From assembly GCA_964625745.1 (NCBI GenBank), contig CAZVCJ010000005.1, positions 6,514 through 67,100 of the forward strand: 60,587 nucleotides of DNA. Direction: 5' to 3'. The stretch comes from an uncultured Anaerolineae bacterium (GTDB lineage Bacteria > Chloroflexota > Anaerolineae > VGOG01). Position numbers and translations under genes: made by a program. The notes below the pieces were generated by a model. It ran no database searches, had not been told where the DNA came from, and saw only the letters and a program-made list of their open reading frames with translations. This document shows, one piece after another, positions 1 to 60,587 of the stretch. Within the stretch, counting starts at the first letter, position 1. Each line of letters opens with the position of its first letter.

Positions 1-254
1 TTCCAGAACCTGAGCTCGCCGCGAGCCAGTTGCGCCAGTTGGCCTCGTTCCCGCACAGCGGTGACATCATCGTCTTCGGCGCCTGGCGCGAGGATGGGGA
101 GGTGGTTTGCTTCGAGAATCAGGTGGCCAGCCACGGCGGCCTGGGTGGCCCCCAGGACTACCCCTTCATCATGTACCCCAGCGAGCTGAGCCTGAATTTG
201 GAGGACGTGACCAACGCCAGGGACCTGTATCCCCACTTTGCCGCTTACCTTTGA
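1..254 (+). CDS. 3' fragment of an alkaline-phosphatase-superfamily / type I phosphodiesterase-like gene (5' end outside window)
   Basis: Frame open from window edge to stop at 252-254. The C-terminal peptide ...CFENQVASHGGLGGPQDYPFIMYP resembles the SHGG metal-ligand end of AP-superfamily enzymes (motif memory only). Confidence 0.4.
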   Translation, partial: PEPELAASQLRQLASFPHSGDIIVFGAWREDGEVVCFENQVASHGGLGGPQDYPFIMYPSELSLNLEDVTNARDLYPHFAAYL

Positions 255-258
255 GAGG

Positions 259-308
259 GCAATGAGGAATGAGGAATGAGGCAACGAGGCAATGAGGATT
301 GAGAGTAG
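259..308. repeat. tandem word repeat (AATGAGG x3, CAACGAGG, CAATGAGG, ATTGAGAG)
   Basis: Read directly: gcaatgaggaatgaggaatgaggcaacgaggcaatgaggattgagag immediately after the stop of the upstream gene. Confidence 0.7.
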
Positions 309-314
309 CTGAGC

Positions 315-343
315 TTGACGCCGTTAGCTATCCAACGTATAAT
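315..343 (+). promoter_or_regulatory. sigma70-like promoter TTGACG-N17-TATAAT
   Basis: TTGACG at 315-320, 17-nt spacer, TATAAT at 338-343, pointing at the aminotransferase gene. Confidence 0.45.
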
Positions 344-350
344 ACCGAGT

Positions 351-505
351 GCAACCGTCCACTCCCTCTCCCTGCCAGGGAGAGGGCAGGGGTGAGGGTG
401 GGTTGTCGCCAACGAAAACAGGCACGCAACCAGAGACCGCCTGTCTGTAATGCCAGCATCCACCCTCCCCCAGCCCCTCCCTGAAAGGGCGGGGTGAACG
501 CTTGT
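351..505. mobile_element. 155-bp MITE-like element built from two inverted ~50-nt G/C-rich hairpin modules
   Basis: The left end (351-405) and the reverse complement of the right end (455-505) align at about 80%. Each end is itself a hairpin (CCCTCTCCCTgccAGGGAGAGGG). The element is flanked by the direct repeat ATACCGAGT (342-350 and 506-514). Confidence 0.55.
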
Positions 506-540
506 ATACCGAGTAACAGAGCATAGATTCGAGGAGGCAA

Positions 541-1614
541 ATGATGTACAAGAAGCTCTTTATCCCTGGTCCAACCCACGTGAGGGGCGAGATTCTGCAG
601 GAGATGGCCACGCCGATGATCGGCCATCGTTCTAAGGAGTACATGGCCCTACAAGCCGAAGTGACACCCAAGGTGCAAAAGCTGCTCTACACTGAGAACG
701 TGGTTTTTCTCTTCACCTCGGCCTCTTCAGGCCCCATGGAAGGGGCAGCGCGGAATTGCGTCCGGGACGGTAAGAAAGTACTGTGCACCATCAATGGCGC
801 CTTTGCCGAACGCTGGCACGAGATGGTGCTGGCCAATGGCAAGGAGGCTGACGTAGTGGAGGTGGAATGGGGCAAAGCCATCACCCCGGAGCTGGTCGAG
901 GCCAGGCTGTCCAGCGGCCAGTACGACGCCATGACTCTGACGCACAACGAGACCTCCACCGGCGTGATGAACAACCTCTACGAGATCGCGGAGGTGATGA
1001 AGAAGTACCCCGACGTCTGCTGGCTGGTGGACGCGGTCAGCTCCATGGCCGGGGCCAGGATCGAGGTGGACAGGCTGGGCATAGACGTTTGCATCGCCGG
1101 GGTGCAGAAAGCCTTCGCTCTGCCGCCTGGCCTCGCGGTGTGCTCCGTCAGTCAGAAAGCCTTCGACCGGGCCGGCGAGGTAAAGAATCGAGGCTGGTAC
1201 TTCGATTTCCTCGTCATGCTCAAGTACTACCAGAGGAATCAAACCCCGGCCACGCCGAGCATTAGTCACATCTTCGCGCTGAACAGGCAAATGGACGACA
1301 TCCTGGCCGAGGGGCTGGATGCCCGTTTTCAACGCCACATTGACATGGCCGAGTTCACCCGCGATTGGGCCCGCCGGCACTTCGCCCTCTACGCCGACGA
1401 GCGCTACCTCTCCAACACCCTCACCACCATCGTCAACACCAGGGGACTCAGCGTGCCCGAGCTGAACCAGGCCCTGGCCGAACACGGGGCCGTGATCGGC
1501 GATGGCTACGGCAAGCTGAAAGGGCAAATCTTCCGCATCGCCCACATGGGCGACCTCACCCTGGACGACCTGCGCTGGGTTACGGGTCTGATCGAGGAGA
1601 TATGGAATCTGTAG
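541..1614 (+). CDS. class V (AGXT/SerC-type) pyridoxal-phosphate aminotransferase, probably phosphoserine/serine-pyruvate aminotransferase
   Basis: 357-aa ORF with RBS GAGGAGG 6 nt upstream. N-terminus KKLFIPGPTHV and overall length are typical of class V aminotransferases. It lies directly upstream of serA. Confidence 0.8.
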   Translation: MMYKKLFIPGPTHVRGEILQEMATPMIGHRSKEYMALQAEVTPKVQKLLYTENVVFLFTSASSGPMEGAARNCVRDGKKVLCTINGAFAERWHEMVLANGKEADVVEVEWGKAITPELVEARLSSGQYDAMTLTHNETSTGVMNNLYEIAEVMKKYPDVCWLVDAVSSMAGARIEVDRLGIDVCIAGVQKAFALPPGLAVCSVSQKAFDRAGEVKNRGWYFDFLVMLKYYQRNQTPATPSISHIFALNRQMDDILAEGLDARFQRHIDMAEFTRDWARRHFALYADERYLSNTLTTIVNTRGLSVPELNQALAEHGAVIGDGYGKLKGQIFRIAHMGDLTLDDLRWVTGLIEEIWNL

Positions 1615-1675
1615 CTAGTTGGTACATTTCTACCAATCACCAGCCTACCGATTACTTGATGGAGGTAATCTGACA

Positions 1676-2614
1676 ATGCCTGCACTGAGCCCTGCCGAAG
1701 TGAAAGTCATAGTTAGCGATCCCATCGCCGACAAAGGCGTGGAAATGATGCGGCAGGCTGGCATCGAAGTAGATGTCAGGACCGGCCTGGCCCCTGAGGA
1801 GCTGGAGAGAACCATCGGCGACTACGACGTCATCGTGGTCCGCAGCGCGACCAAGGTGCGGAAGCCGCTCATCGAGGCGGGCAAAAATCTGAAGCTGATC
1901 GTTCGCGCCGGCGTGGGCCTGGACAACGTGGACGCCGAATGCGCCCAGGCCAGGGGAATCGAGGTGATGAACACCCCCGCAGCCAGTTCGAACGCGGTGG
2001 CTGAGCTGACCGTCGGCTACCTGTTCGCACTGGCACGTCAGATCCCGCAGACCACGGCCTCAATGAGAGCCAGAAAGTGGGAGAAGAAGAAATTCAGCGG
2101 CAGTGAGATCGCGGGCCAGACGCTGGGCCTGGTGGGCTACGGCCGCATCGGCTGGCTGGTGGCTAAGAAGGCCCTGGCTCTGGGGATGGACATCGTCGCC
2201 TACGATCCCTACGTCGCCGATCCCAGGGGGCTGGAGATGGAATTTGTCTCCCTGGAGGAGCTGTTGCAGAGAGCCGACTACATCTCCATGCACCTGCCCC
2301 TGACCGATGAGACCCGCAACCTGATAGACGCCCCCCAGTTTGAGACCATGAAAGACGGCGTGCGCATCATCAACTGCGCCAGAGGGGGCACCATCAACGA
2401 AGACGCCCTCTACGAAGCAATTGTGTCAGGCAAAGTAGCAGGGGCAGCCCTGGACGTCTATCTTCAAGAGCCAGCCCAGGACAACAAGCTTTTCGAGCTG
2501 GATGAAGTGATCGGCTCCCCCCACATCGGGGCAGCAACGGTCGAGGCCCAGCATCGAGTGAGCACTGAAGTCGCCGAGAGGGTGATCGAATTCCAGAAGT
2601 GCCTCGGGAGATGA
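1676..2614 (+). CDS. serA: D-3-phosphoglycerate dehydrogenase (short form) / D-2-hydroxyacid dehydrogenase
   Basis: NAD-binding GLVGYGRIG motif; catalytic-region motifs RGG..DE.AL and GSPHIGA. ATG at 1676 preferred over the track start 1619 because GGAGG lies at 1661-1665. Confidence 0.85.
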   Translation: MPALSPAEVKVIVSDPIADKGVEMMRQAGIEVDVRTGLAPEELERTIGDYDVIVVRSATKVRKPLIEAGKNLKLIVRAGVGLDNVDAECAQARGIEVMNTPAASSNAVAELTVGYLFALARQIPQTTASMRARKWEKKKFSGSEIAGQTLGLVGYGRIGWLVAKKALALGMDIVAYDPYVADPRGLEMEFVSLEELLQRADYISMHLPLTDETRNLIDAPQFETMKDGVRIINCARGGTINEDALYEAIVSGKVAGAALDVYLQEPAQDNKLFELDEVIGSPHIGAATVEAQHRVSTEVAERVIEFQKCLGR

Positions 2615-2624
2615 CCGCTCAGCA

Positions 2625-2703
2625 GTTCCCCTGAGTTCCTCCGAGTTCCCTCTTGCCTCACAGGAACTCAGGGGAACTCGTAGGAACTCTGGCAACCCTT
2701 TTT
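2625..2703 (+). terminator. long perfect hairpin plus T-run after serA
   Basis: GTTCCCCTGAGTTCCT (2625-2640) pairs perfectly with AGGAACTCAGGGGAAC (2662-2677); CCCTTTTTCTG follows. Confidence 0.6.
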
Positions 2704-2751
2704 CTGAACCAAACGTAGTCTGCTTTTTCATAACTCAACGGGGAGGAGAGA

Positions 2752-3639
2752 ATGAGCAGTAAGAGCTGCGAACCAGAGCCAGAATTGAAGATCGTGCCCG
2801 TCAAAGACATCATCATCCACGAACACTTTGACAAGACCAGATCCCCTAAGCTGGCCAAAATGATCGAGAAAGCCGGGGTCTTGCAGGATCCTCCCATCGT
2901 GGCCAGGCTGGGAGGGGGAAAATACGTCCACCTGGATGGCGCCAACAGGATCACCGTATTCCGAGAAGAGAATCTGCTCAACTGCCAGCACATCCTGGTA
3001 CAAATAGTGGACTACTTCGATCCAGAGAGCGTAAAAGTGAGCAGTTGGTGCCACTTGACTCAGCAGGACAAAGGCCCTTTCCTGTCCCGACTTAAGGACA
3101 GGAGCATCGAGCCTCTACCAATGGACTGCGATGCTGCGAGAGCTCTGGTATCGGAAGGAGAGGGAGTCTTGTGCTGCCTCTTCTTCCGGGATGGAGATGT
3201 CTTCGGGGTGAAGGGCGGAAGCGATTTTGAGTCACGGGTCAAGCTAATGAACGAGGTGGTCAGGACTTATGAGGGAAGGATAGAACGCGATCATCTTGAG
3301 CCTGAAGAGGGTGATTGGAAAAGGCAAATCAATGGTCTATTTGAAAAGCACGATGATTGCAACCTGATCGTCGCTTTCCCCAGGTTTACTCCAGAACAGG
3401 TTGTGCAGATAGCTACCAATCTTGCCGTTGGTAAGAACGGAGAAAATGCAGTCAAAATGCCCCCTGGAGTAACGAGACACATCGTGTTAGAGGGTAGAGC
3501 TTTGAGGATCAACTTCCCGCTGTCGGTGCTGAAGGCAGAAGGGATGTCGTTGGAGGAGAAGAACGAGGTGCTGAAAGAGTTTCTCAGAAAGAAGAAGCCC
3601 CGGCGTTACGAAGAACCGACGTTCATGTACGACGAATAG
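2752..3639 (+). CDS. ParB/Srx-fold protein, candidate SbnI/SerK-type free L-serine kinase
   Basis: N-terminus IVPVKDIIIHEHFD...PPIV...KYVHLDGANR follows the ParB/sulfiredoxin N-domain pattern. C-terminal PPGVTRH...LRINFPLSVLK...RRYEEPTFMYDE resembles what I recall of SbnI. RBS GGGGAGGAG. Visibly AT-richer than the neighbouring genes. Confidence 0.5.
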   Translation: MSSKSCEPEPELKIVPVKDIIIHEHFDKTRSPKLAKMIEKAGVLQDPPIVARLGGGKYVHLDGANRITVFREENLLNCQHILVQIVDYFDPESVKVSSWCHLTQQDKGPFLSRLKDRSIEPLPMDCDAARALVSEGEGVLCCLFFRDGDVFGVKGGSDFESRVKLMNEVVRTYEGRIERDHLEPEEGDWKRQINGLFEKHDDCNLIVAFPRFTPEQVVQIATNLAVGKNGENAVKMPPGVTRHIVLEGRALRINFPLSVLKAEGMSLEEKNEVLKEFLRKKKPRRYEEPTFMYDE

Positions 3640-3743
3640 ATTCCCTCTAGCAGCCTGTCGGAGAGGGCATGCTCCCAGACTTCGGAAGTCTTCTCCGACA
3701 AGCTCCTGGCAGCGTAGTACACTTACTCTCCAAGGAGACTGCC

Positions 3744-6700
3744 ATGCCGATCACGCCCGAGATCATCCGTAGTCACCTGGCCGAGCTTCCCCGCCGTCGC
3801 TCCCTCGACGCCGCCCTGGAGCTCTTCGACGCCCTGGGCTACGGGTACGCCGACGAGCTGCCCCTCCCCACCCGCGACTGGCCTGCGGGCGTGCAAAGCC
3901 TGGTGAGCCAAAACGCCGAGTCCCCCATCTACCTGGCCCAGCACCGCGACTTCCACGTGGTCTACACCCACCTCACCACCGATGACCTGTTCCGTACTGT
4001 TGAACGGCCCATCGTGGAGCACACCCTGCACAAGCTGCATCCCTACGCCCTGTTCGTCTTCGCCAACCGCGACCTGACGCTGTGGGATTTCGTCAACGTG
4101 AAGTACGCGGCCGAGGACGGCGCCCGCCCCTTCGACCAGGCTCAGGGCAGGCGCCGCACCATCCGCCGCATCCACGTGGGGCCGACGGAGCGGCTGCACA
4201 CCGCCGCCCAGCGCGTGGCCCTGCTGGCCGTGCCCGCTCCCGACACCAGCGCCCTCGAACTGCAAAGCCGCCACGACCAGGCTTTCGACGTCGAAGAGGT
4301 CACCAGGCAGTTCTACCGCGACTACGTGGGGGTATTCGACGCGCTGTGCAAGGACATCGCCCGGCGCAATCCCCACTGCCCGGCCGAGATCGAGGCCCAG
4401 CAACTCCTCGACCGCCTGCTGTTCCTCTACTTCATCCAGAAGAAAGGCTGGCTCGACGGCCAACTCGACTATCTCTACCAGCACTTCCAGGCCCACTACC
4501 GGGCCGATCCAGACGGCACCAGCTTCTACGGCGATTTCCTCTTCCCCCTGTTCGTGGCCCTGTCCAACGAGGGCGCGGCCTTCCCCAGCCTGGGCGACGT
4601 CCCCTTCCTCAACGGCGGCCTGTTCGAGGTATCTGCTGACACGCCCCTGGCCGATCAACTCGTCGTGGGCAACGCGGTCTTCCATTCCGTATTCGATGAC
4701 CTGCTGGAGCGCTACAACTTCACCGTGCGTGAGGACACCCCGCTGGACGTGGAGGTGGCCATTGATCCGGAGATGCTGGGCCAGATCTTCGAGAACCTGG
4801 TGTTGGGTCTGGAGCGGGGCGAAGACCGCCGCAAGGCCACCGGCTCCTACTACACCCCCCGCGTCATCGTCCACTTCATGTGCCGCCAGGCCCTCAAAGA
4901 ATGTCTGGCCGCCGAGAGCGGCCTCGATCCCGCCCGCCTGGAAGCGCTGATGGACGTCGGCCCGGCCGAGCAGTTGACGCCAGAAGAGGTGGCTGAGCTG
5001 GGCGAGACGATCACCGAGCCGCAAGCTCGCCTGTTGCGCGGGTTGGTGGAGGGAGCGCGGGTGCTCGATCCCGCCGTGGGGTCGGGCGCTTTCCTGGTGG
5101 GGATGCTCTACCAGATGGTGGCCCTGACCAGGCTGCTGGACGTGCGGCTGCACGGTCAGAAGCGGGTGCAGCGTCGCAACTACGACTACGACCTCAAGCG
5201 GGGCTTCATCGAGCGCAACCTGTACGGGGTGGACATCCAGTCCGAGGCAGTGCGCATCTGCGAGCTGCGGCTGTGGCTCAGCCTGATGGTGGACTACGAG
5301 CGGCGGGCTGGCGAAGCAGTGCCCACCCTGCCCAACCTGAGCTACCGCGTGCGGGTGGGCGACAGCCTGATCGAGCGGCTGTTTGGCGAGCCGGTGCAAC
5401 TGGACGAGCTGGCTGACGACGCCGTGGCCCGCCAACTGATTGACCGCATCCAGACCGAGAAGCGAGGCTATTTCCAAGAGCCCAACCTGTGGGAGAAACA
5501 GCGGCGCGAGCTGCGCATCCTGGGGCTACTGTGCGAGCTGGCGGCCAAACTGGTGGGAGCCAAGCGAGGCGCCGTGCTGACCCAGATGTCGGCGCAGGTG
5601 CCCTCAATGGGTGACGAGTTTTTGTCCAGGGAGCATCGCAAACTGAAAGAAGCGTTTGAGGCGGAGCTGACCCGCTACGCCGGTCTGATGGAACAGGTGA
5701 AGGGAGTGTACGACCAGGTGCGGGCCATGCAGAATGGCGAAGTGGGGGACGTGGGCGCCCTCCGCGCCCAACTGGGGCTGTCCTTCTTATGGCGGCTGGA
5801 CTTTGCCGAGGTCTTCGCCGACAAGGGTGGGTTTGACGTGGTGATCGCCAATCCGCCGTACATCCGCCAGGAGCGGTTCTCTGACCAGAAGCCGCTGCTC
5901 AAAGCAGCCTTCACCGACGTGTACCACGGCGTGGCCGACCTGTACGTCTACTTCTATCGCCGGGGATTGGCCCTGGCCCGGCCAAAGGGTGTGCTGACCT
6001 TCATCAGCTCCAACAAGTTCTTCCGCGCCGGTTACGGTCAGGGGTTGCGCGCCTACCTGCGGGACAACACCTGGTTGAAGACCGTGATTGACTTTGGCGA
6101 CCTGCCCATCTTTGAGGCCACCACTTACCCCTGCGTGCTGGTAACTGCCAATCGTCGTCCTGGCGATGGCGAGGCGGCGGCGCAAGCGCTGAACGTGCGC
6201 AGCATGGCCACGTTGGAATACCTGGCCGACGCCGTGCAGCGCGAGGGTTGGCCCCAGCCGCAGCGAAGCCTGCGTCGTGACGGGTGGGCCTTTGAGCGGC
6301 CCGAAGTGTTGACCCTGTTGGAGAAGTTGCGCCGCAGCGGGACGCCGCTGGGGGAGTACATAGGTGGGCGGTTCTATCGGGGCATTGTAACCGGGCTGAA
6401 CGAAGCTTTTGTCATTGACCAAGCCACCCGGGACCGGCTCATGGCCGAGGATCCCCACAGTGCAGCGATCATCAAACCCTGGTTGCAAGGACGGGACATC
6501 AAACGATGGCGGGTGAATTGGCCACAGTTGTATTTGCTGTACGTAGGGTGGGATTGCAAGATCAAACGTTACCCTGCCGCCTTGGCACACCTCAAACGAT
6601 TCAAAAAGGCGTTAGCGAAAAGGCCAGAGGTCAAAGATGGACGCTTCCCTTGGTACGCCCTCAGTCGTTATGCTTCCCAGTACTACCTGGAGTTTGATAA

Positions 6701-7109
6701 ACCGAAGATAGTATGGCCTAATCTGTGTATTGAACCTCGCTTTGCTTTGGATCTTGAAAAGTGTTATGTGAGTGCCCCTGCCAATATTCTGCCTATCGCA
6801 CCGGATGAGTTATTCCTGGTAGGCATCCTGAATTCATCAGCGGTGTCTTGGTTTATGAAGCAAATCGCGGCTGAGCGAGCAGGTGGCTTTATCGAGTACA
6901 AACCCATCTACGTAACTCAGATACCCATCCCGGATACTACCCCAATCCAACGCGCCGCCATCGAAGCCCTGGTGCGCAAGCTGCTGGATGCGGAGGGCCA
7001 GGGGCCACAGGTGGCGGAGTGGGAGCGGGAGTTGAATGGGCTGGTGTATGAGTTGTATGGGTTGACGGAGGGGGACGTTGGGATGGTGGAGGGTTTGGAC
7101 CACGAATGA
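3744..7109 (+). CDS. large type IIG / PglX-like N6-adenine DNA methyltransferase with C-terminal TaqI-like specificity region
   Basis: Motifs GSYYTP, DPAVGSGAFLV (AdoMet motif I), VIANPPY (motif IV) and GIVTGLNEAFVI (TRD). Tail EWERELNGLVYELYGLTEGDV is typical of this family. ATG 3744 with AAGGAG RBS preferred over the track start 3669. I could not recognise a PD-(D/E)xK motif in the N-terminus. Confidence 0.85.
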   Translation: MPITPEIIRSHLAELPRRRSLDAALELFDALGYGYADELPLPTRDWPAGVQSLVSQNAESPIYLAQHRDFHVVYTHLTTDDLFRTVERPIVEHTLHKLHPYALFVFANRDLTLWDFVNVKYAAEDGARPFDQAQGRRRTIRRIHVGPTERLHTAAQRVALLAVPAPDTSALELQSRHDQAFDVEEVTRQFYRDYVGVFDALCKDIARRNPHCPAEIEAQQLLDRLLFLYFIQKKGWLDGQLDYLYQHFQAHYRADPDGTSFYGDFLFPLFVALSNEGAAFPSLGDVPFLNGGLFEVSADTPLADQLVVGNAVFHSVFDDLLERYNFTVREDTPLDVEVAIDPEMLGQIFENLVLGLERGEDRRKATGSYYTPRVIVHFMCRQALKECLAAESGLDPARLEALMDVGPAEQLTPEEVAELGETITEPQARLLRGLVEGARVLDPAVGSGAFLVGMLYQMVALTRLLDVRLHGQKRVQRRNYDYDLKRGFIERNLYGVDIQSEAVRICELRLWLSLMVDYERRAGEAVPTLPNLSYRVRVGDSLIERLFGEPVQLDELADDAVARQLIDRIQTEKRGYFQEPNLWEKQRRELRILGLLCELAAKLVGAKRGAVLTQMSAQVPSMGDEFLSREHRKLKEAFEAELTRYAGLMEQVKGVYDQVRAMQNGEVGDVGALRAQLGLSFLWRLDFAEVFADKGGFDVVIANPPYIRQERFSDQKPLLKAAFTDVYHGVADLYVYFYRRGLALARPKGVLTFISSNKFFRAGYGQGLRAYLRDNTWLKTVIDFGDLPIFEATTYPCVLVTANRRPGDGEAAAQALNVRSMATLEYLADAVQREGWPQPQRSLRRDGWAFERPEVLTLLEKLRRSGTPLGEYIGGRFYRGIVTGLNEAFVIDQATRDRLMAEDPHSAAIIKPWLQGRDIKRWRVNWPQLYLLYVGWDCKIKRYPAALAHLKRFKKALAKRPEVKDGRFPWYALSRYASQYYLEFDKPKIVWPNLCIEPRFALDLEKCYVSAPANILPIAPDELFLVGILNSSAVSWFMKQIAAERAGGFIEYKPIYVTQIPIPDTTPIQRAAIEALVRKLLDAEGQGPQVAEWERELNGLVYELYGLTEGDVGMVEGLDHE

Positions 7110-7272
7110 CACGAAAGGGGGCGAAAGGCACGAAAGGGCTTCGTGCTTTTCGTGGCTTTTCGCTTGTTTCGTGATCCAAAGCACCGACGCGGAGATTGAC
7201 GCGCTGGTGTATGAGTTGTATGCGTTGACGGAGGAGGAAGTGAACGTGGTGGAGGGAGTGAGGACCTCGTAG
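7040..7272 (+). repeat. tail-hairpin-tail module, copy 1 (methyltransferase 3' end, about 80-nt imperfect palindrome, second tail)
   Basis: Contains ...LVYELYGLTEGDVGMVEGLDHE*, then the palindrome 7097-7176 built from CACGAAAGG words and their complements, then a second tail AEIDALVYELYALTEEEVNVVEG. Core 7086-7238 is repeated at 9335-9490 and 10827-10985. Confidence 0.85.
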
Positions 7273-7403
7273 CCAAGGCGGACTCACTGCTAGCGCCCCT
7301 TGAGCAGGGAGACAAGTCAGAAGCCAAGCGCTTGGAAGCGGAAGTTGATCCTATGGTGCAGGCGCTATATGGAGGTAAGCAAGCCGAGTGAAAGGAGAAG
7401 CCC

Positions 7404-8360
7404 GTGTCTGAAGAGATTCACTGCGAAGTGCTTAGGATTACATGGCCCGACTGGTCGTCAGTTTCCGATGAATCGAAAGAGAACATCTGGCAAGTACTGA
7501 GCCAGCGGGTTGAGGATGGAGAAGCCCCCAGCCGCAGAGGCTTCGTGGGGGCAACCAGGTTTGAGGACATCATTGCTGGATTTTTCGCTCACGAGGGTCG
7601 CCGCTTGGGAGTTCAATATGATGAGGATTGGAACAAAGAAGATAGGGAAGCTGCAGAGTTTGAGCATCTATTCTTCGCTTTGGTTCTCAGTCAAGGACAA
7701 GTTATACTGCAGCGCAAGCGGATCGGCCGCGAGTTCGTCACGATCAATATGCGGACGATGCGACGCGAATTTTTCAATTTGCTTGGAGTGGTGTTCCAGC
7801 GTGCTGGCTTTCCCAGTGATCGCATCGTCAGGCAACCATTTCACGAGGAACGCCAAAAGGATTACCTCATCCAGATCTTCAACACTTATCCATCTACATT
7901 GATTAGAGTAAGTAACTTGTTGGGTCGGAAGGTGCCTGAAGATGTAAGACTATTCAATCCAGATATTGATAAGGATTTGATACTCAAGCAAGTGCTTAAC
8001 GGTGATTACCAGCATGTGGACGAGCTTGAAGCGAAGGCTGGGGAAACGGAGGACAGCGACCTACGGAACGCGACGTCGATTAGAGCTGCAATGCTCGCCG
8101 GAGACCCTAGAGAAGTACGAGCTATTGTAGAAGCGCAAGAGAGAACGTTCAGGAAGACCCAGCATGAACGGTTTACCATGCAGCTTGACACCGAAACGGG
8201 CGAGCAAGTCAAGGAGGCAGACCTGGACCGGGTGGTCAGAATCATACGAACAGAGTATTTCATTCCAGAGCACTTAGTGCGGTCACAGGTCAGTCTGGGT
8301 CCGTTGTTTGACTGGGCAAAAGAGAAGGATGATGCCAGCGATGACAGACAAAGTGGATGA
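7404..8360 (+). CDS. hypothetical cytosolic protein (318 aa), no recognisable domain
   Basis: GTG start preceded by AAAGGAG. AT-richer than surroundings. Its 3' end overlaps the start of the next ORF. Confidence 0.6.
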   Translation: MSEEIHCEVLRITWPDWSSVSDESKENIWQVLSQRVEDGEAPSRRGFVGATRFEDIIAGFFAHEGRRLGVQYDEDWNKEDREAAEFEHLFFALVLSQGQVILQRKRIGREFVTINMRTMRREFFNLLGVVFQRAGFPSDRIVRQPFHEERQKDYLIQIFNTYPSTLIRVSNLLGRKVPEDVRLFNPDIDKDLILKQVLNGDYQHVDELEAKAGETEDSDLRNATSIRAAMLAGDPREVRAIVEAQERTFRKTQHERFTMQLDTETGEQVKEADLDRVVRIIRTEYFIPEHLVRSQVSLGPLFDWAKEKDDASDDRQSG

Positions 8361-9300
8361 AATCAGCAAGAAACTTGTAGCGGGGCAGCCACTCGGCGAT
8401 GAAACGGATATTTCGCTCGAAGAGTTTATTGCTCTGTACCAGAAGATTGGTCAACAAGCAAACACGAAACAACGGGTTGATATCGTTCTTCTGAATGATC
8501 GCGCCTTTGTTCAATTCACAGATCTGCCACCAGGTAATGGTATAGTGTACATCAAATCAGAACGTCGCCTGACCCGTCAAGATTTCTCCCGGACGGTCGC
8601 TAATCCAGTATTTCACGGTGATGTCCTCGCCAGCACGATCAAAGAACAGATCAAGGAAGATCGCAGCAACATTTTGCTCTCTGGGGCTATTGGCCTACTC
8701 TTCACCGCTCTGCTTTTTTCACTGGGTAACTCGGTCGCTCCTAATTACCCGGCCTATTTGATCACCCCTAATAGCTTCCCAGCTACGGAACGAGCCATCA
8801 ACATGATAGTGAAGGTCAACGAGATGCTGCTGACGAGTGCAACTCTATTCCTAAGTGTTTTCCTGGTCTTCACAGTAGCTCAAAGCGCCAAGCTACAAGA
8901 GGACATTCGGCTATTCGACACCGGCCTGCTCCACAAGTTTGAGCACGACGATCGATTGGTCACTGTCATTGCCATTGTTAGTCTGATTTTGAGCGTACTG
9001 AATGTCACGCTGCTTGGCTTGCCAGTGTCCTTGGATGTCACTGCGTGGAATATGCTCGGATACACAGTCACACTTAACAAGCTTTCGCTGATAAGCCCTC
9101 TGATAACTGGTCTCACAATTGGAGCCCTGATCTACTGTTTTCTTGTCCTGTTGTATTATCTCAAGAGGATGATGCTTATCACCAATCGTGACATGAGTGC
9201 GAAAGTCTTGGAGAGAGCTCGGAGCCACCATCTCCACCATCAAGGAACTCTGCCAGCAAGTCGGGACGACGGATCAGCAGATCAAAGTGCTGGTGTATAA
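8329..9300 (+). CDS. hypothetical membrane protein: ~120-aa soluble N-domain plus four predicted TM helices
   Basis: Hydrophobic stretches ILLSGAIGLLFTALLFSLG, LLTSATLFLSVFLVFTVA, LVTVIAIVSLILSVLNVTLLGL and LISPLITGLTIGALIYCFLVLLYYL. Start ambiguous (8308 TTG, 8329/8332/8341 ATG). The last ~30 codons are read out of frame through a methyltransferase-tail remnant. Confidence 0.6.
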   Translation: MMPAMTDKVDEISKKLVAGQPLGDETDISLEEFIALYQKIGQQANTKQRVDIVLLNDRAFVQFTDLPPGNGIVYIKSERRLTRQDFSRTVANPVFHGDVLASTIKEQIKEDRSNILLSGAIGLLFTALLFSLGNSVAPNYPAYLITPNSFPATERAINMIVKVNEMLLTSATLFLSVFLVFTVAQSAKLQEDIRLFDTGLLHKFEHDDRLVTVIAIVSLILSVLNVTLLGLPVSLDVTAWNMLGYTVTLNKLSLISPLITGLTIGALIYCFLVLLYYLKRMMLITNRDMSAKVLERARSHHLHHQGTLPASRDDGSADQSAGV

Positions 9301-9515
9301 GATGTATGGGTTGACAGAGGAGGAGATTGGAGTGGTGGAGGGTTTGGACCACGAATGACACGAAAGGAGGCGAAAGGCGCGAAAGCGTTTCGTGCTTTTC
9401 GTGTTTTTTCGCTTGTTTCGTGATCCAAAGCACCGACGCGCGGAGATGGACGCGCTGGTGTATGAGTCGTATGGGTTGACTGAAGAAGAGATTGCTATTG
9501 TGAAGGGAGGGAGGA
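9255..9515 (+). repeat. tail-hairpin-tail module, copy 2
   Basis: Reads TDQQIKVLVYKMYGLTEEEIGVVEGLDHE*, then the palindrome, then AEMDALVYESYGLTEEEIAIVKGGRNE. The last tail supplies the GGGAGGGAGGA RBS and ATG of the next gene. Confidence 0.85.
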
Positions 9516-10682
9516 ATGAGTACCATTGACCTAGAAACTCTTTTGAATCTGGTCGGCACACTGGACGACAGCGACGACCCTAACAGCGCCCGCGCCCGCT
9601 TTCGGGCCTACCTGCAGGAAAGTACCCACAGCGTCGGCGACCTGCGGGCCTATGTGGACGCCGCTCTCTCCTCCAGCGGTGAGCAATACAACAAGGCACT
9701 GCAAGACCTAATCAATCACGCCGGTTACCTGCTGGGCTTTGAAGTGGAGTTCGGTCGCTATCGTGGCGTGCCGGGGCAAATTGGCTTCGATGGCCTGTGG
9801 CGTTCGCCCACCGGCCAGGCGCTAGTTGTGGAAGCTAAAACCACTGACGTGTACACCGTCAAGACGGCCACTCTTCTGGGTTACGTCAACGACCTGGTGT
9901 CTGCGGGCCAACTCGAGAGACCTGGTCAAGCCATCGGGCTTTACATCTACGGTCGGTTTGATGCTGCCACGAGCCAACTGGAGAAGGCCATCATCGCCGA
10001 GGGGCGTCAGGAACAACTGCGTGTGGCCAGCGTGGATGCGCTGTTGAACCTGCTAGAACTCAAGCAGGAATACGAATTGGAGCACGAGACAGTCTTTCAA
10101 CTCCTGCTCCCGTCTCCTGTCCGGGTGGATACCATTATCAATCTGATCTTCGACATCACCTCTCAGGAGCGACGAGCGGCGGTCGAAGAAGCGCCGGCTC
10201 TCGTACAGCCTGAACAGCCCACTGCAGAAAAGCAGATCAACTATTATCTGCTGCCAGCGGCTGATTCCGAGGATGGAATGCCCGTGTTGGAAAACCTGCA
10301 TCACTGGCTGGACCGAGGCATGTGGGGGTTGGGACAGCGCACCGGCTATCGTAAGTCTTTCCGCTCTGGCGACAGGCTGTGCTTCTACGCCGTACGCATC
10401 GGCGTCGTGGTCGAATGCACGGTCACTTCCCCTGCATTCGACCTGGACCGTAAGAAAAGCCCCAAGCCCCACCTGGAGGTGCCTTACGGCATCCGGCTGA
10501 AGGACGTGCGCTGGTTCGAGGACACCCCGATAGCTCTGACACCGGAGGTACGGGCCGAACTCAGCGCTTTCGAGGGACGTGACCTCAACAAGGGGTGGGC
10601 TTGGTTTGTGCAGGGCACAAGCAAGTTAACGGCAGAAGACTTTGAGCTTTTGACGGGGCTGAGGAAGCCTGGGCAGGGATAG
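9516..10682 (+). CDS. PD-(D/E)xK (Mrr-like) nuclease domain fused to a C-terminal EVE/PUA-like domain; candidate modification-dependent (type IV) restriction enzyme
   Basis: N-half carries FDGLW...ALVVEAKTT (D...ExK). C-half YYLLPA...WGLGQRTGYRKSFRSGDRLCFYAV...GVVVECTV follows the EVE/PUA-like pattern. Confidence 0.6.
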   Translation: MSTIDLETLLNLVGTLDDSDDPNSARARFRAYLQESTHSVGDLRAYVDAALSSSGEQYNKALQDLINHAGYLLGFEVEFGRYRGVPGQIGFDGLWRSPTGQALVVEAKTTDVYTVKTATLLGYVNDLVSAGQLERPGQAIGLYIYGRFDAATSQLEKAIIAEGRQEQLRVASVDALLNLLELKQEYELEHETVFQLLLPSPVRVDTIINLIFDITSQERRAAVEEAPALVQPEQPTAEKQINYYLLPAADSEDGMPVLENLHHWLDRGMWGLGQRTGYRKSFRSGDRLCFYAVRIGVVVECTVTSPAFDLDRKKSPKPHLEVPYGIRLKDVRWFEDTPIALTPEVRAELSAFEGRDLNKGWAWFVQGTSKLTAEDFELLTGLRKPGQG

Positions 10683-10699
10683 CGAGTCACAGAACGGGG

Positions 10700-10765
10700 A
10701 ATGATCACACTGAAAGGGTTTCAGTGGTCTCAGGGGTTTCAGTGAAGTCAGTGGTTCAGCGGACG
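10700..10765. repeat. REP-like word cluster (CACTGAAA/TTTCAGTG, CAGTGGTCTCAG)
   Basis: cacactgaaagggtttcagtggtctcaggggtttcagtgaagtcagtggttcagcgg; a related copy is at 11767-11812. Confidence 0.6.
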
Positions 10766-10767
10766 TG

Positions 10768-10988
10768 CGGAGATTGACGCGCTGGTGCATGAGTTGTATG
10801 GGCTGACGGAGGAGGAGATTGGGACGGTGGAGGGTTTGAACCACGAATGACACGAAAGGAGGCGAAAGGCGCGAAAGGGTTTCGTGCTTTTCGTGGCTTT
10901 TCGCTTGCTTCGTGATCCAAAGCACCGACGCGCGGAGATTGACGCGCTGGTGTATGAGTTGTATGGGTTGATGGGGGAGGAGACTTGA
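10768..10988 (+). repeat. tail-hairpin-tail module, copy 3
   Basis: Reads AEIDALVHELYGLTEEEIGTVEGLNHE*, then the palindrome, then AEIDALVYELYGLMGEET*. Confidence 0.85.
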
Positions 10989-11003
10989 AGTGGGAGGGAG
11001 CCC

Positions 11004-11432
11004 CTAATCTATCTGATCAGGGAACTCTTTGGCAAAGAAGTCGCGAACGGTGAGGATGGGGATGCCTGCGTACCCGCCTAGGTCCAGGAGGTGATGGTCG
11101 CCAGACACAACGCAGACGGCACCAGCGACGGTGGCACAGCGGAGGAAAACGTCATCGTCTGGGTCGGCTACCACGATGGGATCTCCTTCTGGCACCTCAA
11201 AGACAGAAGCCAGGTTCAGAGCATAAGCGACCAGTTCCTCGGAGGCCAGTCCGAGTTGCTCCAGACGAGGTTGGAGTCGTTCGTAGGACAGCACTTCAGC
11301 CAGCTCGACGAGCATAGAAGGGGCTATGCACAACTCGACTTCACCCGCTTCGGCCAGACACAGCAATTTCCAGGGCATCCCCCGCCATAGCAAACCGGAA
11401 ACCCAGACGTTGGTGTCAATCACGATGCGCAC
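11004..11432 (-). CDS. PIN-domain toxin (TIGR00305-like)
   Basis: N-terminus RIVIDTNVWVSGLL; 142 aa; GTG start 4 nt after the antitoxin stop. Confidence 0.8.
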   Translation of the reverse strand: MRIVIDTNVWVSGLLWRGMPWKLLCLAEAGEVELCIAPSMLVELAEVLSYERLQPRLEQLGLASEELVAYALNLASVFEVPEGDPIVVADPDDDVFLRCATVAGAVCVVSGDHHLLDLGGYAGIPILTVRDFFAKEFPDQID

Positions 11433-11435
11433 GGC

Positions 11436-11678
11436 TTACCTCGCTCGTCGCTGACGTCGAACCTCGTGGACGATCTCGTTGATCTCTTCCAGGGACAAAG
11501 GTTCCTCTTCTGGAGCGTGAGCCACGATACTCGTCACTGGAGGTGGCGTGACGCGCTTGAGGTGCACAGTGTCCCCTTCCACCCAGACGACGAAGCGATC
11601 TGAGGGACGAAAACGAGCGGCGACCTCTGCGGGCAGCTTCAGGGTGTGCCGTGAGGTTAGTTCGGCTATCTCGACCAT
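11436..11678 (-). CDS. AbrB/SpoVT-type antitoxin (80 aa)
   Basis: MVEIAELTSRHTLKLPAEVAARFRPSDRFVVWVEGDTVHLKRV is a swapped-hairpin AbrB-like pattern. ATG at 11678 with GAGGAGG RBS. The longer track ORF (to 11987) runs through repeats and is rejected. Confidence 0.7.
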   Translation of the reverse strand: MVEIAELTSRHTLKLPAEVAARFRPSDRFVVWVEGDTVHLKRVTPPPVTSIVAHAPEEEPLSLEEINEIVHEVRRQRRAR

Positions 11679-11924
11679 CTTGGCCTCCTCATTCGGTAAG
11701 TAGACTGCTTTGGATAGTATACTATATCCACTACACGATGTCAATCTTGTGCTGGAGTGGGAAGGGGCCTCAGTGGTCTCAGAGGCTTCAGCGGGGTCAG
11801 TGGTTAAGGGGACGAGGCAACGGATGGGAGCGGATACCAGGGAGGACGCAAGTGACTTCCAGGAAAATAATCCCCCAAAAACACCGATGATTATTGCTGC
11901 CTGGGCTCTGGATCTTCGCCGACC

Positions 11925-12060
11925 GCACGGGCATGAAGTGCCCGTGCTACAGAACAGCGCCCGATAAATCGGGCTCTTCGCCGCCAAATACCCAGAAAAC
12001 CATCGTTCAAGGGTGATTTATCACCCGCTACTCCGTAGCCCGACGACTTCATCGTCGGGC
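11925..12060. repeat. cluster of four perfect short hairpins (REP/BIME-like) with CTAC/GTAG flanks
   Basis: GCACGGGCatgaagtGCCCGTGC (11925-11947), GCCCGATaaATCGGGC (11959-11974), GGGTGATttATCACCC (12011-12026) followed by gCTAC, and GTAG + CCCGACGActtcaTCGTCGGG (12034-12060). Confidence 0.7.
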
Positions 12061-12267
12061 GGGTCGTGGCAACCTTGGGAGGTTTCGAATTCTGGAATTC
12101 CCTAACCCCATACACAGCTTCTAACAATTGGGCAAGAAATAAAGACGGGATTGATGGTACTCCACCAACTGCATCACCAATAGCACCCAAGGCGCCATAG
12201 ACACAGGGGAAAACCCTCCCGTCAACGACTGCTATTATAGCACATTTCCTTCCGAAAGGAAAACCAA

Positions 12268-15200
12268 ATGCCCCACGACATCATAGACAACCGCACGCGG
12301 GAGCTGGCTCCCGAAATCAACAACTTCCTGGCCGATAGCATCCGCGCCCACTTCGCCGTCGGCTATTTCTTCCTGTCGGGCTTTCAGGCCATCGCCGAGC
12401 ACATCCCCCACCTGGATCAACTGCGCCTGCTCATTGGCAACGTCACCAATCGCCAGACTATCGAGCAACTGGCCGAGGGCACCCACCACCTGGCGACCCT
12501 GCAACGGGCGGTGCGCCGCGAACGGATGGCCTCCGCCCAGGCTCCTCTCATCCGCGCTGAGACCGCCGACTCCATCCAGACCACCCTGGAGCTTCTGGAC
12601 CAGACCGACGACGCCCAGGCCCTGGTGCTCTCCCTGGCCGACCTCATCGCCCAGGGCAAGGTGCAGGTGAAGGTCTACACCCGCGGCCGCCTGCACGCCA
12701 AAGCCTACCTGTTCGACTTCGACCCGGCCCGCATCCGCGCCCAGACCGGCGCGGCCATCGTGGGCAGCTCCAACCTGTCGCTGGGCGGCGTCAGCCACAA
12801 CACGGAGCTCAACGTCCGCGTGTTCGGCGACGGCAACCACGCCGAGCTCTCCCGCTGGTTCAACGAGCTGTGGGACGAAGCCGAGGACTTCGACGCGGAC
12901 CTGATCCGCGAGCTGCGCCGCTCCTGGGCCGCCAGCCAGGTGCCCACCCCGGCAGGCCTCCGCCCTGTCAGCCCCCACGACGTCTACCTCAAGACCCTCT
13001 ACACCCTGGTCAAGGACCGGCTGGAGGGCCGCCGCGACACGGAGCTCCTGTGGGAAGCGGAGATGCCGGAGCTGGCCGACTTTCAGCGGGTGGCCGTCCG
13101 CCAGGCCGTCAAGATCCTGGATACCTACCACGGCGTCTTCGTGGCCGATGTGGTGGGCCTGGGCAAGACCTACATCGGCACCACCCTGCTCAAGCACTAC
13201 GCCCTCTATCGCGGCGCCCGCCCGCTGGTGGTCTGCCCTGCCTCGCTGGTGGAGATGTGGGAGTGGTTCATGGAACGCTACCAGATTGACGCCCCCGTCA
13301 TCTCCATGGGCCTCCTCAGCCAGAAGGGCCACGAGCGGATGCTGGCCGACAACTGGCGCTACCGTGACCGCGATCTGGTGCTGGTAGACGAGTCCCAGAA
13401 CTTTCGCTACGGTGATACCCAGCGCTACGCCGCCCTGCAATTGTTCACCCAGACCCGGCCCACCATCCTGCTGACCGCCACGCCCCGCGCCACCACCGCC
13501 TGGGACATCTACCACCAGATCAAGCTCTGGCATCCCCAGGATACCACCAGCATCCCCATTAACCCGCCCAACCTGCCGGAGTTCTTCCGCAAGGTGGAGC
13601 CGCGCAACGAGGAGCCGCCCAGCCGTGACCTGCAGGAGATCCTCAACCACGTCCTCATCCGCCGTACCCGCCACCACATCCGCACCTACTACCCCGACGC
13701 CCAGATCAACGGCCAGCCCCTGGTCTTCCCCGACCGCGAGTTGGAGACCATCACCTACAGCATCGAGGACACCTACCGTGCCCCGGGCGACACGGCGGGG
13801 GAGAGCCGCGTCTACCAGCGCCTGCACGACCTGATGGGCCAGCTCACCTACGCCCGCTATGCCCTGTTCGACTACGTTCTGCCCGAACACCAGCACGAGC
13901 CTAATTACGGGGAACTTCAACGAGCGGGCGCTGCCCTGCGCGGTCTGATGCGGGTCATGCTCTTCAAGCGTTTCGAGTCCAGCGTCCACGCCTTCCGCCA
14001 GACCGTCAACCGCCTGCGAAACCTGCAGCGCGCTTTCCAGGGCGCGCTGGACCGCGACCTGGTGCCCGCTGGCGACGAGGCCACTGACATCCTCTACAAG
14101 TCCGACCTGGACGACGAAGCCACTCTGTACCAGGCCCTGGAGAAAGCCAGCATCCGCTACCCCATCAGCGACTTCGACGTGCCCAAACTCCAGGGCGCCC
14201 TGGACACCGACATCGCTCTCCTGGACGAAATGGCCCGCCTGGTGGAGCCCATCGGCCCCCAGGAGGACAACAAACTCCAGCAGCTCATGGCCCTGATGGC
14301 CGGGAGCCGCACCCTGCCCGGCGATCGTTCGGCTGAGCGCTCACGACGAAGCCTGCTCCACGGCAAGGTACTCATCTTCACCCAGTACGCCGACACTGCC
14401 CACTACCTCTACGACAACCTGAGGCCCCTGGGCCGCATCCGCGCCGTGGAGAGCGGCACCACCGACCTGGCCCGCGTCATCCTGCGCTTCGCTCCCAAGG
14501 CCAACAACTATCAGCTCCAACCCGGCGACGAAGAGCTGCGCATCCTGGTCTCCACCGACGTCCTCAGCGAGGGCCTCAACCTGCAGGACGCCAACCACGT
14601 CATCAACTACGACCTGCACTGGAATCCCATCCGTCTCATCCAGCGCGTGGGCCGCGTGGACCGCATTGGCACCGAGCACGATACCATCTACGCCTACAAC
14701 TTCCTGCCTGAGACCGGCCTGGAGCGCGAGCTGGGCATCGAGCAGCGCCTGGAGCACCGCATCGCCGACATTCACCGCACCATCGGCGAGGATGCCCCTG
14801 TTCTACACAAGAGCGAGCAGATCAACGCCGAGGCCATGTACGCCATCTATCGGGGCGATCCCAGCGTTTTTGAAGACGAACCCGAGCCCGACATCTTCAA
14901 CCTGCTGGAGGCGGAAGAACTCATGCGCCAGCTCCAGCGCACCGACCCCGACCGCTTTCAGGAGATCGCCACCATGCCCGACGGCATCCGCAGCGCGCGT
15001 CAGGCGGTTGGCGAGCCTGGCCCTTCGGCGAGCTCAGGACAGGGCCTGTTCGTCTTCTGCCAGGCGGGCAGCTACCAGCGCCTCTACCTGGTTGACCAAG
15101 CGGGTCATCGCACCGCAGATCCTCAGCGGGCCATCCACGCCATCCGCTGCGAGGAAGACGAGCCTACCCTGGCGCTGCCTGCCGGCATCAACCAGCGCAT

Positions 15201-15576
15201 CGCCGCCGTCAAACGCGACTTCGACGCCGAGGTTCGCGCCCGTGAGGCCGAGATACGCCACAGAGTAGGCACAGCCCTGGGTCGCGACTACGCCCTGGCG
15301 GAGCTGCGCCTCATCTTCGATGCCGAAGAGGACCCGGAGGAAAAAGCTCGTCTAACCCTCCTGTCCGAGATTCTCACCACTGTCCCATTGACCGCCCGCG
15401 CCCATCGTGAGCTCAACAACCTGCGTCGCAGCAGGATCACCGGCCTGGCCTTGATCGAGCAACTCCTGCGCATCGTCCGTGACTACAACCTGGAGGAGGC
15501 CCACCATATCATCGCCGACCGGGCTGAGGAAGCACCGCTGATCCCACGTATTGTTTGTAGTGAGGCGCTGTTGTAG
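12268..15576 (+). CDS. PLD-family (single HKD) nuclease domain fused to an SNF2-family helicase
   Basis: N-domain RLHAKAYLF...IVGSSNLSLGG (HKD motif). Helicase motifs DVVGLGKT (I), LVLVDESQNFR (II), ILLTATP (III), LSEGLNLQ (V) and QRVGRVDRIG (VI). Confidence 0.85.
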   Translation: MPHDIIDNRTRELAPEINNFLADSIRAHFAVGYFFLSGFQAIAEHIPHLDQLRLLIGNVTNRQTIEQLAEGTHHLATLQRAVRRERMASAQAPLIRAETADSIQTTLELLDQTDDAQALVLSLADLIAQGKVQVKVYTRGRLHAKAYLFDFDPARIRAQTGAAIVGSSNLSLGGVSHNTELNVRVFGDGNHAELSRWFNELWDEAEDFDADLIRELRRSWAASQVPTPAGLRPVSPHDVYLKTLYTLVKDRLEGRRDTELLWEAEMPELADFQRVAVRQAVKILDTYHGVFVADVVGLGKTYIGTTLLKHYALYRGARPLVVCPASLVEMWEWFMERYQIDAPVISMGLLSQKGHERMLADNWRYRDRDLVLVDESQNFRYGDTQRYAALQLFTQTRPTILLTATPRATTAWDIYHQIKLWHPQDTTSIPINPPNLPEFFRKVEPRNEEPPSRDLQEILNHVLIRRTRHHIRTYYPDAQINGQPLVFPDRELETITYSIEDTYRAPGDTAGESRVYQRLHDLMGQLTYARYALFDYVLPEHQHEPNYGELQRAGAALRGLMRVMLFKRFESSVHAFRQTVNRLRNLQRAFQGALDRDLVPAGDEATDILYKSDLDDEATLYQALEKASIRYPISDFDVPKLQGALDTDIALLDEMARLVEPIGPQEDNKLQQLMALMAGSRTLPGDRSAERSRRSLLHGKVLIFTQYADTAHYLYDNLRPLGRIRAVESGTTDLARVILRFAPKANNYQLQPGDEELRILVSTDVLSEGLNLQDANHVINYDLHWNPIRLIQRVGRVDRIGTEHDTIYAYNFLPETGLERELGIEQRLEHRIADIHRTIGEDAPVLHKSEQINAEAMYAIYRGDPSVFEDEPEPDIFNLLEAEELMRQLQRTDPDRFQEIATMPDGIRSARQAVGEPGPSASSGQGLFVFCQAGSYQRLYLVDQAGHRTADPQRAIHAIRCEEDEPTLALPAGINQRIAAVKRDFDAEVRAREAEIRHRVGTALGRDYALAELRLIFDAEEDPEEKARLTLLSEILTTVPLTARAHRELNNLRRSRITGLALIEQLLRIVRDYNLEEAHHIIADRAEEAPLIPRIVCSEALL

Positions 15577-15615
15577 CCACAGGGTGCAGCCCCAAACAAA
15601 TCGAGGAGGCAAACA

Positions 15616-16779
15616 ATGAAACTCGCTATCAGAATGACCAGGCTAGGCACGGAGACGGCCTTTGAGGTGTTGATGAAAGCCAGGGCGCTGGAGGCCCAGG
15701 GCCGGGAGATCGTCCACCTGGAGATCGGCGAGCCCGACTTCGATACCCCTGCCAACATCGTCGAGGCGGCCATCAAAGCTCTGCGCCAGGGCCAGACGCA
15801 TTACACCCCGTCGGCTGGCATCCCCCAGCTCAGGGAGGCCATCGCCGAGGAGGTCTCCACCACCCGAGGCATCGAGGTCAATCCAGACCAGGTGGTGGTC
15901 ACGCCGGGCGGCAAGCCCATCATGTTCTTCACCATCCTGGCCCTGTGCGAGCAGGGCGACGAGGTCATCTACCCCAACCCAGGCTTCCCCATCTACGGAT
16001 CCATGATCAATTTCGTTGGCGCCACACCGGTGCCCGTCCCGCTTCTGATGGAAAAGGACTTCCGCTTCGACATCGAAGAGTTCAAGAGCCTGGTCTCCCC
16101 CCGAACCAAGATGATCATCCTCAACTCGCCTCATAATCCCACCGGCGGGGTGCTGACCCAGGAGGATCTGGAAGCCATCGCCGAGGCGGCCATGGAGAAC
16201 GACGCCGTGGTGCTTTCGGATGAGATCTACAGCCGCATGGTTTACGAGGGAGAGTTCGCCAGCATCACTCAATTCCCCGGCATGGAAGAGCGAACCATCA
16301 TTTTGGATGGCTTCTCCAAGACCTACGCCATGACGGGCTGGCGGATGGGCTACGGGGTGATGCCCCAGTGGCTGGCAACGCAGGTATCCAATCTGATGGT
16401 CAACTCCAACTCCTGCACCGCCGCCTTCAGTCAGTGGGCCGGCGTCGAGGCCCTCACAGGGCCGCAGGACGAGTCCCAGAAGATGATCGAGGCCTTCCGC
16501 CAGCGGCGGGACGTCATCGTGGACGGCCTCAACCAGATCCCTGGCTTCCGCTGCCTGAGGCCCAAAGGCGCTTTCTACGTCTTCCCCAACATCGAGGGCA
16601 CGGGCAAGAGTTCCCAGGAGATGGAGGATTTCCTGCTCAACGAAGCCGGCGTGGCCACTCTGGCCGGCACGTCCTTCGGCGAGTACGGCGAGGGCTTCCT
16701 CCGCTTCTCGTACGCCAACTCGGTGGAGAACATACAGAAAGCCCTGGGCAGGATCGGTGAGGCCATAGCCGGGCTGTAG
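15616..16779 (+). CDS. class I/II PLP aminotransferase (aspartate aminotransferase-like)
   Basis: HLEIGEPDFDTP, NSPHNPTG and SKTYAMTGWRMGY motifs; RBS GAGGAGG. Confidence 0.85.
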   Translation: MKLAIRMTRLGTETAFEVLMKARALEAQGREIVHLEIGEPDFDTPANIVEAAIKALRQGQTHYTPSAGIPQLREAIAEEVSTTRGIEVNPDQVVVTPGGKPIMFFTILALCEQGDEVIYPNPGFPIYGSMINFVGATPVPVPLLMEKDFRFDIEEFKSLVSPRTKMIILNSPHNPTGGVLTQEDLEAIAEAAMENDAVVLSDEIYSRMVYEGEFASITQFPGMEERTIILDGFSKTYAMTGWRMGYGVMPQWLATQVSNLMVNSNSCTAAFSQWAGVEALTGPQDESQKMIEAFRQRRDVIVDGLNQIPGFRCLRPKGAFYVFPNIEGTGKSSQEMEDFLLNEAGVATLAGTSFGEYGEGFLRFSYANSVENIQKALGRIGEAIAGL

Positions 16780-16903
16780 AAGCGCCCACCATCCAACATC
16801 ACTCACCTCCAGCAATCTGTGAGTCAGCATCATGTTTACCTCTATTATTGTCAAGGGATACTACTCGACTCTGCCCCCTGGCCGGGTCTAATGTGGAGCT
16901 ACC

Positions 16904-18292
16904 ATGTACAGCCTGGATGATACTATTGCAGCCCTCTCTACTCCCATCGGAGAAGGAGGGATCGGCATCGTCAGGATGAGCGGCCCCGAGGCTCTAGCCA
17001 TCCTGCAAAAAATCTTCGTCAGAGGCAAACACTCCAATACCCAATATCCAGCTTCCAGCATCCAACTTCCAAACTACCTCTACTACGGTCACATCGTTGA
17101 TCCCGAGACCGCTGAGGTCATTGACGAAGTGCTGGCTTCCTACATGAAAGCTCCCCACACCTACACCCGCCAGGACGTAGCCGAGATCAACTGCCATGGC
17201 GGCATCGCCCCCCTGCGTCGTACTCTGGAGTTGTGCCTGCACCAGGGCGCGCGGCTGGCCTCTCCCGGCGAGTTCACGCTGCGGGCCTTTGTCAATGGCA
17301 GGATAGACCTGGCCCAGGCCGAAGCGGTGTTGGACATCGTGCGAGCCAAGACTGAGGCCGGGCTCAGGGTGGCCGTTAACCAGTTGGAAGGGCGACTGTC
17401 CGATCGGGTTCGAACTCTGCGCGGGCAACTCGTAGATGTTCTGGCCTATCTGGAGGCAACCATAGATTTTGAAGAGGACGAGATCCCAGAGCGGGACATC
17501 ACACCTGATCTGGAGGGAGCACGGAGGCAGTTGGAGAAGCTGCTGGCCCACGCCGACCTAGGGATGATCTATCGCCAGGGAATCCGCACGGCCATCGTCG
17601 GCAGGCCGAACGTGGGCAAGTCGTCTCTACTCAACGCCCTCTTGCGCACCAGCCGGGCCATTGTCACCCCCATCCCCGGCACGACCCGCGACATTCTGGA
17701 GGAGACCCTCAACCTGCAGGGCATTCCCCTGGTTTTGGTAGATACCGCCGGCATCGTCGCCGAGACGGAAGACGTCATCGAGCAACTAGCCATCGAACGC
17801 AGCCGGAAGGCGCTGGCCCAGGCTGATCTGGCTCTCCTGGTCGTGGATGGCAGCGAGCCTCTCACCGAAGCTGACCGCCAGATCGCTGACCTGACCACTG
17901 ACAAGACCACCATCCTGGTGGTCAACAAGACAGACCTGCCGCGAGCGGGGGGCAGCTTTGACGTACTACCTGAAGCGATGCGGGTGGAGATATCGGCTCT
18001 AACAGGAGAGGGGTTAGAGGAGCTGGAGGGGGCGATCATGGAGGTCGTTTTCTCTGGCAAAGTGCTGGCTTCCGATGAGCCTTTGGTCTCAAGCCCTCGA
18101 CACAAAAACATCCTGAAGCGGGCTTTGGACCACGTAGCCAACGCCCAGGGGGCTCACGCCGAGGGAATGCCCGCCGACTTCGTGGCCATTGATCTAACAT
18201 CGGCCGTGAACGCTTTGGGTGAGATCACTGGCGAGATGATTACCGAGGACCTTCTGGAGACCATCTTCAGCGAGTTCTGCGTGGGGAAGTAG
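16904..18292 (+). CDS. mnmE: tRNA modification GTPase MnmE
   Basis: DTIAALSTPIGEGGIGIVRMSG N-domain, G-domain GRPNVGKSSLLN / DTAG / NKTD, and canonical C-terminal CVGK. Confidence 0.93.
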   Translation: MYSLDDTIAALSTPIGEGGIGIVRMSGPEALAILQKIFVRGKHSNTQYPASSIQLPNYLYYGHIVDPETAEVIDEVLASYMKAPHTYTRQDVAEINCHGGIAPLRRTLELCLHQGARLASPGEFTLRAFVNGRIDLAQAEAVLDIVRAKTEAGLRVAVNQLEGRLSDRVRTLRGQLVDVLAYLEATIDFEEDEIPERDITPDLEGARRQLEKLLAHADLGMIYRQGIRTAIVGRPNVGKSSLLNALLRTSRAIVTPIPGTTRDILEETLNLQGIPLVLVDTAGIVAETEDVIEQLAIERSRKALAQADLALLVVDGSEPLTEADRQIADLTTDKTTILVVNKTDLPRAGGSFDVLPEAMRVEISALTGEGLEELEGAIMEVVFSGKVLASDEPLVSSPRHKNILKRALDHVANAQGAHAEGMPADFVAIDLTSAVNALGEITGEMITEDLLETIFSEFCVGK

Positions 18293-18315
18293 GGGGCAGG
18301 CTGGGTCAGAGGCCA

Positions 18316-18490
18316 GGACGACGAGGCGATGTTGGCCACGTTCAACGAAGCCTTCGCCGATCATTGGGACTTCATCCATCTGTCTCTGTGACGTCAACGA
18401 AGAGCACATCGCCCGCATTGGGCGCCAGGAAAGCTGGAGCGTGGGCTTCGTAGAGCGCAGGCGGTACGTTCTCTATCGGCGGCCTTTGTG
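18316..18490 (+). pseudogene. remnants of a GNAT acetyltransferase gene
   Basis: Two short frames: ...MLATFNEAFADHWDFIHLSL* and ...SWSVGFVERRRYVLYRRPL* look like an N-proximal and a C-terminal GNAT piece with the core deleted. Confidence 0.35.
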
Positions 18491-18523
18491 ACAACTGAAG
18501 TTGAGCGGTGGGCCAAAAGCAAA

Positions 18524-18550
18524 GCCGCCCTGCGATCAGGGCGGCTTTTA
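18524..18550. terminator. bidirectional intrinsic terminator
   Basis: GCCGCCCTGcgatCAGGGCGGC flanked by AAAAGCAAA upstream and TTTTA downstream. Confidence 0.6.
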
Positions 18551-18768
18551 CGATTGGGCGTCCGAGGACATTTGGAGACAGAAGGCCGACGGTCGGTTTT
18601 GCGGCGCTCAAACAGGGTTCGAGTCTGCCTAACGTGAAGCCGGGCATACCGTGGTTACCGGCCGTTGCGGGTCCAATCGTCCCTAGACCGCATCTACTCA
18701 CTGCAAATCTGGGATCTGAAATGCTTGCTCTTCACGTGCCAGCACTTGTACGCAATCGCCATTGTTCA

Positions 18769-19653
18769 TCAAGTAACCTCGAAGAAGAGTTTGCCAGTCC
18801 ACTCTCCGTCACAATACACCCCGACTGCGATTTTATCCCCTGGCTTGTAGGTTGCCGGGACGGTAGCCTCGATTTGGAGATTGGACCATGAGACAAGGCC
18901 ATCGGCTTGTGAACGGATAGTGCTGTCATTGAGCGAGACAAAATTCGCTCCCTGGTCATCGCCGAAGTTTTCCCCTAACAGAGTGATCGTGGTGCCGACC
19001 GGCCCCTTGAGTGGCAACATACTCTCGAGCTTGGGTTTCTTGAGAACGTCACGACTGACCAGTTTGTCGCCAACATACGATCCCGCGGATGCACCCATCA
19101 GGACGAGAAGGGCACCGTCTACGTCTGGCAGTGCAAGTGGCATGGTTGGGTCCAATACCCAGGCCTTGGCAGCGATGAACTTCACGACGCTAAGCAGGTA
19201 GACGCCGGCACCGATAAAGGTCCAGATGAGCATTTGCGTCTTGACGAGATCGCCCTGCTCCTTAGGATTGGTGGTCAGCCCGCCGCTTCTCTCTTCGACG
19301 AGACCTTGAGATTTGTACGAGACAGTCACACCTTTAGCGCCAGCAGCCGTAGCTACACTCAACCCCATCAGTACCAAAAGACGCACGGGAATACTTGGCA
19401 ACGAGGGGAGACCTGCCCCCGACTCAGATTCAAGAAAGAGGGTGCCAAAGACACTTGTGTAGGCGAACAAAGTGACCAAAGTCCACACCAGCGCCTGGAG
19501 TTTTGAAGCACTTAGGACTCCCTGCACTTGCCCGCCTACCGTGCTTTCAGAGATAGCAAGAGCCCAGGGCGCAACTTTTTTTCCCGTGACGACGTAGCTG
19601 AGAACCCAAAATACAAGCAGGGTCCCTACTCCAAATAGATATCCTGATGTCAT
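18769..19653 (-). CDS. multi-pass membrane protein with C-terminal IPT/TIG-like beta domain
   Basis: ATG 19653 with AGGAGG RBS (track start 19815 rejected). Several hydrophobic helices are followed by TITLLGENFGDDQG...LQIEATVP..YKPGDKIAVGVY. AT-richer DNA. Confidence 0.6.
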   Translation of the reverse strand: MTSGYLFGVGTLLVFWVLSYVVTGKKVAPWALAISESTVGGQVQGVLSASKLQALVWTLVTLFAYTSVFGTLFLESESGAGLPSLPSIPVRLLVLMGLSVATAAGAKGVTVSYKSQGLVEERSGGLTTNPKEQGDLVKTQMLIWTFIGAGVYLLSVVKFIAAKAWVLDPTMPLALPDVDGALLVLMGASAGSYVGDKLVSRDVLKKPKLESMLPLKGPVGTTITLLGENFGDDQGANFVSLNDSTIRSQADGLVSWSNLQIEATVPATYKPGDKIAVGVYCDGEWTGKLFFEVT

Positions 19654-19811
19654 TTTTGACCTCCTTTCTGAGATTGTACAATAGTGCGGAATCGCACTCT
19701 CTCCCGCAACGGCCGATAACTGCTGAGTATATGCAGCATTACGTATATCACTCATTTTTGGACGGATGTTTAGTACGAACTCTCCTGGAACTGCTTGGAC
19801 TCTTGTTGCCT

Positions 19812-20000
19812 TCATGTAAAAACAGCAAAAGCCAACCCCCTCCTGACCTGCGGAAAAGGTTGGCCCTCAATGTCTCATGCTCTCACCTCCTACATTGGCT
19901 ACCAGCTACATGAAAGCAGCGATGGCTAAGTGTCGGTCAATATCTACGTGCTATTGTAGCACACAACGACCCAAGCGTCAAATACAAACCGCGTCGCCAA
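19812..20000 (-). promoter_or_regulatory. promoter-leader module, copy A
   Basis: On the minus strand: TTGACG (19976-19981), N17 ending TGC, TACAAT (19953-19958), GGAGGTGA RBS, 3-codon ORF ATG AGA CAT TGA (19867-19878), then hairpin GCCAACC...GGTTGGC followed by TTTTGCTGTTTTT. About 85% identical to copy B. Confidence 0.55.
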
Positions 20001-20049
20001 TGTTCCCTGGTATTACAGATAGGAGTAATAGTAGCGATACACCAGTGCT

Positions 20050-20388
20050 TCATGCTGGTCTATTGATCCGAATCAGCCTACCCGCAAGTGAGTCATGAGA
20101 CTCGATTGCCTCATGAATGCGACTTGCCTGGCCAGTGAAGTCTAAGTCAACAGTGCATGCGATTATCCCTTTGTGCTCTGAGGATACCCCATGTAAGCGG
20201 ATGAAGTGTTTACGATTGATAGTCAATACGGCTCTATCGTCTGCACTGGCGGATGCCAACACCGCTTCATCTGGACACTCTTGATTCGCCTTGCCTGCCT
20301 CTTGAATTGTCAGTACATCGTGCCCTAATCGCCTGAGTTCCTCAACAACTGGCAAAGGGAAGTTCTCATTTGAGTACAAGCGAGCCAT
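20050..20388 (-). CDS. DUF5615-like (PIN-like/Mut7-C-type) putative toxin
   Basis: LYSNENFPLPVVEELRRLGHDVLTIQEAG...DEAVLASA..DDRAVLTINRKHF matches the DUF5615 pattern; it begins 3 nt after the DUF433 gene. Confidence 0.65.
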   Translation of the reverse strand: MARLYSNENFPLPVVEELRRLGHDVLTIQEAGKANQECPDEAVLASASADDRAVLTINRKHFIRLHGVSSEHKGIIACTVDLDFTGQASRIHEAIESHDSLAGRLIRINRPA

Positions 20389-20390
20389 GT

Positions 20391-20720
20391 TTATGCCGCC
20401 TCGTTTTCAACGATTTGTTGCTCGATTTCGCGCCGATGTGAACGGTAATAAGCCCAAGCGTTGGTCAAGTCCTCTGAGCGTAAGGTTGGATAACATCGGA
20501 GCAGGTCTGCTTCGCTGGCTCCAAGTTTCCTGAGTTGCACTAATACCCATACCGGAATACGAGTGCGTACAATGCGCGGTTCACCGCCACATATTCCGGG
20601 GGTGCTCTCGATCCCAGGAAAGGCGCCGCCAAGGTCGCGGACAATCCGCTGAAGCAATCGAGCCTTCTCTGTGCGTGTCATTGTAGAAAGCAACTGTTCT
20701 GCTGTTCGCATTGCCGTCAT
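20391..20720 (-). CDS. DUF433 putative antitoxin
   Basis: PGICGGEPRIVRTRIPVWVLV core of DUF433; ATG at 20720 (or 20711). Confidence 0.7.
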   Translation of the reverse strand: MTAMRTAEQLLSTMTRTEKARLLQRIVRDLGGAFPGIESTPGICGGEPRIVRTRIPVWVLVQLRKLGASEADLLRCYPTLRSEDLTNAWAYYRSHRREIEQQIVENEAA

Positions 20721-20774
20721 GTTATCACACTCCTCAAGAGGTGCAAAAAGCATTGGAATAGTACGCTGTCAGAA

Positions 20775-20962
20775 CAGGCAAAAGGCATCAAAAGCCCCCT
20801 CCTCCTGACCTGCGAAAAAGGTCAGCCATCAATGTCTCATGCTTTCACCTCCTACATTGGCTTACCAGCTATATGGAGACAATGATGGCTAAGTGCCGGT
20901 CAGTATCTACATGCTATTGTAGCACACAACGGCTCAAGTGTCAAAGCAAACCGCGTTGCCAA
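20775..20962 (-). promoter_or_regulatory. promoter-leader module, copy B
   Basis: TTGACA (20939-20944), N17 ending TGC, TACAAT (20916-20921), the same GGAGGTGA-ATG AGA CAT TGA mini-ORF, then hairpin CTGACCTttttcgcAGGTCAG. Confidence 0.55.
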
Positions 20963-20990
20963 GAGAACTGAACGGTGGTATAATTGCAGC

Positions 20991-23558
20991 ATGATAATCT
21001 CAGCAAAGCGTTTCTTCCAAAGAAGACTGGTGGGTATAGTCGCCACGGCGCTGTTCGTCGGCAGCTTTCTACTCTACGTCAGCACCATGGCCCCATCAGT
21101 GGCACCGGGGGACTCGGCGGAGTTCCAGTTCGTGCCCTACATCCTGGGCATCGCCCACCCGCCGGGCTACGCTCTCTACATTCTGCTGGGGAAGCTCTTC
21201 ACTCTCCTTCCCCTGGGCAGCGTCGCCTATCGGATGAACCTCTTCACCGCCCTCTGCGGCGCGCTGGCCGTTTCCCTCACTTACCTGATCATACTGCAAT
21301 TATCAGAAAAAGTAACCATAGGCCCACCCTCCCCTAGCCCCTCCCTCAGAGGGAGGGGGACTCAGATTCCTCCCCCTGGTAGAGCCTGCCCTGAGCTTGC
21401 CGAAGGGGGGAGGTTGGGAGAGGGTGGATTATGCAATGGAAATTCCACCCTCCCCCAGCCCCTCCCTCCAAGGGAGGGGAGCACCATACTCCTCCCCCTC
21501 GTAGGGGGAGCCTGTCCTGAGCGAGGTCGAAGGGGTTGGGAGAGGGTGGATTCTACAATCGCCGCCCAGGTGCCGGCTATCCTGGGCGCGGCCACCTTCG
21601 CCGTCAGCCCCAATCTCTGGCAACACTCCACCTTCACCAACGCCCACACCCTGACCGCGACTTTGGGCGCGCTGGCCCTGTTCCTCCTGCTCGCCTGGGA
21701 CAAGAGCGGCAAAGACAGGTATCTGTACGCTTTCGCCCTGGTTTGTGGCCTCAGCCTGACTCACCACCCTCTCATGTTGGTCAGCTTCCCCGCCTTCGCC
21801 GTCTTCATCCTGCTGGTCAAACCCCAACTGCTGATCAGCCCCAGGAAGCTGGCAACCTTCGGCCTTCTGTTCCTGCTCGGCCTCTCGGTTTACGTGTACT
21901 ATCCCATCAGGAGCGCGCCCCCTTTCGGCCCGCAGGATACGAACACACTGGACGGCTTCCTGCGACTGGTGACAGCGCAGGGGTTGCGCATGAATCTCTT
22001 CTCCTTCGGCTGGCGGGAGCAGCCCCAGCGCGTGCTGGCCCTCAAGACGCTCCTGGGCCTGCAATACAACGCCCCCGCACTCCTGCTGGGCATCGCGGGG
22101 GCCATCTGGCTGGCTATCAAAAGACGCAGGGCCTTTGTGCTTCTGGCACTCTTTTTCACCCTGAACTCGGCTTTCATCATGAACACCATCCAGGACGTGA
22201 TGAAATACCTGCACCTGCCCTTCATGGCCTACGCCGTCTGGATCGGCTGTGGGGCGATGGCCCTTTTCGATCTCCTGGAGAGAGGGCGGGCCAAGCCCCG
22301 CACGAAGGCCCTCTGCGCCATCGCCCTGACCCTCCTCTTGCTCGTATCCCCCTTCAAAATGGGACTGCTCAACCTCTCGCGCGTGGACCTGAGCGATTAC
22401 CGCTTCGCCGACGACTTCGTCCAGGCCACCTTCGACTACTTCCAGGATGAGGGGGGCGTCCTCCTCTGCGATTGGGACCACATCACCCCCCTCTGGTATT
22501 ATGACTTCGTCGAGGGGCGGAAGCCCAGGGTCGAGGCTAAGTTCGTGCCCGCTGGCACGGCCAATCCCTGGCTGGAGTTGGTGGAGGCCAACCTGGGCCA
22601 GGGCCCCGTCTATCTCTCAGGCTACCGGCGTTCGGTGGCGGATAGATACCGCCTCCTGCCAGTGGGGCCTTTCTACCAGGTGCTGCCCGAACCCCTATTA
22701 GAGCCCCCGTCCATGCAGCATCCCCTGGATGCGACGGTCGAGGACGTGCCAACAAGTTGGCCTATCGCCATCCTGGGCTACGACCTGGACCGTGAGGTGG
22801 CGCGAGTGGGCGAGACCCTCCACCTGACCCTCTACCTGCAAGCCCTGCAGAAGCTAGACGAGTACTACATGCCTTATGTCCACTTAGCCCACTGGTACCG
22901 CTTCACCACCGACAGCCGCTTCCTGACCCTCTTCTGGGAACCGGGCCAGGTGGTGGCCGAGCGCTACGACGTCACCATCCCCTTCGGCACCGAGCCTGGC
23001 CAGTATCCCCTGGAACTGGGGATCACCTCCCTCTCGCGAGGGCAGGACCTGCCTCTCTCCAGCGGGGGCACCACCATCGAGTTGGCGACGGTGCGCATCG
23101 AGGCGAGCCAGATCCAGCCGCCCTCAGACATCACAAAAAAAGCCCTGGCCAACTTCGACAGCAAGATTCTGCTGGAGAAAGCCAGGACCAACCCAACACT
23201 TGCGCACCCAGGTCAAGCTCTTTCTATCACCCTCTATTGGCGGGTGCTGCAGCCCATGGATGAGTGCTACACTGTCTTCGTCCACGTCATAGATCCATCG
23301 AACCGTATCTGGGGGCAGAAAGACTTCACCTCGCTGGGCGGCAGCTATCCGAACTTCCTGTGGATTCCCAAATGGCTGGAGGGACAGGTCATTGACGACC
23401 GCTACACCGTCATCCTCGACCCCCAGACGCCGCCGGGGGAGTACTGGGTCGAGGTGGGGATGTACGGCATCGCCACCACCAGGCGCGTGCCCATCTTTGA
23501 CGGAGAGCTGAACCTGACCGGCGATAGAGTCATCCTGGGCAGCATTCGCGTGGAGTGA
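20991..23558 (+). CDS. DUF2723-family polytopic membrane protein (putative glycosyltransferase)
   Basis: N-terminal APSVAPGDSAEFQFVPYILGIAHPPGYALYILLGKLF is the DUF2723 signature, followed by many TM helices and a large C-terminal soluble part. Confidence 0.75.
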   Translation: MIISAKRFFQRRLVGIVATALFVGSFLLYVSTMAPSVAPGDSAEFQFVPYILGIAHPPGYALYILLGKLFTLLPLGSVAYRMNLFTALCGALAVSLTYLIILQLSEKVTIGPPSPSPSLRGRGTQIPPPGRACPELAEGGRLGEGGLCNGNSTLPQPLPPREGSTILLPLVGGACPERGRRGWERVDSTIAAQVPAILGAATFAVSPNLWQHSTFTNAHTLTATLGALALFLLLAWDKSGKDRYLYAFALVCGLSLTHHPLMLVSFPAFAVFILLVKPQLLISPRKLATFGLLFLLGLSVYVYYPIRSAPPFGPQDTNTLDGFLRLVTAQGLRMNLFSFGWREQPQRVLALKTLLGLQYNAPALLLGIAGAIWLAIKRRRAFVLLALFFTLNSAFIMNTIQDVMKYLHLPFMAYAVWIGCGAMALFDLLERGRAKPRTKALCAIALTLLLLVSPFKMGLLNLSRVDLSDYRFADDFVQATFDYFQDEGGVLLCDWDHITPLWYYDFVEGRKPRVEAKFVPAGTANPWLELVEANLGQGPVYLSGYRRSVADRYRLLPVGPFYQVLPEPLLEPPSMQHPLDATVEDVPTSWPIAILGYDLDREVARVGETLHLTLYLQALQKLDEYYMPYVHLAHWYRFTTDSRFLTLFWEPGQVVAERYDVTIPFGTEPGQYPLELGITSLSRGQDLPLSSGGTTIELATVRIEASQIQPPSDITKKALANFDSKILLEKARTNPTLAHPGQALSITLYWRVLQPMDECYTVFVHVIDPSNRIWGQKDFTSLGGSYPNFLWIPKWLEGQVIDDRYTVILDPQTPPGEYWVEVGMYGIATTRRVPIFDGELNLTGDRVILGSIRVE
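21324..21549. repeat. two tandem ~105-bp palindromic elements inside the DUF2723 CDS
   Basis: Copies at 21324-21427 and 21445-21549 (period 121 bp). Each begins CCACCCTCCCC and ends GGGAGAGGGTGG. The ORF stays open although the two copies are read in different frames. Confidence 0.8.
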
Positions 23559-23840
23559 GGAACAACGGACTATAGGATTTAACGGACTGGTTGCACACAA
23601 CGGCCATTCGCGAAAGCGCCGGCTGAGTAGGCTTGGAGCGTAGCGGAGAGCCGTATCGAAGCCAAGCGGGACACTTGGCCAAACCCGCTCGCTTGATTTC
23701 GATACACCTACGGTTACTCAATCAGCGCTCGCTGTGATGGCCGAAGGTCTCCGACCGAGCTCCTTTCGCCCTGGTCAGAGACCTTCGGCGATCAAGGATT
23801 CACGGATCAGAATAATCCGCTAATCCTGCCAATCCGTGTT

Positions 23841-25082
23841 CTATATCCTCCCCATCAACCGCCGCAAGTCCTCCATCGTCGGCTCGATGAGGTGAGGCTG
23901 GCCAGTGGCCTTGATGGCGCCGGCGACGTCCTTGAGGCCGTTGCCGGTGACCACTACCACGATGCGCTCCTCAGGATCAATGCGGCCCTCGCGCACCAGC
24001 CTGGCCAAACCGGCGAAGCCCGTCGCCCCGGCGGGTTCCGCGAAGACGGCGGCCTGCCGCGCCAGCACCCGCATGGCATCCAGGATCTCCTCGTCGCTCA
24101 CCGTCACGTACTCCCCGCCGGTCTGCCGCACCGCCCGCAGGGCCTTGATGCGGTCGCGGGGCACACCCACAGAGATGCTGTCGGCCAGGGTATCGAGGAC
24201 GACGGGCTTGATCTCCTCTGTGCCCTCTCGCCAGGCCCTGACCAGCGGGGCTGCCCCCTCTGCCTGCACCCCCATCAATTTCGGCATCTTATCAATGAAA
24301 CCCAGGGCACGCAGGTCCTTGAGCCCTTTCCACAGCCCGCCGATGATGCCGCCGTCGCCGACGGAGACAAAGACGCGATCAGGCGCCTCCCACCGCAATT
24401 GCTCGCAGATCTCCAGGGCGGCCGTCTTCTTCCCTTCGGAGAGGTAGGGATTGAAGGCCGTGTTGCGACTGTACCAGCCATATTCTTTTGAGGCCTCCAG
24501 GCAAAGGTCGAAGGCCTGATCGTAGGTGCCCTCCACCATGATCACGTTGGCCCCAAAGATGAGTAGTTGGGCCACCTTGGCCTGGGGAGCCGTCTGGGGA
24601 ACGAAGATGTAGGTGGTCAGCCCCACGCTGGCGGTCAGGCCGGCCAGAGACGAAGCGGCGTTGCCTGTGGAAGCACAGGTCATTATGTCGCGCCCCAGCT
24701 CCAGCGCCTTGACCACCCCTACCGCGCTGGCCCGGTCTTTGAATGAGGCCGTGGGCTCCCGACCGTCATCTTTGACCCAGAGATGCTTGAGACCCAGCCG
24801 TTCCCCCAGCCGCTCGGCCCGATACAGCGGCGTCCAGCCCACCTGCAGCGGCGGGGCGAGGCTGAGATCGGCGATGGGTAAAAGGTCAGCGTAGCGCCAG
24901 ATGGATCTGGTCTGCTGGTCCTGGGCCAGATGGTCCTTGGTCAGCCGCCGACCGATGAGCTTATAGTCGTACACGACGTCCAAGGCGCCCTCGTCGCCAT
25001 GCTTAGGGCAGACGTAAAGCACCTCATCAACGTCGTACTCCGCACCGCAGAGAACGCATTTCAAACCGAGGACGTGATCCAT
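23841..25082 (-). CDS. thrC: threonine synthase
   Basis: N-terminal Cys-cluster LKCVLCGAEY...YVCPKHG, PLP-lysine motif SFKDRAS, GNAASS. Confidence 0.9.
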   Translation of the reverse strand: MDHVLGLKCVLCGAEYDVDEVLYVCPKHGDEGALDVVYDYKLIGRRLTKDHLAQDQQTRSIWRYADLLPIADLSLAPPLQVGWTPLYRAERLGERLGLKHLWVKDDGREPTASFKDRASAVGVVKALELGRDIMTCASTGNAASSLAGLTASVGLTTYIFVPQTAPQAKVAQLLIFGANVIMVEGTYDQAFDLCLEASKEYGWYSRNTAFNPYLSEGKKTAALEICEQLRWEAPDRVFVSVGDGGIIGGLWKGLKDLRALGFIDKMPKLMGVQAEGAAPLVRAWREGTEEIKPVVLDTLADSISVGVPRDRIKALRAVRQTGGEYVTVSDEEILDAMRVLARQAAVFAEPAGATGFAGLARLVREGRIDPEERIVVVVTGNGLKDVAGAIKATGQPHLIEPTMEDLRRLMGRI

Positions 25083-25230
25083 GGTTACCTCCCATAGTGC
25101 TCTTTCACAACAGACCCTGATTTTTCGCCGTGCCCGCTTAGCGCTGCGCTAAAAGAACAAAGCCCTACGGGCTAAAACCTGGCCCCGAAGGGACTCCGTT
25201 CTTCCAGCATGGGGGTTCAGCCCATGCGCG

Positions 25231-25446
25231 TCAAGCTAACTCGAAGGCAGCAAGGTCTTTTCGCTGTTTCTCCTGTCGCCCCCGTGCCTCCCGCCAGGCG
25301 CGAAAAGCCTGGTACTCGGTGATGGGGATGATAGCAGCCACCGGCTCACCGTCTCGCTCCAGGACAAACGGCTCCCGGCTCAGGGCCTCTTCCTCGATGG
25401 CCAGAGTGTAGGGAGCATGGGCTTCTTTCAATGCCACTCGTCTCAT
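25231..25446 (-). CDS. small Phd/YefM-like antitoxin-type protein, no partner toxin
   Basis: 71 aa; PFVLERDGEPVAAIIPITEYQAF resembles the Phd/YefM N-terminal pattern; no ORF downstream. Confidence 0.4.
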   Translation of the reverse strand: MRRVALKEAHAPYTLAIEEEALSREPFVLERDGEPVAAIIPITEYQAFRAWREARGRQEKQRKDLAAFELA

Positions 25447-25577
25447 AGGGCATCACCTCGCTTCAATAGCGAGTATACCAGCAAACTGTAGTTTCGTCAA
25501 GATGGAAAGCTGCCCCGCCTTGAGCATTTCGCCATCTTGTGGTATCATATTGGAAGTTGGAAGCTGGAGGTTGGATT

Positions 25578-28127
25578 ATGATCCCGCTCAAACTTCAATT
25601 ACGCAATTTCATGTGTTACCGCGAGCTCGATTCTCTGGATTTCTCGGGCATCCACCTGGCTTGCCTGGCCGGGGACAACGGCCACGGCAAGTCGGCCCTG
25701 CTGGATGCGATGACCTGGGCGCTATGGGGCAAGGCCCGCGCCAAACACGACGACGAGCTGATCCACCTGGGCCAGACGGAGATGGAGGTGGAGTTTGAGT
25801 TCGCCCTCGGCGAGAACCGCTACCGGGTCATCCGCAAACGGGACAGCCATGGGCGGGGGCAAAGCTCCCTGGAGCTACAGGTGCGCGACGACCACCTCTT
25901 TCGCCCCCTCACCGAGCCCACCATACGCCAGACCCAGGCCCGCATCAACAGGCTCCTGCGCATGGACTACGAGACCTTCATCAACTCGGCCTTCCTCCTG
26001 CAGGGACGCGCCGACGAGTTCACCACCAAGACCCCTGCCGAACGCAAGCGCGTCCTCGGCGAAATCCTGGGCCTCTCCCTCTACGATCAGTACGAAGAGC
26101 GAGCCAAGGAACGAGCTAAGGCCAGGGAAATAGAAGCCGAGCAAATCACAGCCCAGATCCGAGAGATGGAGCGGGAGCTGGAACGAAAGCCAGAATATGA
26201 GAGGGAGTTAAAACAGGCCCAGACTGACGTTGAGAGCTTGAACGCCACCTTGAGAGGGGCCGAGGAGGAGCTTCGCAAGCTGCGAGAGGAGTGGAAGGAA
26301 CTGGATCTTAAGCGAGTCCAGATCGAGGAGCTCTCGGCTCGGCTGGCCCAGGGAGAGCGAGAGCTGGCCGAAATCGGAGAGCAAATGGCGGCCTGCCAGG
26401 AACGCCTGGATGAGTACGAGGCGATCATACGTGACAAGGAGCCCATCGAGCGGGGCTTCGCCGCCCTGACCGCGGCCCGTCAATCCCACGAGGCGCTGAA
26501 CGAGAAGCTGGCAGAACTGGTGAAGCTGAACGAGCGCAAGGGCCAGTTGGAGGCAGCCATCGCCGAAGCCAGGCACGCCCTGAGCCTGGAGCAGCGCCTC
26601 TGTTCGGAAAAGGTGAGAGAGCTTTCGGCCCTGGCCCAAGAGCTGGAGTCACTGGGTACAAAGCTGCCCAGGGTCCGTGCCGAGCTGGAGCACCTGGTCC
26701 AGCAGGAGAGCGAACGGGAGGCCAGGCAGCAGGAGATAGGAGAGCTATCCAACGAGAAAGCCAGCCTCAAGACGCGAAACGAGCAGTTGAAGAGCGAAAT
26801 GGATTCCCTCGAGGAGAAAAACAAGCTTCTACAGGTTGCCGAAGCACAATGCCCTCTGTGCGGCCAGGGGCTTTCGGAAGAGGACAGAGTACGGCTCGTG
26901 GAGCAATTCTCCTCCGAGATGGCAGAGAGCGATGCCCTCTACCAGGCCAATCAAGCCCAAATCAAGGACCTGGCCGCCCGGAGCCAGACCCTGGTGCGAG
27001 AGATCGAGGCCATGGGGCAGGAGCTTGCGACCAAGGGGGCTTTGCAAAAGCAGGAGGCGACACTGGAGAAAAGCCTGGCCGAGGCAAAAGGAGCAGCCGA
27101 GGAGCTAGTCAAACGGCAGAAAAAACTGACCGAGTTGGACGAGCGCCTGACCAGCGGAAAATACGCCGAGGCTGAACAGGCCGAATTAGCGGGGCTTTTG
27201 GTCCAAATCGGGGAACTGGGCTACGATCCTGAGGCCCATCAGGAGGTGCGGCGAGACCTCGAAGTCCTCGGACGCTTCGAGGAAGACAAAGCCAGGCTGA
27301 AGGCCGCTCTGGCCCGCGTTGACGAAGAGCGAGCTAACCTGGAACGGCTACGCCATAATAAGGCCCGCTGGCAAGAGACCCTGGCCACTGACCTGGCCAA
27401 AAAAGAAGCTCTGTCTCAGGAATTGACCCGTTTGCCCGAGCTAGTCAGTCGGCTAGAGGGAAAGAGCAGGGAGGTGGACGGGCTGCGGACTAAGGAAGCC
27501 CGCGCTCGCCAGGTCCTGGGGGCGGCCAGGCAGAAGCTGGACTACTGCGAGTACCTGATCAGGGAGCGAGAGAAGAAGCTCAAGGAAAGACGCCGGGTGG
27601 CCGAGGAGAAGGCCATCTACGACGAGCTGAGGCTGGCCTTCGGCAAGAAGGGCCTGCAGGCCATGATCATCGAAAGCGCCATCCCTGAGATCGAGGACGA
27701 GGCCAACAGGCTTCTGGCGCGGATGACCGACGGACGCATGGACATGCGCTTCGAGACCCAACGCGAGACCCTCAAAGGCGACACCGTCGAGACGCTGGCC
27801 ATCAACATCTCCGACGAGCTGGGCACCCGCAGCTACGAGCTCTACAGCGGAGGGGAGAGCTTCCGCGTCAACTTCGCCATCCGCATCGCCCTGTCCAAGC
27901 TACTGGCCCGCCGCGCCGGGGCCAGGCTGCAAACCCTGGTCATTGACGAGGGCTTCGGCACCCAGGACACCCAGGGACGGGAGCGACTGGTGGAAGCCAT
28001 CAACTCCATTCGGGATGATTTCGAGAAGATCCTGGTCGTCACCCACATCGAGGAGCTGAAGGACGCCTTCCCCGTGCGCATTGACGTTTTCAAAACCCCC
28101 CAGGGCTCGCAGGTGGCGATCAACTGA
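25578..28127 (+). CDS. sbcC: SbcC/Rad50-family ATPase
   Basis: Walker A GDNGHGKSALLDA, long coiled coil with CPLCGQ zinc hook, signature LYSGGESFRV, Walker B LVIDEGFG. ATG 25578 after GGAGG. Confidence 0.88.
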   Translation: MIPLKLQLRNFMCYRELDSLDFSGIHLACLAGDNGHGKSALLDAMTWALWGKARAKHDDELIHLGQTEMEVEFEFALGENRYRVIRKRDSHGRGQSSLELQVRDDHLFRPLTEPTIRQTQARINRLLRMDYETFINSAFLLQGRADEFTTKTPAERKRVLGEILGLSLYDQYEERAKERAKAREIEAEQITAQIREMERELERKPEYERELKQAQTDVESLNATLRGAEEELRKLREEWKELDLKRVQIEELSARLAQGERELAEIGEQMAACQERLDEYEAIIRDKEPIERGFAALTAARQSHEALNEKLAELVKLNERKGQLEAAIAEARHALSLEQRLCSEKVRELSALAQELESLGTKLPRVRAELEHLVQQESEREARQQEIGELSNEKASLKTRNEQLKSEMDSLEEKNKLLQVAEAQCPLCGQGLSEEDRVRLVEQFSSEMAESDALYQANQAQIKDLAARSQTLVREIEAMGQELATKGALQKQEATLEKSLAEAKGAAEELVKRQKKLTELDERLTSGKYAEAEQAELAGLLVQIGELGYDPEAHQEVRRDLEVLGRFEEDKARLKAALARVDEERANLERLRHNKARWQETLATDLAKKEALSQELTRLPELVSRLEGKSREVDGLRTKEARARQVLGAARQKLDYCEYLIREREKKLKERRRVAEEKAIYDELRLAFGKKGLQAMIIESAIPEIEDEANRLLARMTDGRMDMRFETQRETLKGDTVETLAINISDELGTRSYELYSGGESFRVNFAIRIALSKLLARRAGARLQTLVIDEGFGTQDTQGRERLVEAINSIRDDFEKILVVTHIEELKDAFPVRIDVFKTPQGSQVAIN

Positions 28128-28132
28128 TTATC

Positions 28133-28161
28133 TTGACAGAGATTCGATTTCACGGTATACT
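28133..28161 (+). promoter_or_regulatory. sigma70-like promoter TTGACA-N17-TATACT
   Basis: Begins 6 nt after the sbcC stop and points into the toxin-antitoxin cassette. Confidence 0.5.
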
Positions 28162-28209
28162 AAACTATGCGAGTTTTCTGGTAAACGTGCACGTAAGCAG
28201 GAGGCAACG

Positions 28210-28467
28210 ATGAGTGATATCAAATTGTCAACTGTCAAAACCTTTTATGACCAACAGGGTGTCCCTCGCGAAGTACTGTTGAGCTATGACATCTACCGCG
28301 AAATGATGAGAGCGATCCGCGAGTTGGCGGTCGAGACTAAGCAAGCATATTTTTGGACGGAACAGTGGCAGGCAATGGAACGGGCTGCAGACGAGGCCGC
28401 TGCCCAGGGTCAATTCCGCACCTTTGACTCGATGGATGAGATGCTTGACTTCCTGGATGCCCAATGA
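28210..28467 (+). CDS. putative antitoxin (85 aa)
   Basis: AGGAGG RBS; acidic C-terminus; overlaps the next ORF by ATGA (28464). Confidence 0.5.
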   Translation: MSDIKLSTVKTFYDQQGVPREVLLSYDIYREMMRAIRELAVETKQAYFWTEQWQAMERAADEAAAQGQFRTFDSMDEMLDFLDAQ

Positions 28468-28676
28468 TTCGCTACCGCCCCCTGAAAACATTCTGGGAGG
28501 CTTACGCTGAACTCCCCGCCCATATCAAGACAAAAGTCCGACAGACGTTCAAGCTCTTCCAACAAGGCGCCGAACATCCGCCCTTTCACCCCTCGCTTCG
28601 CATCCGCAAGATGCGAGGATACCCCAACATCACCCCGCTGTACATTGCCAGCCTTCCTCTTCCCTGTGCGCATTGA
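28464..28676 (+). pseudogene. truncated RelE/ParE-family toxin fused to a displaced sbcC 3' fragment
   Basis: FKLFQQGAEHPPFHPSLRIRKMRGYPNI matches the N-half of ParE/RelE-like toxins. The frame then runs into the sbcC-tail copy and stops, and the C-terminal half is absent. Confidence 0.5.
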
Positions 28677-28718
28677 CGTGTTCAAAACGCCCCAGGGCTT
28701 GCAGGTAGCGATTAGCTG
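28659..28718 (+). repeat. second copy of the sbcC 3' end
   Basis: About 85% identical to 28066-28127. It encodes FPVRIDVFKTPQGLQVAIS* versus the authentic FPVRIDVFKTPQGSQVAIN*. Confidence 0.8.
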
Positions 28719-28742
28719 ACTAACGAGACCTGACAGGTTTTT

Positions 28743-29459
28743 CTAAACCTGCCAGGTCTGGCTTTCACGGTAGTAGTCGCAGTGCTCACGAAGGACGCAG
28801 GCGGCGCAGCGGGGTTGCTGCGACTTGCAAACCTCACGCCCGTGGGCGATGAGATTGAGGTGGAAGGTGTAGTAGATTTCGGGGGGGAGCAGCTCTTCCA
28901 AGACTTCGTGGGCCCGCTCACGCGAAGTCTTGGGGCCGATGAGGCCCAGGCGCTGGCTCACCCGATGGACGTGGGTGTCTACCGGGAAGGCCGGCTTGCC
29001 CAGGGAGAAGAGAAGCACGATAGCGGCTGTCTTGGGGCCCACTCCGTGCAGCGAGGTCAGCCACCGCCTGGCCTCGTCAACCTCCATCTCAGCCAGGAAG
29101 TCCAGGGTAAGCTCGCCTCGCCCTTCGGCAAGCTCAGGACGCTGCTCCTGCTTGATGACTTGCAGTACCTCCTGGATGCGCGGGGCCTTCACGTTGGCCA
29201 GACCTCCTAGACGGATGGCTTCGGCGACGTCAGTTGTATCGGCAGTCAGCACGCTTTCCCAGGTGGGGAATCTTTCCTTCAACCGCTTCCAAGCTCGATC
29301 GCGGTTCACGTCGGAGGTGTTTTGGGAGAGAATAGTGAAGATCAATTCGCTCAGCGGATCGAGACGGGGCCGCCACTTTTGCTCGCCATACTCCGCGATC
29401 AGGAGCTGGTGAACTGTCAGGGCCTTTGACGTTTCACGTTTCACGTTTTTACGTTTCAC
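28743..29459 (-). CDS. nth: endonuclease III-like HhH-GPD base-excision glycosylase
   Basis: HhH-GPD core (LHGVGPKTAAIVL, FPVDTHVHRV) and Fe-S cluster loop CKSQQPRCAACVLREHC. The predicted N-terminus is encoded by GTGAAACG word repeats, so the start is uncertain. Confidence 0.8.
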   Translation of the reverse strand: MKRKNVKRETSKALTVHQLLIAEYGEQKWRPRLDPLSELIFTILSQNTSDVNRDRAWKRLKERFPTWESVLTADTTDVAEAIRLGGLANVKAPRIQEVLQVIKQEQRPELAEGRGELTLDFLAEMEVDEARRWLTSLHGVGPKTAAIVLLFSLGKPAFPVDTHVHRVSQRLGLIGPKTSRERAHEVLEELLPPEIYYTFHLNLIAHGREVCKSQQPRCAACVLREHCDYYRESQTWQV

Positions 29460-29507
29460 GGTATCTTATGCTCCACAACCTATGCTATCGAACCGAAGGA
29501 GGCTCCA

Positions 29508-29963
29508 ATGATTGACGGCGTCAAAGTGCGCAAGTTACGGCTCATCCCCGACGAGCGGGGCTATTTGATGGAAATGCTGCGCTCCGATTGGGAAGAGTAC
29601 GACAAATTCGGCCAGGTCTACATCACCGCCGTCTACCCCGGCGCGGTCAAGGGCTGGCATTATCACAAAATCCAGACCGACCACTTCATTTGCGTCCACG
29701 GCATGGCCAAGGTGGTGCTCTACGATGGACGCGAAGGCTCGCCCACCCACGGCGAGGTGAACGAGTTCTTCATGGGCGAGCAGAACCCCACGCTGCTCAA
29801 GATCCCCGCCGGTGTGATGCACGGCTTCAAGGGCATCGGTCAGGAGATGGCCCTCATCGTTAACGTGCCCACTGAGCTCTACAATTACGAGCAGCCAGAC
29901 GAATACCGCCTGCCCGCCCACACCGACCAGATCCCCTACGATTGGGGCCGCAAAGACGGCTAA
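29508..29963 (+). CDS. dTDP-4-dehydrorhamnose 3,5-epimerase-like cupin
   Basis: 151 aa; DERGYLMEM...VKGWHYHK...D.F.CVHG pattern of RmlC-related cupins. Confidence 0.7.
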   Translation: MIDGVKVRKLRLIPDERGYLMEMLRSDWEEYDKFGQVYITAVYPGAVKGWHYHKIQTDHFICVHGMAKVVLYDGREGSPTHGEVNEFFMGEQNPTLLKIPAGVMHGFKGIGQEMALIVNVPTELYNYEQPDEYRLPAHTDQIPYDWGRKDG

Positions 29964-29980
29964 CACCCAATATCTAATAT

Positions 29981-31489
29981 CTAATCTCCAATACCCAATA
30001 TCCGATTCAACGCTTTCCGTACCGCCTCCCGATCATCCCACGGAACCTCCGTGATGCCAAAACACATGGACTGCTCATGGCCCTTGCCGGTGACGATCAC
30101 CAGGTCCCCGGCCCGGGCCATTTTTACGGCAAATTGGATAGCCTCTCCGCGGTCGCCGACGCGCCAGTAGTCCTCCCCTTCCCTGCACCCCGCGCTCTCG
30201 CAACCGACCGCGATTTGAGCCATGATGGTGTCCAGGTCCTCGGTGCGCGGATCCTCAGCCGTGATGACCACGCGGTCGGCCAGCTTCCCGGCTATCTCCC
30301 CCATCATCGGCCGCTTGGCCATGTCCCGCAGCCCTGCGCAGCCGAAAACGACGATGACCCGGCCATCGGTCAAGCAGCGCGCCGTCTCCAGCACCCGTCG
30401 GAGAGCGTTGGGCGTGTGAGCGAAATCCACGATGGCGATGAAGTCCTGCCCCAGGACGATGCGCTCCATGCGCCCCGGCACCCCTCGCACGGCGACGACG
30501 CCCTCCTGCATAGCCTCGAAAGGAACCGACTGCGAAACACCGACAGCGATGGCCGCCAGGATGTTGTAGACATTGAAAGGGCCGGGGAGCTCTGTCCGCA
30601 CTGCGAACTCCCCATCAGGGGTTACGGCGGTGAAGGTCGTCGCTGTTGGCGTGTACACGATGTCCCGGGCCGTGGCATCTGCTGGCCACTCCAGACTGTA
30701 GGTTAGATGACGGTCGGCGGGGATTGGGCGCAGGTATTCAAAAGAGGAATCATCGGCGTTGAGGATGGAGGTTTTCGGGGTGTCGGGCTTGCGGAAAGAA
30801 CTGGACAGGTCGCGAAAGAGGCGGGCTTTGGCCTCCCGATAGTCCTCGAAGGTTTTGTGATAGTCCAGGTGCTCGTGGGTGATGTTGGTAGCCACTGCCA
30901 CGTCGAAATCGCAGGCCGTGACCCGATGCTGGGCCAGGCCGTGAGAGGTAGCCTCCAGGACAGCGTACTCTGTGCCGGCGGTCACCATCTGAGCCAGGTA
31001 TCGTTGCACCTGGAGCGCATCGGGGGTGGTGACGTGAAGACCTGTCGTGTAGTGCTCGTCGCCGATGAGGGCCTCCACGGTGCTGATCATCCCCGTCTTG
31101 TATCCCGCGGCGGCCAGGATGCTCCGGATGAGCTCGACGGTGGTGGTCTTGCCGTCGGTGCCGGTGACGCCGACGACGCGCAGCTTTCGAGCCGGGTGGT
31201 CGTGGAAGGCGGCAGCCAGGTGAGCGAGAGCCTGGCGGGAATCGGGGACGAGAACGTACGGAACAGAGATGCTCGTCTCCCGCTCACCGACGACGGCCAC
31301 CGCTCCCTGCCGGATCGCATCGGGGATGAAATCGTGGCCGTCGGCATCGAGGCCCTTGACGGCCACGAAGAGATCGCCGGCCTGCACTTGACGCGAGTCC
31401 TGAGCCAGCCCCTTGATTTCCACATCCACGCGACCGTGGACTTGCTTGTGAGATAGAGCGGTTAGCAAGTTAGAAAGCTTCATACCCAT
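29981..31489 (-). CDS. murE: UDP-N-acetylmuramoyl-L-alanyl-D-glutamate--2,6-diaminopimelate ligase
   Basis: VGVTGTDGKTTT P-loop; ITAEDPRTED (DNPR-like) motif. Start at 31489 or 31483; the track start 31666 is rejected as an upstream extension. Confidence 0.88.
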   Translation of the reverse strand: MGMKLSNLLTALSHKQVHGRVDVEIKGLAQDSRQVQAGDLFVAVKGLDADGHDFIPDAIRQGAVAVVGERETSISVPYVLVPDSRQALAHLAAAFHDHPARKLRVVGVTGTDGKTTTVELIRSILAAAGYKTGMISTVEALIGDEHYTTGLHVTTPDALQVQRYLAQMVTAGTEYAVLEATSHGLAQHRVTACDFDVAVATNITHEHLDYHKTFEDYREAKARLFRDLSSSFRKPDTPKTSILNADDSSFEYLRPIPADRHLTYSLEWPADATARDIVYTPTATTFTAVTPDGEFAVRTELPGPFNVYNILAAIAVGVSQSVPFEAMQEGVVAVRGVPGRMERIVLGQDFIAIVDFAHTPNALRRVLETARCLTDGRVIVVFGCAGLRDMAKRPMMGEIAGKLADRVVITAEDPRTEDLDTIMAQIAVGCESAGCREGEDYWRVGDRGEAIQFAVKMARAGDLVIVTGKGHEQSMCFGITEVPWDDREAVRKALNRILGIGD

Positions 31490-31579
31490 CGCCTCAGCGG
31501 TGACATTCTCTCGCTCGCGACGGATTATCAAATCCGTCGCCTGGATCTGACGCTTGTCCTGTCGGGGTTTCCTCCGGTC

Positions 31580-31608
31580 TTGACAGGTTGTGATTGTTCT
31601 GCTATAAT
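31580..31608 (+). promoter_or_regulatory. consensus promoter TTGACA-N17(TGC)-TATAAT pointing into the cassette array (Pc-like)
   Basis: TTGACA 31580-31585, 17-nt spacer ending TGC, TATAAT 31603-31608. Confidence 0.6.
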
Positions 31609-31704
31609 GCCTGGTAAGGTGACCATGGACATACGCCAAAAGAGTGCGCATGGAGTTATTATACAAGAGGATTTCCGTAAATGCAACCCTGCGGATTGTT
31701 TAGG

Positions 31705-31757
31705 CGGATTCCGTCTAAGATACCGAAATAGCGGGGGAAGACGGATTCCGTACAAGA
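31705..31757 (+). promoter_or_regulatory. attI-like region: two 16-nt direct repeats upstream of the first core site
   Basis: CGGATTCCGTCTAAGA (31705-31720) and CGGATTCCGTACAAGA (31742-31757), with GTTAGGC at 31762-31768. Confidence 0.4.
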
Positions 31758-31777
31758 AATAGTTAGGCGCTGGAACG

Positions 31778-32602
31778 GTGGGTGAGATGCGATTCGTTAT
31801 TGCGCTTGGCGAGACCGCTTCGAAGCTGCACCCGGAAGCACAACTCTACATCGATAACCACCTTGCATCATATGGCGGTTGGCTTAGGAACAATCTCAAG
31901 CTGCGAGGGGAGATTCTTCACGATCCTGACGAACCGACGTTGGTTCAACGACTGAACGCTATTTCCGAATCAGAAGTTGAGGTGGTGACGACGTTGCAGG
32001 GTCGGTATTCATTATCCATGATCGGAAAGGTCGTAAACCACCTTCGAGATCGCGGCATAAACGTAGTCGTGACCATCGAGCCCATCCCTGAACACATACG
32101 AGAACTTGCTGGCGCACCTCGAATCAAGTACCACCAAATGCTGGATGCTTCCACACCAGAGTCCCGGCAACTCCGAGTATTCCTCTGTCATACTGCGGCA
32201 GACAAACCGTCGGTGCGCAAACTATACCAAAATATTCGCAAGCTCGGCGCGGAAGTGTGGTTCGACGAAAAGAGTCTGCTCCCCGGGCAAGACTGGAATG
32301 CCGAGATACAGGGAGCCATCCGCAACAGCGACCTCGTGCTCGTCTGTCTTTCGACTCGAGCAGTCAATAGAGTCGGCTATCTACAGAAGGAGATTCGGTA
32401 CGCGTTGGATTACGCAGACGAACAACCGGAGGGTTCCGTCTATGTCGTTCCAGTTAAACTCGAAGAGTGCGATGTCCCCAGCCGCTTAACACGGTGGCAA
32501 TGGGTGAATCTGTGGGAGGACGGCGGATTCGATAGGCTCGCTCAGGCACTACATGCTCGCGCAAGCGACTTAAGACGACGCTCAACGAATGGAGGTGCCT
32601 AA
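31778..32602 (+). CDS. TIR-domain protein with unknown ~135-aa N-terminal domain
   Basis: RVFLCHTAADKPSVRKLYQNIRKLGAEVWFDEKSLLPGQDW..I..AIRNSDLVLVCLS....RVGYLQKEIRYAL is a bacterial TIR_2 pattern including the conserved Glu. Start GTG 31778 or ATG 31787. Confidence 0.8.
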   Translation: MGEMRFVIALGETASKLHPEAQLYIDNHLASYGGWLRNNLKLRGEILHDPDEPTLVQRLNAISESEVEVVTTLQGRYSLSMIGKVVNHLRDRGINVVVTIEPIPEHIRELAGAPRIKYHQMLDASTPESRQLRVFLCHTAADKPSVRKLYQNIRKLGAEVWFDEKSLLPGQDWNAEIQGAIRNSDLVLVCLSTRAVNRVGYLQKEIRYALDYADEQPEGSVYVVPVKLEECDVPSRLTRWQWVNLWEDGGFDRLAQALHARASDLRRRSTNGGA

Positions 32603-32656
32603 CAAGCAAAATCAGCCGACGCTCGTACCTCGCGCGGCTGATTTGCAGCGTTAGAT
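32597..32656 (+). repeat. attC-like site 1
   Basis: Inverse core GCCTAAC overlaps the TAA stop. A 12-bp stem GCAAA(A)TCAGCCG/CGGCTGATTTGC has one extrahelical A, with a 16-nt loop. Core GTTAGAT at 32650-32656; a second GTTAGAC abuts the next ATG. Confidence 0.6.
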
Positions 32657-32668
32657 TTACAGTTAGAC

Positions 32669-33259
32669 ATGAAAACATTTATTGGAATAGACCCCGGTGG
32701 CGTCAAAGCCTTTGGCTGGTGCGTTATGGATGCAGCCCTCCCGGCACTATCGGTCAGTCGAATAGTAACTGGCACATGTTCTGGCATTTCAGAAGCTATT
32801 CCAGAGATTGAGCGGATTTGTGAAACTCAACCAGTCGGGGCAGGAATAGACGCACCGCTATATTGGGCACGAGCTGGCGAAAGAATGGCGGATCAGAAAA
32901 TCCGCAAAGCTGTCGCAAAAGCTGGTGGTTCCTCTTCTACTGTTGGTCACGTCAATTCATTACGCGGTGCATGTCTTGTTCAAGGCGTGCTCTCAGCAGT
33001 TGGACTTGCCGAAAAATGGCCACAAATTGCAATTACGGAGTCCCATCCCAAGGCCTTACTTTCTGTATGGCCCGGAGCTGTAGAATTTGTCAGACAATTT
33101 GAATTTTCAACCGATCATGAGCGAGATGCCGCGATTGGGGCATATGCGGCTTTTGCGTTTTTATCGCAATGGCCTCAATGGGTTGATTGGGTAGAATTAG
33201 AAGAAAGCTGCTTCATACCGTCTGGAGGGAAAGTAGCCTATTGGTTTCCACGGGTTTGA
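32669..33259 (+). CDS. DUF429-like (RNase H-fold) predicted nuclease
   Basis: FIGIDPGGVKAFGW...GIDAPL...ITESHPKA...DHERDA pattern of DUF429. Confidence 0.6.
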   Translation: MKTFIGIDPGGVKAFGWCVMDAALPALSVSRIVTGTCSGISEAIPEIERICETQPVGAGIDAPLYWARAGERMADQKIRKAVAKAGGSSSTVGHVNSLRGACLVQGVLSAVGLAEKWPQIAITESHPKALLSVWPGAVEFVRQFEFSTDHERDAAIGAYAAFAFLSQWPQWVDWVELEESCFIPSGGKVAYWFPRV

Positions 33260-33260
33260 A

Positions 33261-33320
33261 ATCTAGCATTCGGGTGGTAGGGACGCTCGTTCCTCGCGCC
33301 CCACACCCGAGGCGTTATAC
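33261..33320 (+). repeat. attC-like site 2
   Basis: ATCTAGC, stem TCGGGTG(T)G, loop containing ACGCTCGTTCCTCGCG, core GTTATAC. Confidence 0.5.
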
Positions 33321-33332
33321 GAGAGGAGAATT

Positions 33333-33941
33333 ATGACTGAGTATGAGGAGTACAGCCTACTTATTAGATTTCTCGGATCTCTTGTAACTGTTTTGGCAGT
33401 AATTGTTGCCATATGGGGTGAACGGTTGCGCCAGTTGTGGACTAAACCAAAGCTCAAAATATCGCTTGCCGACCCTCAAGGGTCATTTACCACCAGAGCA
33501 GACAAAAAAAAGGCAAGATACTACAGTCTTGATGTCAGAAACGATCGACGTTCGTCTCCAGCAAAAAATGTCAGAGTGCTTCTAACAGAAATCATCAAAC
33601 AAGGCCCTGATGGCAACTGGAGACCTATCGTTTTTAGTGGACCCGTTCATGTAACCTGGAAATGGCCAAACATAACTCCAGCATATACAACAATTGGTCC
33701 TGATGAAATGGCGACTTTCGGTTTTGTCGTTGAAGATGCCAAATGGTTTGCTCTTCAGTTGTATTGGTGTCCTAACAATTTAGAACCAGCTTTTCCTCCA
33801 AACGAACCAATTAGACTGAAATTCAAAGCAGTATCTGATTCAGAAGAATCCAATACTCTTACTGTACAGGTAGCATGGGATGGTATGTGGAGTGAAGGTA
33901 GTAAAGAGATGCAACAACATCTTATCGTCAAGGAAATCTAA
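33333..33941 (+). CDS. hypothetical protein: one N-terminal TM helix plus ~165-aa beta-rich domain
   Basis: LLIRFLGSLVTVLAVIVAIWG helix; RBS GAGAGGAG; AT-rich; no recognised domain. Confidence 0.6.
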   Translation: MTEYEEYSLLIRFLGSLVTVLAVIVAIWGERLRQLWTKPKLKISLADPQGSFTTRADKKKARYYSLDVRNDRRSSPAKNVRVLLTEIIKQGPDGNWRPIVFSGPVHVTWKWPNITPAYTTIGPDEMATFGFVVEDAKWFALQLYWCPNNLEPAFPPNEPIRLKFKAVSDSEESNTLTVQVAWDGMWSEGSKEMQQHLIVKEI

Positions 33942-33948
33942 TAAAATC

Positions 33949-33999
33949 ATATAACCAGGCTAATGCAGCCGACGCAAGAAGCCGCGCGGCCGGTTAGCG
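33949..33999 (+). repeat. attC-like site 3 (shorter, more degenerate)
   Basis: ATATAAC ... GCTAATGCAGCCG acgcaagaagccgcg CGGCCGGTTAGC; core GTTAGCG. Confidence 0.4.
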
Positions 34000-34075
34000 A
34001 CGTCAGGGCGGCTGGACATTCCTCACCCTCTCAGGCCCAATTCTGACCACGCCGAAAAGGTATCCAAATACAAAA

Positions 34076-34105
34076 GCGGGAGGCGCTTTAGACCTCCCGC
34101 TTTTT
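34076..34105. terminator. bidirectional intrinsic terminator
   Basis: GCGGGAGGcgctttagaCCTCCCGC with a T-run after it on the plus strand and an A-run before it. Confidence 0.6.
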
Positions 34106-34283
34106 CTGTGAACTGATCAGTCCCCAAATCCAACCCCAGTCCTCGACAGTTGTCTTGCCCCTCAAGAAACCACAATGATGCCCCACAAAGAAGAAACCTC
34201 AAGGAAAGACTCCTTGACGTCTTAAACAAAATCCAGTTTCCACTCTGCTCTCGCCGGATCGCCAAAGGGAAGACTACCGAACC

Positions 34284-36362
34284 CTAGAACAAATGGAAAG
34301 CGGCGATGATGGGGGCGAACAGGGAGGATACCAGAGACATCACAGTAATCAGGGTGTTGAGGGAAGGGCCAGCCGTATCTTTGAACGGGTCACCGACGGT
34401 GTCGCCTACGACGCTGGCCTTGTGGGCATCGGAGCCGGGGCCGCCGAACTCCCCCGACTCAATGAATTTCTTGGCGTTGTCCCACAGACCCCCTGCATTG
34501 GACATCAACAGGGCGAAGATAACCCCGGTGAAGATGCTCCCCCCCAGGAATCCCCCCAGGGCCTCAGGGCCAAGGATGATGCCAACCAGGATGGGGAGAA
34601 CGATAGCCAGGAAGGCCGGTATCACCAGGGACGACAGCGCGCCCTGGGCAGCCAGACCCACACAGGTCGCATAGTCGGGAGGCTCGGTGCCGGCCAGGAT
34701 GCCGGGGCGCTCGCGGAATTGCCGGCGAATCTCCTCGATCATATCGAAGGCATTGTGCGTAACGGCTAACATGGTAAGAGCGCTGAACAGCGGCGGCGTT
34801 ACCGCGCCCAACAGGACGCCGGCGATGACCACAGGCTCCCGCAGGCTGATGACCAGTTCCACCCCCCTGGCCCCCACGACCTCCGCGTAGGCGGCAAACA
34901 GCGCCAGGACAGTGAGGGCAGCAGCGCTGATGGCGAAACCTTTGGTGATGGCCTTGGCCGTATTACCAGCCGCATCGAGCACGTCAGTGGTGTCAATGAC
35001 TTCCTGGGACATCCCAGCCATCTCGGCGATGCCCCGCGCGTTGTCCACGATGGGCCCGTAAGCATCGGAGGAAACGATCATGCCGCTGACGGACAACATC
35101 CCCACCGCGCTAATGCCGACCCCGTAGATGCCGCTGATGCCGGATAATTCCGCCAGGTAGTAGGAAAGCAGCGTCGCCGCGACGATGCCAATGATCGAGG
35201 GAACGATGCTGACCAGCCCATAGCTGTAGCCGGTGATGATGTTGATGGCCGCGCCAGAACCTGAGACGCGGGCCGTCTCCATCACCGGGTGGAAATCAGA
35301 CGAAGTGTAGTAATCGGAGGTGAAGCCGATGACGACGCCAGTAACCAGCCCGGCCAGCGTAGCCCACAACACGCCGAGGCTGTAGCCGCCCAACAGAATG
35401 GTGGCAGCAGACAGCACGGCAAAGATGGCGCAGGTGATCATCGTTCCGCTATTGAGAGCCCTGCCTGGATTGCCGCTCTTACCCACGCGCACAAACCGGA
35501 TACCGATGAGCGAAGCAAATATGCCCAGCGTGCACAGAATCAAGGGAAACAAAACGTACCTGGTTTGCAAATCGCCGGCAAAGAGTGAGGCCCCCAAAAG
35601 CATGGCAGCCACGGTACTGGCCACGTAGCTATCGAAGATATCTGCCCCCATGCCAGCCACGTCGCCGACGTTGTCGCCAACGTTATCGGCGACTACGGCC
35701 GGGTTGCGGGGGTCATCTTCGGGGATGCCGATCTCGACCTTGCCCACCAGGTCGGCCGCGATGTCGGCCGTTTTGGTGTAGATCCCACCCCCCGCTTTGG
35801 CCAGCAAGGCCAGTGACGACGCGCCAAAGCTGAAGCCGAGGATGATCTCCGGGTCGCCAGTGACGAGATAAATCGTGCTCATACCGATGATAGCCAGGCC
35901 CACCATAGCCAGACCCATCACCGAACCGGCGTAGAAGGCCACTTGAAAAGCACGATTGATGCTCTCATTGGCCGCTGCTGCACTCCGCACGTTGGCGGCC
36001 ACGGCGACACTCATACCCATATACCCGGCGATGGCAGAACATATCGCGCCAGCCACAAAAGCTAATGCCATCGTGATACCCCGTGACGGGTTGACGGCTG
36101 CCGCTTTTAGACCCAGATGCTCGATATCGAAGCTGAACACGATAGCAATGATGACACCAAGCCCGACCGCAACGAGGGTGAGTGCCAGGTAGAGATGGCG
36201 CAAGTAGGTTTTCGCTCCATCTCGAATCCAGGACGCGACTTCCTGAGCCCTTTCGGATCCAGCATCCTGCCGGTTGACCCAGAGATATAGCCAGATCGCT
36301 ACTCCGAGAGAAAGGATTCCTGCAAAGATAGCCACGAAAATCCAGAGTTCAGATCCTGCCAC
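34284..36362 (-). CDS. hppA: membrane-bound proton-translocating pyrophosphatase, paralog 1
   Basis: GGIYTKTADIAADLVGKVEIGIPEDDPRNPAVVADNVGDNVGDVAGMGADIF. The GNTAKAITKG motif (Lys/Thr) suggests the K+-independent type. Confidence 0.92.
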   Translation of the reverse strand: MAGSELWIFVAIFAGILSLGVAIWLYLWVNRQDAGSERAQEVASWIRDGAKTYLRHLYLALTLVAVGLGVIIAIVFSFDIEHLGLKAAAVNPSRGITMALAFVAGAICSAIAGYMGMSVAVAANVRSAAAANESINRAFQVAFYAGSVMGLAMVGLAIIGMSTIYLVTGDPEIILGFSFGASSLALLAKAGGGIYTKTADIAADLVGKVEIGIPEDDPRNPAVVADNVGDNVGDVAGMGADIFDSYVASTVAAMLLGASLFAGDLQTRYVLFPLILCTLGIFASLIGIRFVRVGKSGNPGRALNSGTMITCAIFAVLSAATILLGGYSLGVLWATLAGLVTGVVIGFTSDYYTSSDFHPVMETARVSGSGAAINIITGYSYGLVSIVPSIIGIVAATLLSYYLAELSGISGIYGVGISAVGMLSVSGMIVSSDAYGPIVDNARGIAEMAGMSQEVIDTTDVLDAAGNTAKAITKGFAISAAALTVLALFAAYAEVVGARGVELVISLREPVVIAGVLLGAVTPPLFSALTMLAVTHNAFDMIEEIRRQFRERPGILAGTEPPDYATCVGLAAQGALSSLVIPAFLAIVLPILVGIILGPEALGGFLGGSIFTGVIFALLMSNAGGLWDNAKKFIESGEFGGPGSDAHKASVVGDTVGDPFKDTAGPSLNTLITVMSLVSSLFAPIIAAFHLF

Positions 36363-36376
36363 TATTGTTCCTCCTG

Positions 36377-36440
36377 ACGTGAAACAGGAAGGTGAAACGT
36401 AAAACGTGAAACGTAATCACGCATCACGTTTCACGCATCG
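36377..36440. repeat. GTGAAACG word repeats and hairpin upstream of hppA
   Basis: CGTGAAAC words x4, then the inverted CGTTTCACG. The same words occur in opposite orientation at 29429-29460. Confidence 0.6.
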
Positions 36441-36445
36441 CGGCT

Positions 36446-37216
36446 TCACATGTTGGCAGAGCGCCACCAATGATAGTATTTGGCACGCAGTTCCTCCTGC
36501 GAGGGCAGAGGGAAACACAGAAGCCCTTCTTTATTCCCCACGAATATCCCGCTCTTTATGGTGCGGTATGGAAACGAAGCCGGCTGGATGCGGTTGACCA
36601 TTTTGGAGTGGACGGTCTTGGTCCTCAGATCCACGAGACACTGGCGCAGATGACCGATGTTGGAATAGGGCAAGTCTCGCACGTCGCCGCGTTCAGGATC
36701 GGTGGCAAATTCACCCAGTCGCAGCTCTACAAAGCAAATCGCCGGCAGAGAGAGAAGGCTAGTCGGAGTCTTGACAATGAGATCGTAAAACTTGTGAGGA
36801 CCCAGGGTGCTGACGACCAGAGGATGTACAGGCGCGATCTCCTGATAGAGATGCAATCCTATTGTGTCTTCGGGGAACTCTCGGCTCGACTCCAAACCCA
36901 GCACCCGCCCATCCTGGGTCACCAGGTAGAGCCTCTGAATGGTGCCTAAAGGGATATGCTCCAGCACCCGATAGACGGAGATATAGATCGAGCGTTTCGG
37001 ACTTCCGTCTTCGTGAGGCACGCAACGCCGGATACCCTCTTCGATGTGGAAATAGTCGTGTCTGAAGTCCGGATCAATCTCAAAGAAAATGGCTTGTCCG
37101 CGTGACTTCTTCGCACTCCCAACAGCATAGTAGACCCCGAATTCTTCCGGGGTTAACATGGAGGCGATCAATGCCTCAGGTATCACGGATAAGTACAGGT
37201 GGACATCCATGGCCAT
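36446..37216 (-). CDS. conserved-looking hypothetical protein (256 aa)
   Basis: Long ORF with backbone-like codon usage; no domain recognised. Confidence 0.55.
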   Translation of the reverse strand: MAMDVHLYLSVIPEALIASMLTPEEFGVYYAVGSAKKSRGQAIFFEIDPDFRHDYFHIEEGIRRCVPHEDGSPKRSIYISVYRVLEHIPLGTIQRLYLVTQDGRVLGLESSREFPEDTIGLHLYQEIAPVHPLVVSTLGPHKFYDLIVKTPTSLLSLPAICFVELRLGEFATDPERGDVRDLPYSNIGHLRQCLVDLRTKTVHSKMVNRIQPASFPYRTIKSGIFVGNKEGLLCFPLPSQEELRAKYYHWWRSANM

Positions 37217-37296
37217 CTCCTCCTTAGAGGCTGGTACATCGGTAAATTGGTTGGTCGGTACATGTCCCAGTTTACCAATTTACCAGCCTACCACAG

Positions 37297-37929
37297 TCAG
37301 TCCGTAGCCCCTTCGTCCGCAATGCGTTGTGCACACTCCGCCAGTTCGCGAAGTCGCTGCGCATCACCAGAGAGACCGCGCGCACACTGCATGTGCTCGA
37401 AGGCCTGATTATATAGCGTGCATGCGTTCTCCCATTCGTGGGTGAACTCGGCGATGCGGGCTGCCTGCTCAAGCGCCATCGCCGCCAGTTCCCATTTGCC
37501 CTCGTCCGCGTACTGGGCGGCAGCCTTCTCCAGATCAACCGGGCGCTGCTTAGGCAGTCGGTGCTCTGACTCCGCCAGGACGCGCTCGATGGTCGGCAAC
37601 AGCAGGTCGTACCAGTTCGACTTGGGCAGGTACTCGTAGAAGTCTAACTGCGCAGCGCGGGCCTCGGTCTCCAGCGAGGCGTAGCCGGTGAACATGACCA
37701 CCCGCAAGCCAGGTTGCAACTGGCGCAGCATCGCCGCCACCTGGAACCCATCCATCTCCGGCATCTTCATGTCCAGCAGAGCTACGTCGCAGGGCGTCTC
37801 CCGCGCCTGTTCGAGTGCCTCGCGCGCAGTGCTGGCCGTCACGACGGCATAGCCTGCCTGCTCCAGGTAGTCCTCCAGACTTTCGAGCACCAGCAGATCA
37901 TCGTCCATCACCAGTATCGTTGACGACAT
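37297..37929 (-). CDS. response regulator receiver with helical C-terminal extension
   Basis: ILVMDDD...DVALLDMKMPEMDG...VVMFTGY. ATG 37929 chosen because the track extension runs through REP words. Confidence 0.8.
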   Translation of the reverse strand: MSSTILVMDDDLLVLESLEDYLEQAGYAVVTASTAREALEQARETPCDVALLDMKMPEMDGFQVAAMLRQLQPGLRVVMFTGYASLETEARAAQLDFYEYLPKSNWYDLLLPTIERVLAESEHRLPKQRPVDLEKAAAQYADEGKWELAAMALEQAARIAEFTHEWENACTLYNQAFEHMQCARGLSGDAQRLRELAECAQRIADEGATD

Positions 37930-37944
37930 TGCACTGCACCTCCT

Positions 37945-38054
37945 AAATGACTGTAGTAACTGTAGTAACTGTAGTAACGACTTCAGTCGTTCTTTGCAAC
38001 TGAAGTCGCCACCACGAAAACGCGCCATGAACACGTAGTAACAACTTCAGTCGT
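37945..38054. repeat. REP cluster left of the RAYT gene
   Basis: ACTGTAGTA x3, ACGACTtcAGTCGT, CAACTGAAGTCGCC, and GTAGTAACAACTTCAGTCG. Confidence 0.7.
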
Positions 38055-38651
38055 TTAGTCCCCGTAATCCCACGCATCCCCAATCGGGCATTTGACCCAT
38101 CGCTCGCGGAGCCATTGCTGCCCATACGTATCGAAGTAGAGATGCACACTGGACCACGGCCAATCGTAAGGGCTTTCGACGTACCCGTGTTTCACCGCGT
38201 TATAGTGGAGATAGTTCAGCGCGTGATAGTAATGACGCTCATCACGGATATAGCGATCACGGAATTTGTACCACACCTTGCGCTGCCCAGTGAGGCCATC
38301 CTCAAGATTCCACGCTCTGGCAGTGGTCCCATGGAGATGCTGGAGTATAGCCGAGATCTGCTCCAAGGATTGAACGCCCGCCAGAAAGTGATAGTGATTA
38401 GTCAAGATAACCCAACCCCCGATCTCAGCCTGGATGTCGGCCAGTTCTGAAAGGAGCTGATCCTCAAACGCAGTTAACCGGGCAGGGGAAGCCATGATGT
38501 GCGCGTGTTCGTAGTTGGCAACAGTGATGCAGTACCACCCGGCCTCGCGATAGGGATGCGGCGGCGAGTGTAAGGGGTAGCCACACTGCCGACGTTCTTC
38601 GACGACAACAGCACGCTCCTCGGGTGTCATGTGGCGATACTCGTAAGGCAT
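38055..38651 (-). CDS. REP-associated tyrosine transposase (RAYT, IS200/Y1 HUH family)
   Basis: HUH motif NHYHFL and catalytic-Tyr helix YLHYNAVKHGYV; 198 aa. ATG 38651 after GAGGGAGAG. Confidence 0.8.
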   Translation of the reverse strand: MPYEYRHMTPEERAVVVEERRQCGYPLHSPPHPYREAGWYCITVANYEHAHIMASPARLTAFEDQLLSELADIQAEIGGWVILTNHYHFLAGVQSLEQISAILQHLHGTTARAWNLEDGLTGQRKVWYKFRDRYIRDERHYYHALNYLHYNAVKHGYVESPYDWPWSSVHLYFDTYGQQWLRERWVKCPIGDAWDYGD

Positions 38652-38654
38652 CTC

Positions 38655-38833
38655 TCCCTCCGAAGCGACTGAAGTCGCCACTACGAAAGCCGTAGTAGCC
38701 ACGTAGTAGCCACTTCAGTGGCTTAAGCGCGACTGAAGTCACTACTACGGCTACTGCCACTACAAAGGCCACAATAGCCACCGTAGTAGCCACTTCAGTG
38801 GCTTGAGAGCGACTGAAGTCGCTACTACGGTCA
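38655..38833. repeat. REP/BIME-like cluster right of the RAYT gene
   Basis: Alternating hairpins GCGACTgaAGTCGC + CTAC and GTAG(TA) + GCCACTtcAGTGGC, at least five units. Confidence 0.8.
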
Positions 38834-39952
38834 CTATTCAGGCTGAGTTGGCAAGCGGACGGTGACGGTGGCTCCTTTGCCCACGGTGCTGGTCACCTCA
38901 ATTCGACCGCCGTGGTTTTCGATGTTCCTGCGGGCGACGTAAAGCCCCAGTCCGCTTCCCTTCTGCCCGTTTCTCCAGTCCGAGAATCCGATGCGGAAGA
39001 TTTTCTCCTGTGTCTCCGTAGGAATGCCGACCCCCGTGTCCTCAATGTCCACAGCGACCCACCCCCCTCCGACTCCCCCCTGAGAGGGGGGAGGGCCTTC
39101 CCATCGCGTGCGCAACGTGAGTGTACCACTGTCAGTCATAGCCCGCCCGGCGTTGGTCAGCAGGTTGTGGAAAGCCCGTTCCAACTGGGCGCGGCTGCCG
39201 TGTATCGGCGGGATGTCCTCGCCCCACTCTCGCACGACGGTCACGTCAGGGTGGCCGTAACTGAACTCTTGCACCAGCCGCTCCAACAGACGATGGAGGT
39301 CGAGAGGCTCCCAGCGCCAGGCCTCGCTGCTATCCAGGGCCACGGCCACGTGGCCCAGGTCGTCGGCCAACCGCTTGATGCGGGCCAGGATCTGCTGGAT
39401 GACCTCGATGGAACGCTCGCACTCCGCATCCCCGACCACCCGTTTGGATAGCGCCTGCACCCGCTGGGTGAGCACGAAGTAGGTCGTGCCGCCGATGTCG
39501 TGGCCGACCTCCCGCGCCAGGAGGCGCAGTTCCTCCTCGGCCTGCTGCTTGCGGAAGTGCAGTTCCTGCCACTCGAAACCGCGCTCGATGCGCACGATCC
39601 ACTGATCCAGTGGCTCCGACTTGTTGACGAAGTCTTTTGCCCCTCCGCGCATGGCCGCGACCACATTCTCATAAACGCCATAGGCGCTGAGCATGATGAC
39701 GTAGGTCTGCTCCAGCAGGTGCTTCTCCTGCATCAAGCGCAGCACTTCCATTCCGTCCAGCCCCGGCATGTTGATGTCGAGCAGCACGACATCGTACGGG
39801 GCTTGCTCCAGCCGGGCCAGCGCCTCCGTCCCACTCGCCGCAGATTCCACTTTCCAGACTCGCGCCGCAAAGGTGGAGTTACTGAGAAAAGCAACGACCT
39901 CTTCGCGAAAGAAGGGCTCGTCGTCTACTACGAGGATCGTTTTGTGTTCCAT
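38834..39952 (-). CDS. hybrid response-regulator / histidine kinase
   Basis: Receiver ILVVDDEP...DVVLLDINMPGLDG, H-box LAREVGHDIGG, N-box HNLLTNAGRAM, G-boxes DTGVGIP and GSGLGLYV. Confidence 0.85.
   Translation of the reverse strand: MEHKTILVVDDEPFFREEVVAFLSNSTFAARVWKVESAASGTEALARLEQAPYDVVLLDINMPGLDGMEVLRLMQEKHLLEQTYVIMLSAYGVYENVVAAMRGGAKDFVNKSEPLDQWIVRIERGFEWQELHFRKQQAEEELRLLAREVGHDIGGTTYFVLTQRVQALSKRVVGDAECERSIEVIQQILARIKRLADDLGHVAVALDSSEAWRWEPLDLHRLLERLVQEFSYGHPDVTVVREWGEDIPPIHGSRAQLERAFHNLLTNAGRAMTDSGTLTLRTRWEGPPPSQGGVGGGWVAVDIEDTGVGIPTETQEKIFRIGFSDWRNGQKGSGLGLYVARRNIENHGGRIEVTSTVGKGATVTVRLPTQPE
39062..39095. repeat. 34-nt G/C hairpin module inside the kinase ATPase domain
   Basis: CCCCCCTCCgaCTCCCCCCTGaGAGGGGGGAGGG, translated as PPPSQGGVGGGW. 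Confidence 0.75.
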
Positions 39953-39955
39953 AAA

Positions 39956-39989
39956 CCCCCCTCCGGCTCCCCCCTGGGAGGGGGGAGGG
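39956..39989. repeat. same hairpin module, intergenic copy
   Basis: CCCCCCTCCggCTCCCCCCTGgGAGGGGGGAGGG between the two kinase genes. Confidence 0.75.
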
Positions 39990-41828
39990 TCAGTTGTCCC
40001 TTCGATTCCCCCGATTCAAGGGCAATTCAAGCACGAACTGCACTGCTCCATCGTAAGCCTGCCAGGTGAGACCACCTCCGTATTGGGTCTTCACCGTCTC
40101 CTGGGCCAGTGCCCACTCGAAGTGAAGGGGCGACAGTTCCTCAGGCGCGCCGGCCGCCGGTTCGAGGATAGATGCAATGTTTCCACTCAAGGGGGCCTCC
40201 GGCGCGTGCACCTCCGTGCGAATGCGTTGACCGTCGGCGGATAAGGAGGTGTGCACCTCGATGAGGCCCCCCTGTGCCTCGAGGGCCTCCATCGCCAAAT
40301 GCAGGACGGTGACCAGGACGCCGAACAGTTCATTAGGCTCGATGAACAGCGTGGGCAGGTCTTCGTAGGTTACGTGCACCTCCACCCCGCGCCGCTGCCG
40401 CTCCGCTGCCAGCCAGATAAGGACCTCGCGTACCACGTCGTTCCAGTTTGTGGTCGTGCGGAAGAAGCCGATTTGCTGCGAGAATCTGAGCAGATCAAGC
40501 AGTTTGCCGCTGACCTCGTTCAGGTTGGTCTCAATGACGTCCAGCCGCCTGGTGAGAGCCCCCCCCCCAACTCCCCCCTGCGAGGGGGGAGAGCCTAACA
40601 CGTCACAGAGGTCGCTGCGCAGGTTGGTCACTGCCAGGCGAGCCACGGCCAATGGGTTTGCCGCCTCGTGCCGTATCCGTTGCGCCAGAGTGCCGAAGGA
40701 GGCGACCCGCTGCATCCGCATGGCGGTCACGCCTACCTCGCCCAGAGTCTTGAGGTAGCGAGCTCCCTCCAGCACGCCGCCGATGGCCGTGGAGAGCAAG
40801 CGCAGATACCCCTCGTCTTCGTCGGTGAACCAATCGCGGTGGCCAGCGGCGCTGGGAATCTTGTTGATCAACTCGAGGGTGCCGAGTATCTCGTCACCCA
40901 ACTGCAGGGAGACGCCAAGAAAGGAGCGATAGACGCCAGAGGGGAGATGCGAGGCGACCTCTGCGATGTGAGGATCACTCCAATCCGCCGCCGCTGCCAC
41001 CTCGCGTATCTGGACGGGTGTTCCAGTGTGGAAGATGTGGCCCGTCAGCCCCTCCTCTGTCATGTACGTCAGTTTGCCGATCAGCGTTTCAGGAAGGCCG
41101 CTGACGGCTCGCAGCTCTGCTCGATGGACATCCTCCTCGGCTTGCAGGTAAATCAGGCAGCCTTCGGTGCGGAACCCCTGTCTGACCCGCTCCGTTACAG
41201 CCTGTAGCATCTCGGCGATGGGCCGCCGTGGGTCCAATTCCTCGCCGATATCCAGTAGCAGCCGGAAGTAGCGCGCACGGCGCTTCTCCTGCTCGTAGCG
41301 TTGCGAATTCTCGATGGCGATATTCACCATCGCAGCCACGTGACTCAACAGCGCTTCATCCTGCGCGTCGAACCGCTCTCCCCTCGCCTTCCCGGAGACC
41401 CGCAACACACCAAGCACGGTGGACCCATCCCTGGAGAGAATCGGTACCCCCAGGTAAGCCTGGCCTGGTTTGGCGCTGATCTCGGAGTATTTCTTGCTCC
41501 AGACCAGGTCCTCGGCGATGCGTCGCAATTCTCCGTTGTCCCTGACGTTGGCGATGCGCAGTGGCTGACCTTGTTTGGCGATCCAGCCGGTCAATCCTTC
41601 GCCTGGCTCATACTCCACTCGCTCGGCGGGCATCTGTGCCCCCTCCAGGAGGCCGGTGGTGCCGCGCAGGACGTAACGGCCGGTGATGTCGTCGCGCAGG
41701 AAGATGGAAGAGCCACCAGCGCCGAGCCGGTCACGGGCATGGCGCACCACCAGCGCCATCAGCCGGTCACGGTTCAACTCGCCGTAGATTTCAAGCAGCT
41801 CTTTGTCAAATCCCGCTACCCGATTCAT
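39990..41828 (-). CDS. GAF-domain sensor histidine kinase
   Basis: Two GAF-like halves, H-box RIRHEAANPL, C-terminal ATPase region. Confidence 0.8.
   Translation of the reverse strand: MNRVAGFDKELLEIYGELNRDRLMALVVRHARDRLGAGGSSIFLRDDITGRYVLRGTTGLLEGAQMPAERVEYEPGEGLTGWIAKQGQPLRIANVRDNGELRRIAEDLVWSKKYSEISAKPGQAYLGVPILSRDGSTVLGVLRVSGKARGERFDAQDEALLSHVAAMVNIAIENSQRYEQEKRRARYFRLLLDIGEELDPRRPIAEMLQAVTERVRQGFRTEGCLIYLQAEEDVHRAELRAVSGLPETLIGKLTYMTEEGLTGHIFHTGTPVQIREVAAAADWSDPHIAEVASHLPSGVYRSFLGVSLQLGDEILGTLELINKIPSAAGHRDWFTDEDEGYLRLLSTAIGGVLEGARYLKTLGEVGVTAMRMQRVASFGTLAQRIRHEAANPLAVARLAVTNLRSDLCDVLGSPPSQGGVGGGALTRRLDVIETNLNEVSGKLLDLLRFSQQIGFFRTTTNWNDVVREVLIWLAAERQRRGVEVHVTYEDLPTLFIEPNELFGVLVTVLHLAMEALEAQGGLIEVHTSLSADGQRIRTEVHAPEAPLSGNIASILEPAAGAPEELSPLHFEWALAQETVKTQYGGGLTWQAYDGAVQFVLELPLNRGNRRDN
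40554..40595. repeat. same hairpin module inside the GAF kinase
   Basis: CTCCCCCCTGcGAGGGGGGAG core, translated as GSPPSQGGVGGGAL. Confidence 0.75.
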
Positions 41829-41846
41829 GTTCGTCAGTTACACGCT

Positions 41847-43967
41847 CTACTTCCAGGTCAACCCATAGGTGTAGAAGAGCGGCAGGAGGGTGATGGCCAG
41901 GATGTTCTGCAACTTGATAAGAATGTGCAGGGATGGCCCGGCAGTGTCCTTGAGAGGATCGCCAAAGGTATCGCCGATCACCCCGGCCTTGTGAGCTTCC
42001 GACCCCTTGCCACCCAAATGGCCTTCCTCGACGTACTTCTTAGCGTTATCCCACGCGCCACCGGCATTGAACATGAAGATAGCCAACGTCGCGCCGATGA
42101 CCTTCACCCCGATCAGGTAGAAAGCCAGAGGCCACGGGCCCATCAGGAAGCCGACGGCGATGGGGAAGGCCACCCCGACCAGAGTCGGTGCTATCATCTC
42201 CCGCAGCGCGTGGCGCGTCCCGATGTCCACGCAGCGCGAGTATTCGGGGACAGCCTGGCCAGCCATAAGCCCGGGGATCTCGCGGAACTGCCGCCGCACC
42301 TCGTCCACCATACGGAAAGCTGTCCGGCCTACCGCCTTCATCGCCTGCGAGGTGAACAGGAAGGGAATGGTGGAGCCGATCATCAGCGCAGCGATATTCA
42401 GCGGGTGGGCCAGGTTAAGGCCGCGCACGATGCTCAGGGCCGCTCCTTCTGGATCGGCGCCGCCGAAGGTGACAAAACTAACCAGACTATCGTGGCTTGC
42501 CCCAACCAGCTCAGCCGCGCTGAGAAGATAGGCGAAGAGGATGACGACGCTGGTCATCAGGGCACAGCACATACCATAGCCCTTGGTAATGGCTTTGGTG
42601 ATGTTGCCGGCCGCGTCCAAAACGTCTCCAGCCTGGCGTACCTGTGGCCCCAGCCCAGCCATCTCGGCGATGCCGCTGGCGTTGTCGGCGATGGGACCAA
42701 AGGCATCGGCCGCCATGATGACGCCCTTCATCTCGGTGATACCCAGCGTGGCCGCTGTGATACCGAGGATGCCAGGCAGACCGCCGCCCATGATGTAGAA
42801 GGCGATAACGTTCACTATGGCCACCAGGATCTTCAGAACGACCGCGCTCTCCATACCCCAGGCAAAGCCATAGATCAAGTTGATGGCCACGCCGCTCAAG
42901 CCCCCCTCAGCGATCTCTCTGACCGGCCTCTGGGTGATACCGGTGTAGTACTGTACCAGAAGCGAGACCAGAATGGCCGTGATCAGACCCAGGGTGAGGC
43001 AGTAGAACAGACGGATGTCGTGCATCACGTAGACGCCCAGGACGTAAAAAGAGGCCATAGAGAACAGGGCAGTTACCAGGAAGCCTATGTTCATAGATAC
43101 GATGGGATTGCGCTTCTCTGTTCCGCGCACTGCCAGCACCCCCAGCACTGCACCAACGGCGCCAATGGCCCGGCTCAGCAAAGGGAAGAGCACTGCTACC
43201 CAACCATAGGTGGGGATAAAAGTCAGGCCTACGATCATCGTGCCGATAAGATTGTCGGAGCCAGACTCGAAGAGGTCTGCCCCACGCCCGGCCACGTCCC
43301 CTACGTTGTCGCCCACCTGGTCGGCGATGACGGCGGCGTTACGCGGGTCATCCTCCGGGATGCCTTGTTCCACTTTACCCACCAGGTCGGCTGCAATATC
43401 CGCCCCTTTGGTGAAGATGCCGCCGCCCAACTGGGCGAACAAAGCGGAGACACTGGCTCCAAAGCCAAAGCCGACCAGCAGGTGAACATTCTCTGGGTGA
43501 ACCGGGCTCACGCCGAAGAGGATAAACAGCAGGGAGATGCCCAAGAGGTTCAGCGCTACGATAGAGAGTCCCATCACTCCCCCGCCCCTGAAGGCAATCA
43601 TCAAGGCCCGCGCAGCGGAAAAGCGGGCTGCGGAGGTGGTGCGCACATTAGCCCGCGTGGCCGCGTTCATCCCGATATAGATAGCCAGCATAGAGAAGCC
43701 GGCGCCGACGACAAAGCCTAGCGCGATCTGCCACTTGGGCCACATGACGACGAGCAGCAAGGCCGTCAACGCGACGATGAAATAGCCAATGGTCTGGAAT
43801 TCCCGCCTCAGGAAAACATTGGCCCCCTCTTGAATCCAGGAAGCGATCTCTTTCATGCGAGGCGTGCCTGCCTCTTGCTTGATGACCCACCAAGCGAGCA
43901 GGCCAACGAAGATCAGAGCGAATACTCCGGCCAAAGGAATCAAATACGTTACCAGGTCAAACACCAC
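41847..43967 (-). CDS. hppA: membrane-bound proton-translocating pyrophosphatase, paralog 2
   Basis: GGIFTKGADIAADLVGKVEQGIPEDDPRNAAVIADQVGDNVGDVAGRGADLF; GNITKAITKG (Lys/Thr) motif. Confidence 0.92.
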   Translation of the reverse strand: MVFDLVTYLIPLAGVFALIFVGLLAWWVIKQEAGTPRMKEIASWIQEGANVFLRREFQTIGYFIVALTALLLVVMWPKWQIALGFVVGAGFSMLAIYIGMNAATRANVRTTSAARFSAARALMIAFRGGGVMGLSIVALNLLGISLLFILFGVSPVHPENVHLLVGFGFGASVSALFAQLGGGIFTKGADIAADLVGKVEQGIPEDDPRNAAVIADQVGDNVGDVAGRGADLFESGSDNLIGTMIVGLTFIPTYGWVAVLFPLLSRAIGAVGAVLGVLAVRGTEKRNPIVSMNIGFLVTALFSMASFYVLGVYVMHDIRLFYCLTLGLITAILVSLLVQYYTGITQRPVREIAEGGLSGVAINLIYGFAWGMESAVVLKILVAIVNVIAFYIMGGGLPGILGITAATLGITEMKGVIMAADAFGPIADNASGIAEMAGLGPQVRQAGDVLDAAGNITKAITKGYGMCCALMTSVVILFAYLLSAAELVGASHDSLVSFVTFGGADPEGAALSIVRGLNLAHPLNIAALMIGSTIPFLFTSQAMKAVGRTAFRMVDEVRRQFREIPGLMAGQAVPEYSRCVDIGTRHALREMIAPTLVGVAFPIAVGFLMGPWPLAFYLIGVKVIGATLAIFMFNAGGAWDNAKKYVEEGHLGGKGSEAHKAGVIGDTFGDPLKDTAGPSLHILIKLQNILAITLLPLFYTYGLTWK

Positions 43968-44011
43968 AATGTCTCCTCCTCGTTAAGAATCACTAGCGCT
44001 AATTGAGCTCA

Positions 44012-44047
44012 AGAGCCTCTATCTTCACCAGGGCAGATAGAGGCTCT
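44012..44047. terminator. 13-bp perfect hairpin between the atp operon and hppA
   Basis: AGAGCCTCTATCTtcaccagggcAGATAGAGGCTCT; weak T-run. Confidence 0.4.
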
Positions 44048-44150
44048 ATCCATTTCTGAAATCAAAAGTTAAGCAAAGTAGGCAACGCTGTCCCAATGGC
44101 CAACTTCGAGCCCCGACCAAACAAACTGGAGCTATCTCCTGCCGGCAGGA

Positions 44151-44906
44151 TTACTCCAGTTGCTCCTGCAAAGCAACCAGCTTGCCAGCGACGCTGCCAT
44201 CTACGACGCGGTCGCCGATCTGGATCACCAAACCGCCCAGGATGCTGGGATCCACCTTGAACTCCAGCGCCGGCCTCTCGCCCAGATGCTCGGCCAGGCT
44301 GCCAGCCACCGTCTCCTGTTCACCTGCCGAGAGGGGCAAAGCAGTGGTTACGTGGGCCGTCATCGCGCCCGCCCGCCTGGCCCATTCGAGCTCTTCCTCG
44401 TCCAGGACCACCACCCGCCCCGCTCGGATCCCGCTGAAGAACTCATCAATCAACCGCCGCTGGCGCTGCTCATCCAGGGCTTCGCCGATGATCTTGTTGG
44501 AGACAGCGATAGCCAGGGTTGCCACCTGGCTCCGCAGCTCGGCCAGCATCTGCTGGCGATCTCTCTCAACCACCGCCCGCCCGTCAGCGATGATCCGCTC
44601 CACTTCGGTCCGCGCCTCAGCGACGACCGCCTCCTTCGCCTTCTCGCCTTCCTCCCTGGCCTGGGCGATGATCTGCCCTCTCTCCTGCTTTGCTTCCTCG
44701 ACCCGCCGCTCGTACTCCTGAGCGGCGCGCTCCCTATCCCGCCGGGCCTGTTCGGCATCCTCCATGCTCTGAGCGATTTTCTGGCGGCGCTCTTCAAACA
44801 CCTTCACGACCCGCTTCCAGAGCAGGAAATAGAGGGCGATGAACAGGATGAGGACGTTGACGATCTGAGAAAGCAGGGAGACAGGGTCAATACCTAGTTT
44901 CTCCAA
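44151..44906 (-). CDS. atpF: ATP synthase F0 subunit b fused to a delta (OSCP) C-terminal-like segment
   Basis: TM helix LLSQIVNVLILFIALYFLLW, then a long charged helix, then a C-terminus FKVDPSILGGLVIQIGDRVVDGSVAGKL typical of subunit delta. TTG start 44906 after AAGGAG. Confidence 0.75.
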   Translation of the reverse strand: MEKLGIDPVSLLSQIVNVLILFIALYFLLWKRVVKVFEERRQKIAQSMEDAEQARRDRERAAQEYERRVEEAKQERGQIIAQAREEGEKAKEAVVAEARTEVERIIADGRAVVERDRQQMLAELRSQVATLAIAVSNKIIGEALDEQRQRRLIDEFFSGIRAGRVVVLDEEELEWARRAGAMTAHVTTALPLSAGEQETVAGSLAEHLGERPALEFKVDPSILGGLVIQIGDRVVDGSVAGKLVALQEQLE

Positions 44907-44919
44907 GGGCTGGCTCCTT

Positions 44920-45168
<249 letters not shown>

Positions 45169-45195
45169 TTAGAATCCTCCTTGATTTAAGATGAG

Positions 45196-46083
45196 CTAGT
45201 GTGATCCCTCAGCATGGTGAACGGTGGCCATCATGAAGAAGATCAGGCTCAGCATGGCAAAGATGAGAGCCTGGACGAAGCCCACGAAGATCTCCAACAC
45301 CATGAAGGGAAGTGAGGCAACAAAGGCAGCCAGAAAACCGATGACGATGAGCAGCACCTCGCCGGCGAAGATGTTGCCGAAGAGTCGGAAGGAGAAGGAG
45401 ACAATCTTGGTGAACTCGCTGAACAACTCCAAGATGCCGACGAAGGTATTGACGGGCCTCTCGAACCATAGGGTGCCTCTGAAGGTGAAGAACTTCTTAA
45501 GATAGGCAAGCCTCTGCTCTCTGAGACCAAAGAACTGGGTGGCTGCCACGGAAATGAGGGCCAGGGCGAGCGTGGTGTTCAGGTCCGCATTGGCGGAGCG
45601 GAGCAGAGGTACCTGAACCACATGTCCCTCATGGAAGCCCTGGGCTTGGATGCTGCCAAAGCCAGGCAGCAGGCCCATCCAGTTGGAGATGAGGATGAAA
45701 AAGAAAAACGTAGCCACCAGGGGGAAGAAGAGCCGCGTCTTCTCGCCCGCCACCCCTTCGACGAAGTTGTAGAAAAGCTCTATCGGCACCTCGACAATGT
45801 TCTGGAGACCAGTGGGGACCAGCCTGGGCTTGCGGAAAGCGAAATAGGAGATGACAATGAGCAGAAGCATCGTCAGCCAGGTGGTCGGCAGGGTGTTGGG
45901 AATCTCGTGGCCGAAGAGAGGGATGGCGAAGGGAATATGGACCTTCTCAGCCGCCATGCTGATCTCAGGTATTCCTCTCTCACTTATGATGCCGCCTAGC
46001 ATGACCCCCCATGCACATAGCATCAACAATAGCAGTATAGCAATGGCGCATCCCAGCTTACCTACCCTGCTTTTGGGCATCAC
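45196..46083 (-). CDS. atpB: ATP synthase F0 subunit a
   Basis: FSFRLFGNIFAGEVLL (conserved Arg helix) and C-terminal FVQALIFAMLS. Confidence 0.9.
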   Translation of the reverse strand: MMPKSRVGKLGCAIAILLLLMLCAWGVMLGGIISERGIPEISMAAEKVHIPFAIPLFGHEIPNTLPTTWLTMLLLIVISYFAFRKPRLVPTGLQNIVEVPIELFYNFVEGVAGEKTRLFFPLVATFFFFILISNWMGLLPGFGSIQAQGFHEGHVVQVPLLRSANADLNTTLALALISVAATQFFGLREQRLAYLKKFFTFRGTLWFERPVNTFVGILELFSEFTKIVSFSFRLFGNIFAGEVLLIVIGFLAAFVASLPFMVLEIFVGFVQALIFAMLSLIFFMMATVHHAEGSH

Positions 46084-46357
46084 TACTCCCCCCCTGTTCT
46101 TTCTCCGCTTCTTTGGATTTGGCCGCCATCCTCTGCCGCACCGCTGTGGTCACCCAGCGATAGGCCACGATGGGCCCCAGCACCGTTCCCCCCCCGGTCA
46201 ACAACAACGTGATCCAGGGCAAGGTGTGGAGCCGGTTATCAATCCACCAGCCCGCCGCCAGGCCAAGCAACACCGGGAAAGCGATCGCCCCCCCCACCTG
46301 AGTGGCCAACGCCAGGCCCCAGGCGGCATCTCGCCAATCGGCCGGCTTCCAGTTCAT
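46058..46357 (-). CDS. AtpZ/AtpI-like small membrane protein
   Basis: 99 aa with two hydrophobic helices, directly upstream of and overlapping atpB. Confidence 0.6.
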   Translation of the reverse strand: MNWKPADWRDAAWGLALATQVGGAIAFPVLLGLAAGWWIDNRLHTLPWITLLLTGGGTVLGPIVAYRWVTTAVRQRMAAKSKEAEKEQGGSSDAQKQGR

Positions 46358-46413
46358 AACTCCCCCGCCTCAATCCATTTGGTGCATAATTGTACCGTAA
46401 AGGGACAATCTTG

Positions 46414-47841
46414 TCAAAGGCTAGCCAGGAAGGCCTCCGCTGCCTTCGTGGCCACCTGCAGGAACGGGGCCGAAGCAAAGCCCAACAGAGCCACGCCCAG
46501 GCCCGTCACCAGTAGCACGATGGTGGAAAGGGCCGGCACGGGCACTGGTTCCTCAGACGGCGGTTCTTCGAGGTACATCACCCGGGCGACGATCAGATAA
46601 TAGTAGAGGGAGATAATGGCGTTCAAAACGCCGATCACTACCAGCCACAGCAACCCCTGTTCAATAGCCGCGGCAAAGATGTACAGCTTGCCAAAGAATC
46701 CGGCCACCGGGGGAATCCCTCCCAGGGACAGGAGAGCCAGAAGCATCACCAGGGCCAGAGCCGGGGACCGCCGGCTCAGGCCAGCGAAATCCGCGATCTC
46801 GTCGCTGCCTGTGGCATTGGAAATCAGGATCACCACGGCAAAGGCACAGATGTTGGTGAGGGTATACACGATCAGGTAAAAGATGATCGAGGCCACGCCC
46901 AAAGCCGAGATACAAACCACACCGATGAGGACGTAGCCAGCCTGGGCGATGCTCGAATAGGCCAACATGCGCTTGATGTTCGTCTGGGGGATGGCCACCA
47001 CGTTTCCCAGGGTCATAGTCACCACCGACAGGGCGCCAACCACCGCTATCCAGTCAGGTCGGATGAAATCAAAAGCGCCGATAAAGACGCGCATCAGAAC
47101 GGCGAAGCCCGCCGCCTTGGAAGCCACGGAGACGAAAGCGGTGACCGGTGTGGGCGCACCTTCGTATACATCAGGTGTCCACATGTGGAAGGGAACGGCA
47201 GCGATCTTGAAGCCAAAGCCCGCCAGCATGAGCAGAGCGCCCAGGACGACCGGCAGCGGTTGATTAGAGGCAGTCAGGGCAACCGCCACCTCCCTCAGAC
47301 CCGTCTCGCCGGTCAACCCATAAACCAGGCTCATCCCATAAAGCATCAAAGCTGAGGAAAAGGCTCCAAACAGAAAATACTTGAGGCCAGCCTCGGTGGA
47401 CTTGGGGACGTCCCGCAGGTAGCCAGCCAGGATGTAGAGAGTGATGCTGGTCAGCTCCAGGGCCACGTAGAGCATGATGAGATCAGCGGCGCTGGCCATG
47501 AGGCTCATGCCCAGGGTGGCCAGAATGGTCAGTGCATAGTACTCCCCGTGAGACTTCAGGGGCTTATAGTCCACTGAGATCAGCACCGTCAGAATGGCGG
47601 CGACGATAAAGGTCTCCTTGAACAGCAAAGCCAGCAAATCGGTCTTGAGCATCCCGCTGAAGACCAGTTCGCCCCCCGTCCACGACCAGAACACATTGAG
47701 GACAAAGATGACAGCCAGGCCAGCGGCGGCCAGCCAGCCCAACCATCTTCTCTTGTCACCGCCGCTGAACAAATCCAATCCGAAAATCAGCAGGGCCAAA
47801 CAAAGCAGTGCTATCTCAGGCAGCAAAGCCGATAACTCCAA
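46414..47841 (-). CDS. nuoN: NADH-quinone oxidoreductase subunit N
   Basis: Polytopic antiporter-like protein. TTG at 47841 after GGGAGG, immediately following the nuoM stop. Confidence 0.85.
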   Translation of the reverse strand: MELSALLPEIALLCLALLIFGLDLFSGGDKRRWLGWLAAAGLAVIFVLNVFWSWTGGELVFSGMLKTDLLALLFKETFIVAAILTVLISVDYKPLKSHGEYYALTILATLGMSLMASAADLIMLYVALELTSITLYILAGYLRDVPKSTEAGLKYFLFGAFSSALMLYGMSLVYGLTGETGLREVAVALTASNQPLPVVLGALLMLAGFGFKIAAVPFHMWTPDVYEGAPTPVTAFVSVASKAAGFAVLMRVFIGAFDFIRPDWIAVVGALSVVTMTLGNVVAIPQTNIKRMLAYSSIAQAGYVLIGVVCISALGVASIIFYLIVYTLTNICAFAVVILISNATGSDEIADFAGLSRRSPALALVMLLALLSLGGIPPVAGFFGKLYIFAAAIEQGLLWLVVIGVLNAIISLYYYLIVARVMYLEEPPSEEPVPVPALSTIVLLVTGLGVALLGFASAPFLQVATKAAEAFLASL

Positions 47842-47843
47842 GA

Positions 47844-49307
47844 CTAACCTCCCAATCTGGCAACGATAGGCACCACACCGGTGTTGATGACATTCATCAA
47901 GATAGAGGGGTAAACGCCGACCACGATCAAAAGGGCGCACAGGATGAGAAGAGCGACTTTCTCACGCCGCGTTACGTCCCCCACGTGTTCAAACTCAGCT
48001 TTGAGGGGGCCAAAGAAAACGTGTTGCACAACCCGCAGGATGTAGGCCGCGGTGATGACGATGCCCAGGGCGGAGATGGCCGCCACCACGGGATAGGCCT
48101 GCCAAACGCCAATGAAGATCTGCAATTCGGCCACGAACCCTGAGAGCCCCGGCATGCCCATAGACACCAGTCCCCCGATAATGAAAGCGATGGCCACCAC
48201 CGGCATTTTCTGCGCAAAGCCCCCCAGGTCCGGTATGTGCCGCGTGTGGGCGCGATCGTAGACGCAGCCGACCACAGCAAAGAAGAGAGCCGTCATAATG
48301 CCGTGGGAGAACATTTGCAGGGTGGCCCCGTTCATGCCCATCACGTTCATGGTCGCCCAGCCCATGGTCACCAGCCCCATGTGGCTCACGCTGGAATAAC
48401 CAATGACGTACTTGAAGTCCTGCTGGGCCATGGCCACCGACGCGCCGTAGACCACGTTGACCACCGTCAGGATGACCACCCAGGGCAGCCAGAATTTGGC
48501 TCCGTCAGGCAGCAAAACGACCGCCACCCGCAGGCCGCTGTAGGCTCCCAGCTTCATCAAAACCCCAGCGTGCAACATACTGGCCGCCGTAGGCGCGGCC
48601 ACGTGGCCGTCGGGCGACCAGGTGTGAAAAGGCCAGATGCCAGCCAGCACTCCGAACCCGATGAAAATAGGCAGGAAGAAAATCCGTTGGAAATCCACCG
48701 GGAAGTTGACCGTAGCCAGCTCCAGCAGATCAAAGGTATGCAATCCGCTCTTGAAGTAGATGGCCAGAGCGCCCACCAGGGCGATGATGCTGCCTGCCAG
48801 CAAATAGAGCGTCAGCTTCATGGCCGCGTACTTCCGCGTCACTTTCCATCCCCAGACGCTGATGAGGATGAACATGGGCAACACAGCGATCTCGTAGAAG
48901 AGGAAGAGCAAGAACATGTCCGTCGTCATGAAGACGCCGAAAACGCCCGACACCAGCAGCAGCATCAGGGCGAAGAATTCTTTGATGCGCGGCATCGTCC
49001 AGGACATCAGGCAGCCGGTAAAGATCACGAAGCCCGTCAGGAGCAACATGGGCAGGCTGATCCCGTCCACTGCCAGATGGTAAGAAATGCCCAGGCTGGG
49101 TATCCAACGCGCGTGCTCCTCGAACTGGAAGCCCCCCCTGGTCATGTCGTAGGCACAATAGACGTAGATAGAAAAAGCCAGCGAGATAAAGGCCGCTGTC
49201 GTAGCCACAACCTTGATGGGCAAAGTCTTCTTTTCAGGCAAGGCCATGATGATGAAAGCCCCGATTAAGGGAGAGAAAAGAATGACACTCAGAAATGGGA
49301 AATTCAT
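47844..49307 (-). CDS. nuoM: NADH-quinone oxidoreductase subunit M (copy 2)
   Basis: Antiporter-like; WLPDGHVAAPTAASMLHAGVLMKLG-type motif (TWSPDGH...). Confidence 0.85.
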   Translation of the reverse strand: MNFPFLSVILFSPLIGAFIIMALPEKKTLPIKVVATTAAFISLAFSIYVYCAYDMTRGGFQFEEHARWIPSLGISYHLAVDGISLPMLLLTGFVIFTGCLMSWTMPRIKEFFALMLLLVSGVFGVFMTTDMFLLFLFYEIAVLPMFILISVWGWKVTRKYAAMKLTLYLLAGSIIALVGALAIYFKSGLHTFDLLELATVNFPVDFQRIFFLPIFIGFGVLAGIWPFHTWSPDGHVAAPTAASMLHAGVLMKLGAYSGLRVAVVLLPDGAKFWLPWVVILTVVNVVYGASVAMAQQDFKYVIGYSSVSHMGLVTMGWATMNVMGMNGATLQMFSHGIMTALFFAVVGCVYDRAHTRHIPDLGGFAQKMPVVAIAFIIGGLVSMGMPGLSGFVAELQIFIGVWQAYPVVAAISALGIVITAAYILRVVQHVFFGPLKAEFEHVGDVTRREKVALLILCALLIVVGVYPSILMNVINTGVVPIVARLGG

Positions 49308-49371
49308 AAAGCTGTCCCTCACGCTTGTTTTCAGGCTTCCGAAGTCTGGGGAGACTTCGGAAGCCTGGCTG

Positions 49372-50901
49372 TCAACCGATCAGGTGCAAGACCGTCTGAT
49401 TGATGACGTTCAGGATCCACGATGGATAGATCCCAATGGCCAGCATCAGGACCATGAGAGGGGCCACGGCCACCACCTCTCGAAGGCTGATCTCCGTTAA
49501 TCCGGCCCAACGGGGGTTGAGGGGTCCCAGCAACACCCGCTGGATCATCCACAGCAGATAGGCCGCGGTGACCACCAGACCCAGGGTGGACAGAACAGTC
49601 AAGGCCGTGAACACGGGAAAAGCCCCTCTGAAGACCATGAACTCGCTGACGAAACCGTTCAAGCCCGGCAGTCCCAAGGAGGCCAGGGTGCAGAAGAGCA
49701 GGATCCCCCCATAGGCCGGCGCTACCACACCAACTCCGCCAAAGTCTTCCAGGTTCCGGGTGTGAGCGCGCTCGTAGATGACACCGACCAGGAAGAACAT
49801 GGCCGCTGCGGTGATGCCGTGATTGAACATCTGCAAGACCGCCCCGTTGTAGGCCATCACCCGGCTCTCCAATGGAGCACCGGCTACAGCTATAGTAGCG
49901 ATGCCCAGGATGACAAAGCCCATGTGGTTGACGGACGAATAGGCCACCAGTCGTTTGAAATCCTTCTGGGCCATGGCTGCCAGCGAGCCCAGGACTATTC
50001 CCAGGAAAGCCAAGACGGCAATCAAGGGGGCGTAGTGCTGAGCCATGTCGGGAAAGATGCCCAGCACGACGCGCAGGAAGCCGTAGGCACCCAGCTTGAG
50101 GAGCACCCCCGCCAGGAGCATGGAGCCGGCGGTGGGCGCCTCCGTGTGGGCGTCGGGCAGCCAGGTGTGGAAGGGCCAGATAGGTACTTTGATGGCAAAG
50201 GCCAGGGAGAAGGCGAAGAAGGCCAGGATGCGAGCCGTCGTATTATCAATGAACCACAGGGCACGCCCTTCAGTGAGGAAGGGGCTTTCCCTGGTCAGGG
50301 TGACGATGTCGAAGGTGCCGCTCTCGAGGCCGCCCGTGGCCCACCAGATGCACTGGATGGCCAGCAACATGGCCACGCTGCCCACCAGAGTGTAGACGAA
50401 GAACTTGAAGGAGGCATAGCGCCGGTTGGCCCCACCCCAGACGTTGATCAGGAAGTACATGGGCACCAGGCCGATCTCCCAGAAGATGTAGAAGATGACG
50501 AAATCGAGGGAGGCGAAGACGCCAAACATGCCCATCTCCAGCATCAGAAAGAGAGCGAAGTAGGCCTTGACGTGCTCCTTGATGCTGAAGGAACAGAGCA
50601 GCGCCGCCGGGGTGAGCAGGGCCGTCAGGAGGACCATGGGCACGCTGAGGCCGTCCACGCCCAGATGGTAGCGGGAATGGATCACCGCAAACCAGGTGTA
50701 GTTCTCCTCGAACTGCATACCCGCTTGCGACGGATCGTAGTTCACCCAGACGACGATAGCCAGGATCAAGGGGATCAGGCTGACCAGAAAAGCCGTCCAC
50801 TTGATGGCTTTCTCCTTCTCCCCAGGGATGAACAGGATAATAGCCGATCCCAGGATAGGTATGAAGGTGATTAGTGTCAGGATAGGAATGGGAAAGTCCA
50901 T
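49372..50901 (-). CDS. nuoM: NADH-quinone oxidoreductase subunit M (copy 1)
   Basis: HTWLPDAHTEAPTAGSMLLAGVLLKLG. ATG 50901 (MDFPIPIL). Clearly divergent from the adjacent copy. Confidence 0.85.
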   Translation of the reverse strand: MDFPIPILTLITFIPILGSAIILFIPGEKEKAIKWTAFLVSLIPLILAIVVWVNYDPSQAGMQFEENYTWFAVIHSRYHLGVDGLSVPMVLLTALLTPAALLCSFSIKEHVKAYFALFLMLEMGMFGVFASLDFVIFYIFWEIGLVPMYFLINVWGGANRRYASFKFFVYTLVGSVAMLLAIQCIWWATGGLESGTFDIVTLTRESPFLTEGRALWFIDNTTARILAFFAFSLAFAIKVPIWPFHTWLPDAHTEAPTAGSMLLAGVLLKLGAYGFLRVVLGIFPDMAQHYAPLIAVLAFLGIVLGSLAAMAQKDFKRLVAYSSVNHMGFVILGIATIAVAGAPLESRVMAYNGAVLQMFNHGITAAAMFFLVGVIYERAHTRNLEDFGGVGVVAPAYGGILLFCTLASLGLPGLNGFVSEFMVFRGAFPVFTALTVLSTLGLVVTAAYLLWMIQRVLLGPLNPRWAGLTEISLREVVAVAPLMVLMLAIGIYPSWILNVINQTVLHLIG

Positions 50902-50912
50902 CCACGTTTCTC

Positions 50913-53036
50913 CTACAAGAGATACGTATACAATGTTATCAGAAACAACACAGAGATGAGCGCTATCAACAAGTAGTTCTGCGCCCGGCCGGTCTGGAGA
51001 GGGCGAAGGGCCCGCCCCAGCCACTTGACGCTGTTACCCACCAGATTCACAGCCCCGTCAACCACATTCCTGTCGAACCAGCGATTGCCCAACGCTATGG
51101 CAAAGGCTCCTTTGGCAATGGCATGCAGCGTCCCGTCAATGATGCCTCTGTCAATCCAGGCGTAAACGTGATTAGCAATCCACACTGTAGGGCGAATGAA
51201 GACCACCGCGTAAATCTCGTCAATGTAGTACTTGTTGCGGAGAAGGGTGTGAACGGGGCCCAGGGCTTTCACCAGCGGGTCGGGCTGGCCAGCCTCCAGA
51301 GGTTTCCGCCCATAGACGAGCCATCCCAGGAAGAGCCCCCCCAGGGCCACCACCAGCGAGACCGCCAGCGGGAAGAAGTTAAAGGGTGCCGCTTCGGCCT
51401 CGATGTGCAGGGCTTCAGCCAAGCTGCCGATGAAATGGTGAAAGGGATTGTGCAAGATGCCGCCCAGCAGGGGGAAATCCTCGGGGATGCCGATCCAGCC
51501 GCCGATCACCGCGAAGCAAGCCAGCACCACCAGCGGAATTGTGATCCAGGGCACGCTCTCCGGCACGTGCTCCGCCACTTTGGTGCGGGGTTTGCCCAGG
51601 AAAGTCAGGCAAATCTGACGTCCAGTGTAGAAGGCGGTCAGCAACGCCGCCAATGCCAGGGTCCAGAAGACCAGGGTATGGCCATGAGCCCAGGCGTCGG
51701 CAAAGATCTCGTCCTTGGACCAGAAGCCAGCGGTGATGATCGGAAAGCCGGACAGAGCCAGTCCCCCTATGATGAAGGTCCAGGCGGTGAAGGGCATCCT
51801 TTTGAGCAGCCCACCCATGCCCGTCATGTCGTTGGGGTCAAATTCACCCTCACCCCCATGCCCCTCTCCCTGAGAGGGAGAGGGGTGAGGGGTGAGGGTA
51901 TGATGGGCGTGCTCCATGCCGTGGATGACCGAGCCGGAGCACAAAAACAGGAGGGCCTTGAAGAAGGCGTGGGTCAACAGGTGGAAAATGCCAGCGACGT
52001 AGGCCCCGATACCCAAAGCGGCGATCATGTAGCCCAACTGGCTGATGGTAGAGTAAGCCAGCACCCGCTTGATGTCATTCTGGGCCACGGCGATGGTCGC
52101 AGCAAAGAGAGCGGTGAAAGTGCCGATAGCAGCCACCACCGTAAGCTGCGGGCCGTGTTCCACAGCAGTAAAGAGGGGGAACATACGGGCCACCATGAAC
52201 ACACCAGCCGAGACCATGGTCGCAGCGTGGATCAGCGCGCTGACCGGCGTGGGACCTTCCATCGCGTCAGGCAACCAGACGTGGAGGGGGAACTGAGACG
52301 ATTTACCCACCGCTCCGCCAAAGATCAGGATGGCGATCACCGTAGCTATCGGCAACGTCCCCACCAGGGGCAGGGTCACACTGGTCTCAGCCAGGGTGTG
52401 AAGCGTCTCCGGGGCGAAAATGCGGGCGTAGGACAGATAGCCTGTCTGGGAGTAGAGATAGAGCATCCCCAGGAACATGATCACGTCGCCGATGCGGGTG
52501 GTAATGAAGGCCTTTATGCCAGCCAGGTAAGCCGAGCGCTTTTCGAACCAGAAGCCTATGAGGAGATAAGAGCAGAGGCCCATGATCTCCCAGAAGATGA
52601 AAAGCATCAACAGGTTATCGGCTACCACCAGGCCCAGCATCCCGCAGGCAAAGAGGGAGATGTAGGCGAAAAAGCGGGAGTAGCGGGGATCGCCGTGCAT
52701 GTAGCCCACGGAGTAGATGAAGATCATCAGGCAGACCAGAGGGACCATAAAAAGGCCGGCTGCGGTCAGGGGGTCCACCAGGACGCCCATGGTGAACCAA
52801 TCCTCGCCTATGGGAAGCCACCGAAACGCCGCGTGAAAAGGTTCTTCTCCCAGTTGATGCACCCCAATGGCTGTCCAGAAGACCAATTGGGAGACAACGA
52901 AGGACAAAGCAATGGCTCCAATAGCCAACCAGTGGCTGACCCTCTTCCAGCGGTTGAAAAAGAGGATGATCAGACCAAAGGCCAGCAGGGGGAACAGTGG
53001 GATCAACCAGGCCAGGTTAAAGAAAAACTCTTGCAT
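50913..53036 (-). CDS. nuoL: NADH-quinone oxidoreductase subunit L
   Basis: HVWLPDAMEGPTPVSALIHAATMV, DMTGMGGL, and a long C-terminal amphipathic-helix region. Confidence 0.9.
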   Translation of the reverse strand: MQEFFFNLAWLIPLFPLLAFGLIILFFNRWKRVSHWLAIGAIALSFVVSQLVFWTAIGVHQLGEEPFHAAFRWLPIGEDWFTMGVLVDPLTAAGLFMVPLVCLMIFIYSVGYMHGDPRYSRFFAYISLFACGMLGLVVADNLLMLFIFWEIMGLCSYLLIGFWFEKRSAYLAGIKAFITTRIGDVIMFLGMLYLYSQTGYLSYARIFAPETLHTLAETSVTLPLVGTLPIATVIAILIFGGAVGKSSQFPLHVWLPDAMEGPTPVSALIHAATMVSAGVFMVARMFPLFTAVEHGPQLTVVAAIGTFTALFAATIAVAQNDIKRVLAYSTISQLGYMIAALGIGAYVAGIFHLLTHAFFKALLFLCSGSVIHGMEHAHHTLTPHPSPSQGEGHGGEGEFDPNDMTGMGGLLKRMPFTAWTFIIGGLALSGFPIITAGFWSKDEIFADAWAHGHTLVFWTLALAALLTAFYTGRQICLTFLGKPRTKVAEHVPESVPWITIPLVVLACFAVIGGWIGIPEDFPLLGGILHNPFHHFIGSLAEALHIEAEAAPFNFFPLAVSLVVALGGLFLGWLVYGRKPLEAGQPDPLVKALGPVHTLLRNKYYIDEIYAVVFIRPTVWIANHVYAWIDRGIIDGTLHAIAKGAFAIALGNRWFDRNVVDGAVNLVGNSVKWLGRALRPLQTGRAQNYLLIALISVLFLITLYTYLL
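51846..51899. repeat. nested perfect palindrome inside nuoL
   Basis: ACCCTCACCCCCatgCCCCTCTCCCTgagAGGGAGAGGGGtgaGGGGTGAGGGT, translated as TLTPHPSPSQGEGHGGEGE just before the conserved DMxGMGGL. Confidence 0.8.
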
Positions 53037-53049
53037 GAATTACCTCTTA

Positions 53050-53112
53050 CTGGAGATTGGAGGTTGGAGGTTGGACAATCCAACTTCCAACTTGCAACCT
53101 CTAACTTCCAAG
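53050..53112. repeat. GGAGGTTGGA / TCCAACTTCC word hairpin in the nuoL-nuoK spacer
   Basis: ggagattggaggttggaggttggacaatccaacttccaacttgcaacctctaacttcc. Confidence 0.75.
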
Positions 53113-53115
53113 TGG

Positions 53116-53433
53116 CTACCACTTCATCAAGTCAATATCTTCCACGATGACCGTGTCGCGGCTGCGATAGATGGCGATGATCAGAGCCAGGCCCACGGCG
53201 GCTTCGGCTGCGGCCACGGTGAGGACAAAGATGGCGAAGACCTGGCCGATGACCGCCTGGGGGGTGATGTAGCGCCAGAAGGCTACCAGATTGATGTTCA
53301 CGGCGTTCAGCATCAGCTCGATGCCCATCAGGATGCCGATGGCATTGCGGCGGGACAGGACTCCGTATAGACCGATGCAGAACAAAGCGGCAGCGACGAC
53401 TAGATACCAAGATAAAGGGATTACCATATTCAT
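53116..53433 (-). CDS. nuoK: NADH-quinone oxidoreductase subunit K
   Basis: [36 protein letters not shown]. Start ambiguous among several ATGs between 53427 and 53454. Confidence 0.88.
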
Positions 53434-53447
53434 TGCCATTTCCATTT

Positions 53448-53476
53448 TTGACAAATGCGATCTCTTGTGCTATACT
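53448..53476 (+). promoter_or_regulatory. plus-strand promoter-like TTGACA-N17(TGC)-TATACT, antisense to the nuo operon
   Basis: TTGACA 53448-53453, TATACT 53471-53476; same architecture as other promoters in the window. Confidence 0.35.
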
Positions 53477-53565
53477 TTTGTCCAGAACCGGGTGACCTGG
53501 TGAATCCCTGGCACACCACCAGGGTGTAAGCAGGTTGTGTCGCGCAAGCGTCCCCCGGTCATTTT

Positions 53566-54036
53566 TTATGCCCGTGCCAACGCTTCCAACAACTCATTGA
53601 GCGTTACCCTGCGGTCGGGCTCTTCACGTCCTCGCGATATGGCGATGGCTCGCCTATGTGCTCCAGATTTCCTCCCCACCCTGTCGAATGTGACGACCTC
53701 TTTGGGTATCCACAGCCCAGTTGTTCCCCGAAGCAGTTGTAGTAACCGGCCTCTCAACATGGCTTCATGTCCTGGGTATTCCTCATCAATGACCACCAGC
53801 GTCAGTTGATCAGCCACATCTCGCAAAAGCAAGAATAATGCAGCAGCAAATATCAGGAGTACAGCCAGCTTTGTTGATTTGTCTAACCGACGCAGACGAG
53901 CAAGGGCCTCACGCTTAACGGCGGCCGGGATAAGGATAGCATATTGCCGTTGATTAGAGAAGGCCAGCACTGTATCCTGTGGTTCTTCTATCCGTCTACT
54001 TTGATCAACCTCAAGTTGTAGTCCGGCATGAACCAC
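53566..54036 (-). CDS. hypothetical protein (156 aa) inserted between nuoJ and nuoK
   Basis: GTG start 8 nt after the nuoJ stop. One hydrophobic stretch LAVLLIFAAALFLLL. Motif LVVIDEEYPGHE. AT-richer; no domain recognised. Confidence 0.5.
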   Translation of the reverse strand: MVHAGLQLEVDQSRRIEEPQDTVLAFSNQRQYAILIPAAVKREALARLRRLDKSTKLAVLLIFAAALFLLLRDVADQLTLVVIDEEYPGHEAMLRGRLLQLLRGTTGLWIPKEVVTFDRVGRKSGAHRRAIAISRGREEPDRRVTLNELLEALARA

Positions 54037-54042
54037 CGAGGG

Positions 54043-54543
54043 TCATTCCCTTTCCCTCGCGATGATAATCGAACCCACCAGCGCTACAAGCAGCAGCACC
54101 GAGGCTACCTCGAAGGGCACGGCATAGGTGCTCATCAATTCCTGGCCAAGGATGCTTATACTTTCGTAAGAGACGGCGGCCTCTACCACAGGCCAATTCA
54201 CTCTCAGCAAGACAAAGCCTAACACAGCAAAGAAGAGCAAGGCCACCAGGCTTGAGATGCCCCATTGGGCGTTGCGCTGCACCAGATCTTTGGCCATCAG
54301 GCGACGAGTGAGCATGATGGCGAAGATGATCAGGATGGCGATGGCTCCCACGTAGACCAGGATCTGCACCGCAGCCAGGAAGCCCGCTTCCAGCAAAACG
54401 TACAACCCCGCCACACCCACAAAGGAGAGGACCATGAAGAGCGCGCTGTGGAACAGGTTCTTGCTCGTCACGACGGCCACGGCGGCTCCTAGTGTTATGA
54501 TACTGAAGACAATGAAGACAACTTGCAGCATGCTCGCTCCCAC
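54043..54543 (-). CDS. nuoJ: NADH-quinone oxidoreductase subunit J
   Basis: 166 aa; five hydrophobic helices; VYVGAIAILIIF motif. Confidence 0.88.
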   Translation of the reverse strand: MGASMLQVVFIVFSIITLGAAVAVVTSKNLFHSALFMVLSFVGVAGLYVLLEAGFLAAVQILVYVGAIAILIIFAIMLTRRLMAKDLVQRNAQWGISSLVALLFFAVLGFVLLRVNWPVVEAAVSYESISILGQELMSTYAVPFEVASVLLLVALVGSIIIARERE

Positions 54544-54551
54544 CTTTTGGG

Positions 54552-54623
54552 ATTAGAGATTAGAGATTGGAGGTTGGAGATTGGACTTACAACTTCCATT
54601 TTCCAACTTCCATCTTCCAACTT
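54552..54623. repeat. word hairpin in the nuoJ-nuoI spacer
   Basis: gattagagattagagattggaggttggagattggacttacaacttccattttccaacttccatcttccaacttc. Confidence 0.75.
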
Positions 54624-55121
54624 CTATTCCCAATCCTTCCCCGACTCATGAACGCCGTACTTATCCCCGATGGCCAACATCTTCTCCAAATCCCACACCA
54701 TCTCCGGCGAATAGCTGGCCAGTTCGTATTCGTGGCTCATCTCGATGGCACTGAAGGTGCAGGCCTCCACACAGAGGCGACAGAAAAGGCACCGCGCCAG
54801 GTTGTAGCAGAAGGCGGTCACTTTTCGCTCCCGCCCCTTGCCCTCTCCTTCCACTTCGAGGACGTTATTGGGACAGGCTCGCACACACAAGCCGCAAGCG
54901 GTGCACTTCGGCTCGCCCGTCTCGGCATCGCGCAGTTGCATCAACGCGCCGCGGAAGCGGGGAAACATGGGCAGCTTCTCCTCAGGATACTGCACCGTGA
55001 AGAGGCCTTCCAGCACGGGGTCGGGACGTATGCCTCCTCGAATCCCCGTATGTCCCAGATAGCTCTGGACGAAATGCTTGCCCGCAACCCAAAGACCTTT
55101 TGCTATGCCTAGACCGAACAT
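54624..55121 (-). CDS. nuoI: NADH-quinone oxidoreductase subunit I
   Basis: Two 4Fe-4S motifs CTACGLCVRACP and CLFCRLCVEACT. Confidence 0.92.
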   Translation of the reverse strand: MFGLGIAKGLWVAGKHFVQSYLGHTGIRGGIRPDPVLEGLFTVQYPEEKLPMFPRFRGALMQLRDAETGEPKCTACGLCVRACPNNVLEVEGEGKGRERKVTAFCYNLARCLFCRLCVEACTFSAIEMSHEYELASYSPEMVWDLEKMLAIGDKYGVHESGKDWE

Positions 55122-55149
55122 GAATACCTCTTACGAATCAGCGAATCTG

Positions 55150-56307
55150 CTATCTTCGCGCCGTGATGCGTTGCAGGCGCCTGGATCGCGACTTGCGACT
55201 GACAAAGGCCAGGAGGCCGATAACGACGGCGGCAATGGCAATGTTGGCAACCAGCAGGACAAAGCTTTGCACGAGACCATCAGCGATCAATTTGTCCACC
55301 AGGCCGACCGCCATCAAGTTGACCAGCGCCAGCGGCACCAGGAATTTCCAGGCCAGGTTCAGCAGGTGATCAATGCGGATGCGCGGTATCATGCTGCGTA
55401 CCCACCAGAAGAGAAAGATGACCGCCGCGCACTTGACGAAGAACCAGACGTAGCCCGGCAGGATGGGGCCACGCCAGCCGGCCAGGAAAAGAGTGGTGAT
55501 GACGGCAGACATGGCGAACAGGTTGATGTACTCGGCCATGAAGAACATCACGAACTTCATCCCGCTGTACTCGGTGAAGTAGCCAGCCACCAGCTCCGAG
55601 TCGGCCTCGATCATGTCGAAGGGAGCTCGGTACAGCTCTGCGAAGGACGCCAGCAGGTAGACGAAGAAAACCAGGGGCATGGTGATGAGATACGGCACCG
55701 ACTGCTGGCGCACGATCTCGACCATGGACATCGAGCCGGTCAGCAAGACGACGGCCACGATGCTCAACAACATCGGGATCTCGTAGCTGATGAGTTGGGC
55801 CACCACGCGAAAAGCGCCCAGCAGCGAATACTTATTGTTGGACGACCAGCCGGCCATCAAGACGGCAATGGTTCCCAGAGAAGCGATAGCCACTATGTAC
55901 AGGATGCCGATGTTGAGATCGGCGCCCCACGCCCCCTCGCCAAACGGCAGCACAGCGTAAATGAGCACGGCGGGGATGATGATGCAGATAGGGGCCAGGA
56001 GATGCACCCAGTAGTCGGCTCCCTGGGGGACGATGTCCTCTTTTGTCAGCATCTTGATGCCATCGGCCACAGGAGTGAGAATGCCCCACGGTCCCCAGCG
56101 GTTGGGACCCAAGCGGTCTTGAAATCGCCCGATGACCTTGCGCTCGCCCAGGGTGAGAACCAGCACCGAACCCAGTCCGATGAAAAGAAGAATGAGGCCC
56201 ACCCCGAAGTGCACCACGAGTCCCGCAGCCCACAGCGGCAGGAACCCGGCCAGCCAGGTGGTGATGGCCTCACGAAGATTGACGAACAATAGATTCAGTA
56301 CATCCAT
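55150..56307 (-). CDS. nuoH: NADH-quinone oxidoreductase subunit H
   Basis: GERKVIGRFQDRLGPNR, AELYRAPFDMIEADSELVAGY. Confidence 0.92.
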   Translation of the reverse strand: MDVLNLLFVNLREAITTWLAGFLPLWAAGLVVHFGVGLILLFIGLGSVLVLTLGERKVIGRFQDRLGPNRWGPWGILTPVADGIKMLTKEDIVPQGADYWVHLLAPICIIIPAVLIYAVLPFGEGAWGADLNIGILYIVAIASLGTIAVLMAGWSSNNKYSLLGAFRVVAQLISYEIPMLLSIVAVVLLTGSMSMVEIVRQQSVPYLITMPLVFFVYLLASFAELYRAPFDMIEADSELVAGYFTEYSGMKFVMFFMAEYINLFAMSAVITTLFLAGWRGPILPGYVWFFVKCAAVIFLFWWVRSMIPRIRIDHLLNLAWKFLVPLALVNLMAVGLVDKLIADGLVQSFVLLVANIAIAAVVIGLLAFVSRKSRSRRLQRITARR

Positions 56308-56317
56308 GCCTTGTCCC

Positions 56318-57424
56318 CTAACGATCCAAGTCGGCCATGGTCAGGTTGACACTGCCCACAATGATCACGATGTCCTGTATTTTGTGCCCCTCGCACATTT
56401 CCTTCAGGGCGCTGAGGTTGATCTGCGACGGTGGGCGGATTCGGACGCGGTAAGGCTTGGCCGACCCATCGCTCACGACGTAGAAGCTCAACTCTCCCTT
56501 GGGACACTCAATGCGCCCGTAGGCCTCGCCCTGGGGCGGACGGCGCAAAGCCTTAGCCGCCTGATCGTTCATCACTTCGCCCTCTGGAATGTCAGTCAGC
56601 GCCTGATCAATGATCCGCACACTCTGGCGCATCTCTTTGATGTGCTGGTAGTAACGGTCGTAGACGTCGCCGCTGGGGCAGGTGGGCACTTCAAAATCGA
56701 AGCGGTCGTAGATGGAGTAGTGGTCCACCTTGCGGATGTCGTAGTCCACGCCGGAGGCGCGCAGCATAGGGCCGGTGATACTGGCGTTAATGGCCACATC
56801 GGCAGGTAGCACCCCGACATCCACGGCCCGGGCCAGGAAGACCTCGTTCTCATTCAGGAAAGTCTCCAACTGGTCAATGAAACCTTTGAAGTGATCGCTG
56901 AACTTCTTAGCAGCCGGCAGGAACTCTTCCGGCAGGTCAGCCGACACACCGCCAGGCCGCATGTAGTTGCACATCATCCGCGAGCCACAAGCCCTCTCGA
57001 AGAGGTCCAGAATGTGCTCGCGAGCTCGGAAGCAATAGAGGACCGGCGTAAAGTACGCGCCCAGCTCATTCCACAGGAAACCGACGGCCATCATGTGGTT
57101 GATGAGGCGGGTCAGCTCGGCCATGATGACCCGGATGTACTCTGCCCGCTCAGGCACCTCAAGCCCCAGGAGTTTCTCCACGGCCGTCACATACGCCTGG
57201 TTATTGGTCATTGAGCAGACATAGTCCAGACGGTCGGTTAATGGCACTACCTGCACGTAGGTTACATCCTCGCAGAGCTTTTCGATGCCCCGATGCAGGT
57301 AACCCATGACCGGTTCAAGGCCCACCACGGTTTCGCCGTCCAGTTGCAATTTCAATCTGAACACCCCGTGAGTGCTGGGATGCTGGGGGCCTAAGTTGAG
57401 TGTGATGGTCTCTGTTTTGAGCAT
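56318..57424 (-). CDS. nuoD: NADH-quinone oxidoreductase subunit D
   Basis: LNLGPQHPSTHGVFRL, HRGIEKL, C-terminal IVGSVNLTMADLDR. Confidence 0.92.
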   Translation of the reverse strand: MLKTETITLNLGPQHPSTHGVFRLKLQLDGETVVGLEPVMGYLHRGIEKLCEDVTYVQVVPLTDRLDYVCSMTNNQAYVTAVEKLLGLEVPERAEYIRVIMAELTRLINHMMAVGFLWNELGAYFTPVLYCFRAREHILDLFERACGSRMMCNYMRPGGVSADLPEEFLPAAKKFSDHFKGFIDQLETFLNENEVFLARAVDVGVLPADVAINASITGPMLRASGVDYDIRKVDHYSIYDRFDFEVPTCPSGDVYDRYYQHIKEMRQSVRIIDQALTDIPEGEVMNDQAAKALRRPPQGEAYGRIECPKGELSFYVVSDGSAKPYRVRIRPPSQINLSALKEMCEGHKIQDIVIIVGSVNLTMADLDR

Positions 57425-57483
57425 ACGTTGTCCAGTTGGTTTATCGTTTATGGTTTATCATCGCCGGCAAATGGCGAGTGACT

Positions 57484-57648
57484 CTATCTCAGTAGTTCCT
57501 CGACCGTTGCCAGGTATGTCTCTATAGCATCCTTTATGTTTTCTAGTGCTTCTTCCTCAGTAGAACCCTGGGACCAACATCCTGGCAATCCAGGGCACCA
57601 GACCGCATAACCTTCGTCGGTTTTCTCAAGCTTGACTCTATATCTCAT
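57484..57648 (-). CDS. HicB-like (UPF0150) small protein, 54 aa, not in the ORF track
   Basis: My translation is MRYRVKLEKTDEGYAVWCPGLPGCWSQGSTEEEALENIKDAIETYLATVEELLR*, the canonical HicB N-domain pattern. RBS GAGAGG; AT-rich DNA. Confidence 0.6.
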   Translation of the reverse strand: MRYRVKLEKTDEGYAVWCPGLPGCWSQGSTEEEALENIKDAIETYLATVEELLR

Positions 57649-57660
57649 CAAGAACCTCTC

Positions 57661-58155
57661 TCACCAGTCCGGCCCTGTGGGTCGCGTGGGCTTCAACTCT
57701 TCAAAGGTGTAGGTCCGATTCTCGAAATCCTTGCGCAGCGGGTGGCCGGGGAACCCCTCCCAAAGCAGGATGCGCTTGAGGTTGGGGTGGCCCTCGAAGC
57801 GAATGCCCATGAGATCATAAGCCTCGCGCTCCTGGTAGTTGGCTCCCCGCCAAACGGGAGTCACCGACGGAACCGCCGGGTTCTCCCTGTCCTCGATGTA
57901 GACTTTCAGCACAAAGGGCTCGGTCGTCCGCTCCTTGACGGACCACAGGTGGTAAACCACCTCGAACCGCTCTGGCCGGTCCACGGCAGTCAGCAAGGCC
58001 AGGTAATCCAGTCCACACTCGTCGTGCAGAAACCGCGCCACAGCGGCCACTTTCTCCGGCCCGATAGCCACCGTGAAATCAATCAACTCCGGCACATCAA
58101 CCACGGCCTCGGGAAAGCGTTCTCTGAGCTTGCTTAGAATCTCCTCGTTGGTCAC
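57661..58155 (-). CDS. nuoC: NADH-quinone oxidoreductase subunit C
   Basis: ANYQEREAYDLMGIRFEGHPNLKRILL motif. Confidence 0.9.
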   Translation of the reverse strand: MTNEEILSKLRERFPEAVVDVPELIDFTVAIGPEKVAAVARFLHDECGLDYLALLTAVDRPERFEVVYHLWSVKERTTEPFVLKVYIEDRENPAVPSVTPVWRGANYQEREAYDLMGIRFEGHPNLKRILLWEGFPGHPLRKDFENRTYTFEELKPTRPTGPDW

Positions 58156-58205
58156 CTCACTACCTCACTGAATACTGGCTACTCATCACTCGTTATCGTT
58201 ACTGC

Positions 58206-58706
58206 TCACTTGTACCACGACACCGTCTTTATGGATTGATTCATCACCATGTCGTGCAGCTTCATGAATCCCTCGAGCAAGGCCTCGGGTCGCGGGGGAC
58301 AGCCAGGCACGTAGACATCCACAGGCAGAATCTCTTTGGCCCCTTGCAACACGGCATAAGACGAGAAAGGGCCGCCCGATATGGCACAGTTGCCCATGGC
58401 CAGCACGTACTTGGGTTCTGGCATCTGATTGTAGATGCGCAACACCTGGGGGGCCATCTTGTGAGTGATGGTGCCAGCTACGATCATCAAGTCGGCTTGC
58501 CTGGGCGAGGGACGCATGATCTCCATCCCAAAGCGCGACATGTCGTAGCGAGCAGCCGCCGCGGCGATCATCTCAATAGCACAGCAGGCCAACCCAAAAC
58601 TAACCGGCCACATGCTCGACTTGCGCCCCCAGTTGTAGACCTTGTCTACGGTAGTGAGGAAGATGTTACGTTTAAGCTGCTCTTCAATCAATTCTTCTTC
58701 AGACAT
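58206..58706 (-). CDS. nuoB: NADH-quinone oxidoreductase subunit B
   Basis: [20 protein letters not shown] and [11 protein letters not shown] cluster-N2 ligands. Confidence 0.93.
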
Positions 58707-58718
58707 AGATTCCTCTTG

Positions 58719-59075
58719 CTACACCCACTCCAGCGCACCCTTCCGCCAGGCGTAGATCAAGCCACCCACCAGGATAGCCAGGAAGATGAACATCTCCACC
58801 AGGGCGAAGAGGCCCAACTGGTTGTAGGCCACTGCCCAGGGATAAAGAAAAACGGTCTCGATATCGAAGATGACGAAGACCAGGGCGTAGATGTAATACT
58901 GAACCCTGAACTGTACCCACGTCTCACCGATTGTCTCGAGACCGCATTCGTAGGTGGAAGATTTAACGGGGTCTGGCTTTTTGGGGCGAACGATGAAGGC
59001 CAAGGCTAAGGCAATAATGGGGAAGAGAATGGCAATGATGGCAAAGATACCGATGAAGATATATTGGGTTAGCAA
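58719..59075 (-). CDS. nuoA: NADH-quinone oxidoreductase subunit A
   Basis: YECGLE...[29 protein letters not shown] 59075 after GAAGGAG preferred over the track start 59192. Confidence 0.85.
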
Positions 59076-59115
59076 AGCCCAAACTCCTTCGTTGATGCTG
59101 TCACAAACGCGGACT

Positions 59116-59144
59116 ATTATAACATACTTCTCGCAAAAGGACAA
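59116..59144 (-). promoter_or_regulatory. nuo promoter P1: TTGTCC-N17(TGT)-TATAAT
   Basis: Minus strand: TATAAT is the reverse complement of 59116-59121 and TTGTCC of 59139-59144. Confidence 0.45.
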
Positions 59145-59203
59145 GCGTAAGTCGCGGGACAAAGAGCCCAAATTCCTCGTTGACCTTGACACAAACGGGC
59201 GAT

Positions 59204-59232
59204 ATTATAGCATACTTCTCGCAAATGTGCAA
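59204..59232 (-). promoter_or_regulatory. nuo promoter P2: TTGCAC-N17(TGC)-TATAAT
   Basis: Minus strand: TATAAT is the reverse complement of 59204-59209 and TTGCAC of 59227-59232. It lies in a ~55-bp unit duplicated 88 bp from P1. Confidence 0.45.
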
Positions 59233-59304
59233 ATGGTGCAAAAGTGACTCTTGGCGAAAGATGTGGTATAATAGGATCATCAGCGAGGAAGGGATGATCC
59301 AGCT

Positions 59305-60420
59305 TTGCGCGTTCACTCAACCGGCGATACAAACGAAAGTGATTGGAATTCCTTCGTGGCCGCATCCCCTGTGGGTCACGTCCTGCAATCGAGCCAGTGG
59401 GGCCAACTGAAGGAAAGATTCGGCTGGCAGGTCGCTCACCTGGCCATCGAGGATCGAGGCCAATGGCGGGCCAGCGCCCAGGTGCTCTTCCGCCCCCTGG
59501 GTCCTCAGACCATCGCCTATGTGCCCAAAGGGCCCATCACAGACTGGGCCGATGCAGAGGCGACCCAGGCTCTGCTGGAGGCTCTGCACCAGCTTTGCCG
59601 CCAGCGCCGCGCCATCTTCCTCAAGATCGAGCCAGACCTGACCGAAGACCGTTCGGCTGAGACTTCGTCGAGCTCAGTCGAGACGCGCTCACGGCAAAGC
59701 CCCACCCTGGCCCAACGCCTCACAGAACTGGGCTTTCGCGTCAGCCCACAGACCATCCAACCTCGATGCACCATCCTGTTGGATCTGACACCCAAGCCCG
59801 AAGCCATCCTGGCCCGCATGAAATCCAAGACCCGCTACAATATTCGACTGTCGGGGCGCAAAGGCGTAACCGTGCGTGAGGGCACGGCTGAGGACTTGCC
59901 CGGCTTCTACCATCTGATGCGGACTACTGGCGAGCGTGATGGTTTCGGAATCCACAGCGAGTCATATTACGAGACCGCCTACCAGCTTTTCGTACCCCAG
60001 GGCCTGGCTAAACTCTTCCTGGCGACTTTTGAAGACCAGGTTTTAGGCGGGATAATGGCTTTTGCCTTTGGCCGAAGGGCCTGGTACATGTACGGTGCCT
60101 CGTCCGACGAACACCGCAACCTCATGCCTAACCACCTCCTCCAGTGGGAGGCCATCAAATGGGCCAGGAAACGCGGCTGCCTGACCTATGATTTGTGGGG
60201 CATCCCCGATGAAGAAGAGGAGGTACTGGAAAAGGAGTTCCTGAAGCGGAGCGATGGCTTGTGGGGAGTCTATCGCTTCAAACGAGGCCTTGGTGGCCAG
60301 GTGGTGCGCTACCTGGGCGCCTACGACTACGTTTATTCACCATTACTGTACTGGCTTTACAACAAAGTAGTGAGTTACAGGCAAGGTAGAGGAAGCCCGA
60401 GGCTGAAGCCATCGGGCTAA
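59305..60420 (+). CDS. FemAB-family peptidoglycan interpeptide-bridge aminoacyltransferase
   Basis: DWNSFV...GHVLQSSQWGQLKERFGW N-terminus and WEAIKWARKRGCLTYDLWG C-region. TTG start after GAGGAAGGG. Extended -10 TGGTATAAT at 59264-59272. Confidence 0.75.
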   Translation: MRVHSTGDTNESDWNSFVAASPVGHVLQSSQWGQLKERFGWQVAHLAIEDRGQWRASAQVLFRPLGPQTIAYVPKGPITDWADAEATQALLEALHQLCRQRRAIFLKIEPDLTEDRSAETSSSSVETRSRQSPTLAQRLTELGFRVSPQTIQPRCTILLDLTPKPEAILARMKSKTRYNIRLSGRKGVTVREGTAEDLPGFYHLMRTTGERDGFGIHSESYYETAYQLFVPQGLAKLFLATFEDQVLGGIMAFAFGRRAWYMYGASSDEHRNLMPNHLLQWEAIKWARKRGCLTYDLWGIPDEEEEVLEKEFLKRSDGLWGVYRFKRGLGGQVVRYLGAYDYVYSPLLYWLYNKVVSYRQGRGSPRLKPSG

Positions 60421-60587
60421 AAGAGCAAAGCCCCCTTCGGCAGGCTCAGGACACCGCTTCGGGCTGGTCATTCCTGGCCCTGTAGGGGCTTCGTTCTCTC
60501 AGCGCGGGGATTCAGCGCTTGGCGAGCCAAACCAGGATACCGGCAAAGTGCGAGTAACTGAGGTAACAGAGCGCAATCTTTGGAACG

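What the first reader, a model, noticed from the sequence alone, without database searches (positions are those of the whole stretch)
3744..15576. Nuclease-less type IIG/PglX-like methyltransferase and a PLD-SNF2 fusion as the only large enzymes: a DISARM-like pair without DrmA/DrmB
The 1121-aa methyltransferase has all gamma-class N6A motifs and a TaqI-like TRD, but I see no PD-(D/E)xK motif in its N-terminus. About 5 kb downstream on the same strand is a 1102-aa protein joining a single-HKD PLD nuclease domain to a complete SNF2 helicase. In class 1 DISARM these activities are separate genes (DrmMI, DrmD, DrmC) and require DrmA plus the DUF1998 protein DrmB. Neither is present here, and BREX core genes (PglZ, BrxC, BrxL) are also absent. 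The two genes may form a minimal methylation-guarded helicase-nuclease restriction system that later acquired inserted cargo.
Basis: partly seen in the sequence, partly recalled or inferred. Interest (0 to 1): 0.7.

Follow-up and report, generated by a model that had tools for sequence, protein, structure and literature searches.

The report
Two-gene methylase plus helicase-nuclease defence
A large DNA methylase with no detectable cutting domain and a helicase fused to a nuclease form a conserved two-gene restriction-like pair found across many bacterial and some archaeal lineages, and the gap between them collects other defence genes.

Summary
Gene 3744-7109 encodes a 1121-aa gamma-class N6-adenine methyltransferase (Eco57I plus TaqI_C domains). 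Gene 12268-15576 encodes a 1102-aa protein with one HKD/PLD motif and a complete SNF2 ATPase. The rest of the 60-kb window is housekeeping, with no DrmA/DrmB, DUF499, PglZ or BrxC.

- No nuclease was found in the methylase N-terminus by motif, Pfam, PDB sequence search or Foldseek on a pLDDT-91 model.
- Helicase homologues are strongly linked to this methylase family. In 46 of 56 loci with at least 5 kb upstream, it lies upstream on the same strand. In 11 of 50 pairs the genes abut; elsewhere 0.5-7 kb of variable toxin-antitoxin and defence cargo sits between them.

New here: the methylase's 165-aa N-terminal domain co-varies with the helicase (r=0.79). The rest of the methylase does not (r=0.2-0.3). 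That makes it a candidate coupling domain.

The pair is not DISARM. Its closest characterised relative is MANTIS/Gao_RL, whose AAA+ loader and DUF3780 partner are absent. The pairing was noted in passing in 2018 and 2023. I found no paper that names or tests it.

It is a new variant of a known kind. Function is inferred, not shown.

The parts
3744..7109 (+). Methyltransferase/specificity subunit, 1121 aa, of type IIG/IIL-like build but with no detectable nuclease.
   Evidence: Pfam Eco57I, TaqI_C and N6_Mtase. PADLOC REase_MTase_IIG 6e-111. The C-terminal half aligns to CamA and BseCI. Motifs X, I and IV are present.
3744..4238 (+). N-terminal domain of the methylase (aa 1-165). Fold unknown; proposed module for coupling to the helicase.
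   Evidence: AF2 pLDDT 90.9. No PDB fold match. No Pfam match. 276 cluster representatives match at E<=0.001, and the domain starts within ~70 residues of the N-terminus in nearly all of the 150 best hits. Its pairwise identity tracks helicase identity with r=0.79.
4239..4763 (+). Helical spacer (aa 166-340), MmeI-like.
   Evidence: Pfam MmeI_hel, E=0.02. The PfLNGGLF motif aligns to MmeI PYINGKLF. All-helical in the AF2 model.
6234..7109 (+). Target-recognition region (aa 831-1121) with a hypervariable core at aa 900-1050.
   Evidence: TaqI_C covers aa 937-1087. Identity to close relatives is 26-62% here, against mostly 72-94% elsewhere.
7030..7257 (+). Junction repeat 1: methylase tail, ~100-nt hairpin, then a second tail copy. 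The hairpin supplies the last codons and the stop codon of the methylase.
7404..8360 (+). Cargo gene, 318 aa, function unknown.
   Evidence: No family match. A rare family of 13 proteins. Present in L001 and L004, absent in L089. Also found next to HSP70/UvrD-type genes in L109.
8308..9300 (+). Cargo gene, about 320-330 aa, multi-pass membrane protein and partner of the 318-aa gene. Its start is uncertain (8308-8353).
   Evidence: Hydrophobic segments. Co-occurs with the 318-aa gene in L001, L004 and L109.
9279..9506 (+). Junction repeat 2 (tail-hairpin-tail).
   Evidence: RNA fold -56 kcal/mol, z=-6.
9516..10682 (+). Cargo gene, 388 aa, function unknown.
   Evidence: No significant family or PDB match. 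No homologue in related loci.
10771..10998 (+). Junction repeat 3 (tail-hairpin-tail).
11004..11432 (-). PIN-domain toxin (cargo).
   Evidence: NCBIfam TIGR00305, 4e-17, above its cut-off. An 82%-identical copy sits next to the helicase in L006.
11436..11678 (-). Probable antitoxin, 80 aa, overlapping-operon partner of the PIN gene. A near-consensus promoter lies at 11744-11716.
   Evidence: Start mapped. The promoter-like site matches 11 of 12 positions. No family hit, so the assignment rests on position and size.
12268..15576 (+). Restriction subunit: HKD/PLD nuclease (aa 1-230), SNF2 ATPase (aa 231-850) and a C-terminal region of unknown function (aa 851-1102).
   Evidence: Pfam. PADLOC 'HKD+Snf2' 6e-66 and DrmD 1e-39. 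Invariant catalytic residues.

Best explanation
The two large genes are the two subunits of a self-sufficient, ATP-dependent restriction-modification-like defence module.

Proposed mechanism:
- The methylase is built like a type IIG/IIL enzyme: helical spacer, gamma-class catalytic domain and TaqI-like recognition domain. It reads a short, probably asymmetric, DNA site and marks host DNA with m6A.
- Where such enzymes normally carry a PD-(D/E)xK nuclease, it has a 165-aa domain. That domain stays matched to the partner helicase while the rest of the methylase is freely exchanged. I infer that this domain recruits or licenses the partner.
- The partner is an SNF2 translocase with one HKD half-site, so two copies must come together to form a nuclease active site.
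- Cleavage of unmethylated DNA therefore probably needs two motor proteins converging from two unmodified sites, as in type III/ISP enzymes and as proposed for MANTIS MtsD.
- The space between the two genes is a slot where toxin-antitoxin and defence cassettes accumulate. In this window it holds a 318-aa/membrane-protein pair, a 388-aa gene and a PIN toxin-antitoxin pair.

Shown here: domain content, intact catalytic motifs, conserved synteny, absence of other partners, co-variation, hypervariable recognition region, variable cargo.

Inferred: methylation motif, physical contact between the subunits, DNA cleavage, site-orientation dependence.
For: 1. Synteny.
- The helicase family is large: 5535 proteins at E<=1e-20 and at least 593 matches among species-representative genomes.
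- In 46 of 56 loci with at least 5 kb upstream (37 of 45 with at least 9 kb), a homologous methylase lies upstream on the same strand.
- The loci come from Chloroflexota, Cyanobacteria, Acidobacteriota, Verrucomicrobiota, Poribacteria, Syntrophales, Bacteroidota and a Methanophagales archaeon.
- The genes abut or overlap in 11 of 50 pairs.
- More distant pairs (helicase 30-41% identical) occur in a metagenome contig, a Halorussus plasmid and Synechocystis pSYSX. Their methylases align from near the N-terminus.

2. No third conserved gene in 82 loci. No DUF499, DUF1998, PglZ or BrxC in the window.

3. Co-variation over 41 pairs.
- Identity of the N-domain tracks identity of the helicase: r=0.79, with 0 of 2000 permutations as high.
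- For pairs with helicase identity below 70%, r=0.68. The partial correlation controlling for the methylase core is 0.77.
- Spacer, core and recognition region give r=0.29, 0.23 and 0.20, about 0 for distant pairs. The partial correlation of the core controlling for the N-domain is 0.00.
- The N-domain is encoded at the end of the methylase gene farthest from the helicase.

4. RM-like signatures. The recognition region is hypervariable among close relatives, while the helicase is mostly 75-95% identical along its length. The HKD, Walker A, DExx and motif VI residues are invariant.

5. No nuclease was detected in the methylase.

6. Precedent. The MANTIS effector MtsD is a dimeric PLD-SF2 protein forming one active site, and it depends on a methylase for targeting (bioRxiv 10.64898/2026.09.23.753747).

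7. Cargo. The 105 gap ORFs include PIN (7), AbiL/OLD/Gabija-like ATPases (5), Uma2 (4), DUF3800 (3), HEPN/NTase, TIR_2, RloB and GmrSD_N.
Against: - There are no experimental data for this family. I found none in the paper library.
- In this window, hairpins with terminator-like cores and a reverse-strand toxin-antitoxin pair lie between the two genes. The genes are therefore unlikely to be co-transcribed.
- Ten of 56 helicase loci show no methylase within 10 kb.
- The co-variation could arise if the N-domain and helicase are simply the stable anchors of a locus whose middle is replaced by recombination, without physical contact.
- A cryptic nuclease in the N-domain cannot be ruled out. Some PD-(D/E)xK enzymes recruit the acidic residue from elsewhere in the chain.
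- The window's own N-domain departs from the family consensus at two conserved positions (S107A, H115D).
Confidence: 0.68

Rival explanations
1. The two genes are independent neighbours in a defence island. The methylase is a self-contained type IIG enzyme with a cryptic or novel nuclease in its N-domain. The PLD-SNF2 protein is a separate stand-alone defence enzyme, for example a SauUSI-like modification-dependent nuclease.
For: PADLOC's type IIG models match at 6e-111. Stand-alone relatives such as Cj0031 restrict phage on their own (PMC4889913). The helicase has a 250-aa C-terminal region of unknown function that could read DNA. Ten of 56 helicase loci lack a nearby methylase.
Against: Same-strand synteny holds across many phyla, with overlapping stop and start codons in several loci. 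The N-domain co-varies with the helicase specifically. No nuclease fold or motif was detected. A modification-dependent nuclease paired with a methylase would risk attacking the host's own DNA.
Confidence: 0.12
2. The pair is a fragment of a larger known system (class 1 DISARM, MANTIS/BR type 2 or BREX). The missing partners are encoded elsewhere in the genome or have been lost, leaving an inactive remnant.
For: The domains overlap with DrmMI/DrmD/DrmC and with MtsC/MtsD. In MANTIS the methylase cannot bind DNA without its AAA+ loader.
Against: No partner gene is found in 60 kb here. None is conserved in 82 related loci. Both ORFs are intact with invariant catalytic residues. The methylase carries its own TaqI-like recognition domain. 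NCBIfam scores are far below the DrmD cut-off (156 against 610) and the MtsD-type cut-off (129 against 1100).
Confidence: 0.08
3. The pair has a non-defence role: an epigenetic methylase working with an SNF2 remodeller or repair enzyme of the RapA type.
For: The best PDB sequence matches of the helicase are to RapA (1.5e-10). Phase-variable relatives of the methylase alter gene expression (PMC4889913).
Against: The RapA match covers only motif V-VI (aa 753-816). The HKD nuclease motif is invariant. Distribution is patchy and island-like, here between housekeeping genes with deviating G+C. The recognition region is hypervariable. The gap is filled with defence and toxin-antitoxin cargo.
Confidence: 0.05

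Closest known systems
MANTIS / Gao_RL / DUF499-centred BREX-related type 2 (MtsA-D)
   Same: An N6-adenine methylase provides specificity and self-marking. The effector is a protein with an N-terminal single-HKD PLD nuclease fused to an SF2/SNF2-type ATPase, which acts as a dimer with one active site.
   Different: MANTIS needs the DUF499 AAA+ loader MtsA and the small protein MtsB to load and activate its methylase. Neither is present here or in related loci. The methylase here is a 1100-aa type IIG/IIL-like protein with its own recognition domain and a family-specific N-domain. The helicase scores only 129 bits against a cut-off of 1100 on the NCBIfam model for the anti-phage PLD protein.
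Class 1 DISARM (DrmA, DrmB, DrmC, DrmD, DrmMI)
   Same: It has the same three activities: an N6A methylase of type IIG kind, an SNF2 helicase and a PLD nuclease. PADLOC hits are DrmD 1e-39 and DrmMI 3e-31.
   Different: The core DrmA helicase and the DUF1998 protein DrmB are absent. PLD is fused to the SNF2 protein rather than being a separate DrmC. The NCBIfam DrmD score is 156 against a cut-off of 610.
L. lactis pLd8 orf33/orf34 and the 'Cj0031-like methylase next to PLD+SNF CDS' loci
   Same: The same two-gene architecture has been described. It pairs a type IIG-annotated methylase with TaqI_C but no restriction domain with a PLD-SNF2 helicase, and the authors suggested that the helicase provides restriction (PMC6098607; PMC9881135).
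   Different: Those are annotations made in passing, with no survey or experiment. Gene order is reversed in pLd8. Sequence relatedness to the window's proteins was not measured here.
Type III (EcoP15I) and type ISP (LlaGI) restriction-modification
   Same: A methylase/specificity unit is coupled to an SF2 ATPase-nuclease. Hemimethylation of asymmetric sites is reconciled with self-protection by requiring two sites (established knowledge; the comparison is drawn in the MANTIS paper).
   Different: Type III uses a beta-class Mod and a Res subunit with a PD-(D/E)xK nuclease. Type ISP is a single polypeptide with an Mrr-like nuclease. Here the methylase is gamma-class Eco57I/MmeI-like and the nuclease is HKD.
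Type IIG/IIL enzymes (MmeI, Eco57I, BpuSI, Cj0031)
   Same: Helical spacer, gamma-class methylase and recognition domain in one chain. PADLOC type IIG models match at 6e-111. There is weak MmeI spacer similarity.
   Different: Those enzymes carry an N-terminal PD-(D/E)xK nuclease and act alone. Here that nuclease is not detectable and a partner helicase-nuclease is conserved.
SauUSI (type IV)
   Same: A PLD nuclease plus SF2 motor, dimeric and ATP-dependent (as described in the MANTIS paper).
   Different: SauUSI has its own recognition domain, targets modified DNA and has no methylase partner.

Membership tests
Class 1 DISARM | DrmA (YprA-like helicase) and DrmB (DUF1998/MZB protein) are present in the locus. 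| tested here: not met
   Pfam, PADLOC and NCBIfam scans of the island ORFs and of the window's largest ORFs found no MZB/DUF1998 and no second helicase. No such gene is conserved in 82 related loci.
Class 1 DISARM | DrmD SNF2 helicase, with DrmC PLD nuclease as a separate gene. | tested here: not met
   NCBIfam DISARM_DrmD scores 156 bits against a cut-off of 610. PLD is fused to the helicase N-terminus.
MANTIS / Gao_RL / BR type 2 | MtsA, a DUF499 AAA+ ATPase. | tested here: not met
   No DUF499 hit in any scanned ORF. No large third gene is conserved in related loci.
MANTIS / Gao_RL / BR type 2 | MtsB, a small DUF3780-type protein in the locus. | tested here: not met
   The island ORFs gave no such Pfam hit. 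It is not among the 25 most frequent Pfam families of the 105 gap ORFs. ORFs under 100 aa were not scanned.
MANTIS / Gao_RL / BR type 2 | MtsD-type effector: an N-terminal HKD nuclease fused to an SF2 ATPase. | tested here: inconclusive
   The architecture is met. Family membership is not: NF042964 scores 129 bits against a cut-off of 1100, and PADLOC PLD_Helicase gives only 1e-21 over the helicase C-lobe.
BREX | PglZ and BrxC are present, with BrxL or a helicase as well. | tested here: not met
   No hits. The PglX models of NCBIfam score 60-70 bits against cut-offs of 400-900.
Type IIG restriction-modification enzyme | Methylase and target-recognition domain in one polypeptide. | tested here: met
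   Eco57I, N6_Mtase and TaqI_C. PADLOC REase_MTase_IIG 6e-111.
Type IIG restriction-modification enzyme | An endonuclease domain, usually N-terminal PD-(D/E)xK, in the same polypeptide. | tested here: not met
   There is no motif before residue 466 and no Pfam nuclease family at E<=1. A PDB profile search gave no hit for aa 1-340. Foldseek against PDB gave best E-values of 0.2 and 0.027 on models of pLDDT 84 and 91. The family consensus has Asn where the ExK acid would be. A novel nuclease fold cannot be excluded.
Type III restriction-modification | A beta-class Mod methylase and a Res subunit with a C-terminal PD-(D/E)xK nuclease. | tested here: not met
   The motif order X-I-IV is gamma-class. 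The nuclease is an N-terminal HKD. The two-subunit logic is shared, the families are not.
Restriction-modification in the functional sense | Site-specific methylation that protects against cleavage by the cognate nuclease. | not testable with these tools
   This needs a methylome and restriction assays.

The most novel reading that the evidence does not exclude
The pair represents a widespread, so far unnamed class of ATP-dependent restriction-modification. A dedicated adaptor domain at the N-terminus of a type IIG/IIL-type methylase has replaced the enzyme's own nuclease, and it licenses a separate PLD-SNF2 motor nuclease. In addition, the operon works as a cassette platform. Short copies of the methylase's 3' coding end, here joined to a 100-nt hairpin, act as recombination sites. 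Through them, defence and toxin-antitoxin cassettes are inserted and swapped between the two anchor genes without a linked integrase.
Probability: 0.3. Interest if true: 0.8.

Novelty: new variant of a known kind. Interest (0 to 1): 0.6.

Why it matters
Several recently described methylation-based defences (BREX, DISARM, MANTIS, MADS) use many proteins, and how an unmodified site triggers the effector is still unclear. MtsD cleavage has not yet been reconstituted in vitro.

A natural two-protein version would be a simpler system for studying that step. It has a methylase that brings its own recognition domain and a candidate docking domain, together with a PLD-SNF2 motor nuclease.

The family is common in cyanobacteria, Chloroflexota and other environmental phyla. 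Annotation pipelines there currently split it into a 'type IIG enzyme' and a 'helicase-related protein'. Restriction-modification censuses may therefore misclassify it.

The cargo slot adds another example of defence genes nesting inside a defence operon.

Tried and rejected
- ParB/Srx-like gene at 2752-3639, directly upstream of the methylase. I considered it as a system component and rejected it. It resembles the serine kinases SerK/SbnI, follows SerC- and SerA-like genes, and has no homologue in any related locus.
- The 318-aa and 330-aa genes. I first took them for core components, because L001 and L004 conserve them at 72-76% identity. I rejected this. They are absent from L089, whose methylase and helicase are 77% and 84% identical. 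They are absent from all more distant loci. They also occur beside unrelated helicase genes in L109.
- PADLOC model 'C3a139 HKD+Snf2'. I traced it to a 2018 list of candidate type III CRISPR accessory genes (PMC6546367). It is not a defined system, and no cas genes are present here.
- Rfam search of the island: nothing relevant.
- Integron attC reading of the hairpin: not pursued. No integrase is nearby and I had no attC model.
- Census from the methylase side. The protein search lists only hits shorter than about 735 aa, so the six contexts fetched were mostly truncated remnants. One intact split methylase had the helicase adjacent. One hit was cut by a contig end. Four were truncated or split forms without a helicase. 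This sample is biased and I did not use it as evidence.
- tblastn of the N-domain alone against plasmids found nothing at 1e-5. The full-length methylase did align from near its N-terminus to the plasmid-borne partners.


Full report
**1. What is in the sequence**

The region 3744-15576 is a 12-kb island between housekeeping genes.
- Upstream lie a class-V aminotransferase (541-1614), a D-2-hydroxyacid dehydrogenase (1619-2614) and a ParB/Srx-fold protein resembling serine kinases (2752-3639).
- Downstream lie a class I/II aminotransferase (15616-16779) and MnmE.
- The remaining large ORFs scanned in the window encode SbcC, a Mur ligase, two H+-pyrophosphatases and NADH dehydrogenase subunits.
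- G+C is 0.64-0.65 over the two large genes, 0.51-0.52 at its lowest between them, and about 0.60 in the flanks.

The methylase (3744-7109, 1121 aa) has motifs X, I and IV in gamma order and the Pfam domains Eco57I, N6_Mtase and TaqI_C. The 3744 start is supported by relatives that align from residue 1.

The second large protein (12268-15576, 1102 aa) has one HKD motif, a GSSN motif, Walker A, DExx and motif VI. All are invariant in homologues down to 49% identity.

**2. Is there a nuclease in the methylase?**

I found none.
- No PD-(D/E)xK-like pattern occurs before residue 466.
- Pfam at E<=1 finds only a weak MmeI helical-spacer match for aa 218-294.
- A 60-sequence profile against all PDB sequences matches only the methylase core and, weakly, the MmeI spacer.
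- AlphaFold2 models of aa 1-420 (pLDDT 84) and aa 1-170 (pLDDT 90.9) have no Foldseek match in the PDB better than E=0.2 and 0.027, with TM-scores near 0.25.

The first 165 residues do form a conserved alpha/beta domain.
- Its family-wide motifs are E87-R88, F-S-(N/D)108, W-H-F-x-N118-V-K120 and R137...R141-R142.
- The order helix-Glu, strand-(N/D), strand-N-x-K recalls a PD-(D/E)xK core with the acids replaced. That reading is mine and Foldseek does not support it.
- The domain has 276 cluster representatives at E<=0.001. It starts within ~70 residues of the N-terminus in nearly all of the 150 best hits, and the full-length ones are 900-1430 aa.

**3. Are the two genes linked elsewhere?**

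Yes.
- The helicase family is large. A scan of one genome per species found at least 593 relatives, and 80 loci were fetched with 10-kb flanks.
- A homologue of the window's methylase lies upstream on the same strand in 46 of 56 loci with at least 5 kb upstream, and in 37 of 45 with at least 9 kb. These homologues include the N-terminal region.
- The loci come from many bacterial phyla and a Methanophagales archaeon.
- Clustering all ORFs of 82 loci shows that only these two genes are widely shared. The next family is present in 8 loci.
- The distance from methylase stop to helicase start is at most 153 nt in 11 of 50 pairs, five of them overlapping. It is 0.5-7 kb in the rest.
- More distant pairs, with helicases 30-41% identical, occur in a metagenome contig, on a Halorussus plasmid and on Synechocystis pSYSX. 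In pSYSX the order is reversed and a VapC toxin-antitoxin pair sits between them.

**4. The cargo**

Four close relatives share methylase (50-77% identity) and helicase (82-84%) but differ in what lies between.
- This window holds a 318-aa/membrane-protein pair, a 388-aa gene and a PIN toxin-antitoxin pair.
- L001 holds the same pair plus a GmrSD_N protein.
- L004 holds the pair plus DUF3800.
- L089 holds a GmrSD_N-Schlafen protein and no pair.
- The 318-aa family is rare. It also occurs with its partner next to HSP70/UvrD-type genes.
- Among 105 gap ORFs from all loci, the commonest families are PIN, AbiL/OLD/Gabija-like ATPases, Uma2, DUF3800, HEPN/nucleotidyltransferase, TIR and RloB.

**5. 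A new clue to mechanism**

Over 41 loci with both genes full-length, the helicase is much better conserved than the methylase (mean pairwise identity 59% against 37%).

I split the methylase into four regions and compared each with the helicase.
- The identity of the N-domain follows the identity of the helicase: r=0.79, with 0 of 2000 permutations as high.
- For pairs with helicase identity below 70%, r=0.68. The partial correlation controlling for the catalytic core is 0.77.
- Spacer, core and recognition region give r=0.29, 0.23 and 0.20. These fall to about 0 for distant pairs. The partial correlation of the core controlling for the N-domain is 0.00.
- L001 illustrates this. Its N-domain is 62-74% identical to the window's, but its catalytic core is only 4-58% identical.

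The N-domain is encoded at the end of the gene farthest from the helicase, so simple proximity does not explain the pattern. I infer that the N-domain is the part of the methylase that must match the helicase, most simply a docking or licensing domain.

The alternative is that both are just the stable anchors of a locus whose middle is replaced by recombination. I cannot exclude this.

The recognition region (aa 900-1050) is hypervariable among close relatives, as in specificity-switching restriction systems.

**6. Comparison with known systems**

- It is not DISARM. DrmA and DrmB are absent, PLD is fused rather than separate, and the DrmD model score is far below its cut-off.
- It is not BREX.
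- The closest characterised system is MANTIS (Gao_RL, BREX-related type 2). Its effector MtsD is a dimeric PLD-SF2 protein with one shared active site, directed by a methylase.
- MANTIS needs the AAA+ loader MtsA and the small protein MtsB, because its methylase cannot bind DNA alone. Neither is present here. The methylase here has its own TaqI-like recognition domain and the extra N-domain.
- In logic the pair resembles type III and ISP enzymes.
- The pairing has been noticed before. On L. lactis plasmid pLd8, the authors remarked that the type IIG methylase lacks a restriction domain, that the adjacent PLD-SNF2 protein probably supplies it, and that the domains recall class 1 DISARM (PMC6098607).
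- A 2023 survey of programmed inversions listed Cj0031-like methylases next to PLD+SNF genes (PMC9881135).
- In five further literature searches I found no paper that names, surveys or tests the pair. The library does not cover most subscription journals.

**7. Junction repeats (side finding)**

A 228-nt composite occurs three times: at the end of the methylase, after the membrane-protein gene and after the 388-aa gene.
- Each copy is a ~60-nt copy of the methylase's C-terminal coding end (…IDALVYELYGLTEEEI..VEG), then a ~100-nt hairpin, then another tail copy. The hairpin folds at -56 kcal/mol (z=-6).
- The hairpin supplies the methylase's last codons and its stop codon. Its core looks terminator-like.
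- The same unit occurs in 18 metagenome contigs, sometimes as tandem arrays of period 163-168 nt. It again separates defence-type cassettes downstream of methylases.
- L004 has tail copies without hairpins at the same junctions.
- L004, L009 and L067 carry short duplicated copies of the helicase 5' end inside the cargo.

These look like footprints of cassette insertion by recombination through the conserved gene ends. The mechanism is unexplained.

**8. Verdict**

The finding is real and its interpretation is supported by comparative evidence. It is a new variant of a known kind: an ATP-dependent, methylation-guarded restriction system with a PLD-SNF2 effector. It is widespread, previously noticed only in passing, and untested as far as I could find. 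Function is inferred, not shown.

Noticed in passing
window 7030-7257, 9279-9506, 10771-10998; also L086-L103: A composite 'tail-hairpin-tail' repeat marks every cassette junction. The tail is a ~60-nt copy of the methylase C-terminal coding end, and the hairpin is ~100 nt and very stable. The same unit is found in 18 metagenome contigs, in places as tandem arrays of period 163-168 nt, next to GmrSD-, OLD- and DUF5677-type genes. How it spreads is unknown.
   Followed up: partly
window 10712-10765 and 11761-11814: A 54-nt direct repeat (81% identical) brackets junction repeat 3 together with the reverse-strand PIN toxin-antitoxin pair, as if that block had been inserted as a unit.
   Followed up: no
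L004 8864-9046; L009 5505-5636; L067 7811-8008: Short duplicated copies of the first 43-66 codons of the helicase gene lie inside the cargo region. They mirror the duplicated methylase tails and suggest cargo exchange by recombination through the two anchor genes.
   Followed up: no
window 11004-11678 (-); L006 15-440; L108 (pSYSX) 12478-13111: A toxin-antitoxin pair, usually of PIN/VapC type, recurs directly beside the helicase gene or between helicase and methylase in distant loci. PIN is the commonest Pfam family among 105 gap ORFs.
   Followed up: partly
window 541-3639: SerC-like aminotransferase, SerA-like dehydrogenase and a ParB/Srx-fold protein resembling the serine kinases SerK/SbnI (1e-16, below the curated cut-off) form a probable serine-metabolism cluster. 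The third gene could be mistaken for a ParB-like defence component.
   Followed up: partly
window 7404-9300; L109 10001-11873: A rare two-gene cassette: a 318-aa soluble protein plus a ~320-aa multi-pass membrane protein, with only 13 relatives of the first in 5.8 billion protein clusters. It occurs both in this operon and beside HSP70/UvrD-type helicase genes. It may be an uncharacterised defence or abortive-infection pair.
   Followed up: partly
window 34284-36362 and 41847-43967 (both -): Two full-length H+-translocating pyrophosphatase paralogues lie 5.5 kb apart, separated by GAF and histidine-kinase/response-regulator genes.
   Followed up: no
L111 (JBALCY010000003.1 end) and L043 (NZ_JBALCY010000044.1 start): In one Nostoc assembly the methylase sits at the end of one contig and the helicase near the start of another. 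The pair is probably split by an assembly break, possibly caused by repeats in the gap.
   Followed up: no

Follow-up and report, generated by a model that had tools for sequence, protein, structure and literature searches.

Why does the end of a DNA methyltransferase gene recur downstream of the gene itself? In the window, the whole 60.6-kb stretch of DNA analyzed here, tblastn finds six clear copies of the 3' tail of a type IIG-like methyltransferase gene and a seventh that has decayed, much as an earlier sequence-only reading had counted six and possibly seven. The array is bounded by the methyltransferase and an HKD-SNF2 helicase-nuclease gene, and three tail-hairpin-tail units of ~228 nt each separate three cargo blocks (Table 1). 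That reading proposed that cargo was inserted or exchanged, one event after another, at the 3' terminus of a single gene and that every event left a new tail; the cargo, positions and breakpoints of related loci support this account. The repeated final ~25 codons of the gene would be leftovers at the seams of a stack of exchangeable anti-phage genes. We found no prior description of such tail-separated cassette arrays in the literature.

Results

Anatomy of the array

The methyltransferase matches PADLOC REase_MTase_IIG (E = 6e-111) and the helicase-nuclease matches PADLOC 'HKD+Snf2' (E = 6e-66). The latter is likely the partner of the former, and the HKD-SNF2 helicase-nuclease is paired with orthologous methyltransferases in three other loci (L082, L126, L133).

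Table 1. Features of the tail array, in window coordinates
Feature	Position	Strand	Remarks
Methyltransferase (type IIG-like N6-adenine, 1146 aa)	3669..7109	+	Array anchor gene; Pfam Eco57I, TaqI_C, N6_Mtase
Genuine tail A1 (QVAEWERELNGLVYELYGLTEGDVGMVEGLDHE-stop)	7008..7109	+	tblastn match 7008-7106; true gene end
Hairpin hp1, copy 1	7092..7182	+	DNA fold -28.4 kcal/mol, z = -6.5; flagged terminator-like
Orphan tail B1 (IQSTDAEIDALVYELYALTEEEVNVVEGVRTS-stop)	7174..7272	+	tblastn match 7174-7260
Decayed, divergent tail remnant (KRLEAEVDPMVQALYGGKQAE-stop)	7326..7392	+	Directly 5' of cargo 1; tblastn 7326-7388, E = 0.003
Cargo 1, gene pair	7404..9300	+	318 aa (7404-8360) and ~319-aa membrane protein (8341-9300)
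Orphan tail A2 (QQVGTTDQQIKVLVYKMYGLTEEEIGVVEGLDHE-stop)	9254..9358	+	Longer methyltransferase remnant; tblastn match 9254-9355
Hairpin hp1, copy 2	9341..9431	+	DNA fold -27.0 kcal/mol, z = -4.9; terminator-like
Orphan tail B2	9440..9529	+	tblastn match 9440-9508
Cargo 2, 388-aa protein	9516..10682	+	Homologues NCBI-named 'EVE domain-containing protein'
Hairpin hp2, right-arm remnant	10703..10766	+	Repeat family D2
Orphan tail A3 (AEIDALVHELYGLTEEEIGTVEGLNHE-stop)	10767..10850	+	tblastn match 10767-10847
Hairpin hp1, copy 3	10833..10923	+	DNA fold -22.0 kcal/mol, z = -3.0; terminator-like
Orphan tail B3, truncated (AEIDALVYELYGLMGEET-stop)	10932..10988	+	tblastn match 10932-10982
Cargo 3	11004..11744	-	PIN_3 toxin 11004-11432 (Pfam PIN_3); 80-aa putative antitoxin 11436-11678
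Hairpin hp2, second fragment	11761..11800	+	Repeat search; no tail after
Helicase-nuclease, HKD(PLD)-SNF2, 1102 aa	12268..15576	+	Distal array border; Pfam PLDc_2, SNF2-rel_dom, Helicase_C

Each repeat unit had been estimated at ~155 bp; a repeat search instead gives ~228 nt (7030-7257, 9279-9506 and 10771-10998), with ungapped identities of 71-86%, a mean column identity of 84% and a nearly invariant hairpin core. The 26-nt tail core occurs six times at no more than three mismatches and the hairpin left arm three times, each against 0.00 expected from shuffles, and within the window both are confined to this locus. The imperfect palindrome of CACGAAAGG-type words described for each unit is confirmed by folding as a hairpin of ~90 nt (hp1), one per unit; the left arm of the first copy encodes the LDHE and stop codon of the methyltransferase. 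The second hairpin type, hp2, is built of CACTGA words and present in the window only as right-arm remnants, which do not fold.

The first cargo pair is without family matches, those to Pfam and PADLOC included, and is found again in other loci (L126-L128, L129, L130), one of which carries a comparable decayed tail remnant (LEWEIDARVAELYG) upstream of its homologue (L126). As previously claimed, the second gene of the pair, a 4-TM ORF, ends out of frame in a tail: its stop codon (9298-9300) falls within the 9290-9327 part of A2. Tail A2 and the tail that closes this cassette in L130 have a common origin; in L130 a single tail stands between two cargo blocks that are separated in the window by tail-hp1-tail.

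Cargo 2 has more than 617 homologues. It had been called a nuclease-EVE gene; 'EVE' agrees with the NCBI naming of homologues 43-60% identical, on which the name rests, but neither the 'EVE' nor the 'nuclease' part has a confirming match in Pfam, NCBIfam, PADLOC or PDB sequences. The suggestion that this gene takes its ribosome-binding site and ATG from a tail fits tail B2, which contains both a GGAGG motif and the ATG (9516), the latter within the frame of the tail, whose stop codon is 9527-9529. B2 is also a chimera, its 5' half being of the hp1-linked type and its 3' half (EEEIAIV) of the type linked to EVE cargo, which recurs in L023 and L101 with their own EVE cassettes. Tail B3 precedes cargo on the opposite strand, the PIN/antitoxin block, which has a promoter-like site (11716-11744, 11/12 positions matching) and also lies 3' of a tail in L119, L036 and L012.

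Tail boundaries, conservation and decay

On the right, similarity always ends at the stop codon, ~50-60 nt past CTGGTG; conservation is maximal in a ~55-nt core and at background level by +70. The left edge is variable (10-170 nt by blastn), and at the protein level 153 orphans retain a median of 114 nt of methyltransferase sequence (90th percentile 272, maximum 513 nt). Among 46 non-redundant methyltransferases identity is 68% in the tail versus 28% in the 245 codons upstream, a contrast inflated by the exact 26-nt tail pattern with which the metagenome loci were collected and which biases the sample to one lineage and one codon version. At identical residues, codon identity is 0.59 in the tail flanks versus 0.40 in the gene body, and codons that this genome seldom uses occur in the tail (TTG 12%, TAT 20%, GGG 23%, ATT 15%). 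The tail thus appears to be conserved at the DNA level.

Variation between tails is concentrated at third codon positions, and tails of the same array are only modestly more similar than tails of different loci. As stop codons number 25 in 170 orphans versus 0 in 47 genuine tails and non-synonymous changes are more numerous in the orphans, the latter are decaying fragments rather than functional peptides. Neither folding of the tail (z = -0.55) nor promoter-like sites within tails were detected. GGAGG motifs lie within the last codons of the tail, and a 4-nt stop/start overlap (ATGA) joins tail and cargo at 25 of 130 junctions, where any other offset occurs at most three times.

Tail arrays in other assemblies

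The tail-cassette pattern is general and extends beyond this window. In 122 loci from other assemblies, 48 tails were genuine and 175 were orphans, while 20 more were assigned to neither class. All tails of a locus are co-oriented (opposite-strand tails in 0 of 122 loci), giving patterns of A, AO, AOO and so on up to AOOOOO, where A is a genuine and O an orphan tail; an orphan lies 5' of the methyltransferase in only 2 loci. Tails are spaced by ~160 nt or by 0.65-2.5 kb (median 1197 nt), and some have no cargo after them, namely those of the tail-hairpin-tail units and of a tandem array in L001. Since a strong hairpin lies 3' of just 27 of 235 tails (~11%), the general junction is the tail and not the hairpin. 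The layout was present in more than 100 environmental contigs and resembles an integron without an integrase.

Cargo exchange and breakpoints

The 175 cargo proteins form 141 clusters, many known defence families among them. EVE cargo directly follows a genuine methyltransferase in two loci (L101, L133), and elsewhere it takes the second (L023) or fourth (L135) place in the array. When orthologous loci were compared, as the sequence-only reading had proposed, contigs of the same population were identical in layout, and the cargo of real relatives differed between conserved tails. Cargo was entirely different in six orthologous methyltransferase/helicase loci (L082, L046, L012, L038, L114, L126), including one with a 93%-identical helicase (L046). 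Across the 1272 nt that end at tail position +52, the methyltransferases of L010 and L109 share 99.1% identity; their mismatches begin inside the tail core, and unrelated cargo lies beyond. In L119 and L012, independent fusions join a 5' fragment of the helicase gene (261 nt and 51 nt, respectively) to a tail, followed by the PIN/antitoxin block and then the full helicase. Cargo is embedded without intervening tails in L126 and L133, so tail-based stacking is not the sole route.

The contigs of the window's own population showed neither a circular intermediate nor a deletion variant nor an empty site. In line with the claim that no recombinase is nearby, the window's first ~25 kb are free of recombinase calls. 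The 25 commonest Pfam families of the array-flanking proteins (each in at least 2 of 122) include no recombinase family, nor do those of the 131 cargo proteins; the cargo does contain one DDE_5 transposase.

Discussion

Origin of the arrays

We favor as the probable explanation that the tail is portable homology, by which cassettes are stacked, swapped and lost through general recombination along with target-duplicating insertion. The homology would be provided by the last ~60-90 nt of type IIG-like methyltransferase genes, which form a large and diverse family. Defence genes would normally lie directly 3' of the tail in an operon, the commonest junction being the ATGA overlap behind a tail-encoded GGAGG. 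General RecA-type recombination between tails of different molecules or within one array, along with insertions that duplicate the target and so add a tail, would add, exchange, copy and remove [tail + cargo] blocks 3' of the methyltransferase. The outcome would be a polar, one-strand array of a methyltransferase followed by tail-cargo units, sitting here between the methyltransferase and its presumed helicase-nuclease partner. The enzymology is likely that of general homologous and illegitimate recombination, tail-tail recombination may move a distal cassette up to the methyltransferase, and we infer a first step in which a second tail arose. Cassette loss through recombination between the repeats, also proposed earlier, is supported by the comparative data. 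In this lineage hp1 would be a terminator-like sequence 3' of the methyltransferase stop codon that behaves as a cargo-less block and is copied together with tails, a passenger rather than a recombination site.

The truncated hp2 hairpins and the helicase-fragment/tail fusions were counted as illegitimate joins. Counted against portable homology were the ~55-nt conservation core, which is also expected of a recombinase site, and the chance that a recombinase is encoded elsewhere in the genome, beyond the contig data. Against it, too, stand the uniform layout of the window's own population, the modest likeness of tails from one array, the cargo embedded without tails in L126 and L133, and the bias that the 26-nt search pattern gave the sample.

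It is unlikely that the arrays arise by integron- or tycheposon-like site-specific recombination, in which cassettes would be cut out in circular form and then integrate at the methyltransferase tail, with the tail core as attachment site and the recombinase encoded elsewhere or provided by an activity of the methyltransferase system. Such a process would fit the co-oriented, polar arrays, the highly diverse and mostly single-gene cassettes of ~1 kb, the peak of conservation in the core and the chimeric tails, each half of which is linked to its adjoining block as at integron cassette joints. However, the searches of the first ~25 kb and of the commonest flanking and cargo families yielded no recombinase, the left boundary of the repeat ranges continuously from ~10 to ~500 nt, and joins fall at differing points (truncated hairpins, helicase-head/tail fusions). 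The tail does not fold and is therefore unlike attC, and its third-codon-position variation fits an inherited coding sequence. Tail arrays share with integron cassette arrays and CALINs compact, co-oriented and diverse ~1-kb cassettes by a fixed platform and a junction repeat split between neighbors, but lack an integrase and have as junction a non-folding coding-gene fragment of variable repeat length.

Tails might instead persist as functional leaders for cargo expression, with no role in recombination, their 3' half (GAGGAGGAG...GTGGAGGG) supplying Shine-Dalgarno motifs and translational coupling. The prevalence of the ATGA overlap, the GGAGG motifs in the final codons and the joint travel of the 3' half with downstream cargo agree with this idea, which we nonetheless regard as improbable: ~15-20 nt suffice for ribosome binding whereas orphans keep the whole core and a median of 114 nt upstream, cargo-less tails exist, some tails (like B3) precede opposite-strand cargo, tails are without a promoter-like site, and recombination breakpoints fall inside them.

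Ordinary decay of tandem [methyltransferase + partner gene] modules, with all methyltransferases but the first deleted to their ends, is very improbable, even though a [tail + cargo] block resembles the end of a methyltransferase operon, the same block lies 3' of a full-length methyltransferase elsewhere, and the orphans are decaying. Remnants of full-length tandem paralogues fail as an account since the orphans are short (of ~3-kb genes, at most 513 nt are left) and none of 153 is a long intermediate; they outnumber genuine ends by 175 to 48, and a second full-length methyltransferase lies within the array in only 2 loci. Decay also leaves unexplained the tail-hairpin-tail units, the cargo-less tandem arrays and the different cargo behind 99%-identical methyltransferases. 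An assembly artefact, in which contigs of different genomes were joined at a tail common to many genomes of the same communities, is hardly credible, as the window arrangement recurs on contigs of independent ENA and JGI samples and assemblers (12 contigs read), the repeats are 71-92% identical and not exact over the k-mer length of 141, and MAG contigs L001-L003 have the same architecture.

Relation to known systems

Auxiliary or 'backup' effectors are embedded in BREX and BREX-related loci (PMC12839542), where nucleases, OLD-family ATPases, PIN, Schlafen and similar proteins are likewise found between the methyltransferase and the helicase-nuclease of an RM-like system. That work describes gene content, and term searches of its text turned up neither repeats of a methyltransferase tail nor boundaries of cassettes. 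Its Type-2 BR class is defined by DUF499 and DUF3780 genes, which were absent from what was seen here.

The closest analogues are the orphan arrays of Rhs/CdiA loci and the restriction-modification "insertion with long target duplication". In the orphan cdiA-CT/cdiI and rhs-CT/rhsI arrays of polymorphic toxin loci (Poole et al. 2011, PMC3150448), a full-length gene is also followed by same-strand orphan modules that each open with a short conserved 3'-region fragment, orphans of one genome are attached to the full-length gene in another, and recombination between conserved sequences is the proposed mechanism. There the fragment continues in frame into a toxin domain that varies, within a module of toxin and immunity genes, whereas in tail arrays the fragment ends at a stop codon, what varies is a set of one to three separate genes, mostly of defence type, and the anchor is a DNA methyltransferase rather than a secreted toxin. 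Restriction-modification genes are inserted with direct target duplications of 46-423 bp and without mobility genes (Furuta, Abe and Kobayashi 2010, PMC2853133), which similarly places defence genes between direct target copies of variable length with no transposase or integrase. Those cases are single events at scattered targets, whereas in tail arrays the end of one gene family is reused repeatedly, giving arrays of up to six cassettes, and the repeats would afterwards serve as homology shared between genomes.

Repeat units behind the methyltransferase gene

A repeat search of 7000-11000 recovered a ~228-nt unit in three copies (see the table), and their alignment gave a mean column identity of 84% with a nearly invariant centre. 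The sequence-only reading had described three units of ~155 bp; the number of copies holds, while the length is revised to ~228 nt. Each unit runs from a tail, a copy of the last ~25 codons of the type IIG-like methyltransferase gene, through a ~90-nt imperfect hairpin (hp1) of CACGAAAGG-type words and their complements and through GCGGAGATTGACGCG to a second tail, and the first tail of each unit ends in ...VEGL(D/N)HE and a stop codon. There are six occurrences of the 26-nt tail core and three of the hp1 arm, against 0.00 expected by shuffling in both cases, and all of them lie at this locus of the 60.6-kb window. A protein-level scan found the same six tails (A1, the genuine gene end, B1, A2, B2, A3 and B3) plus a decayed copy, so that the six or possibly seven copies counted earlier are six clear ones and one decayed.

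Features of the array and its surroundings in the window
Feature	Position	Remarks
Gene of 295 aa between serA and the methyltransferase gene	2752-3639	weakly like SbnI/SerK-type serine kinases (ParB-like fold)
Type IIG-like adenine methyltransferase, owner of the tail	3669-7109	Pfam Eco57I + TaqI_C; PADLOC REase_MTase_IIG
Unit 1	7030-7257	repeat search
Decayed tail copy	7326-7388	protein-level scan, E = 0.003
Unit 2	9279-9506	repeat search
hp2 right-arm fragment	~10703-10766	CACTGA words
Unit 3	10771-10998	repeat search
hp2 right-arm fragment	11761-11800	CACTGA words
HKD(PLD)-SNF2 helicase-nuclease, end of the array	12268-15576	PADLOC 'HKD+Snf2'
DUF433/DUF5615 gene pair	~20050-20720	minus strand; ~4.5 kb downstream of the helicase

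The three hp1 copies fold as DNA at -22 to -28 kcal/mol (z-scores -3.0 to -6.5) and were flagged as terminator-like on the plus strand. A second hairpin type, hp2, is ruled out as a working hairpin in the window, as right-arm remnants without folding alone survive. No known RNA family was detected in window 6800-12400 at E <= 0.1. When the hp1 arm was searched in one genome per species across 185,579 species, it matched three Chloroflexota/Anaerolineae MAG contigs (L001-L003), always between tails and with different neighbour genes. Given three copies at one locus in 60.6 kb, and all three matches in the species genomes adjoining tails, hp1 is not a dispersed palindromic repeat of the REP/MITE type. 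An assembly artefact is likewise ruled out, since independent ENA and JGI samples yielded contigs with the same arrangement. In L003, the methyltransferase tail is followed by a 539-aa gene, tail-hp1-tail, a 70-aa gene and another tail; L002 carries a HicB-like gene after its second tail, and L001 (62-870) is a cargo-less tandem array of tail-hp2-tail-hp1 with a period of 323 nt that abuts an adenine deaminase gene. Further 'word-repeat' hairpins lie 3' of methyltransferase stops in other comparison loci (L118, L122, L092, L041, L049, L012, L103 and L007); they share an architecture and differ in their words (CACGAAGGG, CGCGAAAG, CACTGAA), the stop codon falling within the first or second word in each.

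Genomic setting and cargo

Orthologues of the methyltransferase and of the helicase-nuclease occur together in three comparison loci (L082, L126, L133), for which reason the two are read as partners of one RM-like system that encloses the cassettes. An exact look-up of the methyltransferase protein returned no record. According to PMC12839542, the Type-2 BREX-related (BR) class likewise combines an N6-adenine methyltransferase with a helicase carrying an N-terminal HKD nuclease; however, its class-defining DUF499 AAA+ ATPase and standalone DUF3780 gene are not seen here, both families being absent from the Pfam matches of genes in window 1-16.8 kb. The array is flanked by housekeeping genes, for serine metabolism upstream and an aminotransferase downstream, and the 295-aa gene probably belongs with the former and not with the defence locus. 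The DUF433/DUF5615 pair, a putative toxin-antitoxin pair, appeared solely among the genes called for L123, another locus of the comparison set.

Cargo 1 comprises a 318-aa protein and a ~319-aa membrane protein, both without a family match in Pfam, NCBIfam, PADLOC or PDB sequences, and its second ORF enters tail A2 out of frame and stops there. Cargo 2, a 388-aa protein whose ATG lies within tail B2, has more than 617 homologues, some of them labelled 'EVE domain-containing protein' by NCBI; neither the EVE nor the nuclease part of this EVE protein was confirmed by a match in Pfam, NCBIfam, PADLOC or PDB sequences. Cargo 3, which lies on the opposite strand, pairs a PIN_3 toxin with a small gene upstream of it and has its own promoter-like site. 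That minus-strand site of the PIN/antitoxin pair is the sole strong one, and no sigma-70-like promoter was found inside the tails, which rules out reading the tail as a promoter.

Tails in other loci

A search of metagenome contigs with the tail core returned at least 119 stretches, a sample found through an exact 26-mer and therefore biased to one codon version of the tail. The 122 loci contain 48 genuine methyltransferase ends, defined by an upstream ORF of at least 300 aa, and 175 orphan tails, with 20 running off the contig. None of the tails is on the opposite strand, and the methyltransferase, where present, comes first in all but two loci. Tail spacing is bimodal, either ~160 nt (tail-hairpin-tail) or 0.65-2.5 kb with a median of 1197 nt. 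As a strong hairpin follows only 27 of 235 tails, the tail and not the hairpin is the general junction. Neither the tail core nor the hairpin arm had a match in 2.9 million viral contigs, which rules out a phage or viral carrier.

On the right, orphan tails lose their similarity to genuine methyltransferase ends abruptly at the stop codon; on the left it fades gradually, and the retained methyltransferase-like stretch measures 114 nt at the median, 272 nt at the 90th percentile and 513 nt at most. The start of the next gene overlaps the tail stop codon by 4 nt in 25 of 130 cases, versus at most 3 at any other offset, and GGAGG motifs encoded by the last tail codons precede this start. Stop codons were found 25 times in 170 orphans versus never in 47 genuine tails, and the orphans carry extra non-synonymous changes; functional orphan peptides are thereby ruled out, and by these sequence criteria orphan tails are decaying fragments.

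Among 46 non-redundant genuine methyltransferases with the core, identity is 28% in the 245 upstream codons versus 68% in the tail, a contrast subject to the exact-26-mer ascertainment, and codon identity at identical residues is 59% in the tail flanks versus 40% in the gene body, a difference inflated by the same ascertainment. The tail uses codons that are rare in this genome (TTG 12% of Leu, TAT 20%, GGG 23%, ATT 15%). The six window tails (for example 7026-7099) are 66-78% G+T and 5-11% C, versus 30% C for the window, and all contain GCTGGTG, which covers 7 bases of the 8-base Chi site of E. coli.

Evidence of recombination at the tails

Tails resemble each other more within than between loci, with a larger contrast in the 5' half (0.67 versus 0.56) than in the 3' half (0.71 versus 0.65), and the observed likeness was reached in 0 of 300 label permutations. 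The pattern fits a 5' half that stays at the locus and a 3' half brought in with the cargo. Tail B2 of the window is chimeric: the 5' half is of the type that follows hp1, the 3' half (GAAGAAGAGATTGCTATTGTG, EEEIAIV) of the type linked to the EVE cassette elsewhere. The homology of this cassette between the window, L023 and L101 begins ~12-32 nt ahead of the tail core and runs to the gene end; the tail ahead of it is a genuine methyltransferase end in L101 and L133 and an orphan in L023 (second position) and L135 (fourth position). The methyltransferases of L010 and L109 are 99.1% identical over 1272 nt, mismatches start inside the tail core, and the sequence is unrelated past position +52. 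The window shares the cargo-1 block and its trailing tail with L130, which has a single tail where the window has tail-hp1-tail. A strict empty site for a cargo cassette was not found, L130 retaining this single tail and L010 and L109 differing from the tail onward.

Orthologous methyltransferase/helicase loci carry quite different cargo, and L046, with a 93% identical helicase, has none in common. L126 and L133 hold embedded cargo with decayed or absent tails. No structural variants or circles were seen in the contigs of the window's own population. Copies of the 5' end of the helicase gene are fused to the methyltransferase tail in L119 (261 nt; 45-360) and L012 (51 nt; 3880-3960) at different fusion points, followed by PIN/antitoxin genes and then an intact HKD-SNF2 helicase. 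Hence the downstream partner gene also leaves duplicated fragments; the window itself has no helicase-head fragment. Together with the cut hp2 hairpins of the window, these fusions are evidence that some joins were illegitimate.

Ninety-five cassettes yielded 175 ORFs of 60 aa or more; 137 run in tail orientation, and the 175 fall into 141 clusters with 115 singletons. The recurrent families are typical of defence: GmrSD, OLD/Gabija-type ATPase-TOPRIM, AbiEii-type AAA_21 and DUF5677, and further Schlafen/AlbA_2, PIN, Mrr, S_4TM, CAP12 TIR, KAP NTPase and DUF559. Several clusters match no known family, including two of the three cargo blocks of the window. The 25 commonest Pfam families of the 131 cargo proteins include no recombinase family, nor do those of the 122 flanking proteins, and gene calls in the window's first ~25 kb likewise contain no recombinase. 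One of the 131 cargo proteins is a DDE_5 transposase, and an IS200-type Y1 transposase gene lies among the genes embedded between methyltransferase and helicase in L133 (9388-9828).

Interpretation and comparison with known systems

The best reading is that the tail provides shared homology at the end of a diverse methyltransferase family, with defence genes riding behind it. Tail-to-tail recombination, of presumed enzymology, would together with occasional target-duplicating joins stack, swap and remove blocks of tail plus cargo. In this lineage, hp1 would be the terminator-like sequence behind the methyltransferase, copied as an empty block.

Alternatively, the tail could be the true recombination site of an undescribed, integron-like cassette-capture system with the 3' end of the type IIG-like methyltransferase gene as attachment site, on which either a recombinase or nuclease from elsewhere in the genome or the methyltransferase/helicase-nuclease pair would act. 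If true, libraries of anti-phage genes would be built and reshuffled, and the choice of the methyltransferase-coupled gene controlled. Integrons carry an IntI-type tyrosine recombinase beside the array, which is not required for CALIN, and an attC site at every cassette junction, a 57-141-nt imperfect palindrome with RYYYAAC ... GTTRRRY ends. The cassettes here are likewise co-oriented, compact and diverse, but no recombinase is called in the window's first ~25 kb, and the 25 commonest Pfam families of the flanking proteins lack one. attC is also absent: the tail does not fold (z = -0.55), which rules out attC-like folding, strong hairpins are confined to a minority of tails, and hp1 with its GTTTGGA ... 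TCCAAAG ends does not fit the attC consensus. The helicase-head/tail fusions, the cut hp2 hairpins of the window and the continuous spread of the left boundary argue against a recombinase with a fixed crossover, and a dedicated capture system is, in our view, rather improbable.

Returning to shared homology at the tail, the closest precedents are the orphan modules of CdiA/Rhs, whose conserved sequences have been proposed to recombine with each other (PMC3150448), the insertion of restriction-modification genes with long, variable target duplications and without mobility genes (PMC2853133), and the defence effectors embedded in BREX-like loci (PMC12839542). In Rhs/CdiA loci, as in the array here, the main gene has co-oriented orphans behind it that retain a piece of its conserved 3' region; however, the Rhs/CdiA fragment is fused in frame to a variable toxin domain with an immunity gene, whereas here similarity ends at the methyltransferase stop and the cargo consists of separate genes. 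With long-target-duplication insertion, the locus shares defence genes between direct repeats of more than 30 bp and no mobility gene. In the literature, the tail peptide motif was not found, and keyword searches yielded no description of tail-delimited arrays or tail-delimited defence cassettes.

Both the 'orphan module' logic known from polymorphic toxin loci and the mobility by 'long target duplication' known from restriction-modification genes would extend to whole defence genes, with an integron-like outcome for which a dedicated recombinase may not be needed. One class of defence island would follow a concrete structural rule: blocks accumulate at the end of a methyltransferase gene, and each joint bears a recognisable DNA signature. 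This signature is searchable, and since most cargo clusters are singletons and several lack a known family, the bracketed genes are strong candidates for new anti-phage functions.

Two side observations concern the type IIG enzymes. In L131 (7001-10763), the gene immediately upstream of an MmeI-type type IIG enzyme encodes a homologue of the EVE protein (76% identity), and the element that contains both also has an integrase and a primase-like gene. A functional partnership of the EVE protein with type IIG enzymes at large may follow from this. The methyltransferases of L067, L117, L050, L068 and L023 share a ~90%-identical N-terminal part (the 5' 0.6-1.7 kb of the genes); from the specificity-domain region onward they differ, across the tail and on into the cargo, so that specificity domain and cargo may be exchanged together.

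Follow-up and report, generated by a model that had tools for sequence, protein, structure and literature searches.

The gene pair and its repeat-bounded cassette

The window, that is, the entire 60,587-nt stretch of DNA analyzed here, carries two overlapping genes, A and B, that lie between direct repeats downstream from a Type IIG restriction-modification gene (Table 1). Both are real genes under purifying selection. Values of dN/dS against orthologs are 0.07–0.16 for A and 0.10–0.23 for B, and matches to family profiles reach E values as low as 1e-150. Thus, A and B are genuine genes rather than chance ORFs. The frame of B is a single ORF (8308–9300) whose likely start is ATG 8341, the same start that an independent gene caller picked for P0014, a 319-aa protein 100% identical to B. 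A start at ATG 8329/8332 is possible, and the overlap with A is 20–32 nt depending on which start is used. In homologous loci, the two genes overlap by up to 20 nt or are separated by up to 21 nt. The ORF positions and the overlap agree with those given in the first-pass annotation. Its description of the pair as AT-richer than its flanks also holds: G+C content is 0.49 across A and B vs. 0.60 on either side, and homologous loci show the same ∼10-point drop.

Table 1. Coordinates of genes, repeats, and hairpins at the A-B locus
Feature	Positions	Strand	Description
Type IIG restriction-modification gene	3669..7109	+	Eco57I methylase + TaqI_C; 3′ end supplies the repeat
Tail-a1	7025..7103	+	True 3′ end of Type IIG gene; stop codon 7107–7109
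Hairpin element 1	7083..7192	+	∼100 nt, between tail-a1 and tail-b1; terminator-like; coordinates carried over from the fold of copy 2
Tail-b1	7187..7263	+	Left direct repeat of A-B cassette; nhmmer tail profile (E 1e-18) and alignments
Ribosome-binding site of A	7392..7397	+	AAGGAG, 6 nt 5′ of the A GTG start; read from sequence
Gene A	7404..8360	+	GTG start; 318-aa acidic (pI 5.1) cytosolic protein, uncharacterized family
Gene B	8341..9300	+	319-aa membrane protein; alternative starts 8329/8332
Tail-a2	9273..9351	+	Right direct repeat of A-B cassette; begins at the end of B
Hairpin element 2	9332..9441	+	Between tail-a2 and tail-b2
Tail-b2	9437..9512	+	Left repeat of cassette C
Cassette C	9516..10682	+	Neighboring cassette; 388-aa protein
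Third tail-hairpin-tail repeat	10765..10998	+	Closes cassette C
PLD(HKD)-SNF2 helicase gene	12268..15576	+	Marks the conserved far end of the array

The bounding tail modules noted at first pass exist as a 228-nt direct repeat present in three copies (7030–7257, 9279–9506, and 10771–10998). Tail-b1 duplicates the final ∼75 nt of the Type IIG gene, with AEIDALVYELYALTEEEVNVVEG as its translation. On the other side of the pair, the last ∼20 codons of B run into the downstream tail repeat in a different frame, and an equivalent of tail-a2 follows B in three homologous loci (L007, L018, and L024). The second hairpin element folds as RNA at −56.3 kcal/mol (z −6.0), forming a stem followed by a T-run. 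No Rfam family scored above noise for the hairpin, which accompanies the tail repeat in some genomes only. A candidate decayed tail at 7334–7362 was discarded, as its score was no better than that of shuffled sequences.

With direct repeats of the Type IIG 3′ end on either side, the pair forms a discrete cassette within a cassette array. Indeed, the tail repeats also bound neighboring cassettes, among them cassette C, whose protein has no family in Pfam, PADLOC, PHROGs, or NCBIfam and gave only noise in a PDB sequence search. The array resembles those of integrons in having co-oriented, promoter-poor cassettes that each end in a conserved repeat copy, in a cassette content that varies between genomes, and in a repeat number that is polymorphic between strains. 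This strain-level polymorphism indicates that the tail repeats recombine. However, the tail is a copied coding sequence, namely the Type IIG C-terminal helix, whereas the integron attC site is a palindrome. We therefore rejected identity with an integron: The repeat is not attC-like, and no integrase or other recombinase domain was found in the large ORFs scanned (window positions 541 to 43967). A shufflon of target-recognition domains was likewise rejected because the tails are direct repeats, not inverted ones, and the proteins of the cassettes are unrelated to one another instead of being TaqI_C domains. In effect, A-B is a horizontally acquired, low-G+C cassette whose insertion point is the Type IIG 3′ end.

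Two protein families and their resemblance to RexAB

A and B belong to protein families that have no current annotation and lie outside known families. For A, we recovered 13 close homologs and 144 family representatives; clustered at 50% identity, the family thus has 144 or more clusters. Even with the E cutoff at ≤10, Pfam returned nothing for A or its 14 close relatives, and A had no match in PADLOC, PHROGs, or NCBIfam. Distant relatives of A likewise went unmatched in these four collections. Searches of PDB sequences with single sequences and with profiles yielded only noise. B was without a match in Pfam, PADLOC, PHROGs, NCBIfam, and the PDB sequences. At the thresholds used, PADLOC-DB v2 assigned zero families to A, B, and ten distant relatives of A; the sole stray match was PDC-S70 (E 0.02). 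The check proposed with the first-pass annotation thus came out in its favor, as neither A nor B could be placed in a metabolic, transport, or named defense family.

B had been described as a small four-TM protein. It does have four TM helices, but it is not small: At ∼320 aa, it carries a soluble N-terminal α/β domain (approximately residues 1–105) ahead of them. Hydropathy and the positive-inside distribution of charges give an N-in/C-in topology. The TM2–TM3 loop is cytoplasmic and is conserved as KLQEDxRLFDxGLLHKFERDD, and a β-hairpin sits between TM3 and TM4. The AF2 model of B is confident (pLDDT 84), and a PDB fold search with it returned no match.

The AF2 model of A is weak (pLDDT 62, pTM 0.46). 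Its best PDB fold match is RdgC (2owl; prob 0.99, E 4e-3, 324 aligned columns), with TM-scores of just 0.39–0.41 for this low-confidence model. Matches in BFVD include phage “recombination-associated” RdgC-like proteins. The RexA structure 8TWQ is absent from the top 50 PDB fold matches of the same low-confidence model. Across an alignment of 91 family members, N185-P186 alone is nearly invariant and no conserved catalytic constellation is present, which is consistent with A being a binding or sensor protein. A also carries a conserved LGPLF motif in its C-terminal part. We also considered a PD-(D/E)xK nuclease, suggested by a YD...EFEH...LQxK pattern in close homologs. This idea was dropped because its residues are poorly kept over the 91 members: E64 is replaced by Q in 26, and D73 is retained in 63%. 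The origin of the tails in the Type IIG 3′ end, the cytosolic domain of B, and the weak RdgC/RexA-type fold signal of A had all been overlooked in the first reading.

It is useful to compare the pair with the Rex systems. A structural relationship of RexA to this RdgC entry has been published (PMC11077077), and in systems of the RexAB type, a DNA binder resembling RexA is coupled with a four-TM effector (PMC12894663). The Rex-like systems described so far number five, all phage- or prophage-encoded, and after 70 years the trigger of Rex has yet to be found (PMC12894663). It is the weak RdgC/RexA-type fold signal of A that suggests lambda RexAB as the closest analog. RexA/RexB, RexABpp of P. 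putida, Sbash gp30/gp31, and CarolAnn gp44/gp43 share with A-B a ∼300-aa soluble protein encoded directly upstream of a four-TM protein of the inner membrane. Like RexA, A lacks a catalytic motif, and the model makes an RdgC-type fold in A possible. The weak A model matches RdgC best, along its entire length, and A is also near RdgC in size (318 vs. 303 aa) and in acidic pI (5.1 vs. 5.3). For A-B as for the Rex-type systems, the proposed action is that of a sensor and a membrane-depolarizing effector.

Unlike the Rex proteins, A and B have no match to Pfam RexA (PF15969) or RexB. B, at ∼320 aa, has a ∼105-aa cytosolic domain that RexB (144 aa) lacks; A-B is chromosomal and set in restriction-modification-like loci, whereas RexAB lies next to a CI-like prophage repressor. 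For RdgC (PF04381), we found no sequence or profile similarity to A, and RdgC is a stand-alone gene without a membrane partner. In hhalign comparisons, the 91-sequence A profile matched lambda RexA and a 19-sequence RexA profile at a probability of ∼1%, A matched E. coli RdgC and a 7-sequence RdgC profile at <1%, and B showed no homology to RexB. An hmmsearch of PDB sequences with A did not retrieve 2OWL. However, the accepted relationship between RexA and RdgC was likewise missed in a control hhalign run. Thus, these negative hhalign tests have little power.

Our preferred reading, which we give about an even chance of being correct, is that A-B is an autonomous two-gene abortive-infection cassette for phage defense, with the architecture of lambda RexA/RexB but made of new protein families. 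What we infer, as opposed to observe, is that the pair defends, that A is the sensor and B the effector, that A binds DNA, and that B forms a pore. A would be a nonenzymatic cytosolic infection sensor, possibly with a DNA-clamp fold of the RdgC/RexA type, and might sense infection by binding, for example, phage DNA or replication intermediates. Once activated, A would contact B on its cytoplasmic side, at the N-terminal domain and the TM2–TM3 loop of B. B, residing in the inner membrane with its four TM helices, would then oligomerize or open, so that membrane potential would be lost and phage growth would stop.

Pairing, genomic contexts, and alternative functions

The expectation that homologs of the two genes would co-occur was borne out. 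In every recovered locus with both sides visible, A lies immediately upstream of a B homolog, and the pairing persists at ∼20% A identity, with E values of 1e-10 to 1e-29 for the B match. Distant relatives of A have partners other than B, among them a 2-TM protein and an STM3845-like protein, which counts against the preferred reading. Strict co-occurrence, tight translational coupling, and the format of a small mobile two-gene cassette could also describe a selfish, toxin–antitoxin-like addiction module in which B is a membrane toxin and A its neutralizer, together stabilizing the cassette or the array. Membrane-protein toxins are common, and a PIN toxin–antitoxin cassette is present in the same array, both of which count in favor of such a module. 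We nonetheless hold it to be quite unlikely. Both proteins, at ∼320 aa, are far above the size of typical toxin–antitoxin components, and A is larger and better conserved than the usual antitoxin, with what is predicted to be a structured two-domain fold. In addition, toxin–antitoxin and abortive-infection roles are not mutually exclusive.

The surroundings of the pair bear on whether it acts on its own, as the preferred abortive-infection reading has it. A bracket of Type IIG and PLD-SNF2 genes encloses the pair in at least four lineages and is seen in L001, L007, and L024; at one Type IIG/PLD-SNF2 locus, the pair adjoins GmrSD. On another contig, it is flanked by the Hma system genes HmaB/DUF1156 and HmaC/DUF499, and the hmaABC operon is a published insertion hotspot for defense genes (PMC11232893). 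Neighbors at further loci include a BglII endonuclease with TumE, DUF4365, and a cluster of HSP70, UvrD, and a giant helicase. At two loci (L009 and L014), the neighbors are metabolic genes, and no defense or restriction-modification gene could be recognized; these loci count against the preferred reading. Proximity to defense genes, which had been put forward as a check on the first-pass annotation, is found at most of the informative loci, which are of the restriction-modification or defense type.

Methyltransferase-containing systems make up most contexts of the pair. Moreover, the start of A overlaps the methyltransferase stop codon in L007 and on the Hma contig, and we found no σ70-like promoter upstream of A. 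These observations favor a nonautonomous A-B that serves as an accessory or guard module of its host restriction-modification-like system (Type IIG + PLD-SNF2, or Hma). In one version, the pair might anchor the restriction machinery in the membrane where DNA enters; in another, it might fire as a backup once a phage blocks restriction-modification, as PrrC does in the EcoprrI locus. Against this stand the unrelated identities of the partners (Type IIG/PLD-SNF2, Hma, BglII, and HSP70-UvrD) and the two loci that have no restriction-modification gene nearby. Bounding repeats and a foreign G+C content are features that the pair shares with the array's other cassettes, to which it is unrelated, and in the window it is set apart from the Type IIG gene by a strong hairpin that resembles a terminator. 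On balance, an accessory role appears unlikely.

The two loci set among metabolic genes, together with the housekeeping nature of RdgC as a nucleoid or recombination protein, could instead suggest a cellular role outside defense, such as membrane-linked DNA handling or stress response, for a pair that merely hitchhikes in variable regions. The distribution of the families argues against such a role. They are rare and patchy, with 13–20 close clusters among 5.8 billion proteins, and a scan of 185,579 species genomes found one related locus, in an Anaerolineales MAG. Looking up the clusters yielded neither further names nor taxonomy. Foreign G+C content, cassette repeats at the flanks, and neighbors that are mostly restriction-modification or defense genes weigh in the same direction, and we consider a nondefense role very unlikely. 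No relatives of the pair were found in phages (50,697 phage records), plasmids, or IMG/VR contigs, the tblastn queries being A against phages and B against plasmids. This result counts against the Rex-like reading, as the described systems of that kind are phage- or prophage-encoded.

Comparison with other defense systems and a possible cassette platform

If A-B is indeed an abortive-infection cassette of the Rex type, it can be set beside two further kinds of known system. First, Kiwa also has two genes, for a four-TM protein (KwaA) and a soluble protein of ∼310 aa (KwaB, DUF4868). However, A and B have no PADLOC or Pfam match to KwaA, KwaB, or DUF4868, the soluble protein comes first in A-B whereas kwaA is the upstream gene in Kiwa, and B has a large N-terminal domain. 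Second, defense genes are found within restriction-modification-like operons, as PrrC is in the EcoprrI hsd locus and BrxU/GmrSD in BREX. A-B, lying between methyltransferase and helicase, nuclease, or ATPase genes, resembles these embedded genes and those of the hmaABC hotspot in position, but its proteins are unrelated to PrrC, BrxU/GmrSD, and the other hotspot-embedded proteins. We know of no description, for hotspots of the PrrC, BREX, or hmaABC type, of insertions delimited by repeats of the methyltransferase gene’s own 3′ end.

A broader reading, doubtful when its parts are taken jointly, is that the locus is a previously undescribed integron-like platform, without an integrase, of tail-ended defense cassettes, with A-B as a deeply diverged, chromosomal cargo of the Rex type. 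Recombination between tail copies would add, remove, and reshuffle cassettes on such a platform while leaving the restriction gene intact. A sensor with an RdgC fold would fire a new type of four-TM effector, possibly when restriction-modification is bypassed.

These possibilities may be relevant in several ways. First, should A-B prove to be a defense system, two unannotated families would join the small set that couples a soluble sensor to a membrane effector. Second, the Rex paradigm, if it applies here, would reach beyond prophages into the chromosomal defense islands of uncultured Chloroflexota-like bacteria. Finally, the cassette boundaries offer a concrete and testable route by which defense genes may become embedded inside restriction-modification operons.

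The gene pair and its protein families

The first-pass annotation had described an AT-rich, overlapping two-gene cassette bounded by tail modules, and this description stands. The genes for the soluble protein A and the four-TM membrane protein B lie where it placed them and share 20–32 nt (see the table). Together they have a G+C content of 0.49, versus 0.60 in the 5-kb flank on each side, and this deficit of ~10 points recurs in every locus compared. Against orthologues in L018, L007 and L001, three of the recovered loci with relatives, dN/dS is 0.07–0.16 for A and 0.10–0.23 for B. Both are genuine genes.

Among 5.8 billion proteins, a word-indexed search returned 13 relatives of A, and an exhaustive profile search gave a family of 144 representatives at 50% identity, of which nearly all have 290–330 aa and a few, bearing an N-terminal extension, ~405 aa. 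Neither A with its distant relatives nor B, which has 20 relatives by protein search, has a match in Pfam, PADLOC, PHROGs or NCBIfam, and neither A nor B has one among PDB sequences; in these searches the pair matches no named system, in line with the first-pass annotation. The pI of A is acidic, at 5.1 (median for the family 5.4), and the protein has no hydrophobic segment. The earlier failure to see a catalytic motif in A is borne out over 91 family members. Because N185-P186 are the sole near-invariant positions, and the residues that look motif-like in close homologues (E64, D73, E87 and Q103) are conserved in just 62–69%, this conservation pattern makes an enzymatic role for A unlikely.

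The model of B is confident (pLDDT 84, pTM 0.70). It predicts an alpha/beta domain (about residues 1–95) followed by four long TM helices, with a short beta-hairpin joining TM3 and TM4. Charge distribution assigns the N-domain, the TM2–TM3 loop and the C-terminus to the cytoplasm, and this loop (KLQEDxRLFDxGLLHKFERDD) carries the majority of the family's invariant residues. Foldseek found no PDB fold match for B (best E 0.55).

An array of cassettes delimited by a repeated gene end

Copies of a 228-nt direct repeat flank both A–B and the next ORF, C. Each copy consists of tail-a, which is the last ~75 nt of the upstream Type IIG restriction-modification gene (encoding ...LVYELYGLTEEEIGxVEGLDHE and the stop), a ~100-nt hairpin, and a second tail copy, tail-b. 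Searching with a tail profile identifies six copies in the window, all in the same orientation. In the window, L007, L012, L018 and L024, tails (AEIDALVYELYGLTEEEIxxVEG) delimit a succession of unrelated cassettes that starts behind the Type IIG gene and runs up to a PLD-SNF2 helicase gene. In other genomes one tail ends the Type IIG gene and another lies directly 3′ of the B stop; L007 (57 nt at 91% identity) and L018 have such tails without the hairpin, and L012 and L024 carry additional copies between other, unrelated cassettes.

Coordinates of the features discussed, in the window unless another locus is named
Feature	Coordinates	Strand	Remarks
Type IIG gene (Eco57I/TaqI_C)	3669-7109
228-nt direct repeat	7030-7257, 9279-9506, 10771-10998		three copies
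Tail copies	7025-7103, 7187-7263, 9273-9351, 9437-9512, 10765-10843, 10930-10998
Tail copies, L007	8965-9036, 10968-11043
Tail copies, L018	2021-2097, 4104-4178
Hairpin	7083-7192, 9332-9441, 10824-10933
Hairpin, L012	9834-9887
ORF A	7404-8360	+	GTG start; AAGGAG ribosome-binding site 6 nt 5′; 318 aa
ORF B	open from 8308, stop at 9300		ATG 8341 likely start; 8329/8332 alternatives
Region with the additional unit, L017	10890-11100		versus window 9240-9300
Cassette C	9516-10682	+	388 aa
54-nt direct repeat	10712-10765, 11761-11814		81% identity
PIN_3 toxin	11004-11432	-
PLD(HKD)-SNF2 helicase gene	12268-15576
TIG-domain ORF	18769-19815	-
Two adjacent direct repeats	19836-19982, 20798-20945		65 nt at 91% + 83 nt at 86%; about 960 nt apart
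SbcC/Rad50-like ATPase	25539-28127	+
TIR_2-domain protein	31778-32602	+
A-family member and partner, L029	1421-3328
A-family member and neighbour, L027	830-2751

The hairpin, confined to some of the genomes, is near-perfect (−56 kcal/mol, z −6). It sits between two tail copies, starting within the last codons of tail-a with a T-rich run behind, and has no Rfam match. Such hairpins look like intrinsic terminators; they could be terminators, or a mini-cassette or MITE-like element.

L017 comes from a near-identical strain whose B is 100% identical to that of the window. Where the window has just one hybrid tail separating B from C, L017 carries an additional unit of 160 nt, made up of a tail and a CAGTG-rich spacer. 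This difference shows that tail copies recombine with one another within a natural population. The co-oriented repeats delimiting cassettes are integron-like, yet a scan of the large ORFs in the first ~44 kb of the window found no integrase or other recombinase. The repeat boundaries and the G+C deficit in every locus argue that A–B is a horizontally exchanged unit and mark it as a discrete cassette, not a fixed part of the flanking system. The protein of C has no match in Pfam, PADLOC, PHROGs, NCBIfam or PDB sequences; C is further uncharacterised cargo of the same array.

A 54-nt CAGTG-rich repeat, to which the additional L017 spacer is related, brackets the third tail repeat, a PIN_3 toxin gene and a small ORF upstream of the toxin.

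Pairing and neighbourhoods across genomes

An A homologue lies directly 5′ of a B homologue, overlapping or abutting it, in every recovered locus with both sides present (the window, L001–L010, L012–L015, L017–L022, L025 and L026). Co-occurrence thus extends to the deep branches L013, L014 and L015, in which A is about 20–25% identical and B (E 2e-27, 2e-29 and 1e-10) keeps its N-domain and four-TM layout. Two A-family members more distant still have other neighbours: a 310-aa protein in L029 precedes a non-B protein with two N-terminal TM helices, and a 412-aa protein with an N-terminal extension in L027 lies 3′ of an STM3845-family (PF28093) gene. This pattern is expected if a sensor-like component joins alternative effectors.

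The Type IIG and PLD-SNF2 genes form a bracket conserved in several genomes. Their PADLOC matches are DrmMI, DrmD and "HKD+Snf2" candidates, and no DrmA/DrmB homologue occurs among the scanned ORFs between them. The two look like a restriction-modification-like system of two genes, with a cassette hotspot between them. Within it, the window and L017 hold A–B, C and a PIN toxin-antitoxin pair; L001–5, L020 and L021 hold two small ORFs, A–B, GmrSD and two ORFs; and L007, with an HsdR gene close by, holds A–B (the Type IIG stop overlapping the A start) and small ORFs including DUF2283 and DUF3800. In L012, an Anaerolineales MAG, Type IIG is followed by three genes, one of them for an SMC-like ATPase, and then by A–B; L024 has B, more cassettes including DUF5131, then PLD-SNF2.

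Elsewhere the host loci differ. On the contig carrying protein P0045 and in L013, a distant A–B pair has entered an Hma system, with the DUF1156 methyltransferase HmaB on one side and the DUF499 ATPase HmaC on the other; a NACHT/iREase gene separates HmaA (on the P0045 contig an HmaA-like SNF2-NOV_C gene) from HmaB. The Hma operon has been described as a defence-gene insertion hotspot (PMC11232893). A–B adjoins a BglII endonuclease, TumE and PDDEXK_3 in L015, DUF4365 and a transposase in L022, and HSP70, UvrD and a 1968-aa helicase in L006; L009/L010 and L014 show no recognisable defence neighbour. Searches of phage genomes with A, of plasmids with B, and of IMG/VR contigs brought up no relative of the pair. 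We considered that the pair might be a guard or accessory of the restriction-modification-like system embedding it; the varied host loci and the cassette boundaries disfavour strict dependence on one such system.

Housekeeping genes lie beyond both ends of the window and L017 arrays. Deeper in the window, with housekeeping genes around them, one gene encodes a TIR_2-domain protein and another an SbcC/Rad50-like ATPase, and two adjacent direct repeats lie downstream of a TIG-domain ORF.

Likeness to Rex and the proposed function

RexB is the four-TM inner-membrane partner of RexA, encoded immediately downstream, and in a P. putida RexAB-type system RexA was recently shown to trigger membrane damage that depends on RexB. 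A and B resemble Rex in three features: gene order, size of the soluble partner and a four-TM partner. The weak model of A (pLDDT 62, pTM 0.46; 14-sequence alignment) has as its top PDB fold match, at low model confidence, E. coli RdgC (2owl_B; full-length, E 4e-3, probability 0.99, TM 0.39–0.41). The RexA structure 8TWQ is missing from the top 50 PDB fold matches. In BFVD, the model best resembles four uncharacterised phage proteins (277–322 aa; E 1.5e-6 to 2.4e-5), followed by phage "recombination-associated" RdgC-like proteins (E 0.017 and 0.05). An RdgC/RexA fold for A would thus rest on a low-confidence model. By hhalign, the A profile matches RexA at a probability of about 1% and RdgC below 1%, and B shows no similarity to RexB; these negatives weigh little because hhalign also misses the accepted RexA–RdgC pair, our control. 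Membership in the Rex family is not established.

The evidence best supports reading A and B as an autonomous abortive-infection pair of Rex-like architecture. A would act as a sensor that lacks catalytic activity and might be a DNA clamp, and B as a membrane effector whose conserved cytoplasmic loop and N-domain would be the likely receiver. The interpretation first proposed is supported as far as computation reaches, by pairing, contexts and families; all functional roles, sensor and effector included, we infer. We also considered an addiction module akin to a toxin-antitoxin pair, and a non-defence role, of which a housekeeping one is disfavoured because the pair is rare, foreign in composition and set among such neighbours. 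A and B represent two new protein families in an already known functional layout, and the array of cassettes with tail repeats that follows Type IIG genes is a more unusual by-product than the pair itself.
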